Source: Blasia pusilla (taxonomy: Eukaryota). From it: a DNA stretch of 64,000 bases. The notes under the pieces are model-generated. The model ran no database searches, was not told the origin of the DNA, and saw only the letters and a list, made by a program, of their open reading frames with translations. The position numbers and the translations under genes were made by a program. This document shows positions 1-64,000 of this stretch, piece by piece. Positions within the stretch are counted from its first letter, which is position 1. The number at the start of each line of letters is the position of its first letter. The DNA is taken from positions 32,240,001 through 32,304,000 of the forward strand of contig CM114271.1 in assembly GCA_050084515.1 (NCBI GenBank). Reading direction: 5' to 3'.

Positions 1-969
1 ATCAAGTCTCGTCAACAAGGTCAAAGACTTTGCGATCGCACTAAAACCCTTGACATACCTGTCGATAGAAGTTCGCCACCCAAGAAATGCTCGGACTCGA
101 CTCTCATCATCGTAGGGCGTGGAATCTGCGCAATAGCCTCTACCTTCGTCTGCCTGAACGCCTAACCCACTCGGGTATATGGTGTGTCCCAAGTACTCAA
201 TCTGCTCTGGAAGAATCTGACTTGCCTGGATGTAACTTCAGTCCATGTAAGCTGCAATCGCGAAACACCTCCTCCAAGTGTCGCTCATGCTCCTCAACCG
301 TGGGAATCAAGATAAGAATATCATCTATGTAACATCGTACAAAATCCAAGCCCGTAATCCTATCCATCACTCTCTGAAACTCCGCAGGAGCGTTCTTCAA
401 CCCAAATGGTAAGAACCGCCACTGATACAAGCAATCTCTCCCGAACCGATCTATCCCCCAGAATGTTGTCTTCTCCCTGTCCTCCAACCTGATAGGAAGC
501 TTATGATAGCCAGCACGGAGATCTAAAGTACTGAAGATCTTTGCATGCCCTACCGCATCAAAGATCTCCTCAGGAGTAGGCATGGCATACCGATCTGACC
601 TCGTTTGTCGGTTGATATGACGGTAATCTCCACACATCCGCCTATCCGTCCAATTGCCATACATATCCTTCTTTTGGGCATGACTGTGGCAGATGCATAC
701 TCCCCATGTGACAACTCCACAAGTCCTGCCTCCAACAAGTCCTGACTCCTGCTCTGAATCAAGGCTCGCTCCATATCAGAATATCTATAGGGTCGATGAA
801 AGATTGGCGTATCACTAGCCAACTCAATCCGTATCTCGGGACCCTTCAGCGTACCCAAGTCTCTCATACTGAAGGCAAAACAACTGACATGCCCTCTCAG
901 AAACCTATGAACTTGCCGTCGCTCTCCTCCTATCAACTTGAGACCTATCACAGGCTCCCAAGTCTCCAT
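1..969 (-). pseudogene. Gypsy reverse transcriptase of copy A (frameshifted)
   Basis: ORFs 550-969 and 197-664: RMCGDYRHIN, FSTLDLRAGYH, LPFGLKNAPAEFQRVMD, CYIDDIL. Near-identical to ORF 48041-48808. Confidence 0.93.
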
Positions 970-1279
970 CGTAACCTCACTCGGAGAGGACGCAACCTCC
1001 GGCTTTGGTTGCTATGTAGCAACCCTAGCCACCTCCGCAACAACCACTCCACTCTGACCTCCTACACCATGGTCCACATCCGAAAAATGAACATGTGCTA
1101 CTCTAGCCGCCTTCGCACTCTCTCGAACGGCGCCCCGGGAAGTCCATGGGTGCCTATCTCTCCTCGTCTCGCCCTTGACCAATGCCTCAGAGACTTCAGA
1201 GGCGGTGGTCCAACTAAATGGGCGTGGCGGCATGGATGACACTCGCATCCGTCTCGCTCCACCCCATACCTAGGTGACT

Positions 1280-2210
1280 ATCCATGTGAGACAGTTGAGG
1301 TCCATCGCTTTGCCCCAACACTGTCTCCATGATGCCTCGGTCATCCTCGGCACCGCCGTGGTACCGTAGTGAACCCCATGGCGCTCGCGCTCATCTTGTA
1401 GGCTCCTCCAATACTCCGGTCACCTCATCCCAAATCATGGCTGGTCCTCCCGGACGAAAGGCATGGGATCTTTGGGAAGCTCACCAACGAGGTAAGGCTG
1501 CCCTCAACTCCCCACCCTATTGGCCGTGGCCAACAGTGGTCTATCATCGCGTGTCACCACCTGAGATCGACGCCCTGAGTCCAAAATAGCATCCACCGTG
1601 AGATGTGATGCTCTTTGGACTCCACTGTAGGCTCGACTCAGTACCTCTAATGGTATCAAGTTCGTCCACCACAGTCGTGGACGATGGGCACGTGACCCAA
1701 CTCTCGCTGTATCTAACAACACAGCCGGTCCCAACCAGGACCTCACCTGATGTACACTCGTCATCACACGTGCACGAGTATCTCCCAACAACGGTACGTT
1801 CTCCAAAATGTACGTTGGAGAACATATCTGACTCTGCTGCAAGTGTCGTACTACTCGCAGCATCTCCCAAAACATTCCTGACCTCGGATCCTGCAATCCA
1901 AATCCTCGGCCAGATGATGAATGACCCTGACATGGCCATCCAGCAATCACCAAATGAATGGTGCCAACTCTATCCAGATCCTGCGCCCCCACCAAAGATA
2001 TGTCGACGGGTAGCGTATGCTGCTATCCCCATACTGCAGATACCGACAACAACTCAGGATACCTCTGGACCAATCTCGGCACGTGATGTAATGATACTCG
2101 CCGCGCGGTCTCATCTCTCTCCACATAAAGGTACTTATGCCCGCGTGCAATACTACAGCCAATCCGGTGCTAATCCCTCCAAAGAGATCTAACACCCTAA
2201 CACCCTCCTC
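1280..2210 (-). pseudogene. DNMT3-like C5 cytosine methyltransferase domain in the pol of copy A (frameshifted)
   Basis: Motif I VRVLDLFGGISTG, motif IV HLVIAGWPCQGHS, motif VI YILENVP and motif VIII AHRPRLWWTN are in ORFs 1947-2483 and 1504-1995. Motif IX/X-like ERAMGFT...GQAMDLNCL lies at about 1280-1395. Confidence 0.9.
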
Positions 2211-2599
2211 TGGGCACTGCCACACAACAGGTGTGGTATCTAGTGGGGTCATCGTCTCCACTCCAAGAGTCCGATCGCCACGTGACTCTCGTTGCTCTGG
2301 GATAAAAACATGACTCCACGCTTGCCTCACGAGGTCGTCGGCACTCCTCTGTAGCTCTCGAGTTGTACCCCATAATGGTGAAGAGGCATCGCTAACATGG
2401 GAAGAGACACCCGCCATGGCCTGTCTCTCCGTGGGACTATCCGCTACTGGGACATCCTCCGCATGTGCGTTCCCCTCCAACAACTCTCTGGCCGGCTAAC
2501 ACTACTCGTGAAAGCCGCCAACGTGGTCAGACTCGCCTCGTGATCGACCATCTTGTCCCATAATCGCACGGTAATCGACTCATCCGACCGTCACCGACC

Positions 2600-4894
2600 G
2601 CCATCCTGGCCGATAAGCAACGGTCTCCTCCTAGAAGTCAAGGATGAATCTAGGGGATATAACATCTTTGTACTCCCCACCAACACATCATCGACTCGGT
2701 GGTGTCGTAATCGCACGTGTCGCGCACCATAGCATTATCCGTCGCGATGCTCTGGCTGGACTCTCACAACAATCTCTGCCGAGTCATATATCGAGTGGGT
2801 GATACGCCCCAATCGAGGTCTCAGATCGGAAGGGACAAGGCTCAATGTCGGCCTTCCGTAACCCCAACGCTAAACACGCCGCCTTCCCTAACATCAAGGG
2901 TTGCGCTCCCGAATCAAGTAGGACGGCCGGCTGGTGGTATATCTTGTCCCCGTCGGATTAACCAAGCGAAATACTCATTTCGGTTATCCAAAGAACACTA
3001 CTCAGTGTCACCATGCCGCTCTATGGCGGTCGAGTGGCATATCTACCAACTCGCCGCCGCCGATGCCATGACTCGTGGGGAACGTCCCAAGCACCGGCTT
3101 TGAGGGCAAGTCCACCACCTCCTCAACTACCTCTGAACAAGAAGCGGTCATCTCTCCATGCTCACACAACGTATGCCAACCGGAACACCTCAACTGGTCC
3201 AACTCCCCAACGCCGCCAACTCTAAGGCGGAAAATAGCGAGTCGACTCACTCTAGTGGCCACCTCCAACACTATAGTCGATACACCGACTCACTCGAACC
3301 GGTATAGGAGTTGTCACTCCAACTCCTCGTGACGTCGCGAGGTGCCACGATCTCAGAGGCACCGCTGGTCGTCTAGGCACCATTGATGGTGTGTAGTGCC
3401 TCCGACAATGTGAACGATCGTGGAACCCTGGCCGCCGCCCATCGGTCCCCTCGGTGGGTCAATCTCAACTCCACCTCTCGATGGCTCGGTGCCTCTCGCG
3501 ACACCGAGTCACCACTGCATTTGCCTCAACTTGGGCCGCACTACACATGAATCCCATATTGGAGAGATCCTCACCGGGTCGGGGTAAGAGGTACAGGAGT
3601 CACACTAGCCGCTCGCACTCCGTGCCTTCCTAAGGCGCATCATCGTCATGGCGAGCAATCCTCTGCTCCAAGCGATCGATGCGTGAGAGAAGTGTCGGCT
3701 CTGGTGCTCTGCTCCATCTCCTCCGGGTGGTGGTGGTCCTCTACCACCACGCCCCGGAAGAACTCCCAAACCTCCTCCAGGACGACCGCCCCCAGGCCCT
3801 CGGCCTACCTCTGGACGTGCCCCTCGGCGAAGGTCAAAACATCTATCCCTAGTGTGACCATATCTGTGGCAATGATCACACTGGTGCTCTGGTGGGGCCA
3901 TCCTCTGTGGCTCTGCGCAATCGGAGGTCTTTGGTGGTCCTCTCCCATCTTTGTGGGCTCTCTCGCCTATGGGCCCCTCCACACGTCCAACAAGACCACA
4001 CCGGTCCCTGCTGGGCAACATATGTAGGTGCGGGTCGTTGCCTCATAGGCTCACGGTACCCGCCCTGCTCTCTAGGCACACTGGCCCGCTCCCGTGGTAC
4101 TGGTGCTTGCTGTGGCACCGGTGGGGTCACCGCCGCTTGTGGACCCGTCGACTCTCGAGAAAATCCAGCGGTCACTACCTGCTCCTCACTCATGTTGAGC
4201 TCAATACGCTCAGACAACTCAAAGACCACCTTCAATGTGGGCTTCGTTGTGTGAATCATCACCGCATCTCGGACTCTCCTCCGTAGTTCTCGGTCCAGAA
4301 CCCCGTACCAATACTGGACTGACTACGCCTCAGTCACTCGAAACGTCGCAATGATCAGCCTCCTCATGCGTGTGAATGCCTCTCTCAGACTCTCACCCGA
4401 TCGTCGCTGAAAATCCTGTAGACTCTTCAGCTTGTCGGTGCGTACTCCCTTGTAGCTCTTCCCCAACTGTCGGAAGAACTCCACTGTGGGGCTGAAGCTG
4501 GGTGGACCTCTACCACCAGAGGTCTCTGCCACATCGCCTGTGTCATTGTCCTCCTCTCCATCTAGTCTCCGGGCTGATGGTGTGGGTCTCTCTCCTCTCA
4601 CAATCCCATCATATGCCTTGCGACCACTAGTGGACACATACCCTAGAGCCCAATACATCCTCCAGGCATCGATCTCTACTGAATATAGTGATCGAAACTC
4701 CATGTAGTCATCCATCGGAGGACCCTCCAAGTGCTGGAACAACCCCTTCCATGCCATGAAAGGGTTGAACCGTGTCGGGGTCCGTATCTCTGGAAGTCAC
4801 ACCATGTGTCGAACTCCTGGATGAAATCATCTAAGTCGATGGTGCCCACTTGCACCGAGAAACGACGCATGCCCCGATGGCCCATGTCGTCCAT
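2600..4894 (-). pseudogene. gag (two zinc knuckles) and aspartic protease region of copy A (frameshifted)
   Basis: DLDDFIQEFDTWC gag start, then CWTCGGAH and CDHCHRYGHTRDRC knuckles and a Gly/Arg-rich tract. A protease-like C-terminal half (DVLVG..LYPL.F.LDF) lies near 2620-2690. The catalytic DTG is not cleanly readable. Confidence 0.75.
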
Positions 4895-5857
4895 CTCTCG
4901 CCAAGTACTCTCTGTCTCTCGTCGGTGATCTCGTCACGGACCAGTGTCCGATGATGACGATCCGATCCACGGATGGGGCCGCCGGTAGCTCCTCACTAGT
5001 AACCCCTCGATATCTCACTCCACTCCGTGTCACACCACTACTACTGCTCGCACTACCCCGTTCTTCCGAACCCTGGAAGAACGCCGTGATGACAAACCCT
5101 GTCTCACCCGCTCAAGCACTCGGACTCATCGAGTCTCCCACACGCCTCACTAGCTCACCTATGCGAACATCAATCCCGTGATGACATACCCGGCCTCACG
5201 ACGCTCAACACTCGGGCTCACCATGAGCCTCCCAACTGACTCACCTAACCTAGCGACACACTCTCGGGTCATACACGCGACCCCTACTCGGCAACCGCCG
5301 TATATCCACCAACATGCTACACATGAAAAGAATCTACACTCGTCACCATCACTGCACCCATCTAGCACCAACTACTACCCGATACCCAAAGACTCTCAAT
5401 CACACCACGACAAGTGCGGGAAAAGGGACTCGAATGGGTAACCTGATCACGCCCTCCAACCTGCTGCACCGTCAATATGCACTCCTCCACATAATATGAC
5501 AATCTCCGCCACATAACACTCCCCTCGACCAACACGTCGATCCTCCCGTCAACAGATGCAGACAACCCGTCAGCATCATGCACACTGCCCCTCCAGCGTA
5601 AACTCTCGCAACGCCCTATGCGCGCCTCAAAAACAACATGTCACGCCCGCTGTCCAACTTGTCGATCACTCAGCACGTCGACATCCTCCCTGCCCTCATG
5701 TTGCCCATGCACACCGCGTTCGCCGGACCAACCTCGTCCGTCCTACCACGTTCGCTACGACTGTCCGACCGCCGTCGGTGCTACCACGTCGGAAAGGGGG
5801 AGAAATTTAGGACCGCGGCCCTATGCGGCCCCTTGGGCCCTAAATACGGGGGGGGGC

Positions 5858-6712
5858 TGTCACGCGCCCTGCCGTCCGCCGTCCGCGCCCTGCCGTCCAC
5901 CGTCTGCGCCCTGCCCTAAATTTCGCGACCTAACTCTAGCCGCCTTTACATGACAGCCCCCCGGCGGCTACAAGACCCAACTTGCCCGTTCCTTCTCTTT
6001 CGACGCCTTCACTTGCGTACACCCGACGCCCCACCACACGCTACACTCGGCTGCTGTCCCCCAACAATTTGCACCAGCAAAATCTGAGAAAAACAGATAG
6101 CGCTTCCGCCCACGGCCTTCCGAACAGAAAAATGACACAAAATGACACACACACGTCTCCAGGGGCTCCCCAACCGAGGCAACTCGCTTGCCTACCTGCA
6201 AACAACGAATTCCCACCAGCCCCCTGACATCTTTCTCATGTAAAAATAAAGAGTAGTAAAAACGGCACACCCGGCCTAAAACTCCACTCCTCAATCTACA
6301 TCGGCATATCGAGCCTCGTCCACCTTGTGCTATCAAGGAATCCGGACGCTAGCACTCTAGTCCTAACTCACACACATACAAGGGAGGTGCTCCAACGGCC
6401 CAACATGAGAAAGATGGCTTAAGAAAGCCATCTTCCTCTCTTATATAGGTTGGGAAGAGCCAAAAGGCTCTTCTCCTAAAAATAGCCCTTCCCTTGGTAA
6501 CTTTGTGTGCACAGGTTGAGGCGAGTTACTGGTCAACAAGTCACCCGGTAGAAAAGACCTCAACATGAAAGTAAATCGAAACGCGTTCGACACAATGGAC
6601 CTATCCTCAACCTCATCCGACACTGTGGGACAAAGTTACACTGAAGATAGTCCGTTGGCTCCTACGCCCTATCCACGATAGATCTCGGCCTATCGGCTAC
6701 TCATATGTGACA
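5858..6712 (-). repeat. LTR of copy A
   Basis: Bounded by TGTCAC (5858) and GTGACA (6712). Homologous to 30298-31104 and 58446-58813. Contains TATATAA. The inner boundary is inferred from the terminal inverted repeat only. Confidence 0.8.
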
Positions 6713-8086
6713 ACACCTTCAACAAGTCCAACGTCTGGCTCGACTCCGTCCTTTCCCCTGAGTTTGGGCCCACCGGCCCCGCGGAAGGAGTCGCCTTTGG
6801 AACGTCCTCACGACTGGCGTTCAGCTCTTCGGGAGTCTCCGTCTCCACCATAGCTTCACGATCCGGCATTGGTTCCTCTCTTGGTTCACGTCGCTTGATT
6901 CGGCGCTTCTTGGGTTTTTCTCCCTCGATCGCCATTTCCAAGCCAACTCACTCAGATCTCCTCCTCGTTTCTTGCGTTCCTCCTGGAGCGTCCGAGCCTA
7001 ACCGCTACCTTGAAATTTCCCAAGCGTCCGGCTGATCTCACGACCCCAAGTTCTCGCTCACCAAGGATTAGCTCTGATACCACTTGTCGCGCCCCTACTC
7101 TCCTTGAACGTCAATCTTTAGTGTTGCGGAAGCGTGCGTTCAGTAGGTCACGAACTCATCGCCGATCTGCACCCAAACACGCACTCTCGTTAGTCGGGTT
7201 TGGCCAACCGGCGTTCCAACCCACCAAGTCCTCAACTCGGCGTCTCATCAAGCTCAACCTTCCCGAGTTCCTAGCTTCCAACACATGGCAAGTCCTTCAA
7301 GACTTGGAATAGACTTCCTGGTTAGTCCAAGGATTTGAAACGGCACTTGCGCGCCTAGCGATCCCAACTGTTCAACGGTCCTCGGGTGAGTTCCGAACCG
7401 AGACCCAAGTAATTGAGTCGCGGGGTGGAATCCAAGAGGGATGTCTAAAATCGCCTCCCTGGACTTGGTGCAGATTTTCCAACCCAACCCCCAAACTCGC
7501 GTTCCGTTCCATGCCCTTGAGCCGCCCCGCGGCGCCCAAAGTGGGGTTTGGGTTCCAAGCACTCTCGGAGACCTTCCCCCTTACTAGTACTTCCGGGGTT
7601 CTCCAATAACCCCTCCCCTTTGGGAAAAGAGGTTCAGGCCCTTCATTGTGGCCCTCAACTCGACTCCACTTATAGTTGTTTTCGGGTCGTATCTCTGCCA
7701 CTGCTTATGCGTTTGCAGCAATCTTTGGTGCGTTTGGACCGGCTCTCCATAAGCTTTCCAACGCACCCTTATTTGCTCCAAACGCATCTTGGCGCTAAAA
7801 GTTATGGCCATAAATACAGTCGGAAGCTCTCAAACGCTAGTGGCGTTCCAAATCCGGATCTTCCTTTTGGCAACCCACTTCCTAGACTCGACTTCTTTCA
7901 AGTCTCATTCTGCGTTTGGTCCAGGTTTTTGAGTCGCAACCATCACATCTGAAACGCGACTTCTCGCTCGCGTCTCATCTCTTGTCTCCTCTTTGAGACA
8001 ACTCCAACGCGCAAACCATCTTAGCGTGAGCCCGCTAATGTTCCGATGTTCCGCTTGGCACTTGTTTGGTCATGAGGGTCGCGACA
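6713..8086 (-). mobile_element. 5' end of a chromovirus-family gypsy (copy D: 5' LTR 7085-8086, PBS, start of gag), interrupted by copy A
   Basis: LTR TGTCGCG...CGCGACA matches 35426-36420. Region 6713-7070 matches 46149-46500 of element C. Confidence 0.9.
7071..7082 (-). promoter_or_regulatory. Primer-binding site (tRNA-iMet) of copy D
   Basis: TGGTATCAGAGC on the minus strand, 2 nt inside the LTR end. Confidence 0.9.
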
Positions 8087-9439
8087 CTGATGGTGCTAGC
8101 AGAGATATAATGTTCCTAAGATTTGTCACCAATTTATGCTTCTACATATTTACTTGTCTTTGCACTTGTTAGAAATTCGAGGTCCTTGCAAACTTAGGTT
8201 GGAACTGTTAAAAGGAATTCTAATTTGTGGATTGAACTCAGAGATGGATATATATGAGGTATGTAGGACATTGCAGCTCTCTAGACTATGGTCAACAAGA
8301 TGTCACAATATGACAAACTAGATTACATATCTTCTCGTCTAACTATTCAAAGGAGTAGCATGAAGGTGGTTTGGATTGTTGTCATGGTTGCAGGGTTTTG
8401 GTGTGCATCGTGTTTTGAACCTAGATCCTTATAGATGTTCCTTTGGCATAAAATATGTGGAGGATTTATCAAACTTGATTGAGTCTTCTACTCGTGGATG
8501 AGTTGCAAAAAAATATAGGTGCATTCAAGGGCCTTTTAATTGGCTAGACACATGGAAGTGAACAACAAATATTCAATCTACTTTTCCATTTACATATAAT
8601 GGTTTTCATTGTGAAGGTCATATGCTCTTGAGGTGATATTTGATTTGTTATTGTAGTTTATTGTATGTCATCCATAAAATTTGATATGAGGCCATCAACT
8701 TGATTAGCAATATGAACTATCCATTGCATTCCATAAGATCCCTAAACTAGTTTTTACCATTGCCTTCTTCAGATTTTTAATCTATTGAAGTGATATTAAT
8801 ATAATTATCATCATGCAGGGAGAATGCTTTTGGTTGCTTGCTGGAGTGAATGCAGTATCTTCTTGTATTTTGCAGTTATTGCTAGTTTCCTTTCAATTCG
8901 TGATCTCAGCAAGTTGTTGTATAGCCCACTAAATTTCAATGAAGGTGGTGGCGGGGTGTTGGGGAGCGATAAAGCCAGTTCCTAAGGTAGTACTTTATGA
9001 ATATTGTGTGTTGTGTGAGTTGCAGACTGAGAATTTTCAATGAGTGGAGAATTGGGCTAGGTTTTAAAGTGTGCCTCTAATCCAACTTATGACTTATTGG
9101 TAAATCCAGAACGTGACTGACATAGCTCAAAAGAACAAAACTCTTGTAGGGACTCCTCTAACACATATATGTTTCTTTGGTTCCTTCTAATGTTGCAATG
9201 GCATTGAAAGATCCATAAGAATGGAAAATCGTTGAATATCTAAGTTTGCACACTAATGTACTATCTAGTGGAACACACAAATGATACCACTTACAGATAA
9301 GTGCAATATAATTGAAATGACTGGTTTTCACACTGTGATGCTCTTGATGTATCACATTAGTTACGATGCATTTGTCTCAATATGCTAGCGCAAATATTGT
9401 CTTTAGATGTACATAGAGGCAATGCATGTTTGTTGAAGA

Positions 9440-9780
9440 AGACATTCTACTGTCTTAAACAGGCTCAACGAGCCTGGTATGAAAAAATGGATTACTACCT
9501 TATGAAATAGAGATTTTTTCGAGCTCATATACATTTTAGTGTTTATTGTGAAAATGATACATTGTTTACTAAATTTCTATAGATGACCTTCTTTTGTTAG
9601 GATAAAAGTAAGAAGGCAGTCCAACAAGCAAAGGACAATCTTTGCTCAAAATTTGTTGTGACTATCATAGGTCTAGTAAAGTTCATCTTTGGAGCCAAAC
9701 TTGAGAGGAACAGAGAAGAAGGATTTACGTCCTTCAAATACCAGCAAATTTACATTCTTGGTCTCTTGCACCTTGACTAA
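9440..9780 (+). pseudogene. Heavily decayed Ty1/copia RT fragment
   Basis: Translates as LKQAQRAWYEKMDYYL and later IDDLL, the copia RT signatures LKQAPRAW and YVDD. Has stops and frameshifts. Confidence 0.6.
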
Positions 9781-10615
9781 AGTGAGTGTGAGTGCTCACA
9801 ATGCAAGGACCCATTCACAATTGAGGAATCAACAATAAGAAGCGACAAGTTCTTCCCCAAATACCTCGCCATAGTGAGTATTTGGTTTATGTCATGGTGT
9901 GTCTCTTATGTATTAATGTTATCTTACACACTCATCAAGAGAACCACGTGGACTCTCCAAAATGATGCAAGTCTATCTATTTCATCGAATACTTGAATGT
10001 CGTCCTTCGGGATTGGAACCCATATTGATTGATAGAGTTGGTGGGATGTTATGAGTACATGGACAAGCCTCCTATCAAAAGTAGCAATGTGTTTGCTTTG
10101 GTAAACGGGTTTGGTCCATAGGGTGTTGGATCATTGTGCCTTAATATGATTACTTCATAATTAAAGGAAGACTTCTTAGTTGTGAACCCCATTTAACTCA
10201 CTTGTTCTTCTATTCATTGATTTTCTTGTGAAAAGTTCATTATGACTTGGAGACGATTTAATTAGTTGGATGCAAGGACTCTTGTCGATCACTTCTTGGT
10301 GACAAACCAATGCACGATGCAGGATACATTTCCTCGGCTTACACATATGGCTACCATTCCCAAATTGGAGGTGTCTAAAATAATGGACTACAAGGGTGAA
10401 AAATCTCCATTTTTGAATTTTTTTTTACTTGAGTCCAATAGTATTCAAAAATGGGATTGAGCATTGCTATTAAGCGCTATATTCATGGATATAGCTAGTC
10501 CATGGATTATGAGATAATTATGCAATCGCTTCATTATAGTTGATTATGGATTTAAAAAAATTATACATGAGGCTTTGTCCCACTCTAAATATGAATCATT
10601 GGCTAAAATTGTACT

Positions 10616-13543
10616 ATGGTAAATGGTAAATAGATCAAGCCCGTGGGACCCAAAGGGTCAAAAGGCTGAAAAACACATTACAAGTCATTCATTGACTGAC
10701 CCTGAAAAAGATCCTTAAGACCTTCTCCTAGCTACAGCCTAGAGCACTTGAGCGATGAATGATGACGTCCCTAATATAACAACCTAAATCATAAGGCACT
10801 AGTTGTAGTAAAGAATAGAAATTCTCCACATCTATTTTATGAGCTAGTCTTATTTCTCCATACCTTGGACATGTAACAAACACATGCTCTTCATCCTCAA
10901 TATTTTCTCCGTCACATAACCTACAAATTCGTTCACTTCTATCAATTTTAAACCATCGTCCTTCCTCAATTCCTAGCCTATGAGACCCAGTTCTATGACG
11001 TGCGATAATATGTCGTAAGAACGTGGAGATCCCCGCAAGTAGGTATCCTTGTTCACAATATACAAGCATAGGATTAACATGAAGTTGATAAAACTCCATT
11101 TTGGTGCCCGTGACCTTTGCTCCAAATGATGTTGAGAGATTGCTTCTGTAGATGCTCACGGAGGGCCATCGGTTTCAAGTCCCAATCGCGTTCTGCCACA
11201 TTCCACTTTGAAGACCAAGTCACCACATCCGCCATCCACCCTATGGAATGTGTGGCTCGCAAAGCTTGATGAGGGAGGCGAGAAACATCAAGAGATCTCA
11301 CCCTTGCGATGTAATGGCGATGGTCAAGTAAAGAGCCAAACTTCTAGAGGAAGAAAAACTGTTTCGCAAGAAGAATAGCATACGGAGTTTGGTTTCTTAC
11401 ACCCAATTCTTCTTGTAGAAAGATCTTTTGCACTCTCTTTCCACGCGCTCCCAACTTTGTCTTCTTACAACTAGGGCCCCAAACTTGGGTCCCATATAAG
11501 ACCACCAAGCAACACTAAGCTCCTAAATAAGAATTTCCTAAGACTCCAAGACACAAGATGAGCTCTTCTACACCGGTTTAAAAATGAATATAGAGCTTTG
11601 TAACGACTTCTACTCTCTTTTGCACGCAAAGTGCCCAACTATAGTCATGAGAGAAATCGATGCATAGATATTTGTAACTCTTCACTTTGTAAAAGAACGA
11701 GAGCCTTTGTAAAAGAACGAGAACCTTTGTAAAAGAACGAGAACTTGGATCTACTACCCACTATAATGACTTTAGACTTCTCCATATTAATCTCCATCTG
11801 ATTCTGGGTACAAAACCTTGCCAAAGTGTCGAGGTGCTTTTGTAAACTAATGCCATCATGTGCTAGTAATATGATATCATCTGCATACAATAGAGCTTTG
11901 ATGACAAAGTCCCCAAGCTTGACCCCTTCACTATCACATTCCTCCAACCACTTTTCGATATCATCTATGAAAACTCCAAAAAGTGTAGGGGACAGAGGGC
12001 AACCTTGAATGCCTCCAATGGTGCTCAAGATCTCTTGATTTTGTGAACCTTTGATCTTGGCCCGAACGGAATGGTATAACGTGGCCACGGCTGCTAGGAG
12101 ATTTTGTGGAACTCCAATGGCTTGCAGCCTTTCCCATAAGAGCTTGCGAGGTACAATATCAAAAGCTTTCTTGAAATCGATGAAGCCGCAAAACAAAGCT
12201 TTTCCATTGCCCTTAGATTTCTCCCATAAAACACGCAAGGCCAAGATATGGTCGATGGTGTTGTATGTTGGACGAAAACCAGCTTGGACCCGTGCTCTCT
12301 TTTGGAAAGACTCGTCCATGTGCTCAACCGACTCCACCAATTTCCCAAACAACTTGGCAAAAATACTACCCACCATGATAGTGCGATAGTTTGTTACCAA
12401 GTCCTTCCTTCCTGATTTGTGAATAGGGACAATCTCCGTAGCGACCAGGTTGAAGGAAAACCATAGATAGCAAAGATCACCCAATAATTTGGTGAGGATC
12501 GGTCCAATACAATCTCCTCCCCACTTGAAAAGTTCAATAGAAAGACCATCCAAATCCTCACATTTACCATTCGCCAATCTTCTTAGGTGAGTCATCACCT
12601 CTCCTCCGGAGAATAAGCCGGGTATTCCTTCACAATGTGGCATAGGCGTAGCATCGGGAAGAAATAGAGCTTTTCGCAAAAGATATCAAAGACTTGGGAT
12701 CAAGAATAGGTTTTGAGACCGTACTACTAACCGTCGCCAAAATGATTTGGGGTCCTCATGCAGCTCCTTGTCAAGGACTCTTGTTTTCGCAAGAAAGCTC
12801 GTTTCTTAGATTTCACCAAGTATTTGTAAAGGCTCGTCATAATAAGCCGACTTGGGATATCCAAAGATTTATCCGCTCGTGCCCTTGCTTGCTTGCATTT
12901 AGAGTCAAACCACCCATTACAAGCAAGGCTCTAGCACTTCTATCCCGGTGGCGCAAAAAAGAACTTAGATGCACTATTTTTGAGCAATTAGTTAGTTGCA
13001 TACTTGCCGTGTTTGGATTAGGGCTCCATACAATGCGAGTCAAGTGTTCTTGTAAATGTAGCATATAAAGATCTTTTTTACAGGATCTAAGCGAAACTTG
13101 GGAGAAGCTAAAATAGATTGACATGTCGAGAGAGGAATTTCCTTTGTGTGAGAGAGTAAACAAGAGAGGTGCATGATCCGATTCAGTGAGGTTCTAGAAT
13201 ATCAAATGTAGAGATAAAAGAGCTATCGTGGTGAGGACAAAAGATAATCGATGGTGCTAAGCGCCAGAGAGGAGAAACACGTATTGGAGTGAGAGTTGGG
13301 AAAATGAGAGGTTCCATTAAGAACTTTCAAATTACAAGTGGCTCCAAAGGTTAAAAATACTCTGTCAAAGGATTTGTAGAAAGATCTGAAGAGATTCTAG
13401 ACCATAAACCATCCTCATATTCTTCGAGAAGAGGAGAAATCAAGGAATCACTGAATTGGGTAAATTGAGCAGTACGTGTGCGAGCATTGAAATCTCCAAC
13501 TAGAAAGACTTCACCTTTGCTTTGATATTTGAGAACATCCCCA
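10616..13543 (-). mobile_element. 5'-truncated RTE-X-like LINE, copy 1
   Basis: Endonuclease remnant GDFNART; RT QAGFR, QGCPLSP, LLYADD; C-terminal CRLC...H...C finger; 3' TTTACCA-type tail. Near-identical to 41690-44641. Confidence 0.92.
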
Positions 13544-14169
13544 CATATCAAACATATGCACTTGTTATAAAAATTATATTGGATGTGACTTAAAGTAGCA
13601 TAAATTAATAAATGTTATAATGTGCATGAGCTATTCATATTCCATATTTAATCCTCAAAAAAATTATAAAAGATTTATATGTACATAAGATGTAAATTTG
13701 TAAGTAAAAGATATTAAGTTTGAATGGATTTTTATATTTCCATAGCTTACTTCCATATCAAAAAGATGTATTTTAGTTTTCGACATATGAAAATAACTTA
13801 CATGAAATCAATGTCTATTTTCTATTACAACTTAATATGTAACATGCATAACAATGATAACTATTCCCTAACAAAATAAATAGTTAATATGCATGGAAAG
13901 AGTAAAGTCATACTATGTGGATTTGGTGAATTTTTTATACCAATTTGAGATCGAAGTTAGCACTTTATATTTTGCTACTAAATTGACATAAAAATTTCAC
14001 TTCTCAACTTTTGTGATGAATGTCTTAATTTTTTCAAGTCATCCAATGTATAATAATTTGGTAGGAAAATATTTTCCAACAAGTGTATATTATGTACTTA
14101 TTTTACTATTGATTTCGTTCCAAATGAGGGAATGAGTTATATCTATCCAACATAATTCTCGAATGTATG

Positions 14170-14734
14170 TTTACTTTCTAGACTGCCTCCAAATCGTTTG
14201 TGTTTGAAGATTGATGCACAAACTATGCTTTTACGGAACATGAAAAGTTCCAAAGGACATGTGAATAACACTCAATTTGATCATTAGTGGATTCACGCAA
14301 CATAATATTGACGATGAAATAAGTACGGGGAAGAACATTGGGGATCGAGTTTTTGTTCTGTGTATCCCATTGATTAGGTCCGATACAGGTTTGCCTTTTG
14401 CTTTACATAGATTTAAGTTTTATTTCGGTCGAACTTTTGCCATGACTCTTAATAAGTCACAAGGTCAAATTTTGCGAAAGGTTGAAATTTTCTTTGCTTG
14501 TATTTTACCATGACAAGTTACATGCAGCATTATCGAAGTAGGACAAAAAAGTTAAATTAATATTATGATTGATAGTGATACACATTTGAACGTAAAAGAT
14601 GATTACATTCAAAATATCATGTATAAAAACATATTTGCATAATTTTTTTAAAAAGTTTTTTAATTTTAAAAACATGTTTATCTATCAGCTCCTTACCATT
14701 GAAATTACCCATGCAATTTACCGATACCAATTAG
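14170..14734 (+). mobile_element. Helitron relic (C-terminus of the PIF1-like helicase and a decayed 3' end)
   Basis: LPPNRLCLKI..MLLRN, IPLIRSDTGLPF, FAMTLNKSQGQ and a ..QNIMYKNIF end resemble the Helitron helicase tail. A degenerate hairpin ending in TTAG lies at about 14708-14734. Confidence 0.75.
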
Positions 14735-15373
14735 TTTTTTAAAATTGATAGGTGTCATTTCCTAAATTTGTTGACATTTTGAAGATGACGCAATTTAGCA
14801 TTTTACTCGAGTAAGCACCACATGAGTCGAACCTCGACACCCCTAATTTTAGGTGCCGTAACGGGAAGTATGGTCGCCGGGAGGGGCATAATTTCAGGTA
14901 CCGTTGGACGGGAATTGCCATCGCCGGGAGGGGCATGAAGGCGCGGCGAAGGGGGATCCCACGACTCGGTTGGACTCTGGCCAGCGCTGCTCCTTGACCC
15001 AGGGATAGGGGAGGGAAGAACGGAACCGAGAGGGAAGGAGAAGCGTAGCTGTTGTTTGCATCTCGAGGCTGGAAGTGGTGCATAAGTCTGGCTCATCGTA
15101 TGAACTCTTCCGTTCTCTTCTTGTTTCAGGTTGATCTGCGTCGTGCTTTCGTCGGCTCCAGTGCGTTATCTTCTAGAGGTCATCATCGAAAGGGTCATGG
15201 ACAGTGAGTGTCTCTAATCGTATCTGAAAGTTGAGTGGTGAACCGCGGATAGACGTGACTACAGTGAGCTCAGCGTGAAGATTTGGCAGGATCGAATCAA
15301 TTCGTGAAGTATCGTGCCTTCGACCGTCATTTTGCTTCTGCTGCCCTACTGAGTGAGGAGCCGTTGGGCTGAT

Positions 15374-15553
15374 GAGAGAGAGAGAGAGAGAGAAAGTCGG
15401 CCTGCAAGATGGAATGTGTGAGAACCGAAAGTTTTTAGGTAGAAGTCGAAGAAGTGGAGGATCTGCAGGGTTTGCTTGTGGTGTGGTTGCGTTGCAGGTT
15501 GGGAAGTGGCTAGTATTAGAAAATGTAAGAAGCGTGGTGGATTAAATATATCC

Positions 15554-15589
<36 letters not shown>
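15374..15589 (+). repeat. Two (GA)n tracts in the SERK 5' region (15374-15393, 15556-15589)
   Basis: Direct reading. GA repeats in plant leaders are typical BPC/GAGA-factor sites, but function here is inferred. Confidence 0.9.
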
Positions 15590-15592
<3 letters not shown>

Positions 15593-15782
15593 ATGATATG
15601 AGGAATCGAGAGGAGGCGCAGGTGCTCCTAACCTGGCGCCACTTGACGAGAAGCTGGAGTAGTAGCAAGGTGCAAGTATTAATAGGATTTGGATTGACGT
15701 ATGGTGAAACGAAGCTGTTTCAGTGCTACACAAGGGCTGGTTGATCTACAGGGCGTGTAGGAATCTCTCAAAAGGCTTAGTC

Positions 15783-18700
15783 ATGCAGCATCCTTGGTTC
15801 TGTGATAGAGTGTGGTCGCTTTTGCTTCTGGTGCTGCTACACGGGCCTGTGTCTATTCGAGCTAATAACGAAGGTGCGCTCTTTTCTAGACTTTCCTCAC
15901 CTTTTCAGCCGTCACTGGCATGCATCTGAGTCCAGCTAGCTTTGAATGTGATGCTTTTTAAGCGGTAGTCGACTGGTTTGCTCATGATCAGTTTCAAGTG
16001 CGCGTACTTCCCTTTCAGCTGATAGTGGGGGTGTATGGGAAGTGCTTTTATTCGTGTCTGCCTACTGCTTCCTAGAGAACTGTCTCTTCAGACGCTGTTT
16101 TTTCCAGGCACTTACGTGTCGACCATGAGTTTCTCATCGGAACCCCTGCTTTTTCAATGCTGAAGCCTGAAGGGTGGAACGCATCCGACAGGTCTTTTCC
16201 TACCAAGCAGGCAACTTGTAATCTTAGCAGCTAATTGGTTACATTCCAGAGCCATTTTTTAAAACTCAAATGCTTTGGGATTCAAAGAGCGGGGTAGAAA
16301 GTGGGAGTTCGAAAATGTCGGTCGAGTTGATGAAACCTTCTATTGTCACTGGATGAGTAGTTACAGCGAGGGTATCATCAATCTTCGTATGATCTGGCTT
16401 TGCAATACGCAAGAGGATCTCGAGTGCGCGTTTGGTTTTAGCGGGCAACTTGCGTTTGCTGGAAAGGTCACCAGTGGAGAGTTTAGGATTGGCAGCTTTC
16501 GACGTAGTGCCGCGGACCAGCCGGGCAGCGTAAGAGTTGTTGGCTGGTCAACAATTCCAAAATGGGATCCGTGAAGGTAACCTGGCCTTGTTCGTACAGG
16601 CCAGCAAATGATGATAACAGTTCTTGGAGCCATCAACGATGGGCTTGCCTCCTCTTGACGTTTCTTCGTTAAAACTATGCCGACGTCAGATAGCCGTCGG
16701 GGATCGAAGTGGGACTGGATGAATACTGATCACGAGTGATCCACATTTAGTGGTGGGTAGTGTACTGACCAGACGGGATTGTTCGAAGTGGGTTTAAATG
16801 GCGCAAGAGGTCTAAGGTCTTTTAGAAATGACGAGGAGGCTTTGTCTCTAAGTAGATGGTATGGTGTTTTGTCGTCCAAGGTATATTGGCGAGCCGGATG
16901 TTCGAAGACCCCTTCGCGATTCCTCTTTTGTTAGGAGACGAGGCGATCATTTGCTTTTCTTTAGTCGCTGAAAGGTACCTCAAGGTTGGTGTCTAGGTCT
17001 TCTGGATCGCTCAAACCTAGTGGCAGGATTGTCCCAGTACGGTTTCTTACCCACGGATCTCTAATCGTTTTCTGGTAGCGTAGGCAACGGTCCAGGCTCA
17101 GTGTGCTTATCGTCATTTTCATTGCTCAAAGCAGGATCGTCACCAATTTTGAAACATGTGTAGGCCGGGAAGATCATACCCACCTCTCGTTCATATTGAA
17201 GTCCTTCACTCGTAAGCCAGGAATTGAAGACCTCATCGTAGAAATTAGAACTCTGCAGGAAGGCTGTTCCCACCATGATAAGTAGCCTAATCACTTTCAT
17301 ATGGATTCACTCACGCGTGTTCTTCAAGGGGGAGCTGATGAGAAAACTATGAAACCTATACCTCAAAATCGGTGGTATATGATGTTCTGAAATACTGTGA
17401 AGAAGGTTGTTAATCTGGTCTAACCTACCGTGAAGCCATTGGCTAGTTTCAATTACCCAGGCCATGATGTTGTCTAAGCTTGTAGTGGGGTTAACGTCTT
17501 GTTTGCCCTTGGTAAGGTGGAGGCCGGGAAGGGGACAATCAGCTCCTCGTCAAAGTGAAGCCTTTTAAAAGCACAGAAACGAGGATTCAAATCCTCAATC
17601 CCTTAAAGATCTTAGAAATCTACAGAAAGTTTGTTCCCAAGACATTAGGAAACCGAGCTATTTTTACATGAATTCATCCAAAGGTGTTCTTAAGGGCGAG
17701 ATTATGTTAGCTTCTGTCATTGGTACATTGTTCAACTCCATACTCTCTCCAGTGAGTGAACTTTAATGATTTATGATCTGCAGCAAGTTCACCAGACTAT
17801 CACGTTAGTACCTGCTAACGTATCTATTTTGAATGTATTCAGGCGATGCCCTTCATGCTCTAAGACAAGCTTTAGAGGATCCCAGTCAGGTCCTGCAAAG
17901 TTGGGATCCGTCTCTTGTCAATCCATGCACATGGTTTCATGTCACATGCAACGGAGAGAATTTGGTTGTCCGGGTGTAAGTATTTCCAGAACACTTCAGG
18001 TTGATATAATTAACAGTTCACTTGATCCCCTATTTGGGTTAATCCTAGAGCTTCATCAGCAACTCTTGTGCGTTTTCGTTAGTTTTGTGTCCTTTCTTTT
18101 CATGAACATGTCCATATAAAGTGGCCAGGCCAAACTAATTGGAATGGGAATTTTTTTTCCATGCCTTGCAGGGATTTAGGAAATGCTTTGCTTTCAGGAC
18201 AATTAGTCCCTCAGCTCGGCCAACTTAGGGAACTCCAGTATCTGTAAGTGTAATCCACTTAACTTTTGCAATGGTGTCATAACTTTGACAGAGAAAGGTT
18301 TTCTGTATCTTCGTTTTTTAATCTTCACACAGTATGAAAGCTGTTTTTGTAGTCAGCCATGTAACTTTGACAAATTGATGCTCAGACTTGATAGGTACAT
18401 AGCCTATGGAGAAGAGACAACGTCTTCCTTTAATGATATCTCAGACACGTGTAATTGCAGGGAACTCTACAGCAATAATATATCTGGTAACATTCCCAAG
18501 GAGCTGGGTAATTTAACCAACCTTGTCAGTCTAGATCTGTATCAAAACAAGTTCACGGGTCCGATTCCAGAGGAGCTTGGCAAGCTGCAGATGCTGAGAT
18601 TTCTGTAAGAACACCGGTCCTTGTCTTACATCACCATTGTTATTTTCACTTGAGCTTGGAACTAGTACATCTTAGTTTGGGAGAAGTGGTATGGATTGGC

Positions 18701-21700
18701 TTGACATAACTTACTTTCTCCAGCATAAGTTTTAGAATATTCATGAGGAATCAGACTATGGCATTATGTAGGGCACAACTTAGGACAGTCATTGATTTAT
18801 CCACTGCAAGGCCTGCCCTCATCTTTGGGATTCTTGGCTTATTGGGTGTCTCTTGGTTTCTTCGCGTCTCTGTGCAAGGCGGCTGAACAACAACTCTTTG
18901 GAAAGTGTAATTCCTATGTCACTTACACAAATAAGTGGTCTACAGGTTCTGTAAGTCAGTTCACTCTCGCCACACACTGTTTTAGCTGTTCTAATTGTGG
19001 CTCACAAGGTGGCAATGGGCAGATTCATCATGGCCATGTATGTTTAACTAGATGATGAAGTACTGTGTGGTTCAGGCATGGGTCAGATGTTACAATTCTT
19101 GCAGCAGTTTTGAATTATACTCGTTTTTCACACGTCCATTTTCTTAGTTCCTCCTTGGGTTTATTTTGGTACAGCGATCTTTCTAACAATAACCTGACTG
19201 GTGAAGTTCCAACAAATGGTTCCTTCTCTCTGTTCACTCCTATCAGGTATTGTTGTGCTAAAGTTCTTTTCCTTAATTAGTCCACTGATTGTGTCCCTTC
19301 GGCTGTGAAACAAATGTTAGTTGAAGTCTGATGCTGAAATAGAAATAGAATTGGGAAGACAGCCATACATGAATGCAAGCCTGGTTCTCACAGGCTGAGA
19401 TGTGAATGGAATGCAGAGGAGGCTTTGTCTTGCTTTGGACCAGTGTCAAATCCAGAAATCAAGTTTTTTCTCTTGCTAGTCTGAGCACTAAACAGTTTTT
19501 AGTCAACCAAAGTATATATGGAATGCCATGTGTCACAAATAAACATGTCAGCTAGGATTGAAGTCAATACCAAATTAACTGGGGTAGACTAGAAGTTTGG
19601 TAGATTCGGAGATTGTCAGGAAAGTAATCTATATCTTTCGGCCTTGTGACTATTTACTGAAGGATGGTCAATTTCTCTGTGTACAGTTTCAATGGAAATC
19701 CTGATCTCTGTGGACCAGCTGTTGGAAAGGCATGTGTTGGTGGACCTCCTTTAACTCCGCCTCCTCCTGTTCAGCCACCTCCTACACAACCCAGTCCTAG
19801 TAAGTCACAATAAGGTTCTTTTGATTGACTTCACTAGCCCAAGAATATCGTTATTTTACTTGACTGTGATGAATTATGTCCTAAACATCTCTATTTAGTA
19901 TCAAACTCGTAAAAGTCTTGCTCTGAGAATTTTTGGTGTTACCTCTCTACTCGCAGATCCAACCCCTTCATCACAAACTGGTGCCATCGCTGGTGGGGTT
20001 GCAGCTGGTGCTGCTCTTCTGTTTGCTGCTCCAGCCATTGGCTTTGCATGGTGGAGGCGCCGCAGGCCTCAGGAAGCCTTTTTTGATGTCCCAGGTAAGG
20101 AAAATGGAGTTCGCTCTAAATGGTTGAGCCTCTTTGATACTTTGTGGTGCAGGATTTGAGTTTGTCTAACATCTGTAATAACCCTCATGTTTAAATATTG
20201 ACCAACAGCTGAAGAAGATCCAGAAGTGCATTTGGGACAGCTCAAGAGATTCTCATTAAGGGAATTGCAAGTGGCCACTGATAACTTCAACAACAAGAAT
20301 ATCCTTGGGAGGGGTGGGTTTGGTAAGGTGTACAAGGGCCGGCTGGCAGATGGGTCCTTGGTAGCTGTGAAGCGCCTCAAGGAGGAGCGCAGTCCAGGTG
20401 GTGAACTTCAGTTTCAGACAGAGGTGGAGATGATCAGTATGGCTGTGCATCGGAATCTGCTTCGCTTGCGCGGCTTCTGTATGACTCCAACAGAACGCTT
20501 GCTTGTATATCCGTATATGCCAAATGGCAGCGTTGCCTCCCGCCTGAGAGGTGTGCTCCATAGTTCATTTTTTTGTGTTATATTTTATTGCAAATTATAG
20601 CCATCTATGAAATTTTATTGTAAATTCCTTTGGTTTAACCTTCTTCATCAGATGATGTTTTGAACCCAATGCTGGTGAGCTTTGTATTTATAAATAAATG
20701 GATAACTGCTCTCCTTGTGTTGATGTGATACTGATTCATCACATGGTGTTTAGATGGTCGAGAATTATATTGTTTTATTGCTTACAATTTGGTTAAGTGT
20801 GGACTCAGTACTGTTGTTCTATGTTGTACAGAGAGGAGGGATGAAGATGCACCACTGGACTGGCCAACTCGAAAGCGAATTTCGTTAGGATCAGCTCGGG
20901 GTTTGTCTTATCTACATGATCATTGTGATCCAAAAATTATTCATCGTGATGTGAAGGCTGCCAATATTTTACTGGATGAGGAATTTGAAGCAGTAGTTGG
21001 TGACTTTGGCCTGGCGAAGCTCATGGACTACAAGGACACTCATGTGACAACTGCAGTCCGTGGGACAATTGGTCATATTGCTCCCGAGTACTTGTCCACT
21101 GGCAAGTCTTCAGAGAAGACTGATGTTTTTGGTTTTGGAATCATGCTTTTGGAGTTGATTACAGGGCAGCGTGCATTTGACTTGGCTCGGCTTGCCAACG
21201 ATGATGATGTGATGCTTCTTGACTGGGTGAGGCCCCACTCCGGGAATCTTAAGATTATTGACCATTCTGCAGTATGTAGGATGTTGTCCTGATTTTTTTC
21301 CCTAGTTACTTCTAATCTGGTTTGTTTTTAGCTAGTTTTGGTTCACTGGTTTTGGGCGAAGCAAAGAACTGTTAGGAGTAGAGGATTTACTGATGTTTTC
21401 CATATGTTTTGGCTCTCAGGTAAAAGGTTTGCTCCGGGAAAGGAAAGTAGAATTTTTGGTTGATCCCGATTTGCAAAAGTACGACGCCATAGAAGTGGAG
21501 CAGCTTATTCAAGTAGCTTTGTTATGTACTCAAAGCTCACCAATGGACCGACCAAAGATGGCAGAAGTGGTGCGCATGCTCTCAGGTGATGGCCTGGCAG
21601 AACGCTGGGAAGAATGGCAGAAGGTGGAGGTGGTGCGGAGTCAAGAAGTTGAACTTGTGCCTCATAGAACATCAGAATGGATTGTGGACTCTACAGACAA

Positions 21701-21734
21701 CCTTCATGCAGTTGAGCTGTCAGGCCCTAGATAG
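15783..21734 (+). CDS. SERK: SERK/BAK1-family LRR receptor-like kinase (LRR-II), 628 aa. Exons 15783-15873, 17843-17975, 18172-18243, 18461-18604, 18879-18950, 19175-19246, 19687-19799, 19957-20094, 20209-20550, 20832-21226, 21420-21734
   Basis: All introns are GT-AG and the exons join in frame (1887 nt) with SERK-typical sizes 133/72/144/72/72/342/395. Contains a signal peptide, [17 protein letters not shown], LRRs, a Pro-rich exon, [21 protein letters not shown], kinase [14 protein letters not shown], and C-terminal ELSGPR. Confidence 0.97.
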
Positions 21735-23094
21735 TATTGGTACACTCTTTTGCATTTCTTTGGAATTTATAACCTTATAAATTTTACCTGTAACTTCGAA
21801 CTGCAGCTTGTTAAACGTACTTTGCTCCTATTGCCCTTCTTGCTTTTAGTATCTCACTAATGCAACAAAAGGTTGCCTTATACCAGTAATATTATTTGGC
21901 AAATTTTGAAGAGACACAAAACCGCCACTTACTGGTAGGTTGATGTATCCTACTTGTAGTTACCTCACTGTTTCCACTCAGGAGCATCCTAGTCTACCAT
22001 GGTTGGAGGGAAAGAGCAAGATGGAGGCAGGAGAAAGGACAGATCCCTAACACAGGAGGACTCAGGGATTGGCAAATTGTTTTTGCCTGCTTCGGAGTAC
22101 GTGATTTATTTTCCTTTCAAAACAAGTTTTAGTACACTGTGGGAGAGCCACCAATTGAAAGATGAGGTCGGCTGCTCTGTGAATAGGATTTGCCCCCTAT
22201 ACAGTGCTTTTTAGCAAGGCTCCAAACTCAGTTTGCGCTGAATGCAAAAAGGGCCATTGTATGACTAACCAAATTACATTAGACATGGGTGTGGGCCCTG
22301 ATTACCACCTGATCCTCCAGTCTCATTGGCACAGGGAGAAGGGGCAGGCAAAGCCCTTCTATTGAATGAAATGTTCTGTCGGTATGGTATCATTCCTTTC
22401 ACTTCGAGTGTTTGTTGATAATTCTTCACTTCGAGTGTGTGTTGATGATTGTAGTTTGTCCCAACACATGACCTCAAGTTCTGGTGGGAGGTTTTGACAT
22501 GCCAATGGCAGACACTCAAATGTTAATCAGGTGTGTCCATTGTTTGATAATCTTCCCTGGACATGTCTCCGCGCATGGTTCCACTAGCGGATGCGTACTG
22601 GGGTGCATCTGCCCCCTGTTTGAGCCATCGATCTTGTCCTGATATGGGTACCGACTGGTGGGCTCTTCGTACAATTTGGTACATGGTATGGGGCAAAGAT
22701 GGCTTCAAGTCAGGACTTCCTGCGCATGTCATGCTACTTGCCCTTTTAGACAAAAAGCGCTTTATTAATTCAATTTAAGGAGGTTAGCTATTTCCGCGTT
22801 TGGTTTATGAAGCAAGGAACTGAAGGAAATGTGATACCCGCATGGGATGGTGCGAAAGAGGGAAATGGTATGATGCATGTGGTGTGTAATACAATTCCTG
22901 GCAGTCTGATTGTATGAACGCTTTATATAGAATCCTGGGGTAACCAATCCTGGTGAGTGGTTAAGTTTAGAATATGCCAGAACTTGTTTGTGCTAACTTT
23001 GATTGCAGTCGCATGTTGTATGTCATGTGAATCACTTTTATCCTCGGGTTGAAGTAGGTGGGAATGTTATTCGCATTGATGGAGTGTAAGATCT

Positions 23095-23245
23095 CTGGAT
23101 GCCACAATGTGCGAGCGTGGAAAGGTGATTGCCTTTCGTTTAGAGGTAGTTGAGGAGGTGGTGGGCTTGCCCTTGGAGTAGGTGTTCGAGGTGGCCCCAT
23201 TGAGTCACGGCCTGTCGCGGCGACGAAGTTGGTAGATATGTCATG
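23095..23245 (+). mobile_element. Short relic of the MTase-gypsy family (gag-protease linker region)
   Basis: Antisense ORF text RASPPPPQLPLNERQS matches RASPPPPQLPLNKKRS from copy A at about 3040-3190. Confidence 0.65.
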
Positions 23246-23599
23246 TCACCTAGACACTCTAGAAACTTGCATAAGGCGACTGGGTCGTACATATCAGGTG
23301 AGTCAACATCTAAGTATCCAAGACCATTTTACTCCTAAACTCTTTGGTGAGACGCGGTAACGGTGGAAAACACATTATTAACTATCAGGACAATTGTAGA
23401 ATTTCTTAACCCATGGAAGTTAATTGTGGACCTTCGGAGGATAGTGAGTTACTTTTATGTAGCGGATGAGATTAAATCCTAGTTGCCCATTTTGGGAGAG
23501 ATAATGAATGACCGGGACAAAGGCTCTCTATTGGTGCACAAACTCCATTGATTATCTAATTCCATTAATGACTAAATCTCCAAGTAACTCTTGAGCGAC

Positions 23600-24700
23600 A
23601 TGAGACGTATATGCAGGGGCAATTTTCTTTGATGTTGCATCGCGGGTAATTATGTCCCTTGGATACATCGTCACTATAATTTAATAGGAAAGCATTTTCA
23701 CCCTATCATGTAGAAACTTCTTCAACTAGTATCTATATGTTAGAAGAATGCTTCTTGTATAACCATATTTCCTCTTAATGAGACGTCTCTTTTGAGGCGA
23801 TTGCATGGTGTAGGGAGATATTTCCCAAAAAAGATTTCTTATTGCTCTAGTTACTAAAACATTTTCTTGCTAGCCAATTGCAAAAAGTCAATCAAAAAGT
23901 TGTTTGTAAATCACATATGGTTTAGGGAGTACACCAAGTTAATGGTGGGATGATATGATGTTAACGACCCGTGTGTAGCATGATCTTGTGGCGACTTACT
24001 AGTCTATTATTACGGGATGATGACAGTCGAACTTGTGACACAAGTTAAACTCAAAGCTTTGCTATTTTGATATGCGTCTTATATTTGTTACTTCCCAAGT
24101 AATTTTTTCTTGTGTTGTGGAGATAACACCTCTACATGCCGATGAGGATACATAGTGTTGCTCCACTATTTACCCAAATCCTCCCATTGGATTACAAATG
24201 GACCCTCGAGTTCAATTTTGGCACCAAAACTTGAAGTAAATTTCAACCCAAAGCATGGAAGGTGAGCCATAAGTTTCCTTTTGGATTGTGCAAACCGTAT
24301 GAATATTATCCTACTACTACACTCATAAGTGATGCATAATTCCAAAGGGAGTGCAAATGCAAGTTAATCACTAGGTTGTCCAAAAAACATAAACGACTCT
24401 TGAATGATATAAATAAACCCATTGGAATGTAAGCTAAGGTTACGAGGGTTCTTGAGAAGCATCCATAAATTGTGCTTCTCCGAGTGTGATCAAGATCGAG
24501 ACTTGGAAGCCTATGGTAGGACTCAAGTTAATAAGAGGAGAGAGATGTTACATATTTTAGGATTGCTCCATGAGTATTCGTAGGGCGCCTTCAAGAAGAT
24601 TAGATGACAATCTCACGAGATCGAAGATAACCTATTGGGTCCTCTCGAACGTGAGAGAACGACTTTTCGCCTTGTTTGAGCTTATTTGAAACTATGTAAA
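23600..24700 (-). mobile_element. Possible very decayed gypsy pol remnant
   Basis: Only faint motif echoes on the minus strand (SWSNP, SYHR, PFG). No ORF. Confidence 0.3.
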
Positions 24701-25635
24701 GGAACTAACTACTTTGGGTAAGTTCATATAAAGATCAAATTTGACTTTTTCTTTGGGAAGTAATCCTTGAACCCCTACAACAAATCAAAAGCCAAAAAGG
24801 TAACCTACGAGCACAATAATATTAATGTGGAGAGAGGATGGAGAGGAAGGGTATTCCCAAAGAGAGAGAACTTTGGAACTCATTCTCTCTTTGTTGAACC
24901 TCTTGACTTGAGTAGATGAAACTATGGTCCTCCTTGCTTTATGAGTAACCCAAACCTTCCATTAGGAGATTGGGTTTGGTTTGACATAAGAGCGATTTTA
25001 TGCACCATTGAAGTGATTTTGATTTACAAGGAAAGAATAAAGGATTGAGAGCTTTACAATGCAAGAGCTTGATGGTTGCTTGCTAGTTTTGCAGATTGAG
25101 GATTGTGCTTCCCATTCACAAGAGCAAGAGTTGCCTAGTTGTATGCATTTTGTGGGAATTTTTTGTTCGAAAGGAAGGGGTGTAAAGCATTACCTGATTT
25201 TGAGTTGAAGTTAAGTATAGGTACTATGTCTACCATGCTAGGGCTCTTGGAAGCACGTTCGAATTTTCCATTTTCTTGTGAGTTATGTTCAAAAACTTGT
25301 GTGGAAGGAACCGATGCGAAAGTGTATTTGAATTTTTTGTAGGAGTTTTGGCCATGGGCAATGCGACAGTCGTTGTCCATTTCAAGTGGAAGTTTGAATG
25401 AGGGAGCTGATTTCATGCATGATGCTTTAGATGAGGAAGTCAATCACTATATTAGAAGAAATGATTCATGGTTTTGATGCTTGAGTGCAATGTCCATCTG
25501 TGGAGGGTTGCCATAGCCATTGTGTGATAGAGAAATTTTGAATTTTGGGGATAACTCATTAGGAGGAATGTAGAAAAGTAGAAAGCTTGTTATTTTTAGT
25601 GTGTACTCACGACCTTACAGGTACAATGATATGGA

Positions 25636-27010
25636 AAGTAGGAGCTCTGATTCAGAGTAGGAGCCAGGACTTGGTTGGAGCAAGACTAGTGGAGATGTCA
25701 CATGTAGAGTTTGCATTTGCCACAATCATGCCCGCCAAGAAGGATGTGGATGGTAAATGGACGGACAGGCGGATGTGTGGAGATTACCGACCTATCAATC
25801 GGAAAACAAAGTCTCATAGATATGCCATGCCCACCCTTGAGGAGATCTTTGATGTTATTGGGCATGCAAAGATCTTTAGTTTGTTGGATCTTCGAGCCAG
25901 ATACCATCAACTGCTTGTTAGATTGGAGAACAGGTAGTAAACGGAATTTTGGGGAATCGATCCTCATGAGAAGGATGGCTTGTACTAGTGGAGTTTCTTA
26001 CCATTTGGGTTAAAGAACGCTCCGACTGAGCCTTAGAGTGTCATGGATAGGATCTTGGTGGGTCAGGATTTTGGTAGGTGCTATATTGATGACATCGTAG
26101 TCTTTCGCACCACGGTTGAGGAGTATGAGCGACATCTGGAGAAGGTGTGTCGACGATTGGATTCATATGGGCTGAAGCTACATCCAGGCAAGTGCAAGTT
26201 CTACGACCAAATTGAGTACTTGGGTCATACAATATGCCCACGTGGCCTTGGTGTGCAGCAGACAAAGGTAGAGGCTATTTCATGCATTCCACGCCTTATA
26301 GATGTGAGTCGAGTTTGTACATTCATGGGATTGGCGAACTTCTATTGACAATACGTCAAGGGTTTTAGTTCGATTGCGAAGCCGCTAACCTTGCTGACCA
26401 AGGTGGATCCCGAGTGGCATTGGGAGGATGAGCAAGAGAGAGCATTTTAGTTGCTCAAGGACAGGTTGACGTCTGATCCTATATTGAAGAGACAGATCAG
26501 GGGATGTCCTTTCCAATTGCATATAGATTAGAGCATGTTGGGGCTTTGAGCGTTGCTTGCCTAACATGATGATGAGGGTAGAGAATTTATGGTGGCTTAC
26601 ACTAGTCGCTCGAACAACGCTGCGGAGATAAAGTATAGCTAGTATGAGGATGAGTGCTTGGTTGCAGTATGGGTTGTTGCGTATCTTAGGTGTTACTTAT
26701 TCGGAAATCTCCTTACCATCGTCATTGATCATCAGCCACTGAAGTGGTTGATGGAGTCTAGAAAGCTTACACGGAAGCTTGCGAGATGGGCTCTCTTGTT
26801 GCAAGAGTATGACATCCAGGTAGTACATAGACCTAGGACGCTCAACCAGGATGCAGATAGTTTGAGCCATAAACCATGCCCGAGTCAGAGAGATGCCACT
26901 AGAGCTCAGTGGCATGGATGCCACTAGAGCTCAGTGGCATGGAGAGAGTGATGAGGAGTTGGTGCCAAGATGGAACGCGTCACTCTATTTAGGCTTATTG
27001 GCTATGGAGA
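25636..27010 (+). pseudogene. Older RT-RNaseH fragment of the MTase-gypsy family
   Basis: RMCGDYRPIN, CYIDDI, DHQPLKWL and LARWALLLQEY are colinear with 48240-49590. Many stop codons. Confidence 0.9.
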
Positions 27011-27231
27011 GCGAGAGTGTTGAGACTTCAATGGCAAGGTCTGATTTGGGGGCTAGTATTTTGGCAAGAGAGAGTAAGAGAGGAGAGGAAGAGAGGAGAG
27101 TCTCTCTTAAAAAAGAAAAGCCAAAATCCTTAACCTCTCTTCAAAACTTTTCACTGTTTTTAAATTTTCTCCTCTCTTCAAATGCAAAAAATATTTTGAA
27201 GAGAGTAAGAAGTGGATCAAGTTGGGCGAGG

Positions 27232-30200
27232 TATTGAAGATTGAGTTACAGTCAAGCTCATAAGACACCTGAACTCCTACATTTGGTACTCACACAAAGT
27301 AAGGAAGCTTAATCTTGGTTAGTTAGTTAAGCACGATTATCTTAACTAGGGTTAGTTAATCACTGTTAGTCTAACTCGAGATTATGGTTAAGAGTAGGGT
27401 TAGGGTTGCTTGTACATACCCTATATAATTGAGAAGAGGACCAACCTTCATTCATTCTCTCATTGAAAATTTTGTTCCCCATGGTGGTGTGTATGTGAGA
27501 GCCGTTTTCCACGAGTTATGCTTGTTTAGCAGTTTTCCACATGGTATCAGAGCGGGAGGAGAACATCACTTGAAATTCTTGATGTTTGAAGAGAGAAGAG
27601 AGGCAAGAGAAGGCACAATTTCATTTTGGGAGAAGGAAATTTTATTCAGAGCTCTGTGGGTGCAGATTTCAGGTGGAGCTTTGACGGTGATAAAAGTTTG
27701 GAGGTGTTTTTGAGGGCTTTCCCGGTCGATTCAGCCTTCTGGATCCCAATGTAGAAAAAAGAATTCATTGTTCTACCCATCTTGTAGAGCTCATCGAGAG
27801 CTTTCCAACGCATCCAAAATCGTTTGATTTTGACACTCTGAGCTCTTGCAATAGCAATTTCAGTGTAGAAAAGTGCAATTAGTGAAGAAAAGTTGTGCAA
27901 TTTGCTCTCTATAGGCCAATTCCGACTAGTTCTTACATACAGTTGATCAATTTTGGCAAATTTCAGGTTGATTTGTGTGTAGGAGTGGTCTATGCTTGAA
28001 TTAGAGCAGTAGAAAGCCTAAAATTACATTTTTGTGAGTGAAATTGTTTATCATGGAGTATTCCTCAATAGCAATCACAAGCGAGAAGCTAAACAAGCAG
28101 AATTATAATGTCTGGAAGTTTCGCATGAAAAAATTTCTCATGGGTCAAGAACTATGGGAGCTTGTCACAGGTGATGAGGCCAAGCCAAAAGACGCCTCAA
28201 CAGACTTGAATGTTCGCGCTTGGAACAAACGCGCAAGGCAAGTAATCCACTACATTTCAATAACGATCAGTTCGCCATTGATAGGTCACATCCAAGATGT
28301 TGATACTTCGAAGGAGCCCAACAGAATGTACCAATCTGTTGTCGAGTAGCTTGTCTAGTTTGCAAGAGAGTGCGCTATTTGTAGGTTTTGGATCAAATAG
28401 AGGTAGGGGTCGTGGCAGAAACTTCCGTGGTCATGGTGGATATCAAGCATATGGAGGAAGAGGCACTCAATATAATGTCACTCAATCAACTACGAACGAG
28501 TACCAGACACAATCACAAGGTGGTGATGGTGGAAACCGTTGGGGTCAAGGTCAGCAGTAGAGGGTCCCTGGATCTTGCAATTACTGTGGGATAAAGGGTC
28601 ACTATGCAAAGTTTTGCTTCAAGAAGAAGGCAAATATGAGAATAGGGGCCTTACAACAACAAAACTATGTGGAGCAACAATACCAAGAGCAGTACCAAGA
28701 ACAACAACATTCACGAACGAAACATCTCTTGGTCATGACTCATCATATGGGAATAATGGTCAAGAAAGACTCGACAACATATTGGTACATTGACTCTGGT
28801 GCATTGAATCGGATGACCTCACAAGCAAAATGGTTCAGTAGTTTGGAGCCGGTGAAAGATCCTGCAATTGTGCTCACAGGAGATGATATTCAACATCATA
28901 TTACGCATACCAGTAAAGTTCCAATAGCATCAGATGGTTTTTGTGCTCTTGGAAATGTTCTCTATGTTCCTACCATTGCAAGAAATCTAATCTCTGTAGG
29001 ACAGATAGTAGAACACGGTTATGAAGTGAAGTTTAATGCAGATGGTTGTTTCATTGAAACAATGGATGATCAGACTACAATAGCCAAAGGAACTAGATGT
29101 GGCAGAATGTTCAAATTAGATGTTTCTATGCCAGAGATTCAAACAACAATGTATGGTCAAACTGACCAACAAGTCACAGATCTAAATATGTGGCATAAAA
29201 GAATTGGACATATGAATCTTCAAAGATTAGAGAGTCTTTCATAATCTAATATAATAATAGGACTCCCTAAATTAGCGAGACCTGCTACGTTAGAGGTATA
29301 TCCTGCTTGCCAATTTGGAAAACAAGCTAGATTTCCTTTTTCAAAGCAAGGTAGAAGAGCATCGAAGATATTGGAGTTGATCCACAGTGATGTGTGGACA
29401 ACATCACAACATAGCCTTAGTGGTTGCCAGTACTTTGTTTCATTTATTGATGACTTCTCTAAATTTATATGGGTATACTTTCTGAAAGCCAAGGCTGAGG
29501 TATTCTCAGTGTTCCAAACATTTAGAGTTCTAGTAGAGAAGCAGACTGGACAACACATTCTGAAATTGCGTTGTGATGGAGGAGGAGAGTATCTTTCAAC
29601 AGAGTTTGATGACTATTTACGTCAGAATAGCATCCAACGTCAAGTGACTTGCCGTTACACTCCACAACAAAATGGAGTGGCTAAGAGGAAGAATCAACAT
29701 ATTGATGAAGCGGCACGAGCTATGCTGAATGAGAAGAACATGCCTAAGGTGTATTGGGCAGAGGCTGTAGCTTGTGCAGTCTTCTTAATCAATCAAACTC
29801 CAACAGCAGGAGTTCATGATAAAACTCCATTCAAAGTCTTCACAGGAAGTAAACATGATTTTTCCTTCTTGAAAGTATTTGGCTTTATTTATTATGCTCA
29901 TGTTCCTTCTGAGATACGTCAGAAATTAGACCCCAAGTCTGAAAGGTGTATCTTCATTGGCTATGCTGATGGAACTAAGGGGTATCAGTGCTACATTCCA
30001 TCCTCTAAGCAGCTTATTATTAGTTGAGATGTTATCTTTGATGAGCTAAAGTCATGGTATGGTCCATCTGAGCCTATTCCACCTCTAAACTTGTCTGTTG
30101 CGGGGGAGAATATGACTATAAACCAACAGACATTGTCTTCAACTTCCCCAAGTACTAGTGCAAGATTAGGAGAGGTTCTAGATTCATCAGTTAAATCTGT

Positions 30201-30297
30201 GAGTCCATGGATGGAAAGAGAACGTATTGAGTCTGTTGACACTAGTCAAAGCTCGAGTCAGGTGTAAGAGGCATCGACCTCTGAACAACAACTTCGT
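27232..30297 (+). mobile_element. Ty1/copia element (5' LTR about 27232-27541, PBS 27542-27553, gag-protease-integrase), cut off by insertion of copy B
   Basis: CA then TGGTATCAGAGC; gag KLNKQNYNVWKFRM; CNYCGIKGH knuckle; protease WYIDSGA; WHKRIGH; integrase LIHSDV, FIDDFS, LRCDGGGEY, TPQQNGVA. The RT half is not found in the window. Confidence 0.92.
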
Positions 30298-31104
30298 TGT
30301 CACATTTGAGTAGCCGATAGGGTGAGATCTATCGTGGATAGGGCGTAGGAGCCAGCGGACTATCTTGAGTGTAACTTTGTCCCACAGTGTCGGATGAGGT
30401 TGAGGATAGGAGGTCCATTGTGTCAAGAACGTTGTTTCTGACAACTTTCATGTTGAGGTCTTTTACATCCGGGTGTCTTGTTGACCATGTTACCCGCCCC
30501 TGGTAACATGTGCGCGCAAGTTACCAAGGGGAGGGCTATTTTTAGGGAAAGAGCCTTTTGACTCTTCCCAACCCTATATAAGAGAGGAAGATGGCTTTCC
30601 TAAGCCATCTTTCTCATGTTGGGCCGTTGGAGCACCTCCCTTGTATGTGTGTGAGATAGGACTAGGGTGCTAGCATCCAGATTCCTTGATAGCACAGGGT
30701 GGACGAGGCTCGATATGCCGATGTAGATTGAGGAGTGGAGTTTTAGGCCGGGTGTGCCATTTTTACTACTCTTTATTTTTACATGAGAAAGATGTCAAGG
30801 GGCTGGTGGGAATTTGTTGTTTGTAAGTAGGCAAGCGAGTTGCCTTGGTCGGGAGCCCATGGAGACGTTGGTTGGTATCGTATTTGTCACTTTTTATGTT
30901 TGGAAGGCCATGGGCGGAAGCGCTGTTTGTTTTTCTCAGATTTTGCTGGTACGGATTGACGCGGGACAGCAGCCGAGTGTAGTGTGCGGTAGAGCGTCGG
31001 GTGTAGGTTTGTGAGGGTGTCAAGAGAGAGAAGAAAAGCAGCTTGAGGGCTTGCAGCCGCTAGGGGGTTATCAAGTAAAGGAGGCTAGGGTTAGGGCGTG
31101 GACA
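30298..31104 (+). repeat. 5' LTR of copy B
   Basis: Starts TGTCAC exactly where homology to the copy A LTR begins and ends GTGGACA. TATATAA at about 30575. Confidence 0.8.
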
Positions 31105-34100
31105 GCGCCTCCCCCCCCCCACCTTCTCATTTATTACTCCCCAAAATTTGGGGAGGCCCATAGGGATGCGGGCCAGGCCCCCCATTTAGGGCCCAAGGGG
31201 CCCGCATAGGGCCACGGGCCAGGTTACCCCCCCCTCCAACGTGGTAGGCCGGACGAGGTTGGTTCGGTGAACGTGGTAGGGCACGGACAGACGTGGTCAG
31301 TCGGGTAGACGTCGTTGAGAGTCCGGATGTGGTCGGGGTCATGTTCACGTGGTCAGACACGATGTACGTGGTTGGAGTGGAGCTCGACCAGGGTGAGTCA
31401 GGTTACATGCGGCGTGTGGGGATGGACGGAGATGTTTGCGTGACATGATGTTTTTGGGGCGCGACAGGGCGTTGTGAGAGTTGACGATGGAGGCGCAGTG
31501 CGCATGATGCCGACGGGTTGTCCACATATGTTGACGGGAGGATCGACGTGTTGGTCGAGGAGAGTGTTGTGTTGCGGAGATTGTCATATCACGTGGAGGA
31601 GTGCATGTTGACCGTGTAGCAGGTTGGAGGGCGTGATCAGATTACCCATTCGAGTCCCTTTTCCCGCACTTGTCATGTGTGATTGAGAGTGTTGGGTATC
31701 GGGTAGTAGCTGGTGCTAGGTGGGTGCAGTGATGGTGACGAGTGTAGATTCTGTTCATGTGTAGCATGTTGGTGGACATACGACGGTTGCCGAGTAGGGG
31801 TCGCGTGTATGACCCGAGAGAGTGTCGCTAGGTTAGGTGAGTTAGTTCGGAGGCTCATGGTGAGCCCAAGTGTTGAGTGTGCGTGAGGCCGCGTATGTCA
31901 TCACGGGATTGATGTTAGCATAGGTGAGCTAGTGAGGAGTGTGAGAGACTCACGGTGAGTCTGAGTGCTTGAGCGAGTGAGACAGGGTTTGTCATCACGG
32001 CGTTCTTCCAGGGTTTGGAAGAACGGGGTAGTGCAAGAAATAGTAGTGGTGTGACACGGAGTGGAGTGAGATACCGAGGGGTTACCAGTGAGGAGCTACC
32101 TCGACATCCATCCATGGCTAGATCGTCATTTGGACACCTGGTGGTGGCGAGATCGCATGACGAGACGATAGTTCTTGGCAGGAGATGGACGACATGGGCC
32201 ATCGAGGCATGCGTCGTTTCTCGGGTGCAGTGGGCACCATCGACTTAGATGATTTTATCCAGGAGTTTGACACATGGTGCCACTTCTAGGAGATACGGAC
32301 CCCGACACGGTTCAACCCTTTCATGGCATGGAAGGGGTTGTTCCAGCACTTGGAGGGTCCTCCGATGGATGACTACATGGAGTTTTGATCACTATATTCA
32401 GTAGAGATCAATGCCTGGAGGATGTATTGGGCTCCAGGGTATGTGTCCACTAGTGGTCGCGAGGCATATGATGGGATTGTGAGAGGAGAGAAACCAACAC
32501 CATCAGCCCGGAGACTAGATGGAGAGAAGGGCAATGAGAGAGGCGATGTGGCAAAGACCTCTGGTGGTAAGGGCCATCCAGCTTCAGCCCCACAGTGGAG
32601 TTCTTCTGACAGTTGGGGAAGAGCTACCAGGGCGTACACACCGACAAGCTGAAGAGTCTACAGGATTTTCAGCGACACGGATGAGAGTATTAGAGAGGCA
32701 TTCACACGCATGAGAAGGATGATCATTGCTACGTTTGGAGGATCGAGGCGCGATCGATCCAGTATTGGTCTGGGGGTTACGGACCGAGAACTACGGAGGA
32801 GAGTCCGAGATGCGGTCTTTGATTCACAAAATGGGCCCACATTGAAGGTGGTCTTTGAGTTTTCGGCGTATTGAGCTCAACATGAGTGAGGAGTAGGTAG
32901 TGACCGCTGGATTTTCTCGAGTCGACGGGTCCCGGCGAAGGTGACCCCCCAGTGCAAACAGGCGAGCACCGATACCACGAGGAGCGGACGGTGCCCAGAG
33001 AGCGAGGTATCTTTGTGAGCCTATGAGACAACGACCCATACCTACATATGTTGCCCAGCAGGGACCGATGTGGTCTTGTTGGACGTGTGGAGGGGCCCAT
33101 AGGCAGAGAGATTGCCCATAGTATGGGAGAGGACCACCAGCACCTCCAATTGCTCAGGAGCCACAGAGGATGGTCCCACCACAACACCAGTGTGACTATT
33201 GCCACAGATATGGTCACACTAGGGATAGATGTTTTGACCTTCGCCAAGGGGCACGTCTAGAGGTAGGCCGAGGGCCTGGGGGCGGTCATCCTGGAGGAGG
33301 TCGGGGAGTCCTTCCTGGACGTGGTGGTAGAGGATCACCACCAACCAAAGGAGATGGAGCAGGAGGATTGCTGCCATGACGATGATGCAGCTTAGGGAAG
33401 GCACGGAGGTACGAGCATCTAGTGTGACTCCAGCTTCTACCTCTTACCCTGACCCGGGTGAGGATCTTGCCAGTATGGGATTTATGTGTAGTGCGGCCAG
33501 GTTGAGGCGGTGCGGTGGTGACTTCGGGAGTCTGCGAGAGGCACCGAGCCATCGAGAGGTGGAGTTGAGATTGACCCACCGAGAGAGGACCGATGGGCGG
33601 CAGGCCAAGGTTCCCTGATCATTCACATTGTCGGAGGCACTACAGTAGTTGACGAGATGGTGGACTTGCCCCACCGAGCCGGTGCTGGGGCGTTCCCCAG
33701 GTGGCATGGGCGGCGGCAAAGTTGGTAGATATGCCGGCTCGACCCGGCCATGGAGCGAGCAATGGTGACACACTGGAGTAGTGTTCTTGGATAACCGAGT
33801 GGAGTATTTCGCTTGGTTAGTCCGGACAGGACAATATACCACCCCAAGCGTCCTACTTAGTTCGGGGGCGCAACCCTTGATGTTAGGAAGGCGGCGTGTT
33901 TAAGCGTTGGGGTTCTGAAGGCCGACATTGAGCCTTGTCCCTTCCACATACTGAGACCTCGATTGGGGCGTGTCACCCACGCGATATATGACTTGACAGA
34001 GATAGTTGTCGAGTCCGGCCAAAGCATGAGAGCGGATAGTGCTATGGTGCGCTACCGCGTGCGATTACGACACCGGCCGAGTAAATGCGATGTGTTGGTG

Positions 34101-34570
34101 GGGAGTCTGATGTTATATCCCCTAAGATTTATCTTGACTTCTGGGAGGAGACCGTTGCTTATCACCACGATGGCGGTCGGTGACGGCGGATGAGTCGATT
34201 ACCGTGCGTTTGCGGGGGGCGAGGTGGTCGATCACGAGGCGAGTCTGTGACCACGTTGGCGGCTTTCACAGGTAGTGTTAGCTGGCCAGGAGAGTTGTTG
34301 GAGGGGAACGTACATGCGGAGGATGTCCCACTAGCGGATAGTCCCACGGAGAGAGAGGCCATGGCGGGTGTCTCTTCCCATGTTGGCGAGGCCTCTTCAC
34401 CATTGTGGGGTACGACTCGAGAGCTACAAAGGAGTGCCGATGACCTCGTGAGGTAGGCGTGGAGTCATGCTTTTATCCCAGAGCAGCGAGAGTCACGTGG
34501 CGATCAGGCTCTTGGAGTGGAGACGTTGACCCCATTGGATACCACACCCGTTGTGTGGCAGTGCCCAGAG

Positions 34571-35425
34571 GAGGGTGTTAGGATGTTAGATCTCTTCGGA
34601 GGGATTAGCACCGGATTGGCTGCAGTATTGCAGGCGGGCATAAGGGTGCATCAGTACCTTTACGTGGAGAGAGATGAGACCGCGCGGCGAGTATCATTAC
34701 GTCATGTGGCGAGATTGGTCCAGAGGTATCCTGAGTTGTTGCCGGTATCTTTAGTACGGGGATATCAGCATACACTACCCGCCGACATCTCTTTGGTGGG
34801 GGCGCAGGATAGAGTTGGCACCATTCATTTGGTGATTGCTAGATGGCCATGTCAGGGTCATTCATCGGTGGCCAAGGATTTGGATTGCGGGGATCCGGTC
34901 GGGGATGTTTTGGGAGATCTTTGCGAGTAGTCGACACTTGCGGGAGAGTGAGACATGTTCTCCAACGCATCATCTTGGAGAATGTGCCATTTTGGGAGAC
35001 ACTCGTGCGCGTGATGACGAGTGTGTATCAGTGAGTCTGGTTGGGACTCTTTGTGTTATTAGATGCGGCGAGAGTTGGATCACGTGCCCATCGTCCCACG
35101 TAATGGTGGGCGAACTGATACCATCAGAGGTACTGAGTCGAGCATACGATGGAGTCTAGAGAGCACCACATCTCACAATGGATGCTATTTTGGGGTAAGG
35201 GCGTCGATCTCAGGTGGTGACACGGGATGATAGACCACCGTTGGCCATGGCCAATAGGGTGGGGGAGTTGAGGGCAGCCTTACCTACTTTGGTGAGCTTC
35301 CCAGCATCCCATGCCTTTCGTCAGGGAGGGCCAGGCATGATTTGGGATGAGGTGACTGGAGCATTGGAGGAGCCTACAGCAGATGAGCGCGAGCACGCCA
35401 TGGGGTTCACTACCAGTACTACAAC
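34571..35425 (+). pseudogene. DNMT3-like C5-MTase domain of copy B, motifs I-IX (motif X continues at 47650-47730)
   Basis: VRMLDLFGGISTGLAAVLQAGIRVHQYLYVERD, HLVIARWPCQGHS, ILENVP and EREHAMGFT. After the insertion it continues TAVPGMTEASWRQVLGQAMDLNCL. Confidence 0.9.
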
Positions 35426-37110
35426 TGTCGCGCCCCTACTCTCCTTGAACGTCAATCTTTAGTGTTGCGGAAGCGTACGTTGAGTAGGTCACGAACTCAT
35501 CCCTGATCTGCACCCAAACACGCACTCTCGTTAGTCGGGTCTGGGCCAACCAGCGTTCCAACCCACCGAGTCCTCAACTCGGCGTCTCATCAAGCTCAAA
35601 CTTCCTTAGTTCCTAGTTTCCAAAACATGGCAAGTCCTTCAAGACTTGGAACAGACTTCCTGGTTAGTCTAGGGATCTGAAACGGCCCTTGCGCGCCTAG
35701 CGATCCCAACTGTTAAACGGTCCTCGGGTGAGTTCCAAACCGAGACCCTAATTGAGTCGCGGGGTGGAATCCAAGAGGGATGTCTAAAATCGCCTCAATG
35801 GACTTGGTGCAGCTTTTCCAACCCAACCCCCAAACTCGCGTTCCGTTCCATGCCCTTGGGCGCCAAGGCCCAAAGTGGGGTTTGGGTTCCAAGCACTCTC
35901 GAAGACCTTCCCCCTTACTAGTACTTCTGGGGTTCTCCAATAACCCCTCCCCTTTGGGAAAAGAGGGTCGGATCCTTCATTGTGGCCCTCAACCCGACTC
36001 TACTTAGAGTCGTTTTCGGGTTGTATCTCGGCCGCTGCTTTTGCGTTTGTAGCGATCTTTGATGCGTTTGGACCGGCTCTCCATAAGATTTCCAACGCAC
36101 CCTTATGTGTTCCAAATGCATCTTGGCGCTAAAAGTTATGGTCATAAATACAGTCGGAAACTCTCAAACGCTAGTGGCGTTCCAAATCCGGATCTTTCCT
36201 TTGGCAACCCACTTCCTAGACTCGACTTCTTTCAAGTCTCATTCCGCGTTTGGTCCAGGTTTCTCAATCGCGACCATAACATCTGAAACGCGACTCCTCG
36301 CTCGCGTCTCGTCTCTTGTCTCCTCTTTGAGACAACTCCAACGCGCAAACCATCTTAGCGTGAGCCCGCTAATGTTCCGATGTTCCGCTTGGCACTTGTT
36401 TGGTCATGAGGGTCGCGACACTCACCCCTCTTTTAGAGGTTGATGCCTTCATCAACGCAAACCTTTGTTATGTCAAGTCTCCTGGGTAGCCTACCCCTTG
36501 ACATTGAATTGCGTTCTGGTGGCTAACCCGCAATTCCTCTAAGTCTCTAGTTGTCGCTTTGCCCCACTTAGAATTATTAGCCTCTCCTCTTTGATAAGCC
36601 TGGACTAGTTCCAAGGAACTAACCTATCAAATAAGCTAACTAAGTGTGCAACCTTAGACTCTTCTGACTCATTCCTATAAACATCACACCTGTTTACCTG
36701 GTCCACAAATCGTACTACTATTGGGTCGCTCTCGTATTCGACTTAGGCACGTCACTAAGTTTACTTATGTGGCCACAAGTAAGATCACCCCAAGCCCCAA
36801 GACAGACTTCATCTGCCCCGCCGACGCTAGGGCGAGCCTGAGTGTAATCCAACACAAGGTCCTGTTCTAGGTACTTATCCACATACGAGCTCTCACCTCA
36901 AATACTCCTTGTCTGTCCTCTTGTCGTACATCCTAAGCCTATGATGAACGACTCATAGCCATGCACTACCATAACAAATTGCAATCAACTCTGGCATCGA
37001 ATCTCCAAATCCATACACTCCTTTATTGCAACACTAGCATATTCTAGTTACAACGGCCTTCGGCCTAAGATTCCACTCGTTACAAGTCCTGTCTCTAGCT
37101 TCTCCTCGTA

Positions 37111-37300
37111 TTAACGTATGTGCTTCCATTGTGTTCGCTTGAAGTCGCACAAAAAGTCTTGCGCGTGTTCCAAATCCGCCTCCGCAATCCAAGTCGCCTC
37201 CTTCACATGGTAGCCCTTCCATTTTACCAAGTATTCATACTTGTTGGCCCGACGCCTCGAACGTAAGATGGTCTCCACCTCAAACTCCGGCTCTTCATTT
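37111..37300 (-). other. Chromodomain at the integrase C-terminus of element C
   Basis: EFEVETILRSR...YEYLVKWKGYHVKEATW. Confidence 0.92.
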
Positions 37301-39900
37301 ACGATGACCGGGTGTGGTCTCACCACCTGTCTCCACGCGAAACGTCTATTATCTTGAAGATATTTCTTCAACAATGACACATGAAAGGTTGGGTGAATCT
37401 TGAACTCATGCGGGAGCCTCAACGTATACACATCCTAAAACGGATTTGCCACAATCACATACGGTCCAACATACTTGGCAGACAGCTTTGCAGAAAATTC
37501 TTTTGGAAGAGTGAGGTTCTTGACACTCAACCACACTTGTTCTCCAACTTGGAATCGTACTTGGCGCCGACTCTTGTTAGCATGCTTAACGTACCTCATT
37601 TGAGCCTTTGCAAGACTTCGCCTCGCGCGCTCCTCCCGTTCTCGCATCTCTACCAACAAACCTTCTGCTGTCGCTTGTCGTGTTTGTGCCAATGTAGTAC
37701 CCTTCGAAAGGGGTAGATCAAGAGGCCCTTCTGGCTCTCGTCCATTTGCCAGGAGAAACGGAGATTCTCGATTTGCGAAATGCTTGGTCGAGTTGTAGCG
37801 ATACTCCGCCATGCTCACCACTTGACCCAATCGCGTTGATTAGCATCGACATAATTCCTTAAGTAGTGATTCACGATAGAGTTTACCTTTTAGTCCGTCC
37901 ATCCGTGCGTGGGTGGAAAGCGTCGTCTTGAAACTCAGCTTGGTCTTAAACCTTACGAACAAGTGCTTCGAAAGCACGGTAAACTTTGGATCCCGATCTG
38001 AAACAATGCTCCTCGGAAAACCATGAGTACGCCACCAGCTATCGAGGAATAGTTGCGCCGTCGTATATAAGCCGTTCGCTATGAATCCACCGTCGCACGA
38101 ATCTCGCCAACTTGCTAAACCGATCAAAAATCACAAGTATAGCGTTGTATCCTCAGATTCGGAAGACTCGTGATGAAATCCATACTCACACTTTGCAAGG
38201 GTCCTTCGGGATCGGCAAGGGATGCAACAAGCCTTGTTTCTTATCATAAGAGACTCTATTCGCTGGCGGAGTCACACTGGTCTTCACATATTGAGCAACA
38301 TCCTCTTTCATGTTGGGCGGAGAAGAACCGCTTTGTGAATGACTAGCGTAGATTTCTCTCCTTTATGTCCTGCCAAGGGCCCGTCGTGACACTCCGCTAA
38401 CACCTTGGTTCGCATCTGCCTTGCCCTACATAGATCCTACTCTGTTTGAACCTTAGTAAACCGTGCCTCAAACTTATGTTGGCCACCTTCTCCCCCCGCT
38501 TCAACTTCCTCGGTACTCCCTCGCTTGAGCATCCTTCATATATCCTTCACTTAATCCTTCTTTCCAGATCTGTTTCTTTAGGAACATTGCTCTCAAGCCC
38601 TGTGTCGTCGCATGGCATGTGTTCCTCCTTGCGACTTAACGATCTGGAATCACATTATCTTTACCTGGCTTGTGAATCAACTCAACATCCATCGCCAAGG
38701 TATCATGCCATCACTGATTGTTTGGTGTCACTCGTTCTGGGTCTTAAAATACTTGAGTGATATATTATCGGTGAATACTCGAGTCCTGTGGAGCCCTAGA
38801 TAATGCCGCCACTTCCTCAAGCAATGTACCACCGCAAACAACTCTTTCTCGTGAGTAGGCCATCTCTTTTCAGTATCGCTAAGCTTCTTGCTCTCATATG
38901 CCACCGGTCTCCCTTCTTGCACCAACATTCCTGCAACCGCGAAATCACTAGCATCGGTATGCACTTGAGCGGTTTGTCAAACTCGGCGCTTCAACACTTT
39001 GGTTCTTGCGATAGAATCGCTTCACTCGGTTGAATGCCTCATTAACTTCCTCGGTCCAAGTCGTGTTGGCAAACTTTCTTTGTCCAATCCGTGAGAGGTC
39101 TAACAATTCCGAAAAGTTTTTCACATAAATGCGATAAAATTGCACCGCACCTATGAACCTCCTCATCTCCTTTACAGTGGATGGGGATTCCCACTCGGAA
39201 ATCGCCTTCACCTTCTCTATGTCGGATCGACGCATCATTTGACCGACCACGTGACCCAAGAATTTGATCTTACTCAAACCAAATTCGCTCTTCTCTACAT
39301 TTGCATACAACCTGATTTGCCCTTAGCTTAGACAAGACCGCTCTCACATGTCGAACGTGCTCCTCTAGTGACTTCGAATAGATAAGTATGTCATCGATAT
39401 AGATGATAACATACTCATCCATTTCCTTGTGAAAAATGGAGTTCATCAATGTGGTGAATGTTGGAGGCGTGTTACATAGACCGAAAGGCATCACTACAAA
39501 CTCAAAGGAACCGTATCTCGTTCTGCACGCAATCTTCTCCACATCGCACCGGCAATCCGAATCTGGTAATATCCTGACTTCACGTCAATCCTATTGAAAT
39601 ATCTCGCTCCTGCCAGCCTATCAAAGAGATCATCTATCCTTGGAAGAGGATAATTTTTCCGAACCGTCACTTTGTTCAGTGCACGGTAATCAACAAACAG
39701 CCTCATCTTTCCATCCTTCTTCTTTACAAAGAGAACATGTGCTCCATAAGGTGACTTGCTAGTCCTAATGTAACCCTTTTCCAAGAGCTCACTTAACTGC
39801 TTTTTCATCTCAAGAAGTTCCTCCTGATTCAACCTATATGGTGCTTTTGAAGGCGGTTGGGAACCGGGTATGATCTCTATCTTATGATCTACGGCTCTAT

Positions 39901-40445
39901 AAGCACAACCGAGTTATACACACGAAGTTGTGAGAGATTTGAGTTTCTGCACTTCTAGATTTGAGCATTTCAGATCTGAATCTTGCCGAGGCCATAACTT
40001 TGAGGTGGAGTGTCATATGAAGCTGAAATTTGGAGGCGACTTGGAGTATAAAGAGGCTCCCTAGCCCTCAGATTTTCAAGCACAACCGAGTTATACACAC
40101 GAAGTTGTGAGAGATTTGAGTTTCTGCACTTCTAGATTTGAGCATTTCAGATCTGAATCTTGCCGAGGCCATAACTTTGAGGTGGAGTGGCATATGAAGC
40201 TGAGATTTGGAGGCGACGTGGAGTATAAAGAAGCTCCCTAGTCCTCAGATTTGCAAGCACAACCGAGTTATACACACGAAGTTTTGAGAGATTTGAGTTT
40301 CTGCACTTCTAGATTTGAGCATTTCAGATCTGAATCTTTCCGAGGCTATAACTTTGAGGTGGAGTGTTATATGAAGTTGAGATTTGGACTCAACGTGGAA
40401 TGTCTAGAGGCGTCTTAATCCTAGAAATTTCAAGTACAACCAATT
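39901..40445 (+). repeat. 177-bp tandem monomers at the LINE 5' end (3 units plus the start of a fourth)
   Basis: AAGCACAACC or a variant recurs at 39901, 40078, 40255 and 40432. Confidence 0.95.
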
Positions 40446-43400
40446 TCTAGAGCAGAAGTTGTGTGGTGTTGGAGATTCAATTATACTTTCTGGGATGCAG
40501 TGAAGTCGACTACAAGATGACCACTCAAGACGAAATCTTGAATGTAGTGCAAGTGGTCTTGCATGAAGTGAAAGAGCTTCGACAAGAATTCAAGGTACAA
40601 ACTTCTCAATTAAACCATGCACATATTCAAATCCGAGAGTTGAAGGCAACGCAAGAGGTTCGAAAGAAAGTGTTGAAAGATAGTTCTAGTGTGATCTTTG
40701 GATCTTTCCAAATCGGTTCGCGGATGTTCAAGAGAAGGCATCATCCTTGGTGACTTCTCCCAATAGTTCAGGATTGCATGAGGTTGTTGAAACTTTAGAA
40801 GTGAAAATGAAATCTTATCTTTGAAGCTACAAAGGTTGCTCATATCTCTTTCTGTCAAGAGCAAGAGATAGAAAAAAGAAAACCAATTTGCCCATAGAAA
40901 GAATGTGAGAATCTCGGGTTTCCGGAAACAGAGAGCGAAGAGGTGAAGAGTGTTGTCACCAAGTTCTTGGTTGATACACTTCATGTTCATAACCCGGACT
41001 TGGCTCAAGCTTTTCAGTATTGGAAAACGGGCACACAACCTCGTGCCATTCTAGTTAAGTTTGTTGATCAAACTCAACGTGAATCTTGCCATGGCTAACA
41101 AGGCCATTCTCAAGGACGGAGGATATGGTTGGATCCTGATCTCACACCTCTACAAGTCGAAGCTAGGAGAAAGGAGCTTGCAAAGGTCAAAGAGGCTCAA
41201 GAAGCAGGTTTTATTGCTTATCGTGATGGTCGAGCAATTGTTACCCCAGAGAAAAGAGAGTTATCAACCTAGCAATCCAAGAAGCTGAGAGTGTTGATGT
41301 GGAATATACGAGGCCTTTCAACAACAAAGTATGTAAGTGCTCTACCAATTTGGGAGATGGCAGATATTATTAATATTGTGGAGAGTTGGGAACATGAGAG
41401 CAATACTATTGCAGAGATGCAAGAGTTTACTTTGGTAGGATCGACATGGAACCAAAGAAGGCAACGGGCGAGGAAGGGTTATGGCGGTATTGCTACTTTC
41501 ATCAGGTCTCAATTTCTACCTCTCATTCATCTAGAAGATCAAGATATCGGGGGTCAATATCATTGGCTACGTCTTGGTTTGGTTGGGGGATCTTATTGTT
41601 ATTTGGTAATTTGTTATTTTGCACCACTCTCCATGCCTATCTACTCAACACGCACTCACAATCGAAGTCAACCGTTCCATTGACTTATTGGGGATGTTCT
41701 CAAATATCAAAGCAAAGGTGAAGTCTTTCTAGTTGGAGATTTCAATGCCGCACACGCATCTTTGCTCAATTTACCCAATTGGTGATTCCTTGATTTCTCC
41801 TCTTCTCGAAGAATATGAGGATGGTTTATGGTCTAGAATCTCTTCAGATCTTTCTACAAATCCTTTGATAGTGTATTTTTTAACCTTTGGATCCACTTGT
41901 AATTTGAAAGTTCTTAATGGAACCTCTCATTTTCCCAACTCTCACTCCAATACGTGTTTCTCCTCTCTGGCGCTAGCACCATCGATTATCTTCTGTCCTC
42001 GCCCACGTGATAGCTCTCTTATCTCTACATTTGATATTCTAGAACCTCGGCTGAATCGGATCATGCACCTCTCTTGTTTACTCTCTCATTTTGTCAAAGG
42101 AAATTCCTCTCTCGACATGTCAATCTATTTTAGCTTCTCCCAAGTTTCGCTTAGATCCTGGAAAAAAAGATCTTTATATGCTACATTTACAAGAACACTT
42201 GACTCGCATTGTATGGAGCCCTGATCCAAACATGGCAAGTATGCAACTAACGGAATTGCTCAAAAAAAGTGCATCTAAGTTCTTTTTTGCGCCCACAGGG
42301 ATAGAAGTGCTAGGAGGTGCCTTGTAATGGGTGGTTTGACTCGAATGCAAGCAAGCAAGGGCACGAGCAGCTGATAAATCTTTGGATATCCCAAGTCGGC
42401 TTATTATGACGAGCCTTTACAAATACTTGGTGAAATCTAAGAAACGAGCTTTCTTGCGGCGAAAACAAGAGTCCTTCACAAGGAAGCTGCATGAGGACCC
42501 CAAATCATTTTGGCGACGGTTAGTAGTACGGTCTTCAAAACCTATTCTTGATCCCAAGTCTTTGATATCTTTTGCCGAAAAGCTCTATTTCTTCCCCGAT
42601 GCTACGTCTATGCCACGTTGTGAAGGAATACCTGGCTTATTCTCTGAAGGAGAGGTGATGACTCAACTAAGAAGATTGGCGAATGGTACATGTGAGGATT
42701 TGGATGGTCTTTCTATTGAACTTTTCAAGTGGGGAGGAGATTGTATTGGACCGATCCTCACCAAATTATTGGGTGATCTTTGCTATCTATGGTTTTCCTT
42801 CAACCTGGTCGCTACGGAGATTGTCCCTATTCACAAATCAGGAAGGAAGGACTTGGTAACAAACTATCGCACTATCATGGTGGGTAGTGTTTTTGCCAAG
42901 TTGTTTGGGAAATTGGTGGAGTCGAAGTTGAGCACATGGACAGAGTCTTTCCAAAAGAGAGCACGGGTCCAAGCTGGTTTTCGTCCAACATACAACACCA
43001 TCGACCATATCTTGGCCTTGCGTGTTTTATGGGAGAAATCTAAGGGCAATGGAAAAGCTTTGTTTAGCGGCTTCATCGATTTCAAGAAAGCTTTTGATAT
43101 TGTACCTCATGAGCTCTTATGGGAAAGGTTGCAAGCCATTGGAGTTCCACAAAATCTCCTAGCAGCCGTGGCCACGTTATACCATTCCGTTCGGGCCAAG
43201 ATCAAAGGTTCACAAAATCAAGAGATCTTGAGCACCATTGGAGTCATTCAAGGTTGCCCTCTGTCCCCTACACTTTTTGGAGTTTTCATAGATGATATCG
43301 AAAAGTGGTTGGAGGAATGTGATAGTGAAGGGGTCAAGCTTGGGGACTTTGTCATCAAAGCTCTATTGTATGCAGATGATATCATATTACTAGCACGTGA

Positions 43401-44641
43401 TGGCATTAGTTTACAAAAGCACCTCGACACTTTGGCAAGGTTTTGTACCCAGAATCAGATGGAGGTTAATATGGAGAAGTCTAAAGTCATTATAGTGGGT
43501 ACTAGATCCAAGTTCTCGTTCTTTTACAAAGGTTCTCGTTCTTTTACAAAGGCTCTCGTTCTTTTACAAAGTGAAGAGTTACAAATATCTATGCATCGAT
43601 TTCTCTCATGACTATAGTTGGGCACTTTGCGTGCAAAAGAGAGTAGAAGCTGGTTACAAAGCTCTATATTCATTTTTAAACCGGTGTAGAAGAGCTCATC
43701 TTGTGTCTTGGAGTCTTAGGAAATTCTTATTTAGGAGCTTAGTGTTGCCGGTGGTCTTATATGGGACCCAAGTTTGGGGCCCTAGTTGTAAGAAGACAGG
43801 TTGGGAGCGCGTGGAAAGAGTGCAAAAGATCTTTCTACAAGAAGAATTGGGTGTAAGAAACCAAACTCCGTATGCTATTCTTCTTGCGGAAACAGGTTTT
43901 CTTCCTCTAGAAGCTGAAGCTCTTTACTTGACCATCAATTACATCGCAAGGGTGAGATCTCTTGATGTTTCTCGCCTCCCTCATCAAGCTTTGCGAGCCA
44001 CATGTTCCATAGGGTGGATGGCGGATGTGGTGACTTGGTCTTCAAAGTGGAATGTGGCAGAACGCGATTGGGACTTGAAACCGATGGCCCTCCGTGAGCA
44101 TCTCTGAAGCAATCTCTCAACATCATTTGGAGCGGTCACGGGCACCAAAATGGAGTTTTATCAACTTCATGTTAATCCTATGCTTGTATATTGTGAACAA
44201 GGATACCTACTTGGGGATCTCCACGTTCTTACGACATATTATCGCACGTCATAGAACTGGGTCTCATAGGCTAGGAATTGAGGAAGGACGATGGTTTAAA
44301 ATTGATAGAAGTGAACGAATTTGTAGGTTATGTGACGGAGAAAATATTGAGGATGAAGAGCATGTGTTTGTTACATGTCCAAGGTATGGAGAAATAAGAC
44401 TAGCTCATAAAATAGATGTGGAGAATTTCTATTCTTTACTACAACTAGTGCCTTATGATTTAGGTTGTTATATTAGGGACGTCATCATTCATCGCTCAAG
44501 TGCTCTAGGCTGTAGCTAGGAGAAGGTCTTAAGGATCTTTTTCAGGGTCAGTCAATGAATGACTTGTAATGTGTTTTTCAGCCTTTTGACCCTTTGGGTC
44601 CCACGGGCTTGATCTATTTACCATTTACCATTTACCATTTA
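39901..44641 (+). mobile_element. Full-length RTE-X-like LINE, copy 2, inserted in the pol of element C
   Basis: 5' monomers; ORF1 from about 40517 (coiled coil, PRAILVKF, WLDPDL); ORF2 about 41291-44519 (APE WNIRG/GDFNA, RT YADD, CCHC-type finger); tail TTTACCA x3. CTAT flanks both ends, and removing the LINE restores [13 protein letters not shown] in the host pol. Confidence 0.95.
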
Positions 44642-47600
44642 CTATGCGGTAGCAATTCAGTCGGAAGCTCATTTGTCAAGACATCCTCAAACTCCTGGAC
44701 CACTTCCTGGAGTGGTTCTGGGATTCCCCTTGAGGCAGCGTCCTGATCTCTGCGTATACTGCTTGTAGCCTCCTCCACTTGTGTCATCAAGCAGAGAAAT
44801 CCATCCTCCAACTCAGTCATGCTCCTCCTTGTGATCGAGTTCACTAACTCCATTTTCGCTGGAACCTCACGGACCAACCGCACCTGTAACCGTTTGCCTT
44901 TTAGCAAGACGCTCAACCTCAAGGGTCTACGTCTTAACTCCACCTCATACGCATCTAGGAATGTATTCCCCAAGACTCCGTCAATGCCATCCATTTCGCA
45001 CACAGTGAAATTCTCCTTCAACTCGAATACCCCGCATCCTACTGTCAAACCCAAGACCAAATCAGAAGTCCGATGAGACTTGCCTCCTGCAAATCCTACT
45101 TGAATGGGCTCATCCGCCTTAGAGGTAGAGAGCCCTAGTTCCTTCACGATTCTCGGGCTTAGGAAGGAGTGCGAAGCATCTGTATCCACGAGCAACAACA
45201 CATCGCGATCAGCAATCTTGGATCTTAGGTACACCAAATTGTGCGTCCTCTTGGTGACTTGAAGGGACGTCTCGAGATCGCCCGCCAACAGATGCTTAGC
45301 AGCAAACACAATCATACTCCCATTACTAACCTTCAGTTTCGAACACCCTTTGCCAGGTGTCCAGGTTCGCCATAGTTGTAGCATACTACCTTGCCGTTCC
45401 CTGACTTTGAGTGTTGTCCTCCTTTCGGTTTCGCATGAAGTTCCACTCATTTTGCTGTCGGGGGAGACGACTCTCCTGGTTCGTGCTGGCCCCCACTCCA
45501 ACCTCTTTTGAACGCCTACTTATTTTTTGACTTCTTCGAAAAACCTTTTGGCTCGAAGGGTTTCTGGGTTTGGACCTCATCGTCCCCAATCCGCTCCGCT
45601 AGCCTCAGAAGATCCGCGCAGGTCTCTGGCAACGTCGACATTCGGTAAAGGGCCTTTTCAGCGCTCGGCTTGAGTCCACTTATGAAGATAGCCTTCTTCG
45701 CGTGCTCATCCATCTTTGGACTAGAAGTCAGTTTTGCACTAAAATCCCTCACATACGCGCTTAAGGAACCACTCTGCCTCATCCGCACGCATTCCACTGT
45801 GTCGCGCAACCCTTGGTACTCCGGAGTGAACCGATCCCCTATCAACTCCTTGAACTCCTCCCAACTCAGAGGTGACTCACCGCCCAGATATTCCTCTCGT
45901 TGAGCTGTCCACCATTGTAGAGCATGATCCTTTAGGAAAGTAACGGCTACCGTCACCTTGTCCTGCTCAGCTGCCCTCTGCGCCTCGTCTGATTCGATTC
46001 CGTATGAAATCCTTCACTTTTCATGGCGCCCCACTCCAAAGTGAATGGTGTGGGCAGGTTTGTCTTGCGAGCTTTTTGCCCGCACCGGGGTTCGAGTGGC
46101 CTCTAACTCTGCAATCCGCTTGCTTTCTTTGGGACATCTGCTCCACCAACACCTTCAACAAGTCCAACGTCTGGCTCGACTCGGTCCGTTCCCCTCAGTT
46201 TGGGCCCATTGGCCCCGCGGAAGGATTCGCCCCCGGAACGTCCTCACGACTGGCGTTCAGCTCTTCGGGAGTCTCCGTCTCCTCTATAGCTTCACGGTCC
46301 GGCATTGGTTCCTCTCTTGGTTCACGTCGCTTGATTCGGCGCTTCTTGGTTGTTCTCCCTCGATCGCCATTTCCAAGCCAACTCACTCGATCTCTCCTCG
46401 TTTCTTGCGTCCCTCCTCGGCGCCGAGTCTAGCCGCTACCTTTGAGTTTCCCCAAGCGTCCGGTTGATCCCACGACCCCAAGTTCTCGCTCACCAAGGAT
46501 TAGCTCTGATACCACTCGTCGCACCCCTACTCTCCTTGAACGTCAATCTTTAGTGTTGCGGAAGCGTACGTTGAGTAGGTCATTTAACTCATCTCGATCT
46601 GCACCCAAACACGCACTCTCGTTAGTCGGGTGCAGGCCAACCAGCGTTCAACCCACCGAGTCCTCAACTCGGCGTCTCATCAAGCTCAACCTTCCTTAGT
46701 TCCTAGTTTCCAAAACATGGCAAGTCCTTCAAGACTTGGAACAGACTTCCTGGTTAGTCTAGGGATCTGAAACGGCCCTTGCGCGCCTAGCGATCCCAAC
46801 TGTTAAACAGTCCTCGGGTGAGTTCCGAACCGAGACCCTAATTGAGTCGCGGGGTGGAATCCAAGAGGGTTGTCTAAAATCGCCTCAATGGAATTGGTGC
46901 AGGTTTTCAACCCAACCCCAAACTCGCGTTCCGTTCCATGCCCTTGGGCCGCCCCGCGGCGCCCAAAGTGGGGTTTGGGTTCCAAGCACTCTCGGAGACC
47001 TTCCCCCTTACTAGTACTTCTGGGATTCTCCAATAGACCGGCTCTCCATAAGCTTTCCAACGCACCCTTATTTGTTCCAAACGCATCTTGGCGCTAAAAG
47101 TTATGGCCATAAATACAGTCGGAAACTCTCAAACGCTAGTGGCGTTCCAAATCGGATCTTTCCTTTGGCAACCCACTTCCTAGACTCGACTTCTTTCAAG
47201 TCTCATTCGCGTTTGGTCCAGGTTTCTCAGTCGCGACCAAAACATCTGAAACGCGACTCCTCGCTCGCGTCTCGTCTCTTGTCTCCTCTTTGAGACAACT
47301 CCAACGCCGCATAAACCATCTTAGCGTGAGCCCGCTAATGTTCGATGTTCCGCTTGGCACTTGTTTGGTCATGAGGGTCGTGACACTCACCCCTCTTTTA
47401 GAGGTTGATGCCCTCATCAACGCAAACCTTTGTTATGTCAAGTCTCCTGGGCAGCCTACCCCTTGACATTGAATTGCGTTCTGGTGGCTCACCCGCAATT
47501 CCTCTGAGTCTCTAGTTGTCGCTTTGCCCCACTTAGAATTATTAGCCTCTCCTCTTTGAGACAACTCCAACGCGCAAACCATCTAAGCGTGAGCCCGCTA

Positions 47601-48040
47601 ATGTTCCGATGTTCCGCTTGGCACTTGCTTGGTCATGAGGGTTGCGACAACAGCGGTGCCAGGGATGACTGAGGCATCCTGGAGACAGGTGTTGGGGCAG
47701 GCGATGGACCTCAATTGTCTCACATGGAGAGTCACACATGGATAGTCAGCAGAGACGGATGCAAGTGTCATCCATGCCGTCACGTCCACGAGTTGGACCA
47801 TTGCCTACAAGGTCTGTACAGGCATTGGATGGGGGCCAGACGAGGAGAGATAGGCACCCATGGACTTCGTGGGACGTCGTTTGAGCAGAGAGTGCGAAGG
47901 CGGCTAGAGTATCGTATGTTCATTTTTTGGATGTGGAGCATGGTGTAGGAGGTTAGAGTGGAGTGGCTGTTGCGGAGGTGGCTAGGGTTGCTACATAGCA
48001 ACCAAAGCCGGAGGTTGCGTCCTCTCCGAGCGAGATCACG

Positions 48041-50950
48041 ATGGAGACTTGGGAGCCTGTGATAGGTCTCAAGTTGATAGGAGGAGAGCGACGGCGAGTT
48101 CATAGGTTTCTGAGATGGCATGTCAGTTGTTTTGCCTTTAGTATGAGAGACTTGGGTACGCTGAAGGGTCCTGGGATACGGATTGAGTTGGCTAGTGACA
48201 CGCCGATCTTTCATCGACCCTACAAGTATTTTGATATGGAGCGAGCCTTGATTCAGAGCAGGAGTCAAGACTTGTTGGAGGCAGGACTTATGGAGTTATC
48301 ACATGGGGAGTATGCATCTGCCATAGTCATGCCGACGAAGAAGGATATGTATGGCAATTGGACGGATAGGCGGTTGTGTGGAGATTACCGTCCTATCAAC
48401 CGACAGACAAGGTCAGATCGGTACGCCATGCCTACTCCTGAGGAGATCTTTGATGCGGTAGGGCATGCAAAGATCTTCAGTACTTTAGATCTCCGTGCTG
48501 GCTATCATCAGCTTCCTATCAGGTTGGAGGACAGGGAGAAGACAACATTCTGGGGGATAGATCGGTTTGGGAGAGATTGCATGTATCAGTGGCGGTTCTT
48601 ACCATTTGGGTTGAAGAACGCACCTGCAGAGTTTCAGAGAGTGATGGATAGGATTTTGGCTGGCTTGGATTTTGTACGATGTTACATAGATGATATTCTT
48701 ATCTTCAGTTCCACGGTTGAGGAGCATGAGCGACACTTGGAGGAGGTGTTTCGGCGATTGCAGTTACATGGACTGAAGTTACATCCAGGCAAGTGCAGAT
48801 TCTTTTAGGAGCAGATTGATTACTTGGGACACACCATATACCCGAGTGGGTTAGGCGTTCAATAGACGAAGGTAGAGGCTATTGCGCAAATTCCACGCCC
48901 TACAGATGTGAATCGAGTCTGAGCATTTCTTGGACTAGCGAACTTCTATCGACGGTATGCCAAGGGTTTTAGTGCGATCGCAAAGTCTTTGACCTTGTTG
49001 ACGAGACTTGATCAGGTTTGGTTGTGGGGAGATGATCAGGAGCGAGCATTTCAGGAGCTCAAGGACAGGTTGACATCCTCACCCATTTTATAGAGACCGA
49101 TTAGGGGTCGCCCATTCCAGTTACATACAGATTGGAGCATGTTGGGTCTAGGAGCAGTGATTACTCAGAGGGATGACGAGGAGAGGGAGTTTGTTGTGGC
49201 TTACGCGAGCCGATTGAACAACATTGCAGAGGCAAAGTACAACTCCTACGAGGGAGAGTGCTTGGCTGCAGTGTGGGCCGTGGCACATTTCATGTGCTAT
49301 TTATTCGGCAACCCTTTCACACTTATCACTGATCATCAGCCGTTGAGGTGGTTGATGGAGTCCGACAAGCTTACGGGAAAGCTTGCCAGGTGGGCTCTAT
49401 TACTACAGGAGTATGAGTTTGACGTGGTTCATAGGCTAGGTCGGCTGAACCAGGATGCGGATGGGTTGAATCGTAACCCATGTCTGAGTCAGAGAGACGA
49501 CACAGGAGCTCGATGGCACGGAGAGAGTGATGAGGAGATGGTGCCCGGTTGGCATGCATCTGCCTATCTTTGTTGGTTGACTATGGCAGGTCAGCCATAG
49601 GTGATGACTCTAGTGGTGGGGTTGGATCATGAGTCTTTGGATCCGGAGGTTAGTCGTGATATCCATGACGATGTGGAGGTTGTGGAGTTCTTGCAATTTG
49701 GCGTCATTGCGTAGTACAAAGTGAGTCTTTGGGGAGCGGATCGGATCCTCTGAGAGAGCCAAGAGGTTCAGGTGGGAGGGGACTCACATTTTGCGGGTAT
49801 GGGGAGATGGTAGGATACGAGTGGTACCTCATCCTTCCCAGAAAGCACGTGCAGTGCGACATGCCCATGAGGAGTTGGGACATTTCGGAGTAAAGCGTAC
49901 TTACAACTTACTCCAGGTTCAGTATTGGTGGCGCGGCATGCATACTGGGGTACAACAGTTTGTGGCCAGATGTATGGTATGTGACAGAGTGCGAGCATCC
50001 TTCAATGCTCCCACTCCGCAGTTACATCCTTTGCCGATTATGGATTTAGGTTATCGGTGGAGTTTAGACTTTGCGAGACCTTTGCCATTGACAGGACGTC
50101 ATCATAGGTACGTGTTGGTCATGGTGGAGCATTTCTCCAAGTGGATAGAGTTGGTGGCACTACCAGACAAGGCGAGCGAGGGAACAGCTTATGCGTTTCT
50201 AGATCGTGTGCTTAGTCACTTTGGTGCACCGGCGGAGGTGTTGACTGACCAGGGTACCGAGTTCAGGGGAGAGTTTCAGGCCTTGTGTGATCAGGCGTTG
50301 ATAGATCACCGCACCACGTCCAGAGATCATCCTGAGGCGGATGGGTTGGCGGAGAGAGTGGTACAGATGGTGAAGAGAGATTGCGCAAGTATGGCTTGCA
50401 GCGGGGACAATTGAGGGAGTGGGACCTACAATTGCCATGGTTGGCTATGGATTATCGCTTTAGTCGGCAGGCATCCTTGGCATCATTTTCATCGTACTTT
50501 TTGCTCTTTGGGAGAGAGCCAGATTTACCTGCAGCGATTTGACGTGACATGGCGGAGGTGTTAGATCTTGATGATCCACATGTGTGGGTACAAGCATGTT
50601 CTCAGAGGGTAGAAATTTTTCGTAGAGTTATGCCTATGGCCTTTGAGAACTTAGCTATTGCCCAGCATAGAGATATATTGAGGTACGCGACCATTCGTGG
50701 AGGAGATTATCGTCCACGGATTAGGAGATTTCATCATGGAGATTAGGTGTACTTATAGCAGGCGGCACCCACGATGCTAGATGTCACTGCAGGGCACACC
50801 ATCCTACGTGTGCGCGAGGTATTACCGACCGGAGTCCTCATGTTGGAGGGACGGGATGGTATGGTTTGGAAGGATCATGTGCGCAATTGTGCGCCATGTC
50901 ATCTTCCGAATGTAGATGGGACGGTGGATCCGAGCTTGGCAGTGGTACCT
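48041..50950 (+). pseudogene. RT-RNaseH-integrase of copy B (in-frame stops)
   Basis: RT YIDD; RNaseH DWS..GLGAV, DHQPL; integrase HEELGH...CMVC, WSLDF, LTDQGTEF, ADGLAER. Confidence 0.95.
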
Positions 50951-50962
50951 GCAGACTTGAGA

Positions 50963-51102
50963 TGTATGTTGTGCGGATCTGTGAGGGGTGCAGCCACCAT
51001 GTTGGTATGTGATGGTTGTTCTCAAGGGTGCCATATGTCATGTCTGAGCCCCCTCTTGATGTGGTTCTCACGGGACGATGGATGTGTCCGATATGTGTAT
51101 AG
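50963..51102 (+). other. PHD finger (C4HC3) at the C-terminus of the copy B integrase
   Basis: CMLC...MLVCDGC...HMSCLSP, then after a 1-nt shift in a C run, PLDVVLTGRWMCPICV-stop. Confidence 0.88.
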
Positions 51103-53719
51103 GGTGGAACTCGGGAGAGGCTGCCAGAGCCGAGCCTTGACCGCTCGTTGATCATCGAACGGTACAAAATCCGCCACGGTATGACGATTCCGTCGAGGAA
51201 ACATATATTCCCGTGACCTCCCGCGTTGCTGGACGACGTTTCCTGGGGACAATACGGGCCGCGGATCTCCAATCTTGGGGCGAGCGAGCGAACGAACTAG
51301 CTGGCCGCCAGCATTTCCCGGTAATCGTCCCTCCTCCAGACTTGTAGTAAGTCGAGGCATCTCCACCGGAGGCCACAGGTAGCCGCGGTCTCGTGTTTGA
51401 GGGCCGACTCCCACGGGCCCCAGCACTCACTCCGATCGGTATAGCACATGCATGTGGATCTTAAACGAGAGAACTTCTTAATACTTGTGGGATTTGTGAA
51501 AGCTTTAAGGCCCATGAGTGGATGAGTTCTCTCCCTTGCAAACATGTTACCTCCTTCAAATCCGCAAAGAACCGGCTAAGGTGGAAGTTTCTTCTTTTCA
51601 GTCAGGGAAGTAGGCATGCGAACCTGCCTCTTGGTGCGGTAGGCGACCTGGTGAAACCCGGCGATGCTATGTATGGGTCGGCGGCTGAGCAAATCCGCAC
51701 TCTGTCCTCGCTCCGTGCTGTCACGCCTGCAGCTCTACATTCTCAAACAATATCTTCAATATGGGAGGCACTTCATCTATCTTCGTACAGACCAAACTTG
51801 TTGGTTTAACCCGATAAGTTAAGTGATACTTCCTCAAGTTTCTAGCAGACTCGATCACTGTAGTTTGTCTTCGAAAGTCTGAACAAGTCCTGTGTTGCAG
51901 TCATCATCGCCATTTACCAACTTTCGACAAACTACGCCAGGGCAGCAACCTTTGAGCGTCCCTACTTTCCAAGCATTCCAGCCAAGTATTTGTCTCATCA
52001 TCCTTCAAATTTCACGTTTAGTAGTAGCCGAGATTGTCCACTCGTCTGAAAGCGAGACAATGGATGGACTTTGGTACCGCTCACAATTCCTCTTGGCGTA
52101 CTCATTTGACACTTTGACACCATCCAATGAGACTCACTAAACTCTTCTCATCGTCATGGTTTTCTGAATTAGGAAATGTATCAAAGTTGCTACCCAATTC
52201 TTCAAAATGTAAGGGGAGTGGCTTCTTAATTCGCAGTGCTCGTGTTGTGGCACCGACGAACGAAAGAGAGATGAGTTGTTGTTGCTGTTGCCGATGATGA
52301 TGATGATGAGAGTTTGATCGAGAGAAACGAGTCATGGAGTGTCGGGCTCCGTGAAGGATCAGATCGAACCCATCGCCGCAGCATTTTATCAACTGGCAGA
52401 TCGAGAGGAGAGGACGAGTGCGCAGCCGGCCTGAACAAAGAGAGCGGAGACAGTCGGTTCATGCGCGAAAAGACAAAAGCGACGGCTATTGTTGGGAGGG
52501 AAGCTAGAGGACACATTTTCTTGTCGGCTCCGAGGTGCTCTCTCTGAAGCAAGCGAGAGGTATGCTGGGACGGGATCGATCCCCACAAGAATTCCTGCTC
52601 CACTTCCGTCACAAACTCTTCACTGAGATTTTGAAGCTTCTATGAGGATTCTTGCAGAGGTGAGCTCGCAAAAATCATGACTTCCTATATTGTGTGCTAT
52701 CTCTGGATTGCATGTTGAACGCATTGCTGTTGGGAATTCGGTCGTATTCCCGAAGACGTTCCTAGCATGTTTGGCAGTTGGTCCATTTTTCAGGTATTGT
52801 CCTAGGCACTTCTTTAATCAATATTCATTAGAAACCTTGTGGGTAATATTGTGACTTCTGTTGATTTCCAATCAGTAAGCTTTGCGCGAATATTGCCCAT
52901 GTGGGTTGCATGTGTGTCACCCGCGAATATTGCTCATACTCATAGGGTTAGACTGTAGCTTTGGTCTCGTTCAAAGCAATAATTACAAGGTTTTGGTGCG
53001 TTGTTTTCAGGGCTTTCAATTGAAGGGTTATTGCGAGGGGAGTACGTGTAGAGACAGTGCTTTGTCGGATCTACTTATATACATAGTGCCCTTCCGATTC
53101 CCATCAGGCACTTTTGGCACAGTTGATATGCTACTAGCACTTCATGCGTGTTGCTAGCTATGGGGAGTGTGACAATCGTTGCGTGATTCATTAGTGTGGA
53201 CTCGGAGCTCCGTCGGACAACTTGAAAGTTCAACATTTATACCTCATGTCTATATGATGTAATCGAAAGTCCCACAATGTTAAAGTCATAACAAATAACG
53301 CGTAATCCGATCTATCACTCAGCGTAGTGTTATAGTGGACGCTGGCAAGATAAATAGCCTTCATAAACTTTGCTCCACTTTGGAGCCTCTTCCTAGGAGA
53401 GTGGTAATGCTTCTTGCACAATCTTCATGTACTTTTTCCTTTTGCAGTTTGACTATATGGGGGTTCTTGGAGCTTATGTGATTTTGAAAACTCATGTGGA
53501 AAAGAGAATGTTCATCATCCAACACAATTTTTTCTCTTTTCCTATTTGAGAATTTAACGTGAAATGTAGATAGACATGTTTTGTTGTTACTGATCAAATT
53601 TGTCTCTACTAGGTTAGACTTGCCTTGCACAAGAAGTTGGAGACTCAGTCTCTTAGTGGATTTGAATTAGTGTCTTCCTATATTACTAACCGGCTTGCTG
53701 CAAGGTAGTGTTCATAGCA

Positions 53720-55193
53720 ATGCTTCCATTAACGCGCTAACCTCCAATAATTATATTGCATTCCCAACAATCCATGCGTGAAGGATGTGTTCCTCAAGAT
53801 GTAATTGAACTTTCCAAAGACAAGTTCCCACTGTGGTCCTCAACCCACATCAAAATTCTGATCGCAGCCAAGAGATGTGAGATGGAAATCATGGAATTGC
53901 ATGAGCGTAAGTATCTCTTCCGGAAAGTTAAAGTGGTCCAAAGTGCCTACTTTTTTCTTGACTAATGGGGTCAACAATCCCATTCAAGACGGAAACCACT
54001 TTAAGAAAAAATGGTCAACTATTCTCAAAGAATTCAAAAAGGTAGACGAGTGGGAGAGGAAGGAAAAAAAAGTGGCGAGATGGGTTACTACGACATGGAT
54101 TGATCTCGTCGTAAGAAGAATGACTTGCACGTTAACTTCAATGAGGAGTTGTATAAAGACATGGAGTCCTGGCTCCCTAGACATCAAGATATCAATCCTG
54201 AGGATGGTGATGTATGTCCATTTGATATTGGACTCCTCCTAGTTGCCAATTTATTTCACTTGCCAGGTATGTGAATAAAAAAATGATATTTTAGTATTAT
54301 CATTTCATAAATATATGTTATTTTCTATGCTCCTCTAATATCTCCTCTTATTTAATGGTAGACAAGGATGGATATCATCAAGATGGAAGTGAAACTTGTG
54401 AAACCAAAGACGATCAACCACATCATGCAAGCACCACTCCATGTATGTAGTAATCTATCCTTCCTCTTTTTCTTCTAATGTCTTCACTTCTTGCACATCT
54501 AATTACTTCCTCACGATTACTGAATGTTGGTGGATGTATCGAATCATGGAGCTCAAGGAGATGCTTGTGAAGAGCCACATGAAACAAGTTCACCCACAAG
54601 CCGAACTTGGGGTGAGTGTATTTCCATAAATTAATTATGTGTACCATGGGAAAATATTTTTTAATTATAGCTCTCTTAACACTTCCATTTTCTGTAGATG
54701 CTTTTGGAGACCACCAATAAGAAAGGAAGAATAGCTTCATGGAGGAATTAAATAGCAGTGATGGCTCTTCAAGACATCAAGGTATTTTCACTTCAATATT
54801 TCAATTCAAGCCTTTTGAATGTTGTGATACCTTTTGCATACATGTTGCTAATAACTTGCTATGTTTCAAGACACACATGTCTTTCGCATGTATGTTACCA
54901 ATAACTTGCTATGTCATGTTTTGGTTTCAGCGACCACACCGAGTAAAGTTGAAGGAGTTTGGTCAGATTCCCCTCCAGAGCCTCCTAAGAAAAGGAAGAC
55001 AAGCCTTGGTTGTGGGATAAAGGGCAAAAAACAAAAGAACTCAACAAATGCAGCTCATGATGTCGTCACCAAGGACTTGATTGAAGTGATAAAGGACGGA
55101 CAAGACAAGCAGGCTGAAAGTATGAAAGCACTTGTAGAAATATTTGCAATATATCTTCAAAGTAGGAAATCTCGAATAATGAAGGTATTATAG
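53720..55193 (+). pseudogene. Myb/SANT (trihelix-like) ORF of a PIF/Harbinger transposon, spliced and decayed
   Basis: WSSTHIKILIAAKR...KKKWSTILKEFKKVDEWE, a basic NLS-like PPKKRK, several GT-AG intron-like gaps, and convergent orientation to a Harbinger transposase. Confidence 0.7.
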
Positions 55194-55254
55194 ACTGAAA
55201 GTTTTACTCACGCATTGAGTCATATCCTACATACATCATCTTGATATGTACTCA

Positions 55255-56478
55255 AATTGTGGCACTAGATGGTTGAGAAGAGCATCTCGGTTAGCTCTTC
55301 CATCGATCAGTTGTGGCTATGTTGCTTGGTACAAAACTTTGAAATGGAGGAGGATGAGGTCTTGCGGTCCTATAAAGTGTATGAGGTGTATGATCTTGTC
55401 TATCAATCAAGGTGTTGTGCAAGATACAACAAGCTACAATCATCTTTGGTAATTGCTCCAAGTTTAGATGATAAATGTATCAGTTGAGTATGTGCCATGT
55501 TCCTTTGAATCGTCCAAAAGCTCTCTCCACACACATACGCATGGAAGAATGGAGATAATTCCATGCCTCTTTTCAACCACTTACTCTTGGATAAGGGACA
55601 ATGAGCCAAGGTAATAACGGATATCCTACATCACCAATGATATACTCTCGAATGCACTTGTTGTATCTCAATGGAACTGAAGGACCAATCAACTACCTTT
55701 CTCCTTGAATTGCTTTCTTGTATAGTTCAGAATTGTCGTGTATCATGAGCACAAGGTGGATACCCTGCAAATTAAATACATCTAAGAATCGCAACTCTGA
55801 ATCAACAACAACTTGCATGGCACATGTGTAAGATTTACTCTTATGACTATACCATGATGTAGCATTTGAACTTGTTGCTAAGTCTATGAGAAAATGAGTG
55901 GTATCTATTGCACAACAACAATTGAGGAATCCATATTGTGTTTCAAAGCCCGCTTTGACTCTTTCTAATCATGCTCCACTCACAACTCCATGAGCCACTT
56001 CCACAAGGGCCTCAATTACTCTATGGACAACTCTAGCGATAGTGGAGTGTCCAAGACCAAAGAGTTCTCCAATCCCCAACAATTGATCACCTATGGCAAG
56101 ACGACATAAAGTGATTGCTATTTGTCTCTCAACACTTAGCAATCCATTTGGTAGTTGTTGCAGTGTTGTTGGAGGGTTTGTATTCAATAGAGCTCTCAAA
56201 ATATCACAAAGCAAATTGAACGTCCGAATGGAAATTTGGAAAAACTCTTTGAAACGCAAGGGATTGTCTCTCTGCACAATGTCGTCATCAATAAAGAGAG
56301 TTGTAAACCCCAAAGACCTTGGTTTTATATACCAAAGACCCATCCTAGAATATGAGGAAGTCTTTGCCCTATTCAACAAGTGTAAACATAAGAGAGTATG
56401 AAGTGTGCAAGTGGAAATCATTTGAGATAGCACAAGCATTATAGAAAGGCACATAGCTAAGTCAAAATAATCATCCAT
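55255..56478 (-). pseudogene. PIF/Harbinger DDE transposase (decayed)
   Basis: FKEFF..TFNLLC, LSVERQIAITL, IGELFGLGHSTI, CAIDTTH, IGDVGYPLLPWL, CILHN and RDALLNHL. TIRs were not located. Confidence 0.85.
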
Positions 56479-57597
56479 GGTAATGGAAGGTAAGTAAGAG
56501 GAGAAGGTAAGAAGACACCACAAGTAGAGGGTATGGAAGAAGAAGAGAAAAACTAAAATGTGAAGAAAGGCGTGACCCGAGAAGGAAGAGAAGGGGCGTG
56601 AGGAGTGGCATGCACGGATGGGTAAATAGTGAGGGGCTCGCACACCTATATAGTACTTGGGCTTAATGTTCTAAACTTAACTTAGTTTTCAGTTGTTTTA
56701 GTTAGGAAATTTTTTGTTGGGCTTAACATTCTCAATTCAATTTTGATTTTGGTTGTTTTAGTTGGGAAAAGAATTGTTGTGAGTAACTATAAGTTGTAGG
56801 TGGTTTTATTTGGAAGGTGTCTTCTAAAGTCTATATAATCAGCATGTTGTTCTTGATCATGAAGGTCAGGTCTGAAATCTGTCCAGAAAATACTTCTCAC
56901 ACATACTCCAACCCGAATCAAGGAGATTCGCAACGACTAGTGCTCATCTATGTTGGAGTCTTCATAGATGTTCTCAAACACTCCAGAGTGCGTGTCCTCA
57001 AACACTCTCAATGGAACTTCTAGAAATTAAACCTCGAATTGCTTCAACACTCGTGCACATCATGGTGTGTCCAAGAAATGTATTTATTATTGTCAAGCTT
57101 GGCTTCAACCTCTAAAATGTGGCTAATCCATCCAACGTTGGAGTCCTTCGACCTGTTAAGATTGAAGGTTTAGTGAAGTTGAACCATTTGCATGTTTATT
57201 TATTGTTGAAAGGGTGTGGAGTTTTTACTAGACACTGTTGCAATTGTAACTTGTAAAGCAATTGCGCGAGTTCCTTGATTGTTGTTGGTTGATCGAGTCA
57301 AAGATTGACATTCTGTAAGCTTGCAGCAACAATGCTAGCGAGAGTTCACAATTGAAGAAATTGAGTTCTTTGGTTTGGTTTTGGCCAAACACCTAGTGTT
57401 TTGGAGCTCGGATTTTCAATTGAAATGTCTTGGTCATGGAGCCACCACGCTCTCATCTGGATTTGTGCTCCATAGTGTCCACGACTTTCACTCATCTATA
57501 GAAAACATGATTCAATCTCATTTCTTGAAATCGGTTAAGTTCCATTTCCGGAACTGTAGAAGAAATAGTGGTTAAGAGAGAGAGGGGGCAAGAGGCA

Positions 57598-57828
57598 TTT
57601 CATTTTTGGATCTTGTACACTTTGATTCCAGACTAACTTACTACTTTACATTATCAATAAGTGTGGATTCATAATGAGGTGGAAATCAGGGATGGACATC
57701 CGTAGAGAGAGAGGAACCGAGAGACGTTTCATTTTTTGATCTTGGACACTTTGATTCTAGACTAATTTATATAATCAATAAGTCTATATTCGCAATGAGG
57801 TGGAGATCAGGGGCGGACATTTGCAGAG
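57598..57828. repeat. Diverged direct repeat, two units of about 130-bp period
   Basis: CATTTTT.GATCTTG.ACACTTTGATTC.AGACTAA...AATGAGGTGGA.ATCAGGG occurs at about 57601 and 57730. Confidence 0.8.
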
Positions 57829-58205
57829 GTAAGAGCAACATAAGTCATGTTGGTTCCGAAATTGTAGAACTTCTCTACTGCAGAATCAGCTGAAAATAGA
57901 CAGAGTGAGGGGTTGTTGCGGATTTAGTTGTTGGATTGTTTGTGTTTATGAGAGAGAGGAAGTCTTCCTCTTTCCAATTGGGTCTTTTGTGCCATAGCCC
58001 CACATTTTCGAGGAGGAATTTGGGACTCTTTTTTTGTTGTTGTGCGTTGTGTATTGGGTGTCATGGACACAGTAATGAGATGGAGATCACGAAGCAAGTA
58101 ATCAAGTGGAGATCATGGAGCCAACAAGGGCAGAATGGAGAATTAACCGTGGATTGTAGAGAAGATATTGTTGCAAATTTAGCTCTCGGAATCTTTTTGT
58201 TTGTG

Positions 58206-58389
<184 letters not shown>

Positions 58390-58445
58390 TTCCTCTTTCC
58401 AATTGAACTCATTAATGGAATCTTTGTTTTTTCCGTGGGTTGGAG

Positions 58446-58813
58446 TAGCACCCTAGTCCTATCTCACACACATACAAGAGAGGTGCTCCAACGGCCCAAC
58501 ATAAGAAAGATGGCTTAGGAAAGCCATCTTCCTCTCTTATATAGGATTAGGAAGAGCCAAAAGGCTCTTCCCCTAAAAATAGCTATCCCCTTGGTAACTT
58601 ACGCGCACACGTTACCAGGGGCGGGTGACTTGGTCAACAAGTCACCTGGCTGTGAAAGACCTCAACAGGAAAGTTGTCAGAAATGACGTTTCTGACACAA
58701 TGGACCTATCCTCAACTTCATCCGATAGCGTGGGACAACATTACACTCAACATAGTCTGTTGGCTCCTACGCCCTATCCACGATAGATCTCGGCCTATTG
58801 GCTACACAGATGT
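58446..58813 (-). mobile_element. Partial LTR of the MTase-gypsy family
   Basis: Matches 6350-6708 in the same orientation and is inverted relative to 30300-30675. Confidence 0.9.
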
Positions 58814-58834
58814 CGTGCGCATACATATCGCTAC

Positions 58835-61800
58835 AAATGGTAAATGGAAAATAGATCAAGCCCGTGGGACCCAAAGGGTCAAAAAGCTAAAAAACACATT
58901 ACAAGTCATTCATTCAATGACCCAGAAAAATATCCTAAGGACTTTCTCCTAGCTATTGCCTAAAGCACTTGAGCGATGAATAATGACGTCCCTAATATAA
59001 CAACCTAAATCATAAGGCACTAGCTTTAGTAAAGAATAGAAATTCTCCATGTCTATTTTATGAGCTAGTCTAATCTCTTCATACCTTGGACATGTAACAA
59101 ACACATGCTCTTCATCCTCAATATTTTCTCCGTCATATAACCTACAAATTCGTTCACTCTATCAATATTAAACCATCATCCTTCCTCAATTCCTAGCCTA
59201 TGAGACCCAGTTCTATGTCGTGCGATAATATGACGTAAGAACGTGGAGATCCCCGCAAGGAGGTATTCTCGTTCATAATATACAAGCATAGGTTTAACAT
59301 GAAGTTGATAAAACTCCATTTTGGTGCCCGGGCTGCTCCAAATAATGTTGAGAAACTGCTTCTGCAGATGCTCGCGGAGTGCCATCGGTTTCAAGTCCCA
59401 ATCGCGTTCCGCCACATTCCACTTTGAAGACCAAGTCACCACATCCGCCATCCACCCTATGGAACGTGTGGCTCGCAAAGCTTGATGAGGGAGGCGAGAA
59501 ACATCAAGAGATCTCACCCTTGCAATGTAAGTGATGGTCAAGTAAAGAGCTTTAGCCTCTAGAGGAAGACAACCTGTTTCCGCAAGAAGAATAACATACA
59601 GAGTTTGGTTTCTTACACCCAATTCTCTTTGTAGAAAGATCTTTTGCACCCTCTCCACGCGCTCCCAACCTGTCTTCTTACAACTAGGACCCCAAACTTG
59701 GGTCCCATATAAGACCACCAACAACACTAAGCTCCTAAATAAGAATTTCCTAAGACTCCAAGACACAAGATGAGCTCTTCTACATTGGTTTAAAAATGAT
59801 TATAGAGCTTTGTTACCAGCTTCTACTCTCTTTTGCACGCAAAATGCCCAATTATAGTCATGAGAGAAATCGATGTCTACATATTTGTAACTCTTTACTT
59901 GTTCTAATTATAGACCTTTGTAAAAGAATGAGAATTTGGATCTAGTACCCACTATAATGACTTTAGACTTCTCCATATTAACCTCCATTTGATTTGGATA
60001 CAAAACCTTGTCAAAGTGTCGAGGTATTTTTGTAAACTAATGCCATCACGTGCTAGTAATATGATATCATCTGCATACAATAGAGCTTTGATGACAAAGT
60101 TCCCAAACTTGACACCTTCACTATCACATTCCTCCAACCACTTTTCGATATCATCTATTAAAACTCCAAATAGAGTAGGGGAGAGAGGGCAACCTTGAAT
60201 GACTCCGATGGTACTCAAGATCTCTTGAGTTTGTGAACCTTTGATCTTGGCCCGAACGGAATGGTATAACGTGGCCACGGCTGCTAGGAGATTTGGTGGT
60301 ACTCTAATGGCTTGCAGCCTATCCCATAAGAGCTTACAAGGTACAGTATCAAAACCTTTCTTGAAATCGATGAAACCGCAAAACAAAGCTTTCCCATTGC
60401 CCTTAGATTTCTCCCATAAAACACGCAAGGCCAAGATATGCTCAATGGTGTTGCATGTTGGGCGAAAACCAGCTTGGACCTGTGCTCTCTTTTGGAAAGA
60501 CTCTGTCCATATGCTCAACTTTGACTCCACCAATTTCCCAAACAGCTTAGCAAAAACACTACCCACCATGATAGTGCGATAGTTTGTCACCAAGTCCTTC
60601 CTTCCTGATTTGTGAATAGGAACAATCTCCCGTAGCGACCAAGTAGAAGGAAAACCATAGATAGCAGCATCACCCAATACTTAGGTGAAGATCAGTCGAA
60701 TAGAATCTTGTCCCCACTTGAAAAGTTCAATAGAAAAACCATCCAAATCCTCACATTTACCATTTGCTAATCTTCTTAGTTGAGTCATCACCTCTGCTTC
60801 AGAGAATAAGCCAGGTATTCCTTCACAACGTGGCATAGATGTAGCATCGGGGAAAAAATAAAGCTCTTCGGCAAAAGATATCAAAGACTTGAGATCAAGA
60901 GTAGGTTTTGACTCCAAAATGATTTGGGGTCGTCATGTAGCTCCCTTCCCTTGTCAAGGACTCTTGCTTCCGCCATAAGAAAGCTCGTTTCTTAGATTTC
61001 ACCAAGTATTTGTAAAGGATCGTCATAATAAGCCGACTTTGGATATCTAAAGATTTATCTATTGATCTTGCCCTTGCTTGCTTGCATTCAGAGTCAAACC
61101 ACCCATTATAAGACAACCTCCTACCACTTTTGTCTCTGTGCCGCGAAAATAACTTAGATGCAGTATTTTTGAGCAATTCGGTTAGTTGCAAACTTGCTGT
61201 GTGTGGATCTGGGCTCCATACAATACGAGTCAAGAGTTCTTGTAAATTTAGCGTATAGAGATCTTTTTTACCAAGATCTAAGCGAAACTTGGGAGAAGCT
61301 AAAACATATTGACATGTCGAGAGAGGAATTGCCTTTGACAATGAGAGAGTAAACAAAAGAGATGCGTGATCTGATTCAAGCTGAGGTTCTAGAATATCAA
61401 ATGTAGAGATAAGAGAGCTATTAGCGGGCGAGGACAGAAGATAATCGATGGTGCTAGCGCCGGTAGAGGAGAAACACGTATTGGAGTGAGAATTGGGAAA
61501 ATGAGAGGTTCAATTAAGAACTTTCAAATTACAAGTGGCTCCGAAAGTTAAAAAATGCTCTGTCAAAGGATTTGTAGAAAGATCTGAAGAGATTCTAGAC
61601 CATAAACCATCCTCATGTTCTTCAAGAAGAGGAGAAGTCAAGGAATCACTGAATTGGGTAAATTGAGCAGTACGTGTGCGAGCATTGAAATCCCCAACTA
61701 GAAAGACTTCACCTTTGCTTTGATATTTGAGAACATCCCCAATAAGTCGATGGAACGGTTGACTTTGATTGTAAGTGCATGTTGAGTAGATAGATATGGA

Positions 61801-64000
61801 TAGTGGTGCAAAATAACAAAGTGCCAAATAACAATAAGATCCCCCAACCAAAGCAAGACGTAGCCAATGATATTGGCCCTCGATATCTTGATCTTCTAGA
61901 TGTATGAGAGGTAGAAATTGAGACCTGATGAAAGTAGCAATAGTGCCATAACCCCTTCTTGTCCGTTGTCTTCTTTGGTTCCATGTCGATCCTACCAAAG
62001 TAAACCCTTGCATCTCTACAATAATATTGCTCTCATGTTCCCAAGTCTCCACGATATTGATGATGTCCGCCATCTCCCAAATTGGTAGAGCACTCACATA
62101 CTTTGTTGTTGAAAGGCCTCGTACATTCCACATCAACACTCTCAGCTTCTTGGATTGCTAGGTTGATAACTCTCTTTTTCTCTAGGTAACAATTGTTCGA
62201 CCATCGCGTAAATAAGCAATAAAACCTGCTTCTTGAGCCTCTTTGACCTTTGCAAGCTCCTTTCTCCTAGCTTCGACTTGTAGAAGTGTAAGATCAGGAT
62301 CCAACCATATCCTACGTCCTTTGAGAATGGCCTTGTTAGCCATAGCAGTATCACGTTTAGTTTGATCAACAAACTTAACTAGAATGGCACGAGGTTGTGT
62401 TCCCATTTTCCCAATACAAAAATCTTAAACCAAGTCCGGGTTATGAACATGAAGTGTATCAACCAAGAACTTGGTGACGACACTCTTCACCTCTTCGCTC
62501 TCTGTTTCTGGCAAACTTGAGATTCTCACATTCTTTCTATGGGCAAATTGGTTTTCCTGTTCTATCTCTTGCTCTTGATAGAAAGAGATATGAGGAACCT
62601 TTGTACCTTCAGCATAAGATTTCATTTTCACTTCTAACGTTTCAACAACCTCATGCAATCTTGAACTATTGGGAGTAGTCACTAATGATGATGCCTTCTC
62701 TTGAACATCCGCAACAGATTTGGAAAGATCGAGCATCACACTAGAACTATCTTTCAACACTTTCTTCAAAACGTCTTGCGTTGCCTTTAACTCTCGGATT
62801 TGAATATGTGCAAGGTTTAATTGAGAATTTTTTACCTTGAATTCTTATTGAAGCTCTTTCAATTCATGCAAGACCACTTGCACTAGATTCAAGATTTCCT
62901 CTTGAGTAGTCATCATGTAGTCGACTTCACTACATCCCAGATATTGCACGACCTCCACTCAAGTATAACCAAATCTCCAACACCACACAACTTCTGCTCA
63001 AGAAATTGGTTATAATTGAAATTCGTAGGACTAGGGCGCCTCTTAAAATCTCAACTTCATATGACACTCTACCTCAAAAATATGGCCTCAGCAAGATTCA
63101 GATCTGAAATCCAAAAATCTACAAAAGTAGAAACTCAAATATCTCACAACTTCGTCTCTGTGACTCGGTTGTGCTTGCAATTTTGAGGGCTAAGGCGCCT
63201 TCTTACACTCCACATTACCTAAAAATCTCAGTTTCATATGACACTTTGCCTCCAAGATATGGCCTCCGCAAAATTTAAATCTGAAATCATAAAATCTAGA
63301 AGAGCAAAAATTTAAATCTCTCACAACTTCATGTTTGTAACTCTGTTGTGCTTGCAATTTTTAGTGCTATGGAAAATCTTTACATTCCACATTGCCTCAA
63401 AATATGAGCTTCATATAACACTCCACCTCAAAGATATGGCCTCCGCAAGATTCAAATATGAAATCATGAAATCTAGAAGAGCAAAAAATTAAATCTCTCA
63501 CAACTTTGTCTCTGTAACTTGGTTGTTCTTGAAATTTTAAGGACTAAAGAGAATTTTTATAGTTCATGTTGCCTAGAAATCTCAGCTTCATATGACACTC
63601 CACCTCAAAGATATGGCTTCCGCAAGATTCAGATCTAAAATCCTGAAATTTACAAGAGTAGAAACTCAAATCTCTCACAAGTTCATGTTTGTAACTTGGT
63701 TGTGCTTGTAATTTTGAAAGCTAGGGCGCCTCTTTACATTCCACGCTGCTTCAAAATCTCGACTTCATATTACATTCCACCTTAAAGATATGGCCTCCGC
63801 AAGATTCAGATCTGAAATCATGAAATCTAGAAGAGCAGAAACTCAAATCTCTCACAACTTCGTCTTTGTAACTCGATTGTGCTTGCAATTTTTAAAGCTA
63901 GGGCACCTCCTTACACTCCGCATTTCCTCAAAATGTTAGCTTAATATTACAGTCTATCTTAAAGATATGGCCTCCGTAAGATTCAGATCTAAAATCATGA
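58835..64000 (-). mobile_element. RTE-X-like LINE, copy 3 (5' monomer array runs off the window)
   Basis: ORF1 about 62917-62180, APE 61510-62139, RT 59952-60677, and the same 3' hairpin and tail as copies 1 and 2. Confidence 0.95.
62990..64000 (-). repeat. 177-bp tandem array, nearly 6 units visible, more diverged and AT-rich than in copy 2
   Basis: AGATTCAGATCT.AAATC variants recur at about 63094, 63271, 63448, 63625, 63802 and 63979. Confidence 0.93.

Follow-up and report, generated by a model that had tools for sequence, protein, structure and literature searches.

A Ty3/Gypsy retrotransposon family of Blasia pusilla with a DNMT3-type cytosine methyltransferase domain between protease and reverse transcriptase

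Plants silence transposons mainly by cytosine methylation, which is their chief means of doing so, and a transposon with a de novo methyltransferase of its own would therefore invert the usual roles. A stretch of 64,000 nucleotides from Blasia pusilla (GCA_050084515.1, contig CM114271.1, positions 32,240,001 to 32,304,000 of the forward strand; hereafter the window) raises the question of whether such an element exists in a land plant, whether the methyltransferase domain belongs to it and what the domain might do there. The window was found to hold two copies (A and B) of the same Ty3/Gypsy LTR retrotransposon family, each with a C5 cytosine methyltransferase (DNMT) domain between the protease (PR) and the reverse transcriptase (RT). 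A plant-type LRR receptor kinase gene is also present in the 64-kb window. The parts of the two copies and of the isolated LTR are listed below, with the Marchantia proteins P0009 and P0012 and the relative P0061 serving as tblastn queries.

1 to 6714, minus strand: copy A as a whole, cut by the window start
1 to 975, minus strand: RT of copy A, truncated by the window start (tblastn of P0009 residues 691-975; three frame pieces, no stops)
1266 to 2240, minus strand: DNMT3-like C5 methyltransferase domain of copy A, motifs I to X (PF00145, E 8.2e-10; both ends approximate, derived from alignment to P0012 residues 872-1196)
2136 to 2957, minus strand: aspartic protease region and linker of copy A, degraded (tblastn of P0012 residues 628-902 and P0009 residues 137-403; 6 stops)
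3504 to 4895, minus strand: gag of copy A, degraded (tblastn of P0012 residues 2-445; 10 stops in the matched frame)
6350 to 6714, minus strand: 5′ LTR of copy A, about 365-375 bp, with TATA-like CTATATAAG (three-way alignment with 30296-30672 of copy B and 58446-58813)
30296 to 35425 and 47647 to about 51100, plus strand: copy B as a whole, interrupted by a 12.2-kb nested LTR element
30296 to 30672, plus strand: 5′ LTR of copy B (alignment with the other LTR units)
32185 to 33636, plus strand: gag of copy B, degraded (tblastn of P0012 residues 1-481; 13 stops)
33744 to 34540, plus strand: protease region and linker of copy B, degraded (tblastn of P0012 residues 599-728 and 669 onward)
34547 to 35425, plus strand: DNMT of copy B, part 1, holding motifs I to IX but interrupted by stops and frame changes (tblastn queries P0061 and P0012)
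35426 to 47646, no strand assigned: nested LTR retrotransposon splitting the DNMT of copy B and foreign to the element (5-bp duplication ACAAC at 35421-35425 and 47647-47651)
47647 to 47742, plus strand: DNMT of copy B, part 2, motif X LGQAMDLN (tblastn and motif search)
48035 to 49780, plus strand: RT and RNase H of copy B (PF00078, E 2.1e-27; PF17917, E 6.9e-34; tblastn of P0009 residues 691-1185, 7 stops)
49755 to 50686, plus strand: integrase of copy B, H2C2 zinc finger and rve core (PF17921, E 5.8e-16; PF00665, E 1.9e-15; tblastn of P0061 residues 1870-2177)
50963 to 51055, plus strand: PHD finger of copy B, 3′ of the integrase (PF00628, E 2.8e-5, 24.5 bits against a cut-off of 24)
58446 to 58813, minus strand: isolated third LTR unit, a solo LTR or remnant (86-90% identical to the LTRs of A and B)

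The LTR unit of about 370 bp was recovered by alignment at the 5′ end of copy A, at the 5′ end of copy B and as the isolated third unit, in which the homology ends at both borders of the LTR. No 3′ LTR of copy B was found downstream within the window, and the 3′ end of copy A lies beyond the window start, so that no target-site duplication of the family itself came into view. ORF translations displayed two CCHC-type zinc knuckles in the gag of copy A, with CX2CX4HX4C strings in the gag of both copies; PF00098 matched the gag of P0061, and the protease motif DSGA was located at residue 638 of P0012. With LTR, gag with zinc knuckles, PR, RT, RNase H (RH) and integrase (INT) all recovered, the predicted assignment to gypsy retrotransposons was borne out. 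Pfam and tblastn gave the Pol order PR-RT-RNase H-INT in copy B, and in copy A up to the window edge, with the DNMT as an insert between PR and RT. The Gag-Pol order of the family was shown to be gag(CCHC)-PR-DNMT-RT-RNase H-INT-PHD, and the C-terminal PHD finger after the integrase was also observed in many relatives. Copies A and B were colinear with 87-91% nucleotide identity (A 1-1362 corresponding to B 49012-47647 and A 1366-6714 to B 35413-30296), and copy A was uninterrupted at the site where the nested element splits copy B. The domain had been predicted to occupy a matching pol position in the two copies; its coordinates were right, and the PR-DNMT-RT arrangement recurs in intact relatives. 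Both copies are pseudogenes with many stops and frameshifts, so an active enzyme is unsupported by copies A and B themselves.

The PF00145 match proposed as a check was obtained on a piece of copy A (1504-2022, minus strand) with 39 bits against a cut-off of 22. Motif I (LDLFGGISTG; A 2163-2192, B 34586-34615) and motif II (YLYVERD; A 2113-2133, B 34655-34675) were present in both copies. AGWPCQ of motif IV was found in A only (1927-1944), B reading ARWPCQ (34838-34855), and the ENV of motif VI was likewise restricted to A, the ORF translations indicating that the aligned stretch of B is changed and ENV gone. Motif VIII (AHRPRLWWTN) was detected in A only (1660-1689) and the LGQAM of motif X in B only (47692-47706), with GKAMD in A (1300-1314). 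For motif IX, the literal string ERAMGF was absent from both copies and B reads EHAMGF (35391-35408). The original prediction had each copy carrying the quoted C5 methyltransferase motifs; the strings are a composite of A and B, and one of them occurs in neither. The DNMT part of copy A contains one frameshift near 2136 and four to five in-frame stops, while that of copy B contains at least two frame changes and at least two stops in addition to the nested insertion.

Profile comparison showed the extra domain to be a putative C5 cytosine methyltransferase of the non-permuted DNMT3 type, as had been predicted, and not one with the permuted DRM order. A domain profile of 25 sequences searched against the PDB scored 90 bits with DNMT3A (E 1.2e-24), 82 with DNMT3C and 80 with DNMT3B, compared to 56 with tobacco DRM, 44 with Arabidopsis DRM2, 40 with M.HhaI and 25 with DNMT2; no DNMT1 or chromomethylase chains were among its PDB matches up to E 1. 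DRM aligned solely over its rearranged portion (query positions 75-220, chain positions 215-350). Motifs I, IV, VI, VIII, IX and X of the profile aligned in that order to the DNMT3A chain 2qrv_A, which indicates that the methyltransferase match is not due to chance. A single-sequence PDB search was weak and did not tell M.HhaI (E 6e-4) and DNMT3A (E 7e-3) apart, an ambiguity that the profile search resolves. The same profile scores for M.HhaI and DNMT3A led us to reject the idea that the domain came from bacteria or viruses.

For the intact relative P0008, a structure predicted by AlphaFold (pLDDT 89.9) was compared by Foldseek, and the top matches listed were all DNMT3A, DNMT3B or DNMT3C (E about 1e-19, target TM 0.80-0.85). 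Three residues, namely the catalytic Cys, the ENV Glu and the motif VIII Trp, were invariant in 25 of 25 aligned sequences with 33-68% identity to the window piece, and AdoMet-side motif residues were mostly kept across the aligned domains. No PWWP, ADD or DUF3444 companion domains were detected by Pfam in the relatives P0012 and P0061. Algal and protist DNMT3s without companion domains are also described in the available text of PMC12344493, so such domains are not defining for the catalytic family. An ESM Atlas look-up returned generic C5-methylase clusters only. Similarity ranking, rather than a rooted tree, suggests placement inside the DNMT3 clade and membership of the KnitGypsy-Dnmt3 clade.

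Intact relatives carry the domain in frame within Pol (P0009, P0012, P0061), whereas in copies A and B it is colinear but broken. P0061 is a single product of 2188 aa with the order CCHC-PR-DNMT-RT-RH-INT, and the Marchantia models are uninterrupted over gag-PR-DNMT (P0012, 1278 aa) and PR-DNMT-RT-RH (P0009, 1190 aa). PR-DNMT-RT relatives in Marchantia, Calypogeia, Sphagnum and the zygnematophyte alga Closterium were annotated without an element name. The organism was known for 22 of 45 protein matches (Marchantia polymorpha, 16; Calypogeia fissa, 3; Sphagnum, 3); further hosts among the relatives were M. paleacea and Closterium as well as the chlorophytes Chlamydomonas eustigma, Haematococcus, Cymbomonas and Scenedesmus. 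In the chlorophyte sister group the DNMT lies between RNase H and integrase (RT-RH-DNMT-INT-PHD), the order displayed by the Cymbomonas proteins P0268 and P0269. A tree of retroelement DNMT domains separated the two domain orders on one branch (UFBoot 100, SH-aLRT 98) and grouped A and B with Marchantia and Calypogeia in a clade of 15 rows (support 100/99). Profile searches of a large protein collection returned retroelement relatives only; neither a host DNMT3 nor a host DRM was among them, nor did any name from Klebsormidium, Physcomitrium or vascular plants occur. Candidates in these searches pass a shared-word prefilter and annotations frequently omit TE genes, so that missing names are no evidence of absence. 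The range over Closterium, liverworts, Sphagnum and the chlorophyte sister group argues for an apparently older or more widely spread lineage.

DNA read depth at 90% likeness or more was approximately 950-1870 over the DNMT (1201-2400), 1150-1290 over PR and 1220-2600 over gag, compared to approximately 5.5 over the unique flank (8401-10400); LTR depth was about 500 times that of the unique flank. The depth suggests that a few hundred family copies hold the DNMT part, a rough number taken from Hi-C reads of which 142,297 of 183,376 aligned fit only in part. The near-equal depth of DNMT, PR and gag agrees with the predicted transposition of the domain together with the element. The dN/dS comparison proposed across copies was carried out on A and B and gave 0.38 over the DNMT (bootstrap 0.23-0.62), 0.43 over RT-RH, 0.72 over gag and 0.66 over the PR-linker, which points to constraint on the domain; these values mix pre-insertion selection with neutral decay in two dead copies and whose dS could be inflated by CpG decay. 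Codons were paired by nucleotide anchoring; pairing via a distant reference protein was discarded because mispaired codons inflated dS to 0.4-0.8.

In three RNA runs, first mates fell almost only on the plus strand (e.g., 20.9 compared to 0.38 in bin 1-400), which is sense for the minus-strand element given the usual stranded library with the first mate antisense to the RNA. RNA depth was 2.7-5 over 1601-2400, within the DNMT part. In each run, 18 to 25 RNA reads overhang copy A at 1921 and 1955, and the overhangs, translated by eye, gave family-typical residues flanking motif IV, indicating that a sibling subfamily with an open motif IV stretch is expressed. Unlike copies A and B, the family is thus not dead, as judged from DNA depth, strand-biased RNA reads and dN/dS.

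Taken as a whole, the locus is most probably explained by dead copies and a lone LTR of a high-copy bryophyte Ty3/Gypsy family whose Pol bears a putative DNMT3-type enzyme that would methylate the element's own cDNA or provirus. The DNMT would be translated as part of Pol and would thus be produced and packaged alongside RT and integrase; the packaged enzyme would then methylate cytosines of the new cDNA or of the fresh provirus, and the PHD finger after the integrase, at the chromodomain position of chromoviruses, probably directs integration through recognition of a histone tail. Methylation of cDNA or provirus is inferred from the position in Pol and from the published activity of the SymbioDIRS-Dnmt3 domains, for which de novo CG methylation in yeast is reported (available text of PMC5890265). 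The original prediction likewise proposed the new cDNA as substrate, or else the target site. The domain could instead be a DNA- or chromatin-binding targeting module, or act in trans on host DNA, and together with the PHD finger steer integration or modify the surrounding chromatin. We regard this as improbable, although the PHD finger of copy B and of many relatives sits where chromoviruses have their chromodomain (10.64898/2026.05.21.726589, available text), and a few hundred copies make trans effects on the host methylome conceivable. KnitGypsy-Dnmt3, the only tested domain of the kind, produced no methylation in yeast, which fits a targeting role, but according to the available text of PMC5890265 its authors called the result inconclusive because human DNMT3B failed there too. 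The invariance of the motif IV Cys and the ENV Glu, together with the mostly kept AdoMet-side residues, would be unexpected for a module that only binds.

Methylation of RNA in the manner of DNMT2, the substrate being the genomic RNA of the element or the tRNA primer as proposed for LINE-borne DNMTs, appears very unlikely: the enzyme would share its package with RNA, and RNA methylation was raised for SymbioLINE-Dnmt (PMC5890265, available text), but DNMT2 scored far below DNMT3A against the profile and the predicted fold is closest to DNA-bound DNMT3 catalytic domains. We give as little credit to a neutral passenger, captured once, unused and slowly decaying. Both window copies are broken and no Gypsy-borne DNMT3 has demonstrated activity, as a passenger would have it, but dN/dS over the domain is as low as over RT-RH, its motifs persist at 33-70% identity in Closterium, in liverworts, in Sphagnum and in chlorophytes, and its read depth approximates that of PR and gag. 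A chance juxtaposition, whether of a host DNMT3 fragment with retrotransposons next to it or inserted into it, or through a chimeric assembly, has only the general frequency of nested TEs in the window in its favor and was rejected as next to impossible, given the identical junctions in two opposite-orientation copies with different flanks, the several hundred-fold read depth and the uninterrupted single products that span PR-DNMT-RT in other species; the companion domains PWWP, ADD and DUF3444, undetected by Pfam in P0012 and P0061, also count against it.

On the preferred reading of a Pol-borne enzyme acting on the element's own DNA, we tentatively raise a broader possibility, on balance doubtful: that Gypsy-DNMT3 elements form an ancient lineage spanning the Viridiplantae, which reached land along with the bryophytes and continues to be transcribed in them from a few hundred copies per genome. 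Its putative enzyme would be active, would methylate the element's own cDNA and might supply de novo methylation in trans in bryophyte genomes. If this is true, the two DNMT positions (PR-DNMT-RT in streptophytes, RT-RH-DNMT-INT in chlorophytes) record either relocation within one lineage or two captures. The wide range revises the notion of a capture confined to the Klebsormidium lineage. Useful features of the family are its few hundred copies, the sense transcripts over the DNMT part and the close relatives in Marchantia, a genetically tractable plant with published methylomes, which make the role of the enzyme for the element and for the host methylome testable in a model plant.

The Blasia family adds to the Gypsy-DNMT3 kind, whose range is much wider than published. 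No such family was described for bryophytes or other land plants in the literature searched, as the original prediction had supposed; the supplements of PMC5890265 and PMC12344493 may list such elements, and such a family is unmentioned in the available text of PMC11982613, 10.1101/2021.02.12.428880, 10.1101/363937 and PMC6453930.

Cytosine methyltransferases are likewise borne by SymbioDIRS-Dnmt3 of Symbiodinium and by EpiLTR of Cymbomonas and Euglena (available text of PMC5890265 and 10.64898/2026.05.21.726589), but their backbones differ, being either DIRS or a chromovirus-like one to which an adenine methylase has been added. The DNMT of EpiLTR is described as sister to DNMT4 and lies at the 3′ end of pol (10.64898/2026.05.21.726589). 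Animal DNMT3A, DNMT3B and DNMT3C (2qrv, 6w89, 6u8p, 8tci) gave the best profile and structural matches with the same motif order and the common signatures FxG.xxG, PC, ENV, AHRxRxxWxN, ER..GF/Y and LG, whereas the element domain has approximately 20-22% identity to them, a longer VIII-IX region and no PWWP or ADD by Pfam, and is situated inside a retrotransposon polyprotein. The moss proteins PpDNMT3a/b combine an N-terminal DNMT3-type methyltransferase with a C-terminal DUF3444 (Yaari et al., 2019; PMC6453930, available text). Compared by description, host plant DNMT3 and the element domain are both DNMT3-type, non-permuted and found in non-flowering streptophytes, but the former is a cellular gene and the latter has no DUF3444 by Pfam and is part of Pol.

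The closest known system is the KnitGypsy-Dnmt3 group of LTR Gypsy retrotransposons, described from the charophyte Klebsormidium nitens (de Mendoza et al., 2018; PMC5890265, from whose available text the following comparison is drawn), a paper that agrees with the precedent named in the original prediction. By description and similarity ranking, the Blasia family appears to be a further case of the same Gypsy-DNMT3 design: in both, the Pol ORF of a Gypsy-type element in a streptophyte host includes a DNMT3-related domain that is non-permuted, has no introns and keeps the key residues. The published case concerns a single alga with few copies and no demonstrated activity, whereas the present family occupies a land plant at a few hundred copies. 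Purifying selection was reported for KnitGypsy-Dnmt3 (Ka/Ks < 0.2), compared to 0.38 here between two dead copies. The K. nitens element is described with DIRS-like repeats and the Blasia family has apparently ordinary direct LTR units (the 5′ units and the isolated unit), so the two may differ in structure. The paper presented the capture as particular to the lineage of K. nitens; the present range, set beside K. nitens by description, is wider.

Self-comparison of the window revealed one Ty3/Gypsy element present in two copies, with the methyltransferase lying exactly where the original prediction had placed it (1280-2210 in copy A; 34571-35425 plus 47650-47730 in copy B).

~6714 down to the window start, - strand: copy A
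from 30296, + strand: copy B
35426-47646: nested LTR element separating the two halves of copy B, flanked by the 5-bp duplication ACAAC

A 1366-6714 was colinear with B 35413-30296 (87% identity) and A 1-1362 with B 49012-47647 (91% identity), and copy A ran unbroken across the point where copy B holds the 12,221-bp nested insertion. This 12.2-kb LTR retrotransposon interrupts the DNMT domain of copy B, contains a protease ORF (44632-45519, - strand) and has itself received a LINE; its LTR-like DNA was also found at 6711-8088, adjoining the 5' end of copy A. A Copia-type fragment (28561-30027, + strand), with Pol_BBD and gag_pre-integrase followed by an integrase-like ORF, stops ~270 bp ahead of the 5' LTR of copy B (30296).

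Using intact relatives as tblastn queries, the order gag, protease region, DNMT, RT, RNase H and integrase was recovered in both copies (in A as far as the window reaches), confirming that the methyltransferase occupies the same place in pol, between protease and RT, in each. The predicted methyltransferase of copy A matched PF00145, and Pfam searches of open pieces identified the RT, RNase H and integrase of copy B.

1504-2022, - strand: C5 cytosine methylase, copy A (PF00145; E 8.2e-10, 39 bits against a cut-off of 22)
copy B, + strand: RT (PF00078; E 2.1e-27)
copy B, + strand: RNase H (PF17917; E 6.9e-34)
copy B, + strand: integrase (PF17921 and PF00665; E ~1e-15)
copy B, + strand, 3' of the integrase: PHD finger (PF00628; E 2.8e-5, barely over the cut-off)

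Each copy carries, at its 5' end, a ~370-bp unit with a TATA-like box; the unit occurs a third time, in isolation, at 58446-58813, pointing to ordinary LTRs in this family. No 3' LTR was visible in the window, copy A being cut by the window and none lying downstream of copy B. The leader of ~1.5 kb between LTR and gag (A 4895-6350; B 30672-32185) contained no recognised ORF, and one bin of the copy A leader (5601-6000) had a DNA depth of only ~155 compared to 1500-2800 on either side, indicating a stretch present in few copies. A separate RT-RNase H fragment (25610-26918, + strand) has 74-76% DNA identity to the RT of the family and 58% protein identity, in one frame, to P0009, a Marchantia PR-DNMT-RT-RH protein; it is 5'-truncated with no DNMT upstream, and either stems from a related family or is an old relic.

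Both copies are pseudogenes. Stops in matched frames numbered 10 (gag), 6 (protease region) and 4-5 (DNMT part) for copy A, and 13 (gag), 2-5 (around PR and DNMT) and 7 (RT-RH) for copy B; several frame changes occurred in each. The motif strings quoted in the original prediction had been mixed from both copies: motifs I and II were found in A and B, AGWPCQ, ENV and AHRPRLWWTN in copy A only, and LGQAM in copy B only, while 'ERAMGF' was in neither, copy B reading EHAMGF.

A single broken domain piece searched against the PDB did not tell DNMT3A and M.HhaI apart. A profile of 25 domain sequences (A1), searched against all PDB chains, scored highest against DNMT3A (90 bits, E 1.2e-24), followed by DNMT3C (82 bits), DNMT3B (80 bits), tobacco DRM (56 bits), Arabidopsis DRM2 (44 bits), M.HhaI (40 bits) and DNMT2 (25 bits), with no DNMT1 or chromomethylase chain up to E 1. 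Alignment to 2qrv_A placed motif I, PC, ENV, AHRxRxxWxN, ER..G(F/Y) and the LG pair in the same order, indicating that the domain is not permuted, unlike DRM. Judged by similarity, the domain is DNMT3-like, and it is non-permuted, as predicted, the profile favouring DNMT3A over DRM. The AlphaFold model of P0008, an intact 368-aa relative with 68% identity to the copy A DNMT part, had a mean pLDDT of 89.9, and the top Foldseek matches listed were all DNMT3A/3B/3C catalytic domains (E ~1e-19; target-normalised TM 0.80-0.85).

A word-indexed search with the copy A DNMT part matched 45 proteins, 22 of them organism-named (Marchantia polymorpha 16, Calypogeia fissa 3, Sphagnum 3; 59-74% identity), and several Marchantia models were long unbroken gag-PR-DNMT or PR-DNMT-RT-RH products. 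Exhaustive HMMER searching returned 2127 representatives at E <=1e-3 and 305 at E <=1e-10, many being polyproteins of 1500-3200 aa. Profile searches and cluster look-ups added M. paleacea, the zygnematophyte Closterium and the chlorophytes Chlamydomonas eustigma, Haematococcus lacustris, Cymbomonas tetramitiformis and Scenedesmus. Two weak profile matches (P0292 and P0293; E ~2e-10) were also noted; P0292 bears a Copia-type RT (PF07727) and is possibly a Copia-borne DNMT, a kind mentioned in PMC12344493.

Two domain-order classes were distinguished among 378 proteins, PR-DNMT-RT-RH-INT(-PHD) and RT-RH-DNMT-INT-PHD. For a DNMT-domain tree, 98 of the 187 rows that covered the domain almost completely were picked (every named row, every unnamed PR-DNMT row, a random 30 RT-RH-DNMT and 20 unclassified rows, and the two window pieces), of which 4 on long branches were dropped. 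In the resulting 94-row tree a single branch separated the two classes (UFBoot 100, SH-aLRT 98), and copies A and B formed a sister pair (100/94) in a clade of 15 rows that also holds Marchantia and Calypogeia (100/99); Closterium belonged to the PR-DNMT class yet not to the bryophyte clade. A second tree, which included partial sequences, gave the window copies a branch of their own in the bryophyte clade, so that the window's host is none of the named species. In that tree the Sphagnum proteins P0301, P0031 and P0043 nested inside the liverwort (Marchantia, Calypogeia) sequences, a pattern that suggests either multiple old lineages or movement between hosts.

Reads of a Hi-C DNA run sharing the window's species label were mapped to window positions 1-12000 at >=90% likeness and depth was summed per region. 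Compared to ~5.5 in the unique flank (8401-10400), depth was 950-1870 over the DNMT part (1201-2400), 1150-1290 over the protease region, 1220-2600 over gag, 2470-3200 over RT and ~2700-2840 over the LTR. The DNMT part thus lies at ~170-340 times unique depth, a rough figure since most reads fit in part only, and is about equal to PR and gag, in agreement with the prediction that the domain moves with the family. With codons paired via nucleotide alignment, dN/dS between A and B was 0.38 for the DNMT domain (bootstrap 0.23-0.62), 0.43 for RT-RH, 0.72 for gag and 0.66 for the PR-linker, indicating that much of the A-B divergence accrued under purifying selection on the domain.

Three raw RNA-seq runs with the same species label were sampled (6-12% of each). 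First mates over the element fell almost only on the + strand (e.g. 20.9 compared to 0.38 in bin 1-400), corresponding to RNA of the - strand, sense for copy A, assuming the usual stranded library, and this bias argues against DNA carry-over. RNA depth over 1601-2400 was 2.7-5. Most reads were 90-95% like copy A (415 of 632 in run X19), indicating an origin in copies other than A. In each run, 18-25 reads continued into unlike sequence at 1921 and 1955; translated by eye, these overhangs encode residues that relatives carry on both sides of motif IV, indicating that a sibling subfamily in which this stretch is open is expressed.

RNA reads were also observed over a short unique stretch at 8444-8506 (DNA depth ~5; first mate on the - strand); on either side they continue into different sequence, resembling an exon spliced into a host transcript. 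Only one host gene was evident in the window (18207-21734, + strand): ORF fragments there encode leucine-rich repeats (PF00560) along with a protein kinase domain (PF00069, E 2e-24) and are probably the exons of an LRR receptor kinase of plant type, which fits a plant host. A LINE-like element (RVT_1) occurs in three copies of 89-96% mutual identity (10606-13543, - strand; 41689-44640, + strand; 58835-62157, - strand, the last with Exo_endo_phos), with several hundred-fold DNA depth and RNA reads over the first copy. Tandem repeats of period ~177 bp (39901-40463 and 63042-64000) are 79-90% alike within and between both arrays.

The domain is conserved and transcribed, and intact relatives carry it in frame within Pol. 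It would be made and packaged together with RT and integrase, and may then methylate the element's own cDNA or the new provirus. Self-methylation was likewise proposed by de Mendoza et al. for a DIRS-borne DNMT3, whose domain produced de novo CG methylation in yeast (PMC5890265). Such methylation might let the element limit itself, imitate host-methylated DNA or evade another silencing route. CpG observed/expected was higher in the elements (0.72-0.87) than in surrounding DNA (0.34-0.58), which neither supports nor refutes self-methylation.

The closest published precedent is KnitGypsy-Dnmt3 of Klebsormidium nitens, a Dnmt3-related, non-rearranged domain inside a Gypsy Pol ORF (de Mendoza et al., 2018; PMC5890265). 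According to that paper, the element has Ka/Ks <0.2, few copies and DIRS-like repeats, is presented as acquired in the K. nitens lineage, and gave no visible activity in yeast, an outcome the authors deem inconclusive. Passages of a 2025 paper (PMC12344493) and of a 2026 preprint (10.64898/2026.05.21.726589) cite such elements only as reported 'in streptophytes'. The portion of the full-text literature covered, including Marchantia and Physcomitrium papers, yielded no description of a Gypsy-DNMT family from land plants; the supplements of PMC5890265 and PMC12344493 might name some. The structural interpretation of the original prediction was right, with both window copies dead, and the family is a land-plant addition to a published kind of element that extends across green plants far beyond its published range.

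Follow-up and report, generated by a model that had tools for sequence, protein, structure and literature searches.

The PHD finger predicted at the end of a retrotransposon integrase in Blasia pusilla is a real and ordinary part of its element family, although it is broken in the copy in which it was noticed. That copy is a decayed member of an abundant family of Ty3/Gypsy elements of the KnitGypsy-Dnmt3 type, whose domain order is gag-PR-DNMT3-TAG-RT-RH-INT-PHD, and purifying selection acts on both the PHD and the DNMT. Two long copies of the family, referred to here as copy A and copy B, lie in the 64,000-nucleotide stretch of DNA that was analyzed (the window, Table 1). The original prediction described the product of copy B as a reader plus writer polyprotein. 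This description is not supported, as a conserved in-frame TAG splits the DNMT from RT-RH-INT-PHD and the element encodes its own protease. The presumably leaky stop parts the methylase from the PHD finger, which suggests that the two probably have separate jobs.

In copy B, the first PHD Cys codon lies at 50963 and the closing TAG at 51100-51102, and the domains follow in the order rve, integrase C-terminal region, PHD, and stop codon. The finger therefore sits, as predicted, at the integrase end where chromoviruses have a chromodomain, and a Pfam scan of the stop-free stretches of copy B and of an in-frame natural copy returned no match to Chromo (PF00385). The claim that the finger is complete holds in part. 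All four motifs, the integrase-end position, and the stop are present, but the motifs are divided between two frames: CMLC, CDGC, and HMSC share the integrase frame, while W.CPIC and the stop lie in another. The frameshift is located near 51050-51060, before the last CxxC, and a Cys replaces the Trp that precedes the His in other copies. The suggested check with PF00628 was positive, with 24.5 bits for the in-frame half of the copy B finger (cut-off 24) and 41.3 bits over 47/47 profile positions for the in-frame natural copy. It is possible that assembly noise is the sole cause of the copy B frameshift. Family copies show 5.4 one-nucleotide indels per kb versus 4.6% substitutions, and 19% of these indels fall in runs of three or more, which make up 12% of bases. 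The reading of the element is unchanged either way.

A search of the genome DNA with the PHD region gave 2725 first-look candidates, a figure that counts candidates and not copies, and 40 of these were scored. Among the other copies picked by their PHD, the frame is open to the stop in 25/29 and all eight zinc ligands are kept in 24/29. Copies picked by their DNMT are a less biased sample for PHD integrity; 17/19 contain PHD DNA within the 10 kb fetched, and of those 17 the finger is in frame without a stop in 10 and has its eight ligands complete in nine. Since the PHD is intact in most other copies, the finger is normal for the family and broken in copy B. The PHD of copy A, just beyond the window edge, is in frame with Tyr in place of Cys4. 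A DNMT is found in 17 of 20 long PHD-picked copies, the remaining three carrying internal deletions. No long intact pol was seen among the fetched family copies, for which the longest stretch is 647 codons. RNA reads map with a strand bias to every one of 30 bins along a full copy; only 254/2019 (X4) are at least 95% alike, so most of them come from relatives and have no bearing on copy B or on the TAG.

Table 1. Features identified in the 64,000-nucleotide window, in window positions.
Feature	Position	Strand	Basis
Copy A, same family as copy B (A, gag, PR, DNMT, TAG at 1014-1012, RT)	1..6712	-	
Three LINE-like copies	10606-13543, 39898-44640, 58837-63530		PF00078
Intron-containing receptor kinase gene amid repeats	~16000-21800	+	Pkinase, 86.8 bits
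Sister-family fragment, ~75% alike	25610-26918	+	DNMT, PHD, B-A-B end, and TAG motif in L071-L080 family
Copia gag-pol fragment, 5' flank of copy B	28038..30264	+	PF22936, PF13976, PF00665, PF25597
5' terminal repeat A of copy B, begins TGTC	30298..30779	+	
Copy B region of zinc-knuckle-like gag and aspartic protease, decayed, approximate bounds	32200..34100	+	Homology to other copies
Copy B C5 methyltransferase, DNMT3-like, from motif I on, with a frameshift and split by nested insertion	34520..35413	+	PF00145 in copy A (39 bits); end resumes after ~47650
Chromovirus inserted in copy B DNMT, approximate bounds	35426..47649	-	PF00385 (53.6 bits), PF24626, PF03732
Chromodomain-bearing ORF of nested chromovirus	37114-37434	-	PF00385
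LINE-like element interrupting nested chromovirus	39898-44640		PF00078
Conserved in-frame TAG then CAA CCA, TMV-type context, between DNMT and RT	47996..48004	+	Same position in second family and metagenome relatives
Start of second reading segment, linker and reverse transcriptase	47999..48805	+	PF00078, 96.6 bits
RNase H	49094..49597	+	PF17917, 116.6 bits
Integrase H2C2 zinc domain and DDE core	49725..50411	+	PF17921 (58.8 bits), PF00665 (57.4 bits)
C-terminal region of the integrase, comprising a helical part, an SH3-like beta barrel, a CAPCH motif, and a linker; interrupted by stops in copy B	50543..50962	+	Homology and structure model
C4HC3 PHD finger and stop codon, end of copy B integrase, frameshifted	50963..51102	+	Motif positions, PF00628
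Possible Myb/SANT-like ORF, faces Harbinger-like transposase	53862-55190	+	
Harbinger-like DDE transposase	55696-56670	-	PF13613, weak
Isolated end-of-B and A fragment of PHD family	58446-58835	-	Cut by LINE-like copy, adjoins AG microsatellite

Copy B extends from 30298 to 51105, where its 3' end is lost three bases beyond the stop, and is interrupted by the nested chromovirus. The remainder of copy A (INT-PHD-B-A-B) extends past the window and was recovered in locus L051. For the integrase C-terminal region, a model of an in-frame natural copy has a mean pLDDT of 62.5, and its top Foldseek matches are the PFV and Ty3 intasomes. The protease match (Asp_protease_2) is below cut-off in an intact relative. 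The family ends are of the DIRS-like type A-coding-B-A-B, with A of ~485 bases, B of 138 bases, a two-base B-A spacer, and termini TGTC and GACA (TG...CA); the same arrangement occurs in L105, L113, and L142. Copies with both ends are flanked by a 4-bp target duplication that is exact in 16/19 and has one mismatch in 3/19. Five copies are A-coding-B only with the duplication still intact, L057 possesses a second A repeat, and L047 resembles a tandem pair. A primer binding site was looked for by eye after repeat A in the window (30298-30820) and none was seen. A purine run lies directly before the first B (L059:8940-8955 and L059:9070-9110). DIRS retrotransposons use a tyrosine recombinase and are not known to make a target duplication. 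A DIRS identity was rejected on the basis of the rve integrase and the exact duplications, and a chromovirus identity was rejected on the basis of PF00628 rather than PF00385 at the integrase end and split repeats rather than two LTRs. The PHD family accounts for ~6% of 200 kb of randomly sampled DNA and its sister family for ~5%. Elsewhere in the window, the receptor kinase gene is presumably SERK/BAK1-like, and a tandem array of ~177-base units occupies 63042-64000.

The copies that stay in frame past the DNMT all terminate at one and the same TAG. The DNMT and RT-RH-INT-PHD share one frame across this stop with no single uninterrupted ORF, and hence DNMT and PHD could be on one chain only via readthrough. 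Among the fetched copies, the junction reads TAG-CAACCA in 35/37 (TAG-CAACAC in one and absent in one), and with the two window copies (47996-47998 and 1014-1012) the count is 37/39. A second family in the genome, ~75% alike in RT DNA, has both DNMT and PHD and shows TAG-CAACCA in 9/10 copies within a different flanking peptide. The metagenome locus L087 consists of a 1369-codon ORF, TAG-CAG-TTA, and a 1047-codon ORF ending in a PHD, and the metagenome locus L088 has TAG-CAA-TCA despite 0.5-0.7 divergence at synonymous sites. Across families 1 and 2, L087, and L088, the second codon after the TAG encodes Pro, Leu, or Ser and is always YYA. A stop followed by CAR-YYA forms the readthrough signal of TMV, with an efficiency of 6-10% in Arabidopsis (PMC2754532, PMC2194720). 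That the TAG arose by decay in a single master copy was rejected, since divergent families retain it and so does an element whose two frames are otherwise open. In the metagenome loci with DNMT and RT, many of which are copies of few families and hence not independent, an in-frame stop-CAR-YY is found in 16/31, at 336 or 357 bases before the RT. Thirteen of these are TAG-CAA-CCY, one is TAA-CAA-CCC, and two are TAG-CAR-YYA, such that 14/16 end in CCC or CCT and not YYA. The 15/31 loci without the motif include a family lacking the stop and copies with insertions.

Based on the conserved TAG and its TMV-type context, the DNMT is probably made at the Gag level and the integrase-PHD only by readthrough. 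Among DNMT hits without an integrase, 22/26 end 79-174 aa past the DNMT. An alternative is that the TAG is a true terminator and that splicing, an internal RNA start, or re-initiation gives rise to RT-RH-INT-PHD, with DNMT and PHD never in one chain. The gag-pol stop of Tca2 shows that the TMV model need not apply (PMC2194720), and the CAA-CCC variant that characterizes another family is off the CAR-YYA consensus. Against this are the exact continuity of the frame and the retention of CAR-YYA through substitutions that change the amino acid, and we regard a true terminator as very improbable. Readthrough is not general to the relatives, as DNMT and PHD are in one ORF without a stop in many of them, namely P0013, P0187, P0258, the L113 family, and the whole of group II (see below); the separation by a stop is thus a feature of one sub-clade.

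The methylase itself is a non-rearranged, DNMT3-related C5 methyltransferase with the motifs LFGG, GWPCQ, ENV, R.H.PR, and GQAMD. PF00145 scores 39 bits in the copy A DNMT, and for the DNMT domain of the relative L087 the top PDB matches are DNMT3A, 3B, and 3C, ahead of bacterial enzymes and DRM. When the integrase tail and PHD served as the query of a protein search, 118 proteins (719-2050 aa) were retrieved; 109 of them carry PF00628, a number biased by the inclusion of the PHD in the query. Pfam overlooks most methylases of this clade: PF00145 is annotated in 13/118, versus 66/118 with >40 bits for a custom profile built from the family DNMT and its first hits. The long DNMT hits mostly keep the motif IV Cys and motif VI EN, and the Volvox, Pleodorina, Tetrabaena, and Astrephomene DNMTs gave no match to the catalytic motif patterns used. 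These four genera, Coleochaete, Klebsormidium nitens, Tetraselmis, and Chromochloris are the named members, and the pairing of DNMT3 with an integrase-PHD recurs from Volvocales to Marchantia. The co-occurrence of PHD and DNMT that the original prediction proposed to examine therefore holds across copies, families, and species. Two members, P0165 and P0114, are labeled bacterial (uncultured Synechococcales and a Minisyncoccia MAG), which is probably bin contamination.

An integrase tree of 123 rows (FastTree, midpoint root, without an outgroup set) splits the clade into group I and group II, and an RT tree (FastTree) gives group II a support of 100. In group I, the DNMT precedes the RT where seen and the PHD is at or near the end; in group II, the DNMT lies between RNase H and integrase and a long tail follows the PHD. 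The grouping of the K. nitens element with the Blasia family is tentative: both fall in one 39-row group of the integrase tree (SH-like 88), and P0118 occupies a long branch spanning the midpoint root of the RT tree. A reverse search with the DNMT found 40 proteins from 8000 candidates scored, of which 14 carry an integrase: eight have a PHD, three are cut or end early, and three (P0262-P0264) have a different tail. P0070 and P0078 contain protease, RT, and PHD but gave no DNMT hit. As DNMT without PHD (P0262-P0264) and PHD without DNMT (P0070, P0078) are each nested in the clade, the pairing is old and usual but not obligatory. The idea that this element had reassembled the two domains is not upheld, since judged from these sequences both look ancestral in a clade that spans chlorophytes and streptophytes. 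Five hits of the DNMT search are Marchantia polymorpha gene models annotated as hypothetical proteins, Mp_4g09160 (P0249), Mp_6g11220 (P0254), MARPO_0008s0049 (P0253), MARPO_0204s0011 (P0257), and MARPO_0020s0163 (P0259), and they look like the Gag-protease-DNMT first ORF of the clade.

The group II tail past the PHD spans 250-460 aa in 47 proteins (e.g., P0074 1560-1881, P0041, P0088, P0212). It contains a weak Tudor-like match (PF21743, E 0.002 in P0114) and a fold of the class I SAM-methyltransferase type; DPxxGxG occurs in 16/47 and SPP(F)/SPWF in 18/47. The P0088 tail matches a PHROG DNA methyltransferase (E 2e-9), and a tail model with a pLDDT of 87 has KsgA and M.BseCI as its closest folds. 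On this modeling, group II elements would combine two methylases, a 5mC enzyme and one of amino type, with one or two readers.

The PHD was compared with solved structures and with its relatives in the clade. Its closest solved relatives among the best 60 of 78 PDB matches are CHD4, PHF12, DPF2/3, KDM5A/B PHD1, PHF21A, ATXR5, BAZ2, and UHRF1, and no DNMT3 ADD is among these 60. Residues were counted over the 101 of 119 proteins that match the PHD pattern. The Asp after Cys3 (the KDM5A D312/UHRF1 D334 position) is present in 96/101 and a PxGxW-type A1 pocket in 77/101, both including the Blasia family. The position two before the His corresponds to the cage Trp of the H3K4me3-reading PHDs of ING, BPTF, and TAF3. 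Here it is Gly in 91/101 and aromatic in 0/101, and an aromatic residue at Cys1-2 occurs in 12/101; an H3K4me3-reader identity was rejected for lack of the aromatic cage. The C4HC3 finger, the Asp after Cys3, the PxGxW pocket, and the missing cage are shared with KDM5A/B PHD1, UHRF1, CHD4, and PHF21A (10.1101/715474, PMC3214078). Unlike KDM5A/B PHD1 and its kin, the Blasia family has no acids at the positions of D292, E305, and D315 (KDM5A numbering as in 10.1101/715474), and its finger has a net charge of +3 within a clade range of -11 to +4. An acid is found at Cys3-6 in 46/101 and at Cys1-4..-1 in 56/101 clade members. The missing acidic K4-pocket residues and the basic finger imply that the predicted H3 binding may be weak, and the UHRF1 PHD shows that binding via R2 with a loose K4 readout is possible (PMC3214078). 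By these residues, the finger is of the KDM5-PHD1/UHRF1 type predicted to bind unmodified H3, and not an ADD. Between families 1 and 2, the PHD dN/dS is 0.14 (15 pairs, not independent), and between L087 and L088 it is 0.05. For comparison, the DNMT has 0.12, and RT, RNase H, and integrase have 0.02-0.04. Within-family values of 0.48-0.68 are in line with decaying copies. A search of the ESM Atlas with INT-C-PHD returned PHD clusters only.

An ADD consists of a GATA-like finger and an all-cysteine PHD-like finger beside the catalytic domain. The ADD identity was rejected because the finger is C4HC3 and is separated from the DNMT by ~1000 aa and a stop. The DNMT3-like reader/writer logic of the original prediction is likewise not borne out, for this same reason and as each domain has been lost without the other. 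In its strongest form, this logic would have the PHD link the DNMT to H3K4-unmethylated chromatin and methylate the new site as it is chosen, via an uncleaved readthrough product or a DNMT-intasome complex. Such coupling is unlikely given the conserved stop between DNMT and PHD in the sub-clade, the ~1000 residues of presumably protease-processed polyprotein that lie between them, a finger that is not an ADD, and the independent losses of DNMT and PHD.

Both long copies had been described as landing inside other transposons, which is confirmed for copy A and half visible for copy B. Copy A is inserted in a chromovirus gag with a GTGT duplication. For copy B, the loss of the 3' end at 51105 leaves only one junction visible, the 5' one in Copia pol. 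Copy A sits in a sister copy (6713-8088) of the chromovirus that is nested in copy B; as each family is nested in the other, the periods in which the PHD family and the chromovirus were active overlapped. Insertions into transposons are frequent in this genome in any case. Flanks were assessed with 300-base 3' flanks of 43 copies against 200 tiles from 20 random 10-kb stretches, a flank being counted as repeat if at least 30% was covered by a repeat library of <1 Mb. Repeat flanks numbered 22/43 versus 77/200 tiles (p 0.17, with pseudo-replicated tiles), and with other libraries 23/43 versus 79/200 (p 0.12) and 21/43 versus 54/200 (p 0.006). Chromovirus control flanks (25 kept of 29, four internal sides dropped) gave 17/25 and 11/25, and the comparison of the 43 PHD-family flanks with these 25 showed no difference (p 0.31, 0.80). 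A mild enrichment of PHD-family insertions in repeats is possible. The proposal that the PHD picks integration sites thus keeps a conserved finger of the unmodified-H3 type, for which a targeting role is the best guess, but repeat flanks are no more frequent than in the chromovirus control.

These flanks also bear on a reading in which the PHD serves as a general tether (to a host protein, to DNA, or to the surface of nucleosomes) or has a structural role within the integrase, with no mark-based choice of site and a copy distribution set by post-insertion selection. About half of the flanks are not recognized repeats, there is no difference from the chromovirus control, the acidic K4-pocket residues are absent from a basic finger (net +3) in the sub-clade, and post-insertion selection is known to shape such distributions (PMC6673714). 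We nevertheless consider this reading rather doubtful, as the R2-binding Asp is kept in 96/101 and the A1 pocket in 77/101 across chlorophytes and streptophytes.

Our current hypothesis, which we favor with moderate confidence from the sequence comparisons, is that the methylase and the finger have separate roles: the readthrough site would split a methylase for element cDNA from an integrase-PHD tether to nucleosomes. Most ribosomes would halt at the TAG and give Gag-PR-DNMT, a minority (6-10% by the TMV signal in Arabidopsis) would pass it and add RT-RH-INT-PHD, and the protease would then release the individual domains. The abundant DNMT would work inside the particle or close to it, with cDNA of the element itself as its most likely substrate. 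Action on cDNA was proposed for the K. nitens element in PMC5890265, where the K. nitens enzyme showed no methylation activity in yeast, a result deemed inconclusive by its authors. The PHD would remain on the scarce integrase and tether the intasome to nucleosomes by binding the free N-terminus of unmodified H3 (A1, R2), K4 being read weakly or not at all in the Blasia family, and could direct insertions away from H3K4me3 promoters. Reader and writer would be two separate aids to one life cycle, free of ADD-like enzyme control. Extra CpG loss as a sign of self-methylation was not found in a comparison of one element with random DNA (CpG o/e 0.83 versus 0.70).

A wider picture is offered only tentatively. 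There may be one old, unnamed green-plant Ty3 clade with a DNMT3-type methylase, an integrase-PHD, and split repeats (where ends are seen), in which reader and writer were kept since before the chlorophyte/streptophyte split while the methylase moved. One sub-clade would make its methylase at capsid level via a plant-virus readthrough signal, enough for every new cDNA and perhaps host DNA, and group II would add a Tudor-like domain and an amino-type methyltransferase. Such elements might arrive pre-methylated, be steered to H3K4-unmethylated chromatin, and seed heterochromatin.

Why retrotransposons retain a methylase that normally silences them has been a standing question since 2018. A stop that fixes the DNMT dose at the Gag level suggests that the enzyme acts inside the particle, on cDNA of the element itself. 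The relatives Mp4g09160 and Mp6g11220, annotated as ordinary genes, bring the question to Marchantia polymorpha, a model plant with chromatin maps, and gene models of this sort may wrongly be counted among host DNMT3 genes.

Some of these features have precedents. DNMT3 in a Gypsy element with such repeats (2018) and reader-plus-methylase LTR elements (2026 preprint) are already known. As far as the literature was searched, three features are apparently new: the site of readthrough, a chlorophyte group in which the DNMT has changed position, and an additional methyltransferase in the tail of that group. We found no text on PHD and DNMT3 in one Gypsy, on chlorophyte forms, or on this readthrough site, though figures, Repbase, REXdb, Craig's thesis, and bioRxiv supplements may contain them; the portions available of 10.1101/2021.11.30.470311, PMC11982613, and PMC6453930 held no closer precedent.

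The nearest known system is KnitGypsy-Dnmt3 of K. nitens (de Mendoza et al. 2018, PMC5890265), which has a DNMT3-like domain upstream of RT in a Gypsy pol and DIRS-like repeats. Our search matched the K. nitens protein KFL_009030040, which falls in the same integrase-tree group as the Blasia family. The available text of PMC5890265 does not mention a PHD, although its Fig. 4c may show one; the K. nitens model, being incomplete, stops short of where a PHD would lie, and its sister P0031 has a PHD. The same text treats the element as a capture in the K. nitens lineage, whereas relatives were found here in Marchantia polymorpha, Coleochaete, Tetraselmis, and Volvocales, and PMC12344493, as far as available, limits TE-borne DNMT3 to streptophytes and dinoflagellates. 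The Blasia family further differs from KnitGypsy-Dnmt3 in the stop with a readthrough signal between DNMT and RT.

PHDs have been called widespread in retrotransposons (PMC6673714), and Chlamydomonas Gypsy elements with a PHD are published (PMC9940879, PMC8557442). Of these, Gypsy-7a_cRei and REM1 are green-lineage Gypsy elements whose PHD is proposed to limit harmful insertions, and Gypsy-7a_cRei, with the PHD in Gag-Pol, has a 2.6-fold intergenic bias (PMC9940879). Compared by description only, Gypsy-7a_cRei differs in its ordinary LTRs, and DNMT3 is not mentioned in the available text of PMC9940879. Chromoviruses share a histone-reader domain at the integrase C-terminus and have chromodomain-guided integration (cited in PMC6673714); the Blasia element has instead a PHD, split repeats in place of two LTRs, and a 4-bp duplication. 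EpiLTRs (bioRxiv 10.64898/2026.05.21.726589) likewise combine reader and methylase in one LTR element, but with DAM, a DNMT4-related enzyme, and a chromodomain, and are described in the preprint text as distinct from the streptophyte Gypsy-DNMT3. An EpiLTR identity was rejected, as the Blasia element ends at the PHD and its enzyme is of DNMT3 type. Lastly, precedents for the stop are TMV-type readthrough, with an in-frame UAG then CAR-YYA as in the Blasia family, and the retroelements MuLV, SIRE1, and Tca2, which have an in-frame stop (PMC2754532, PMC2194720). The Blasia family differs from these in that its stop follows protease and methylase, which places a chromatin enzyme on the abundant side.
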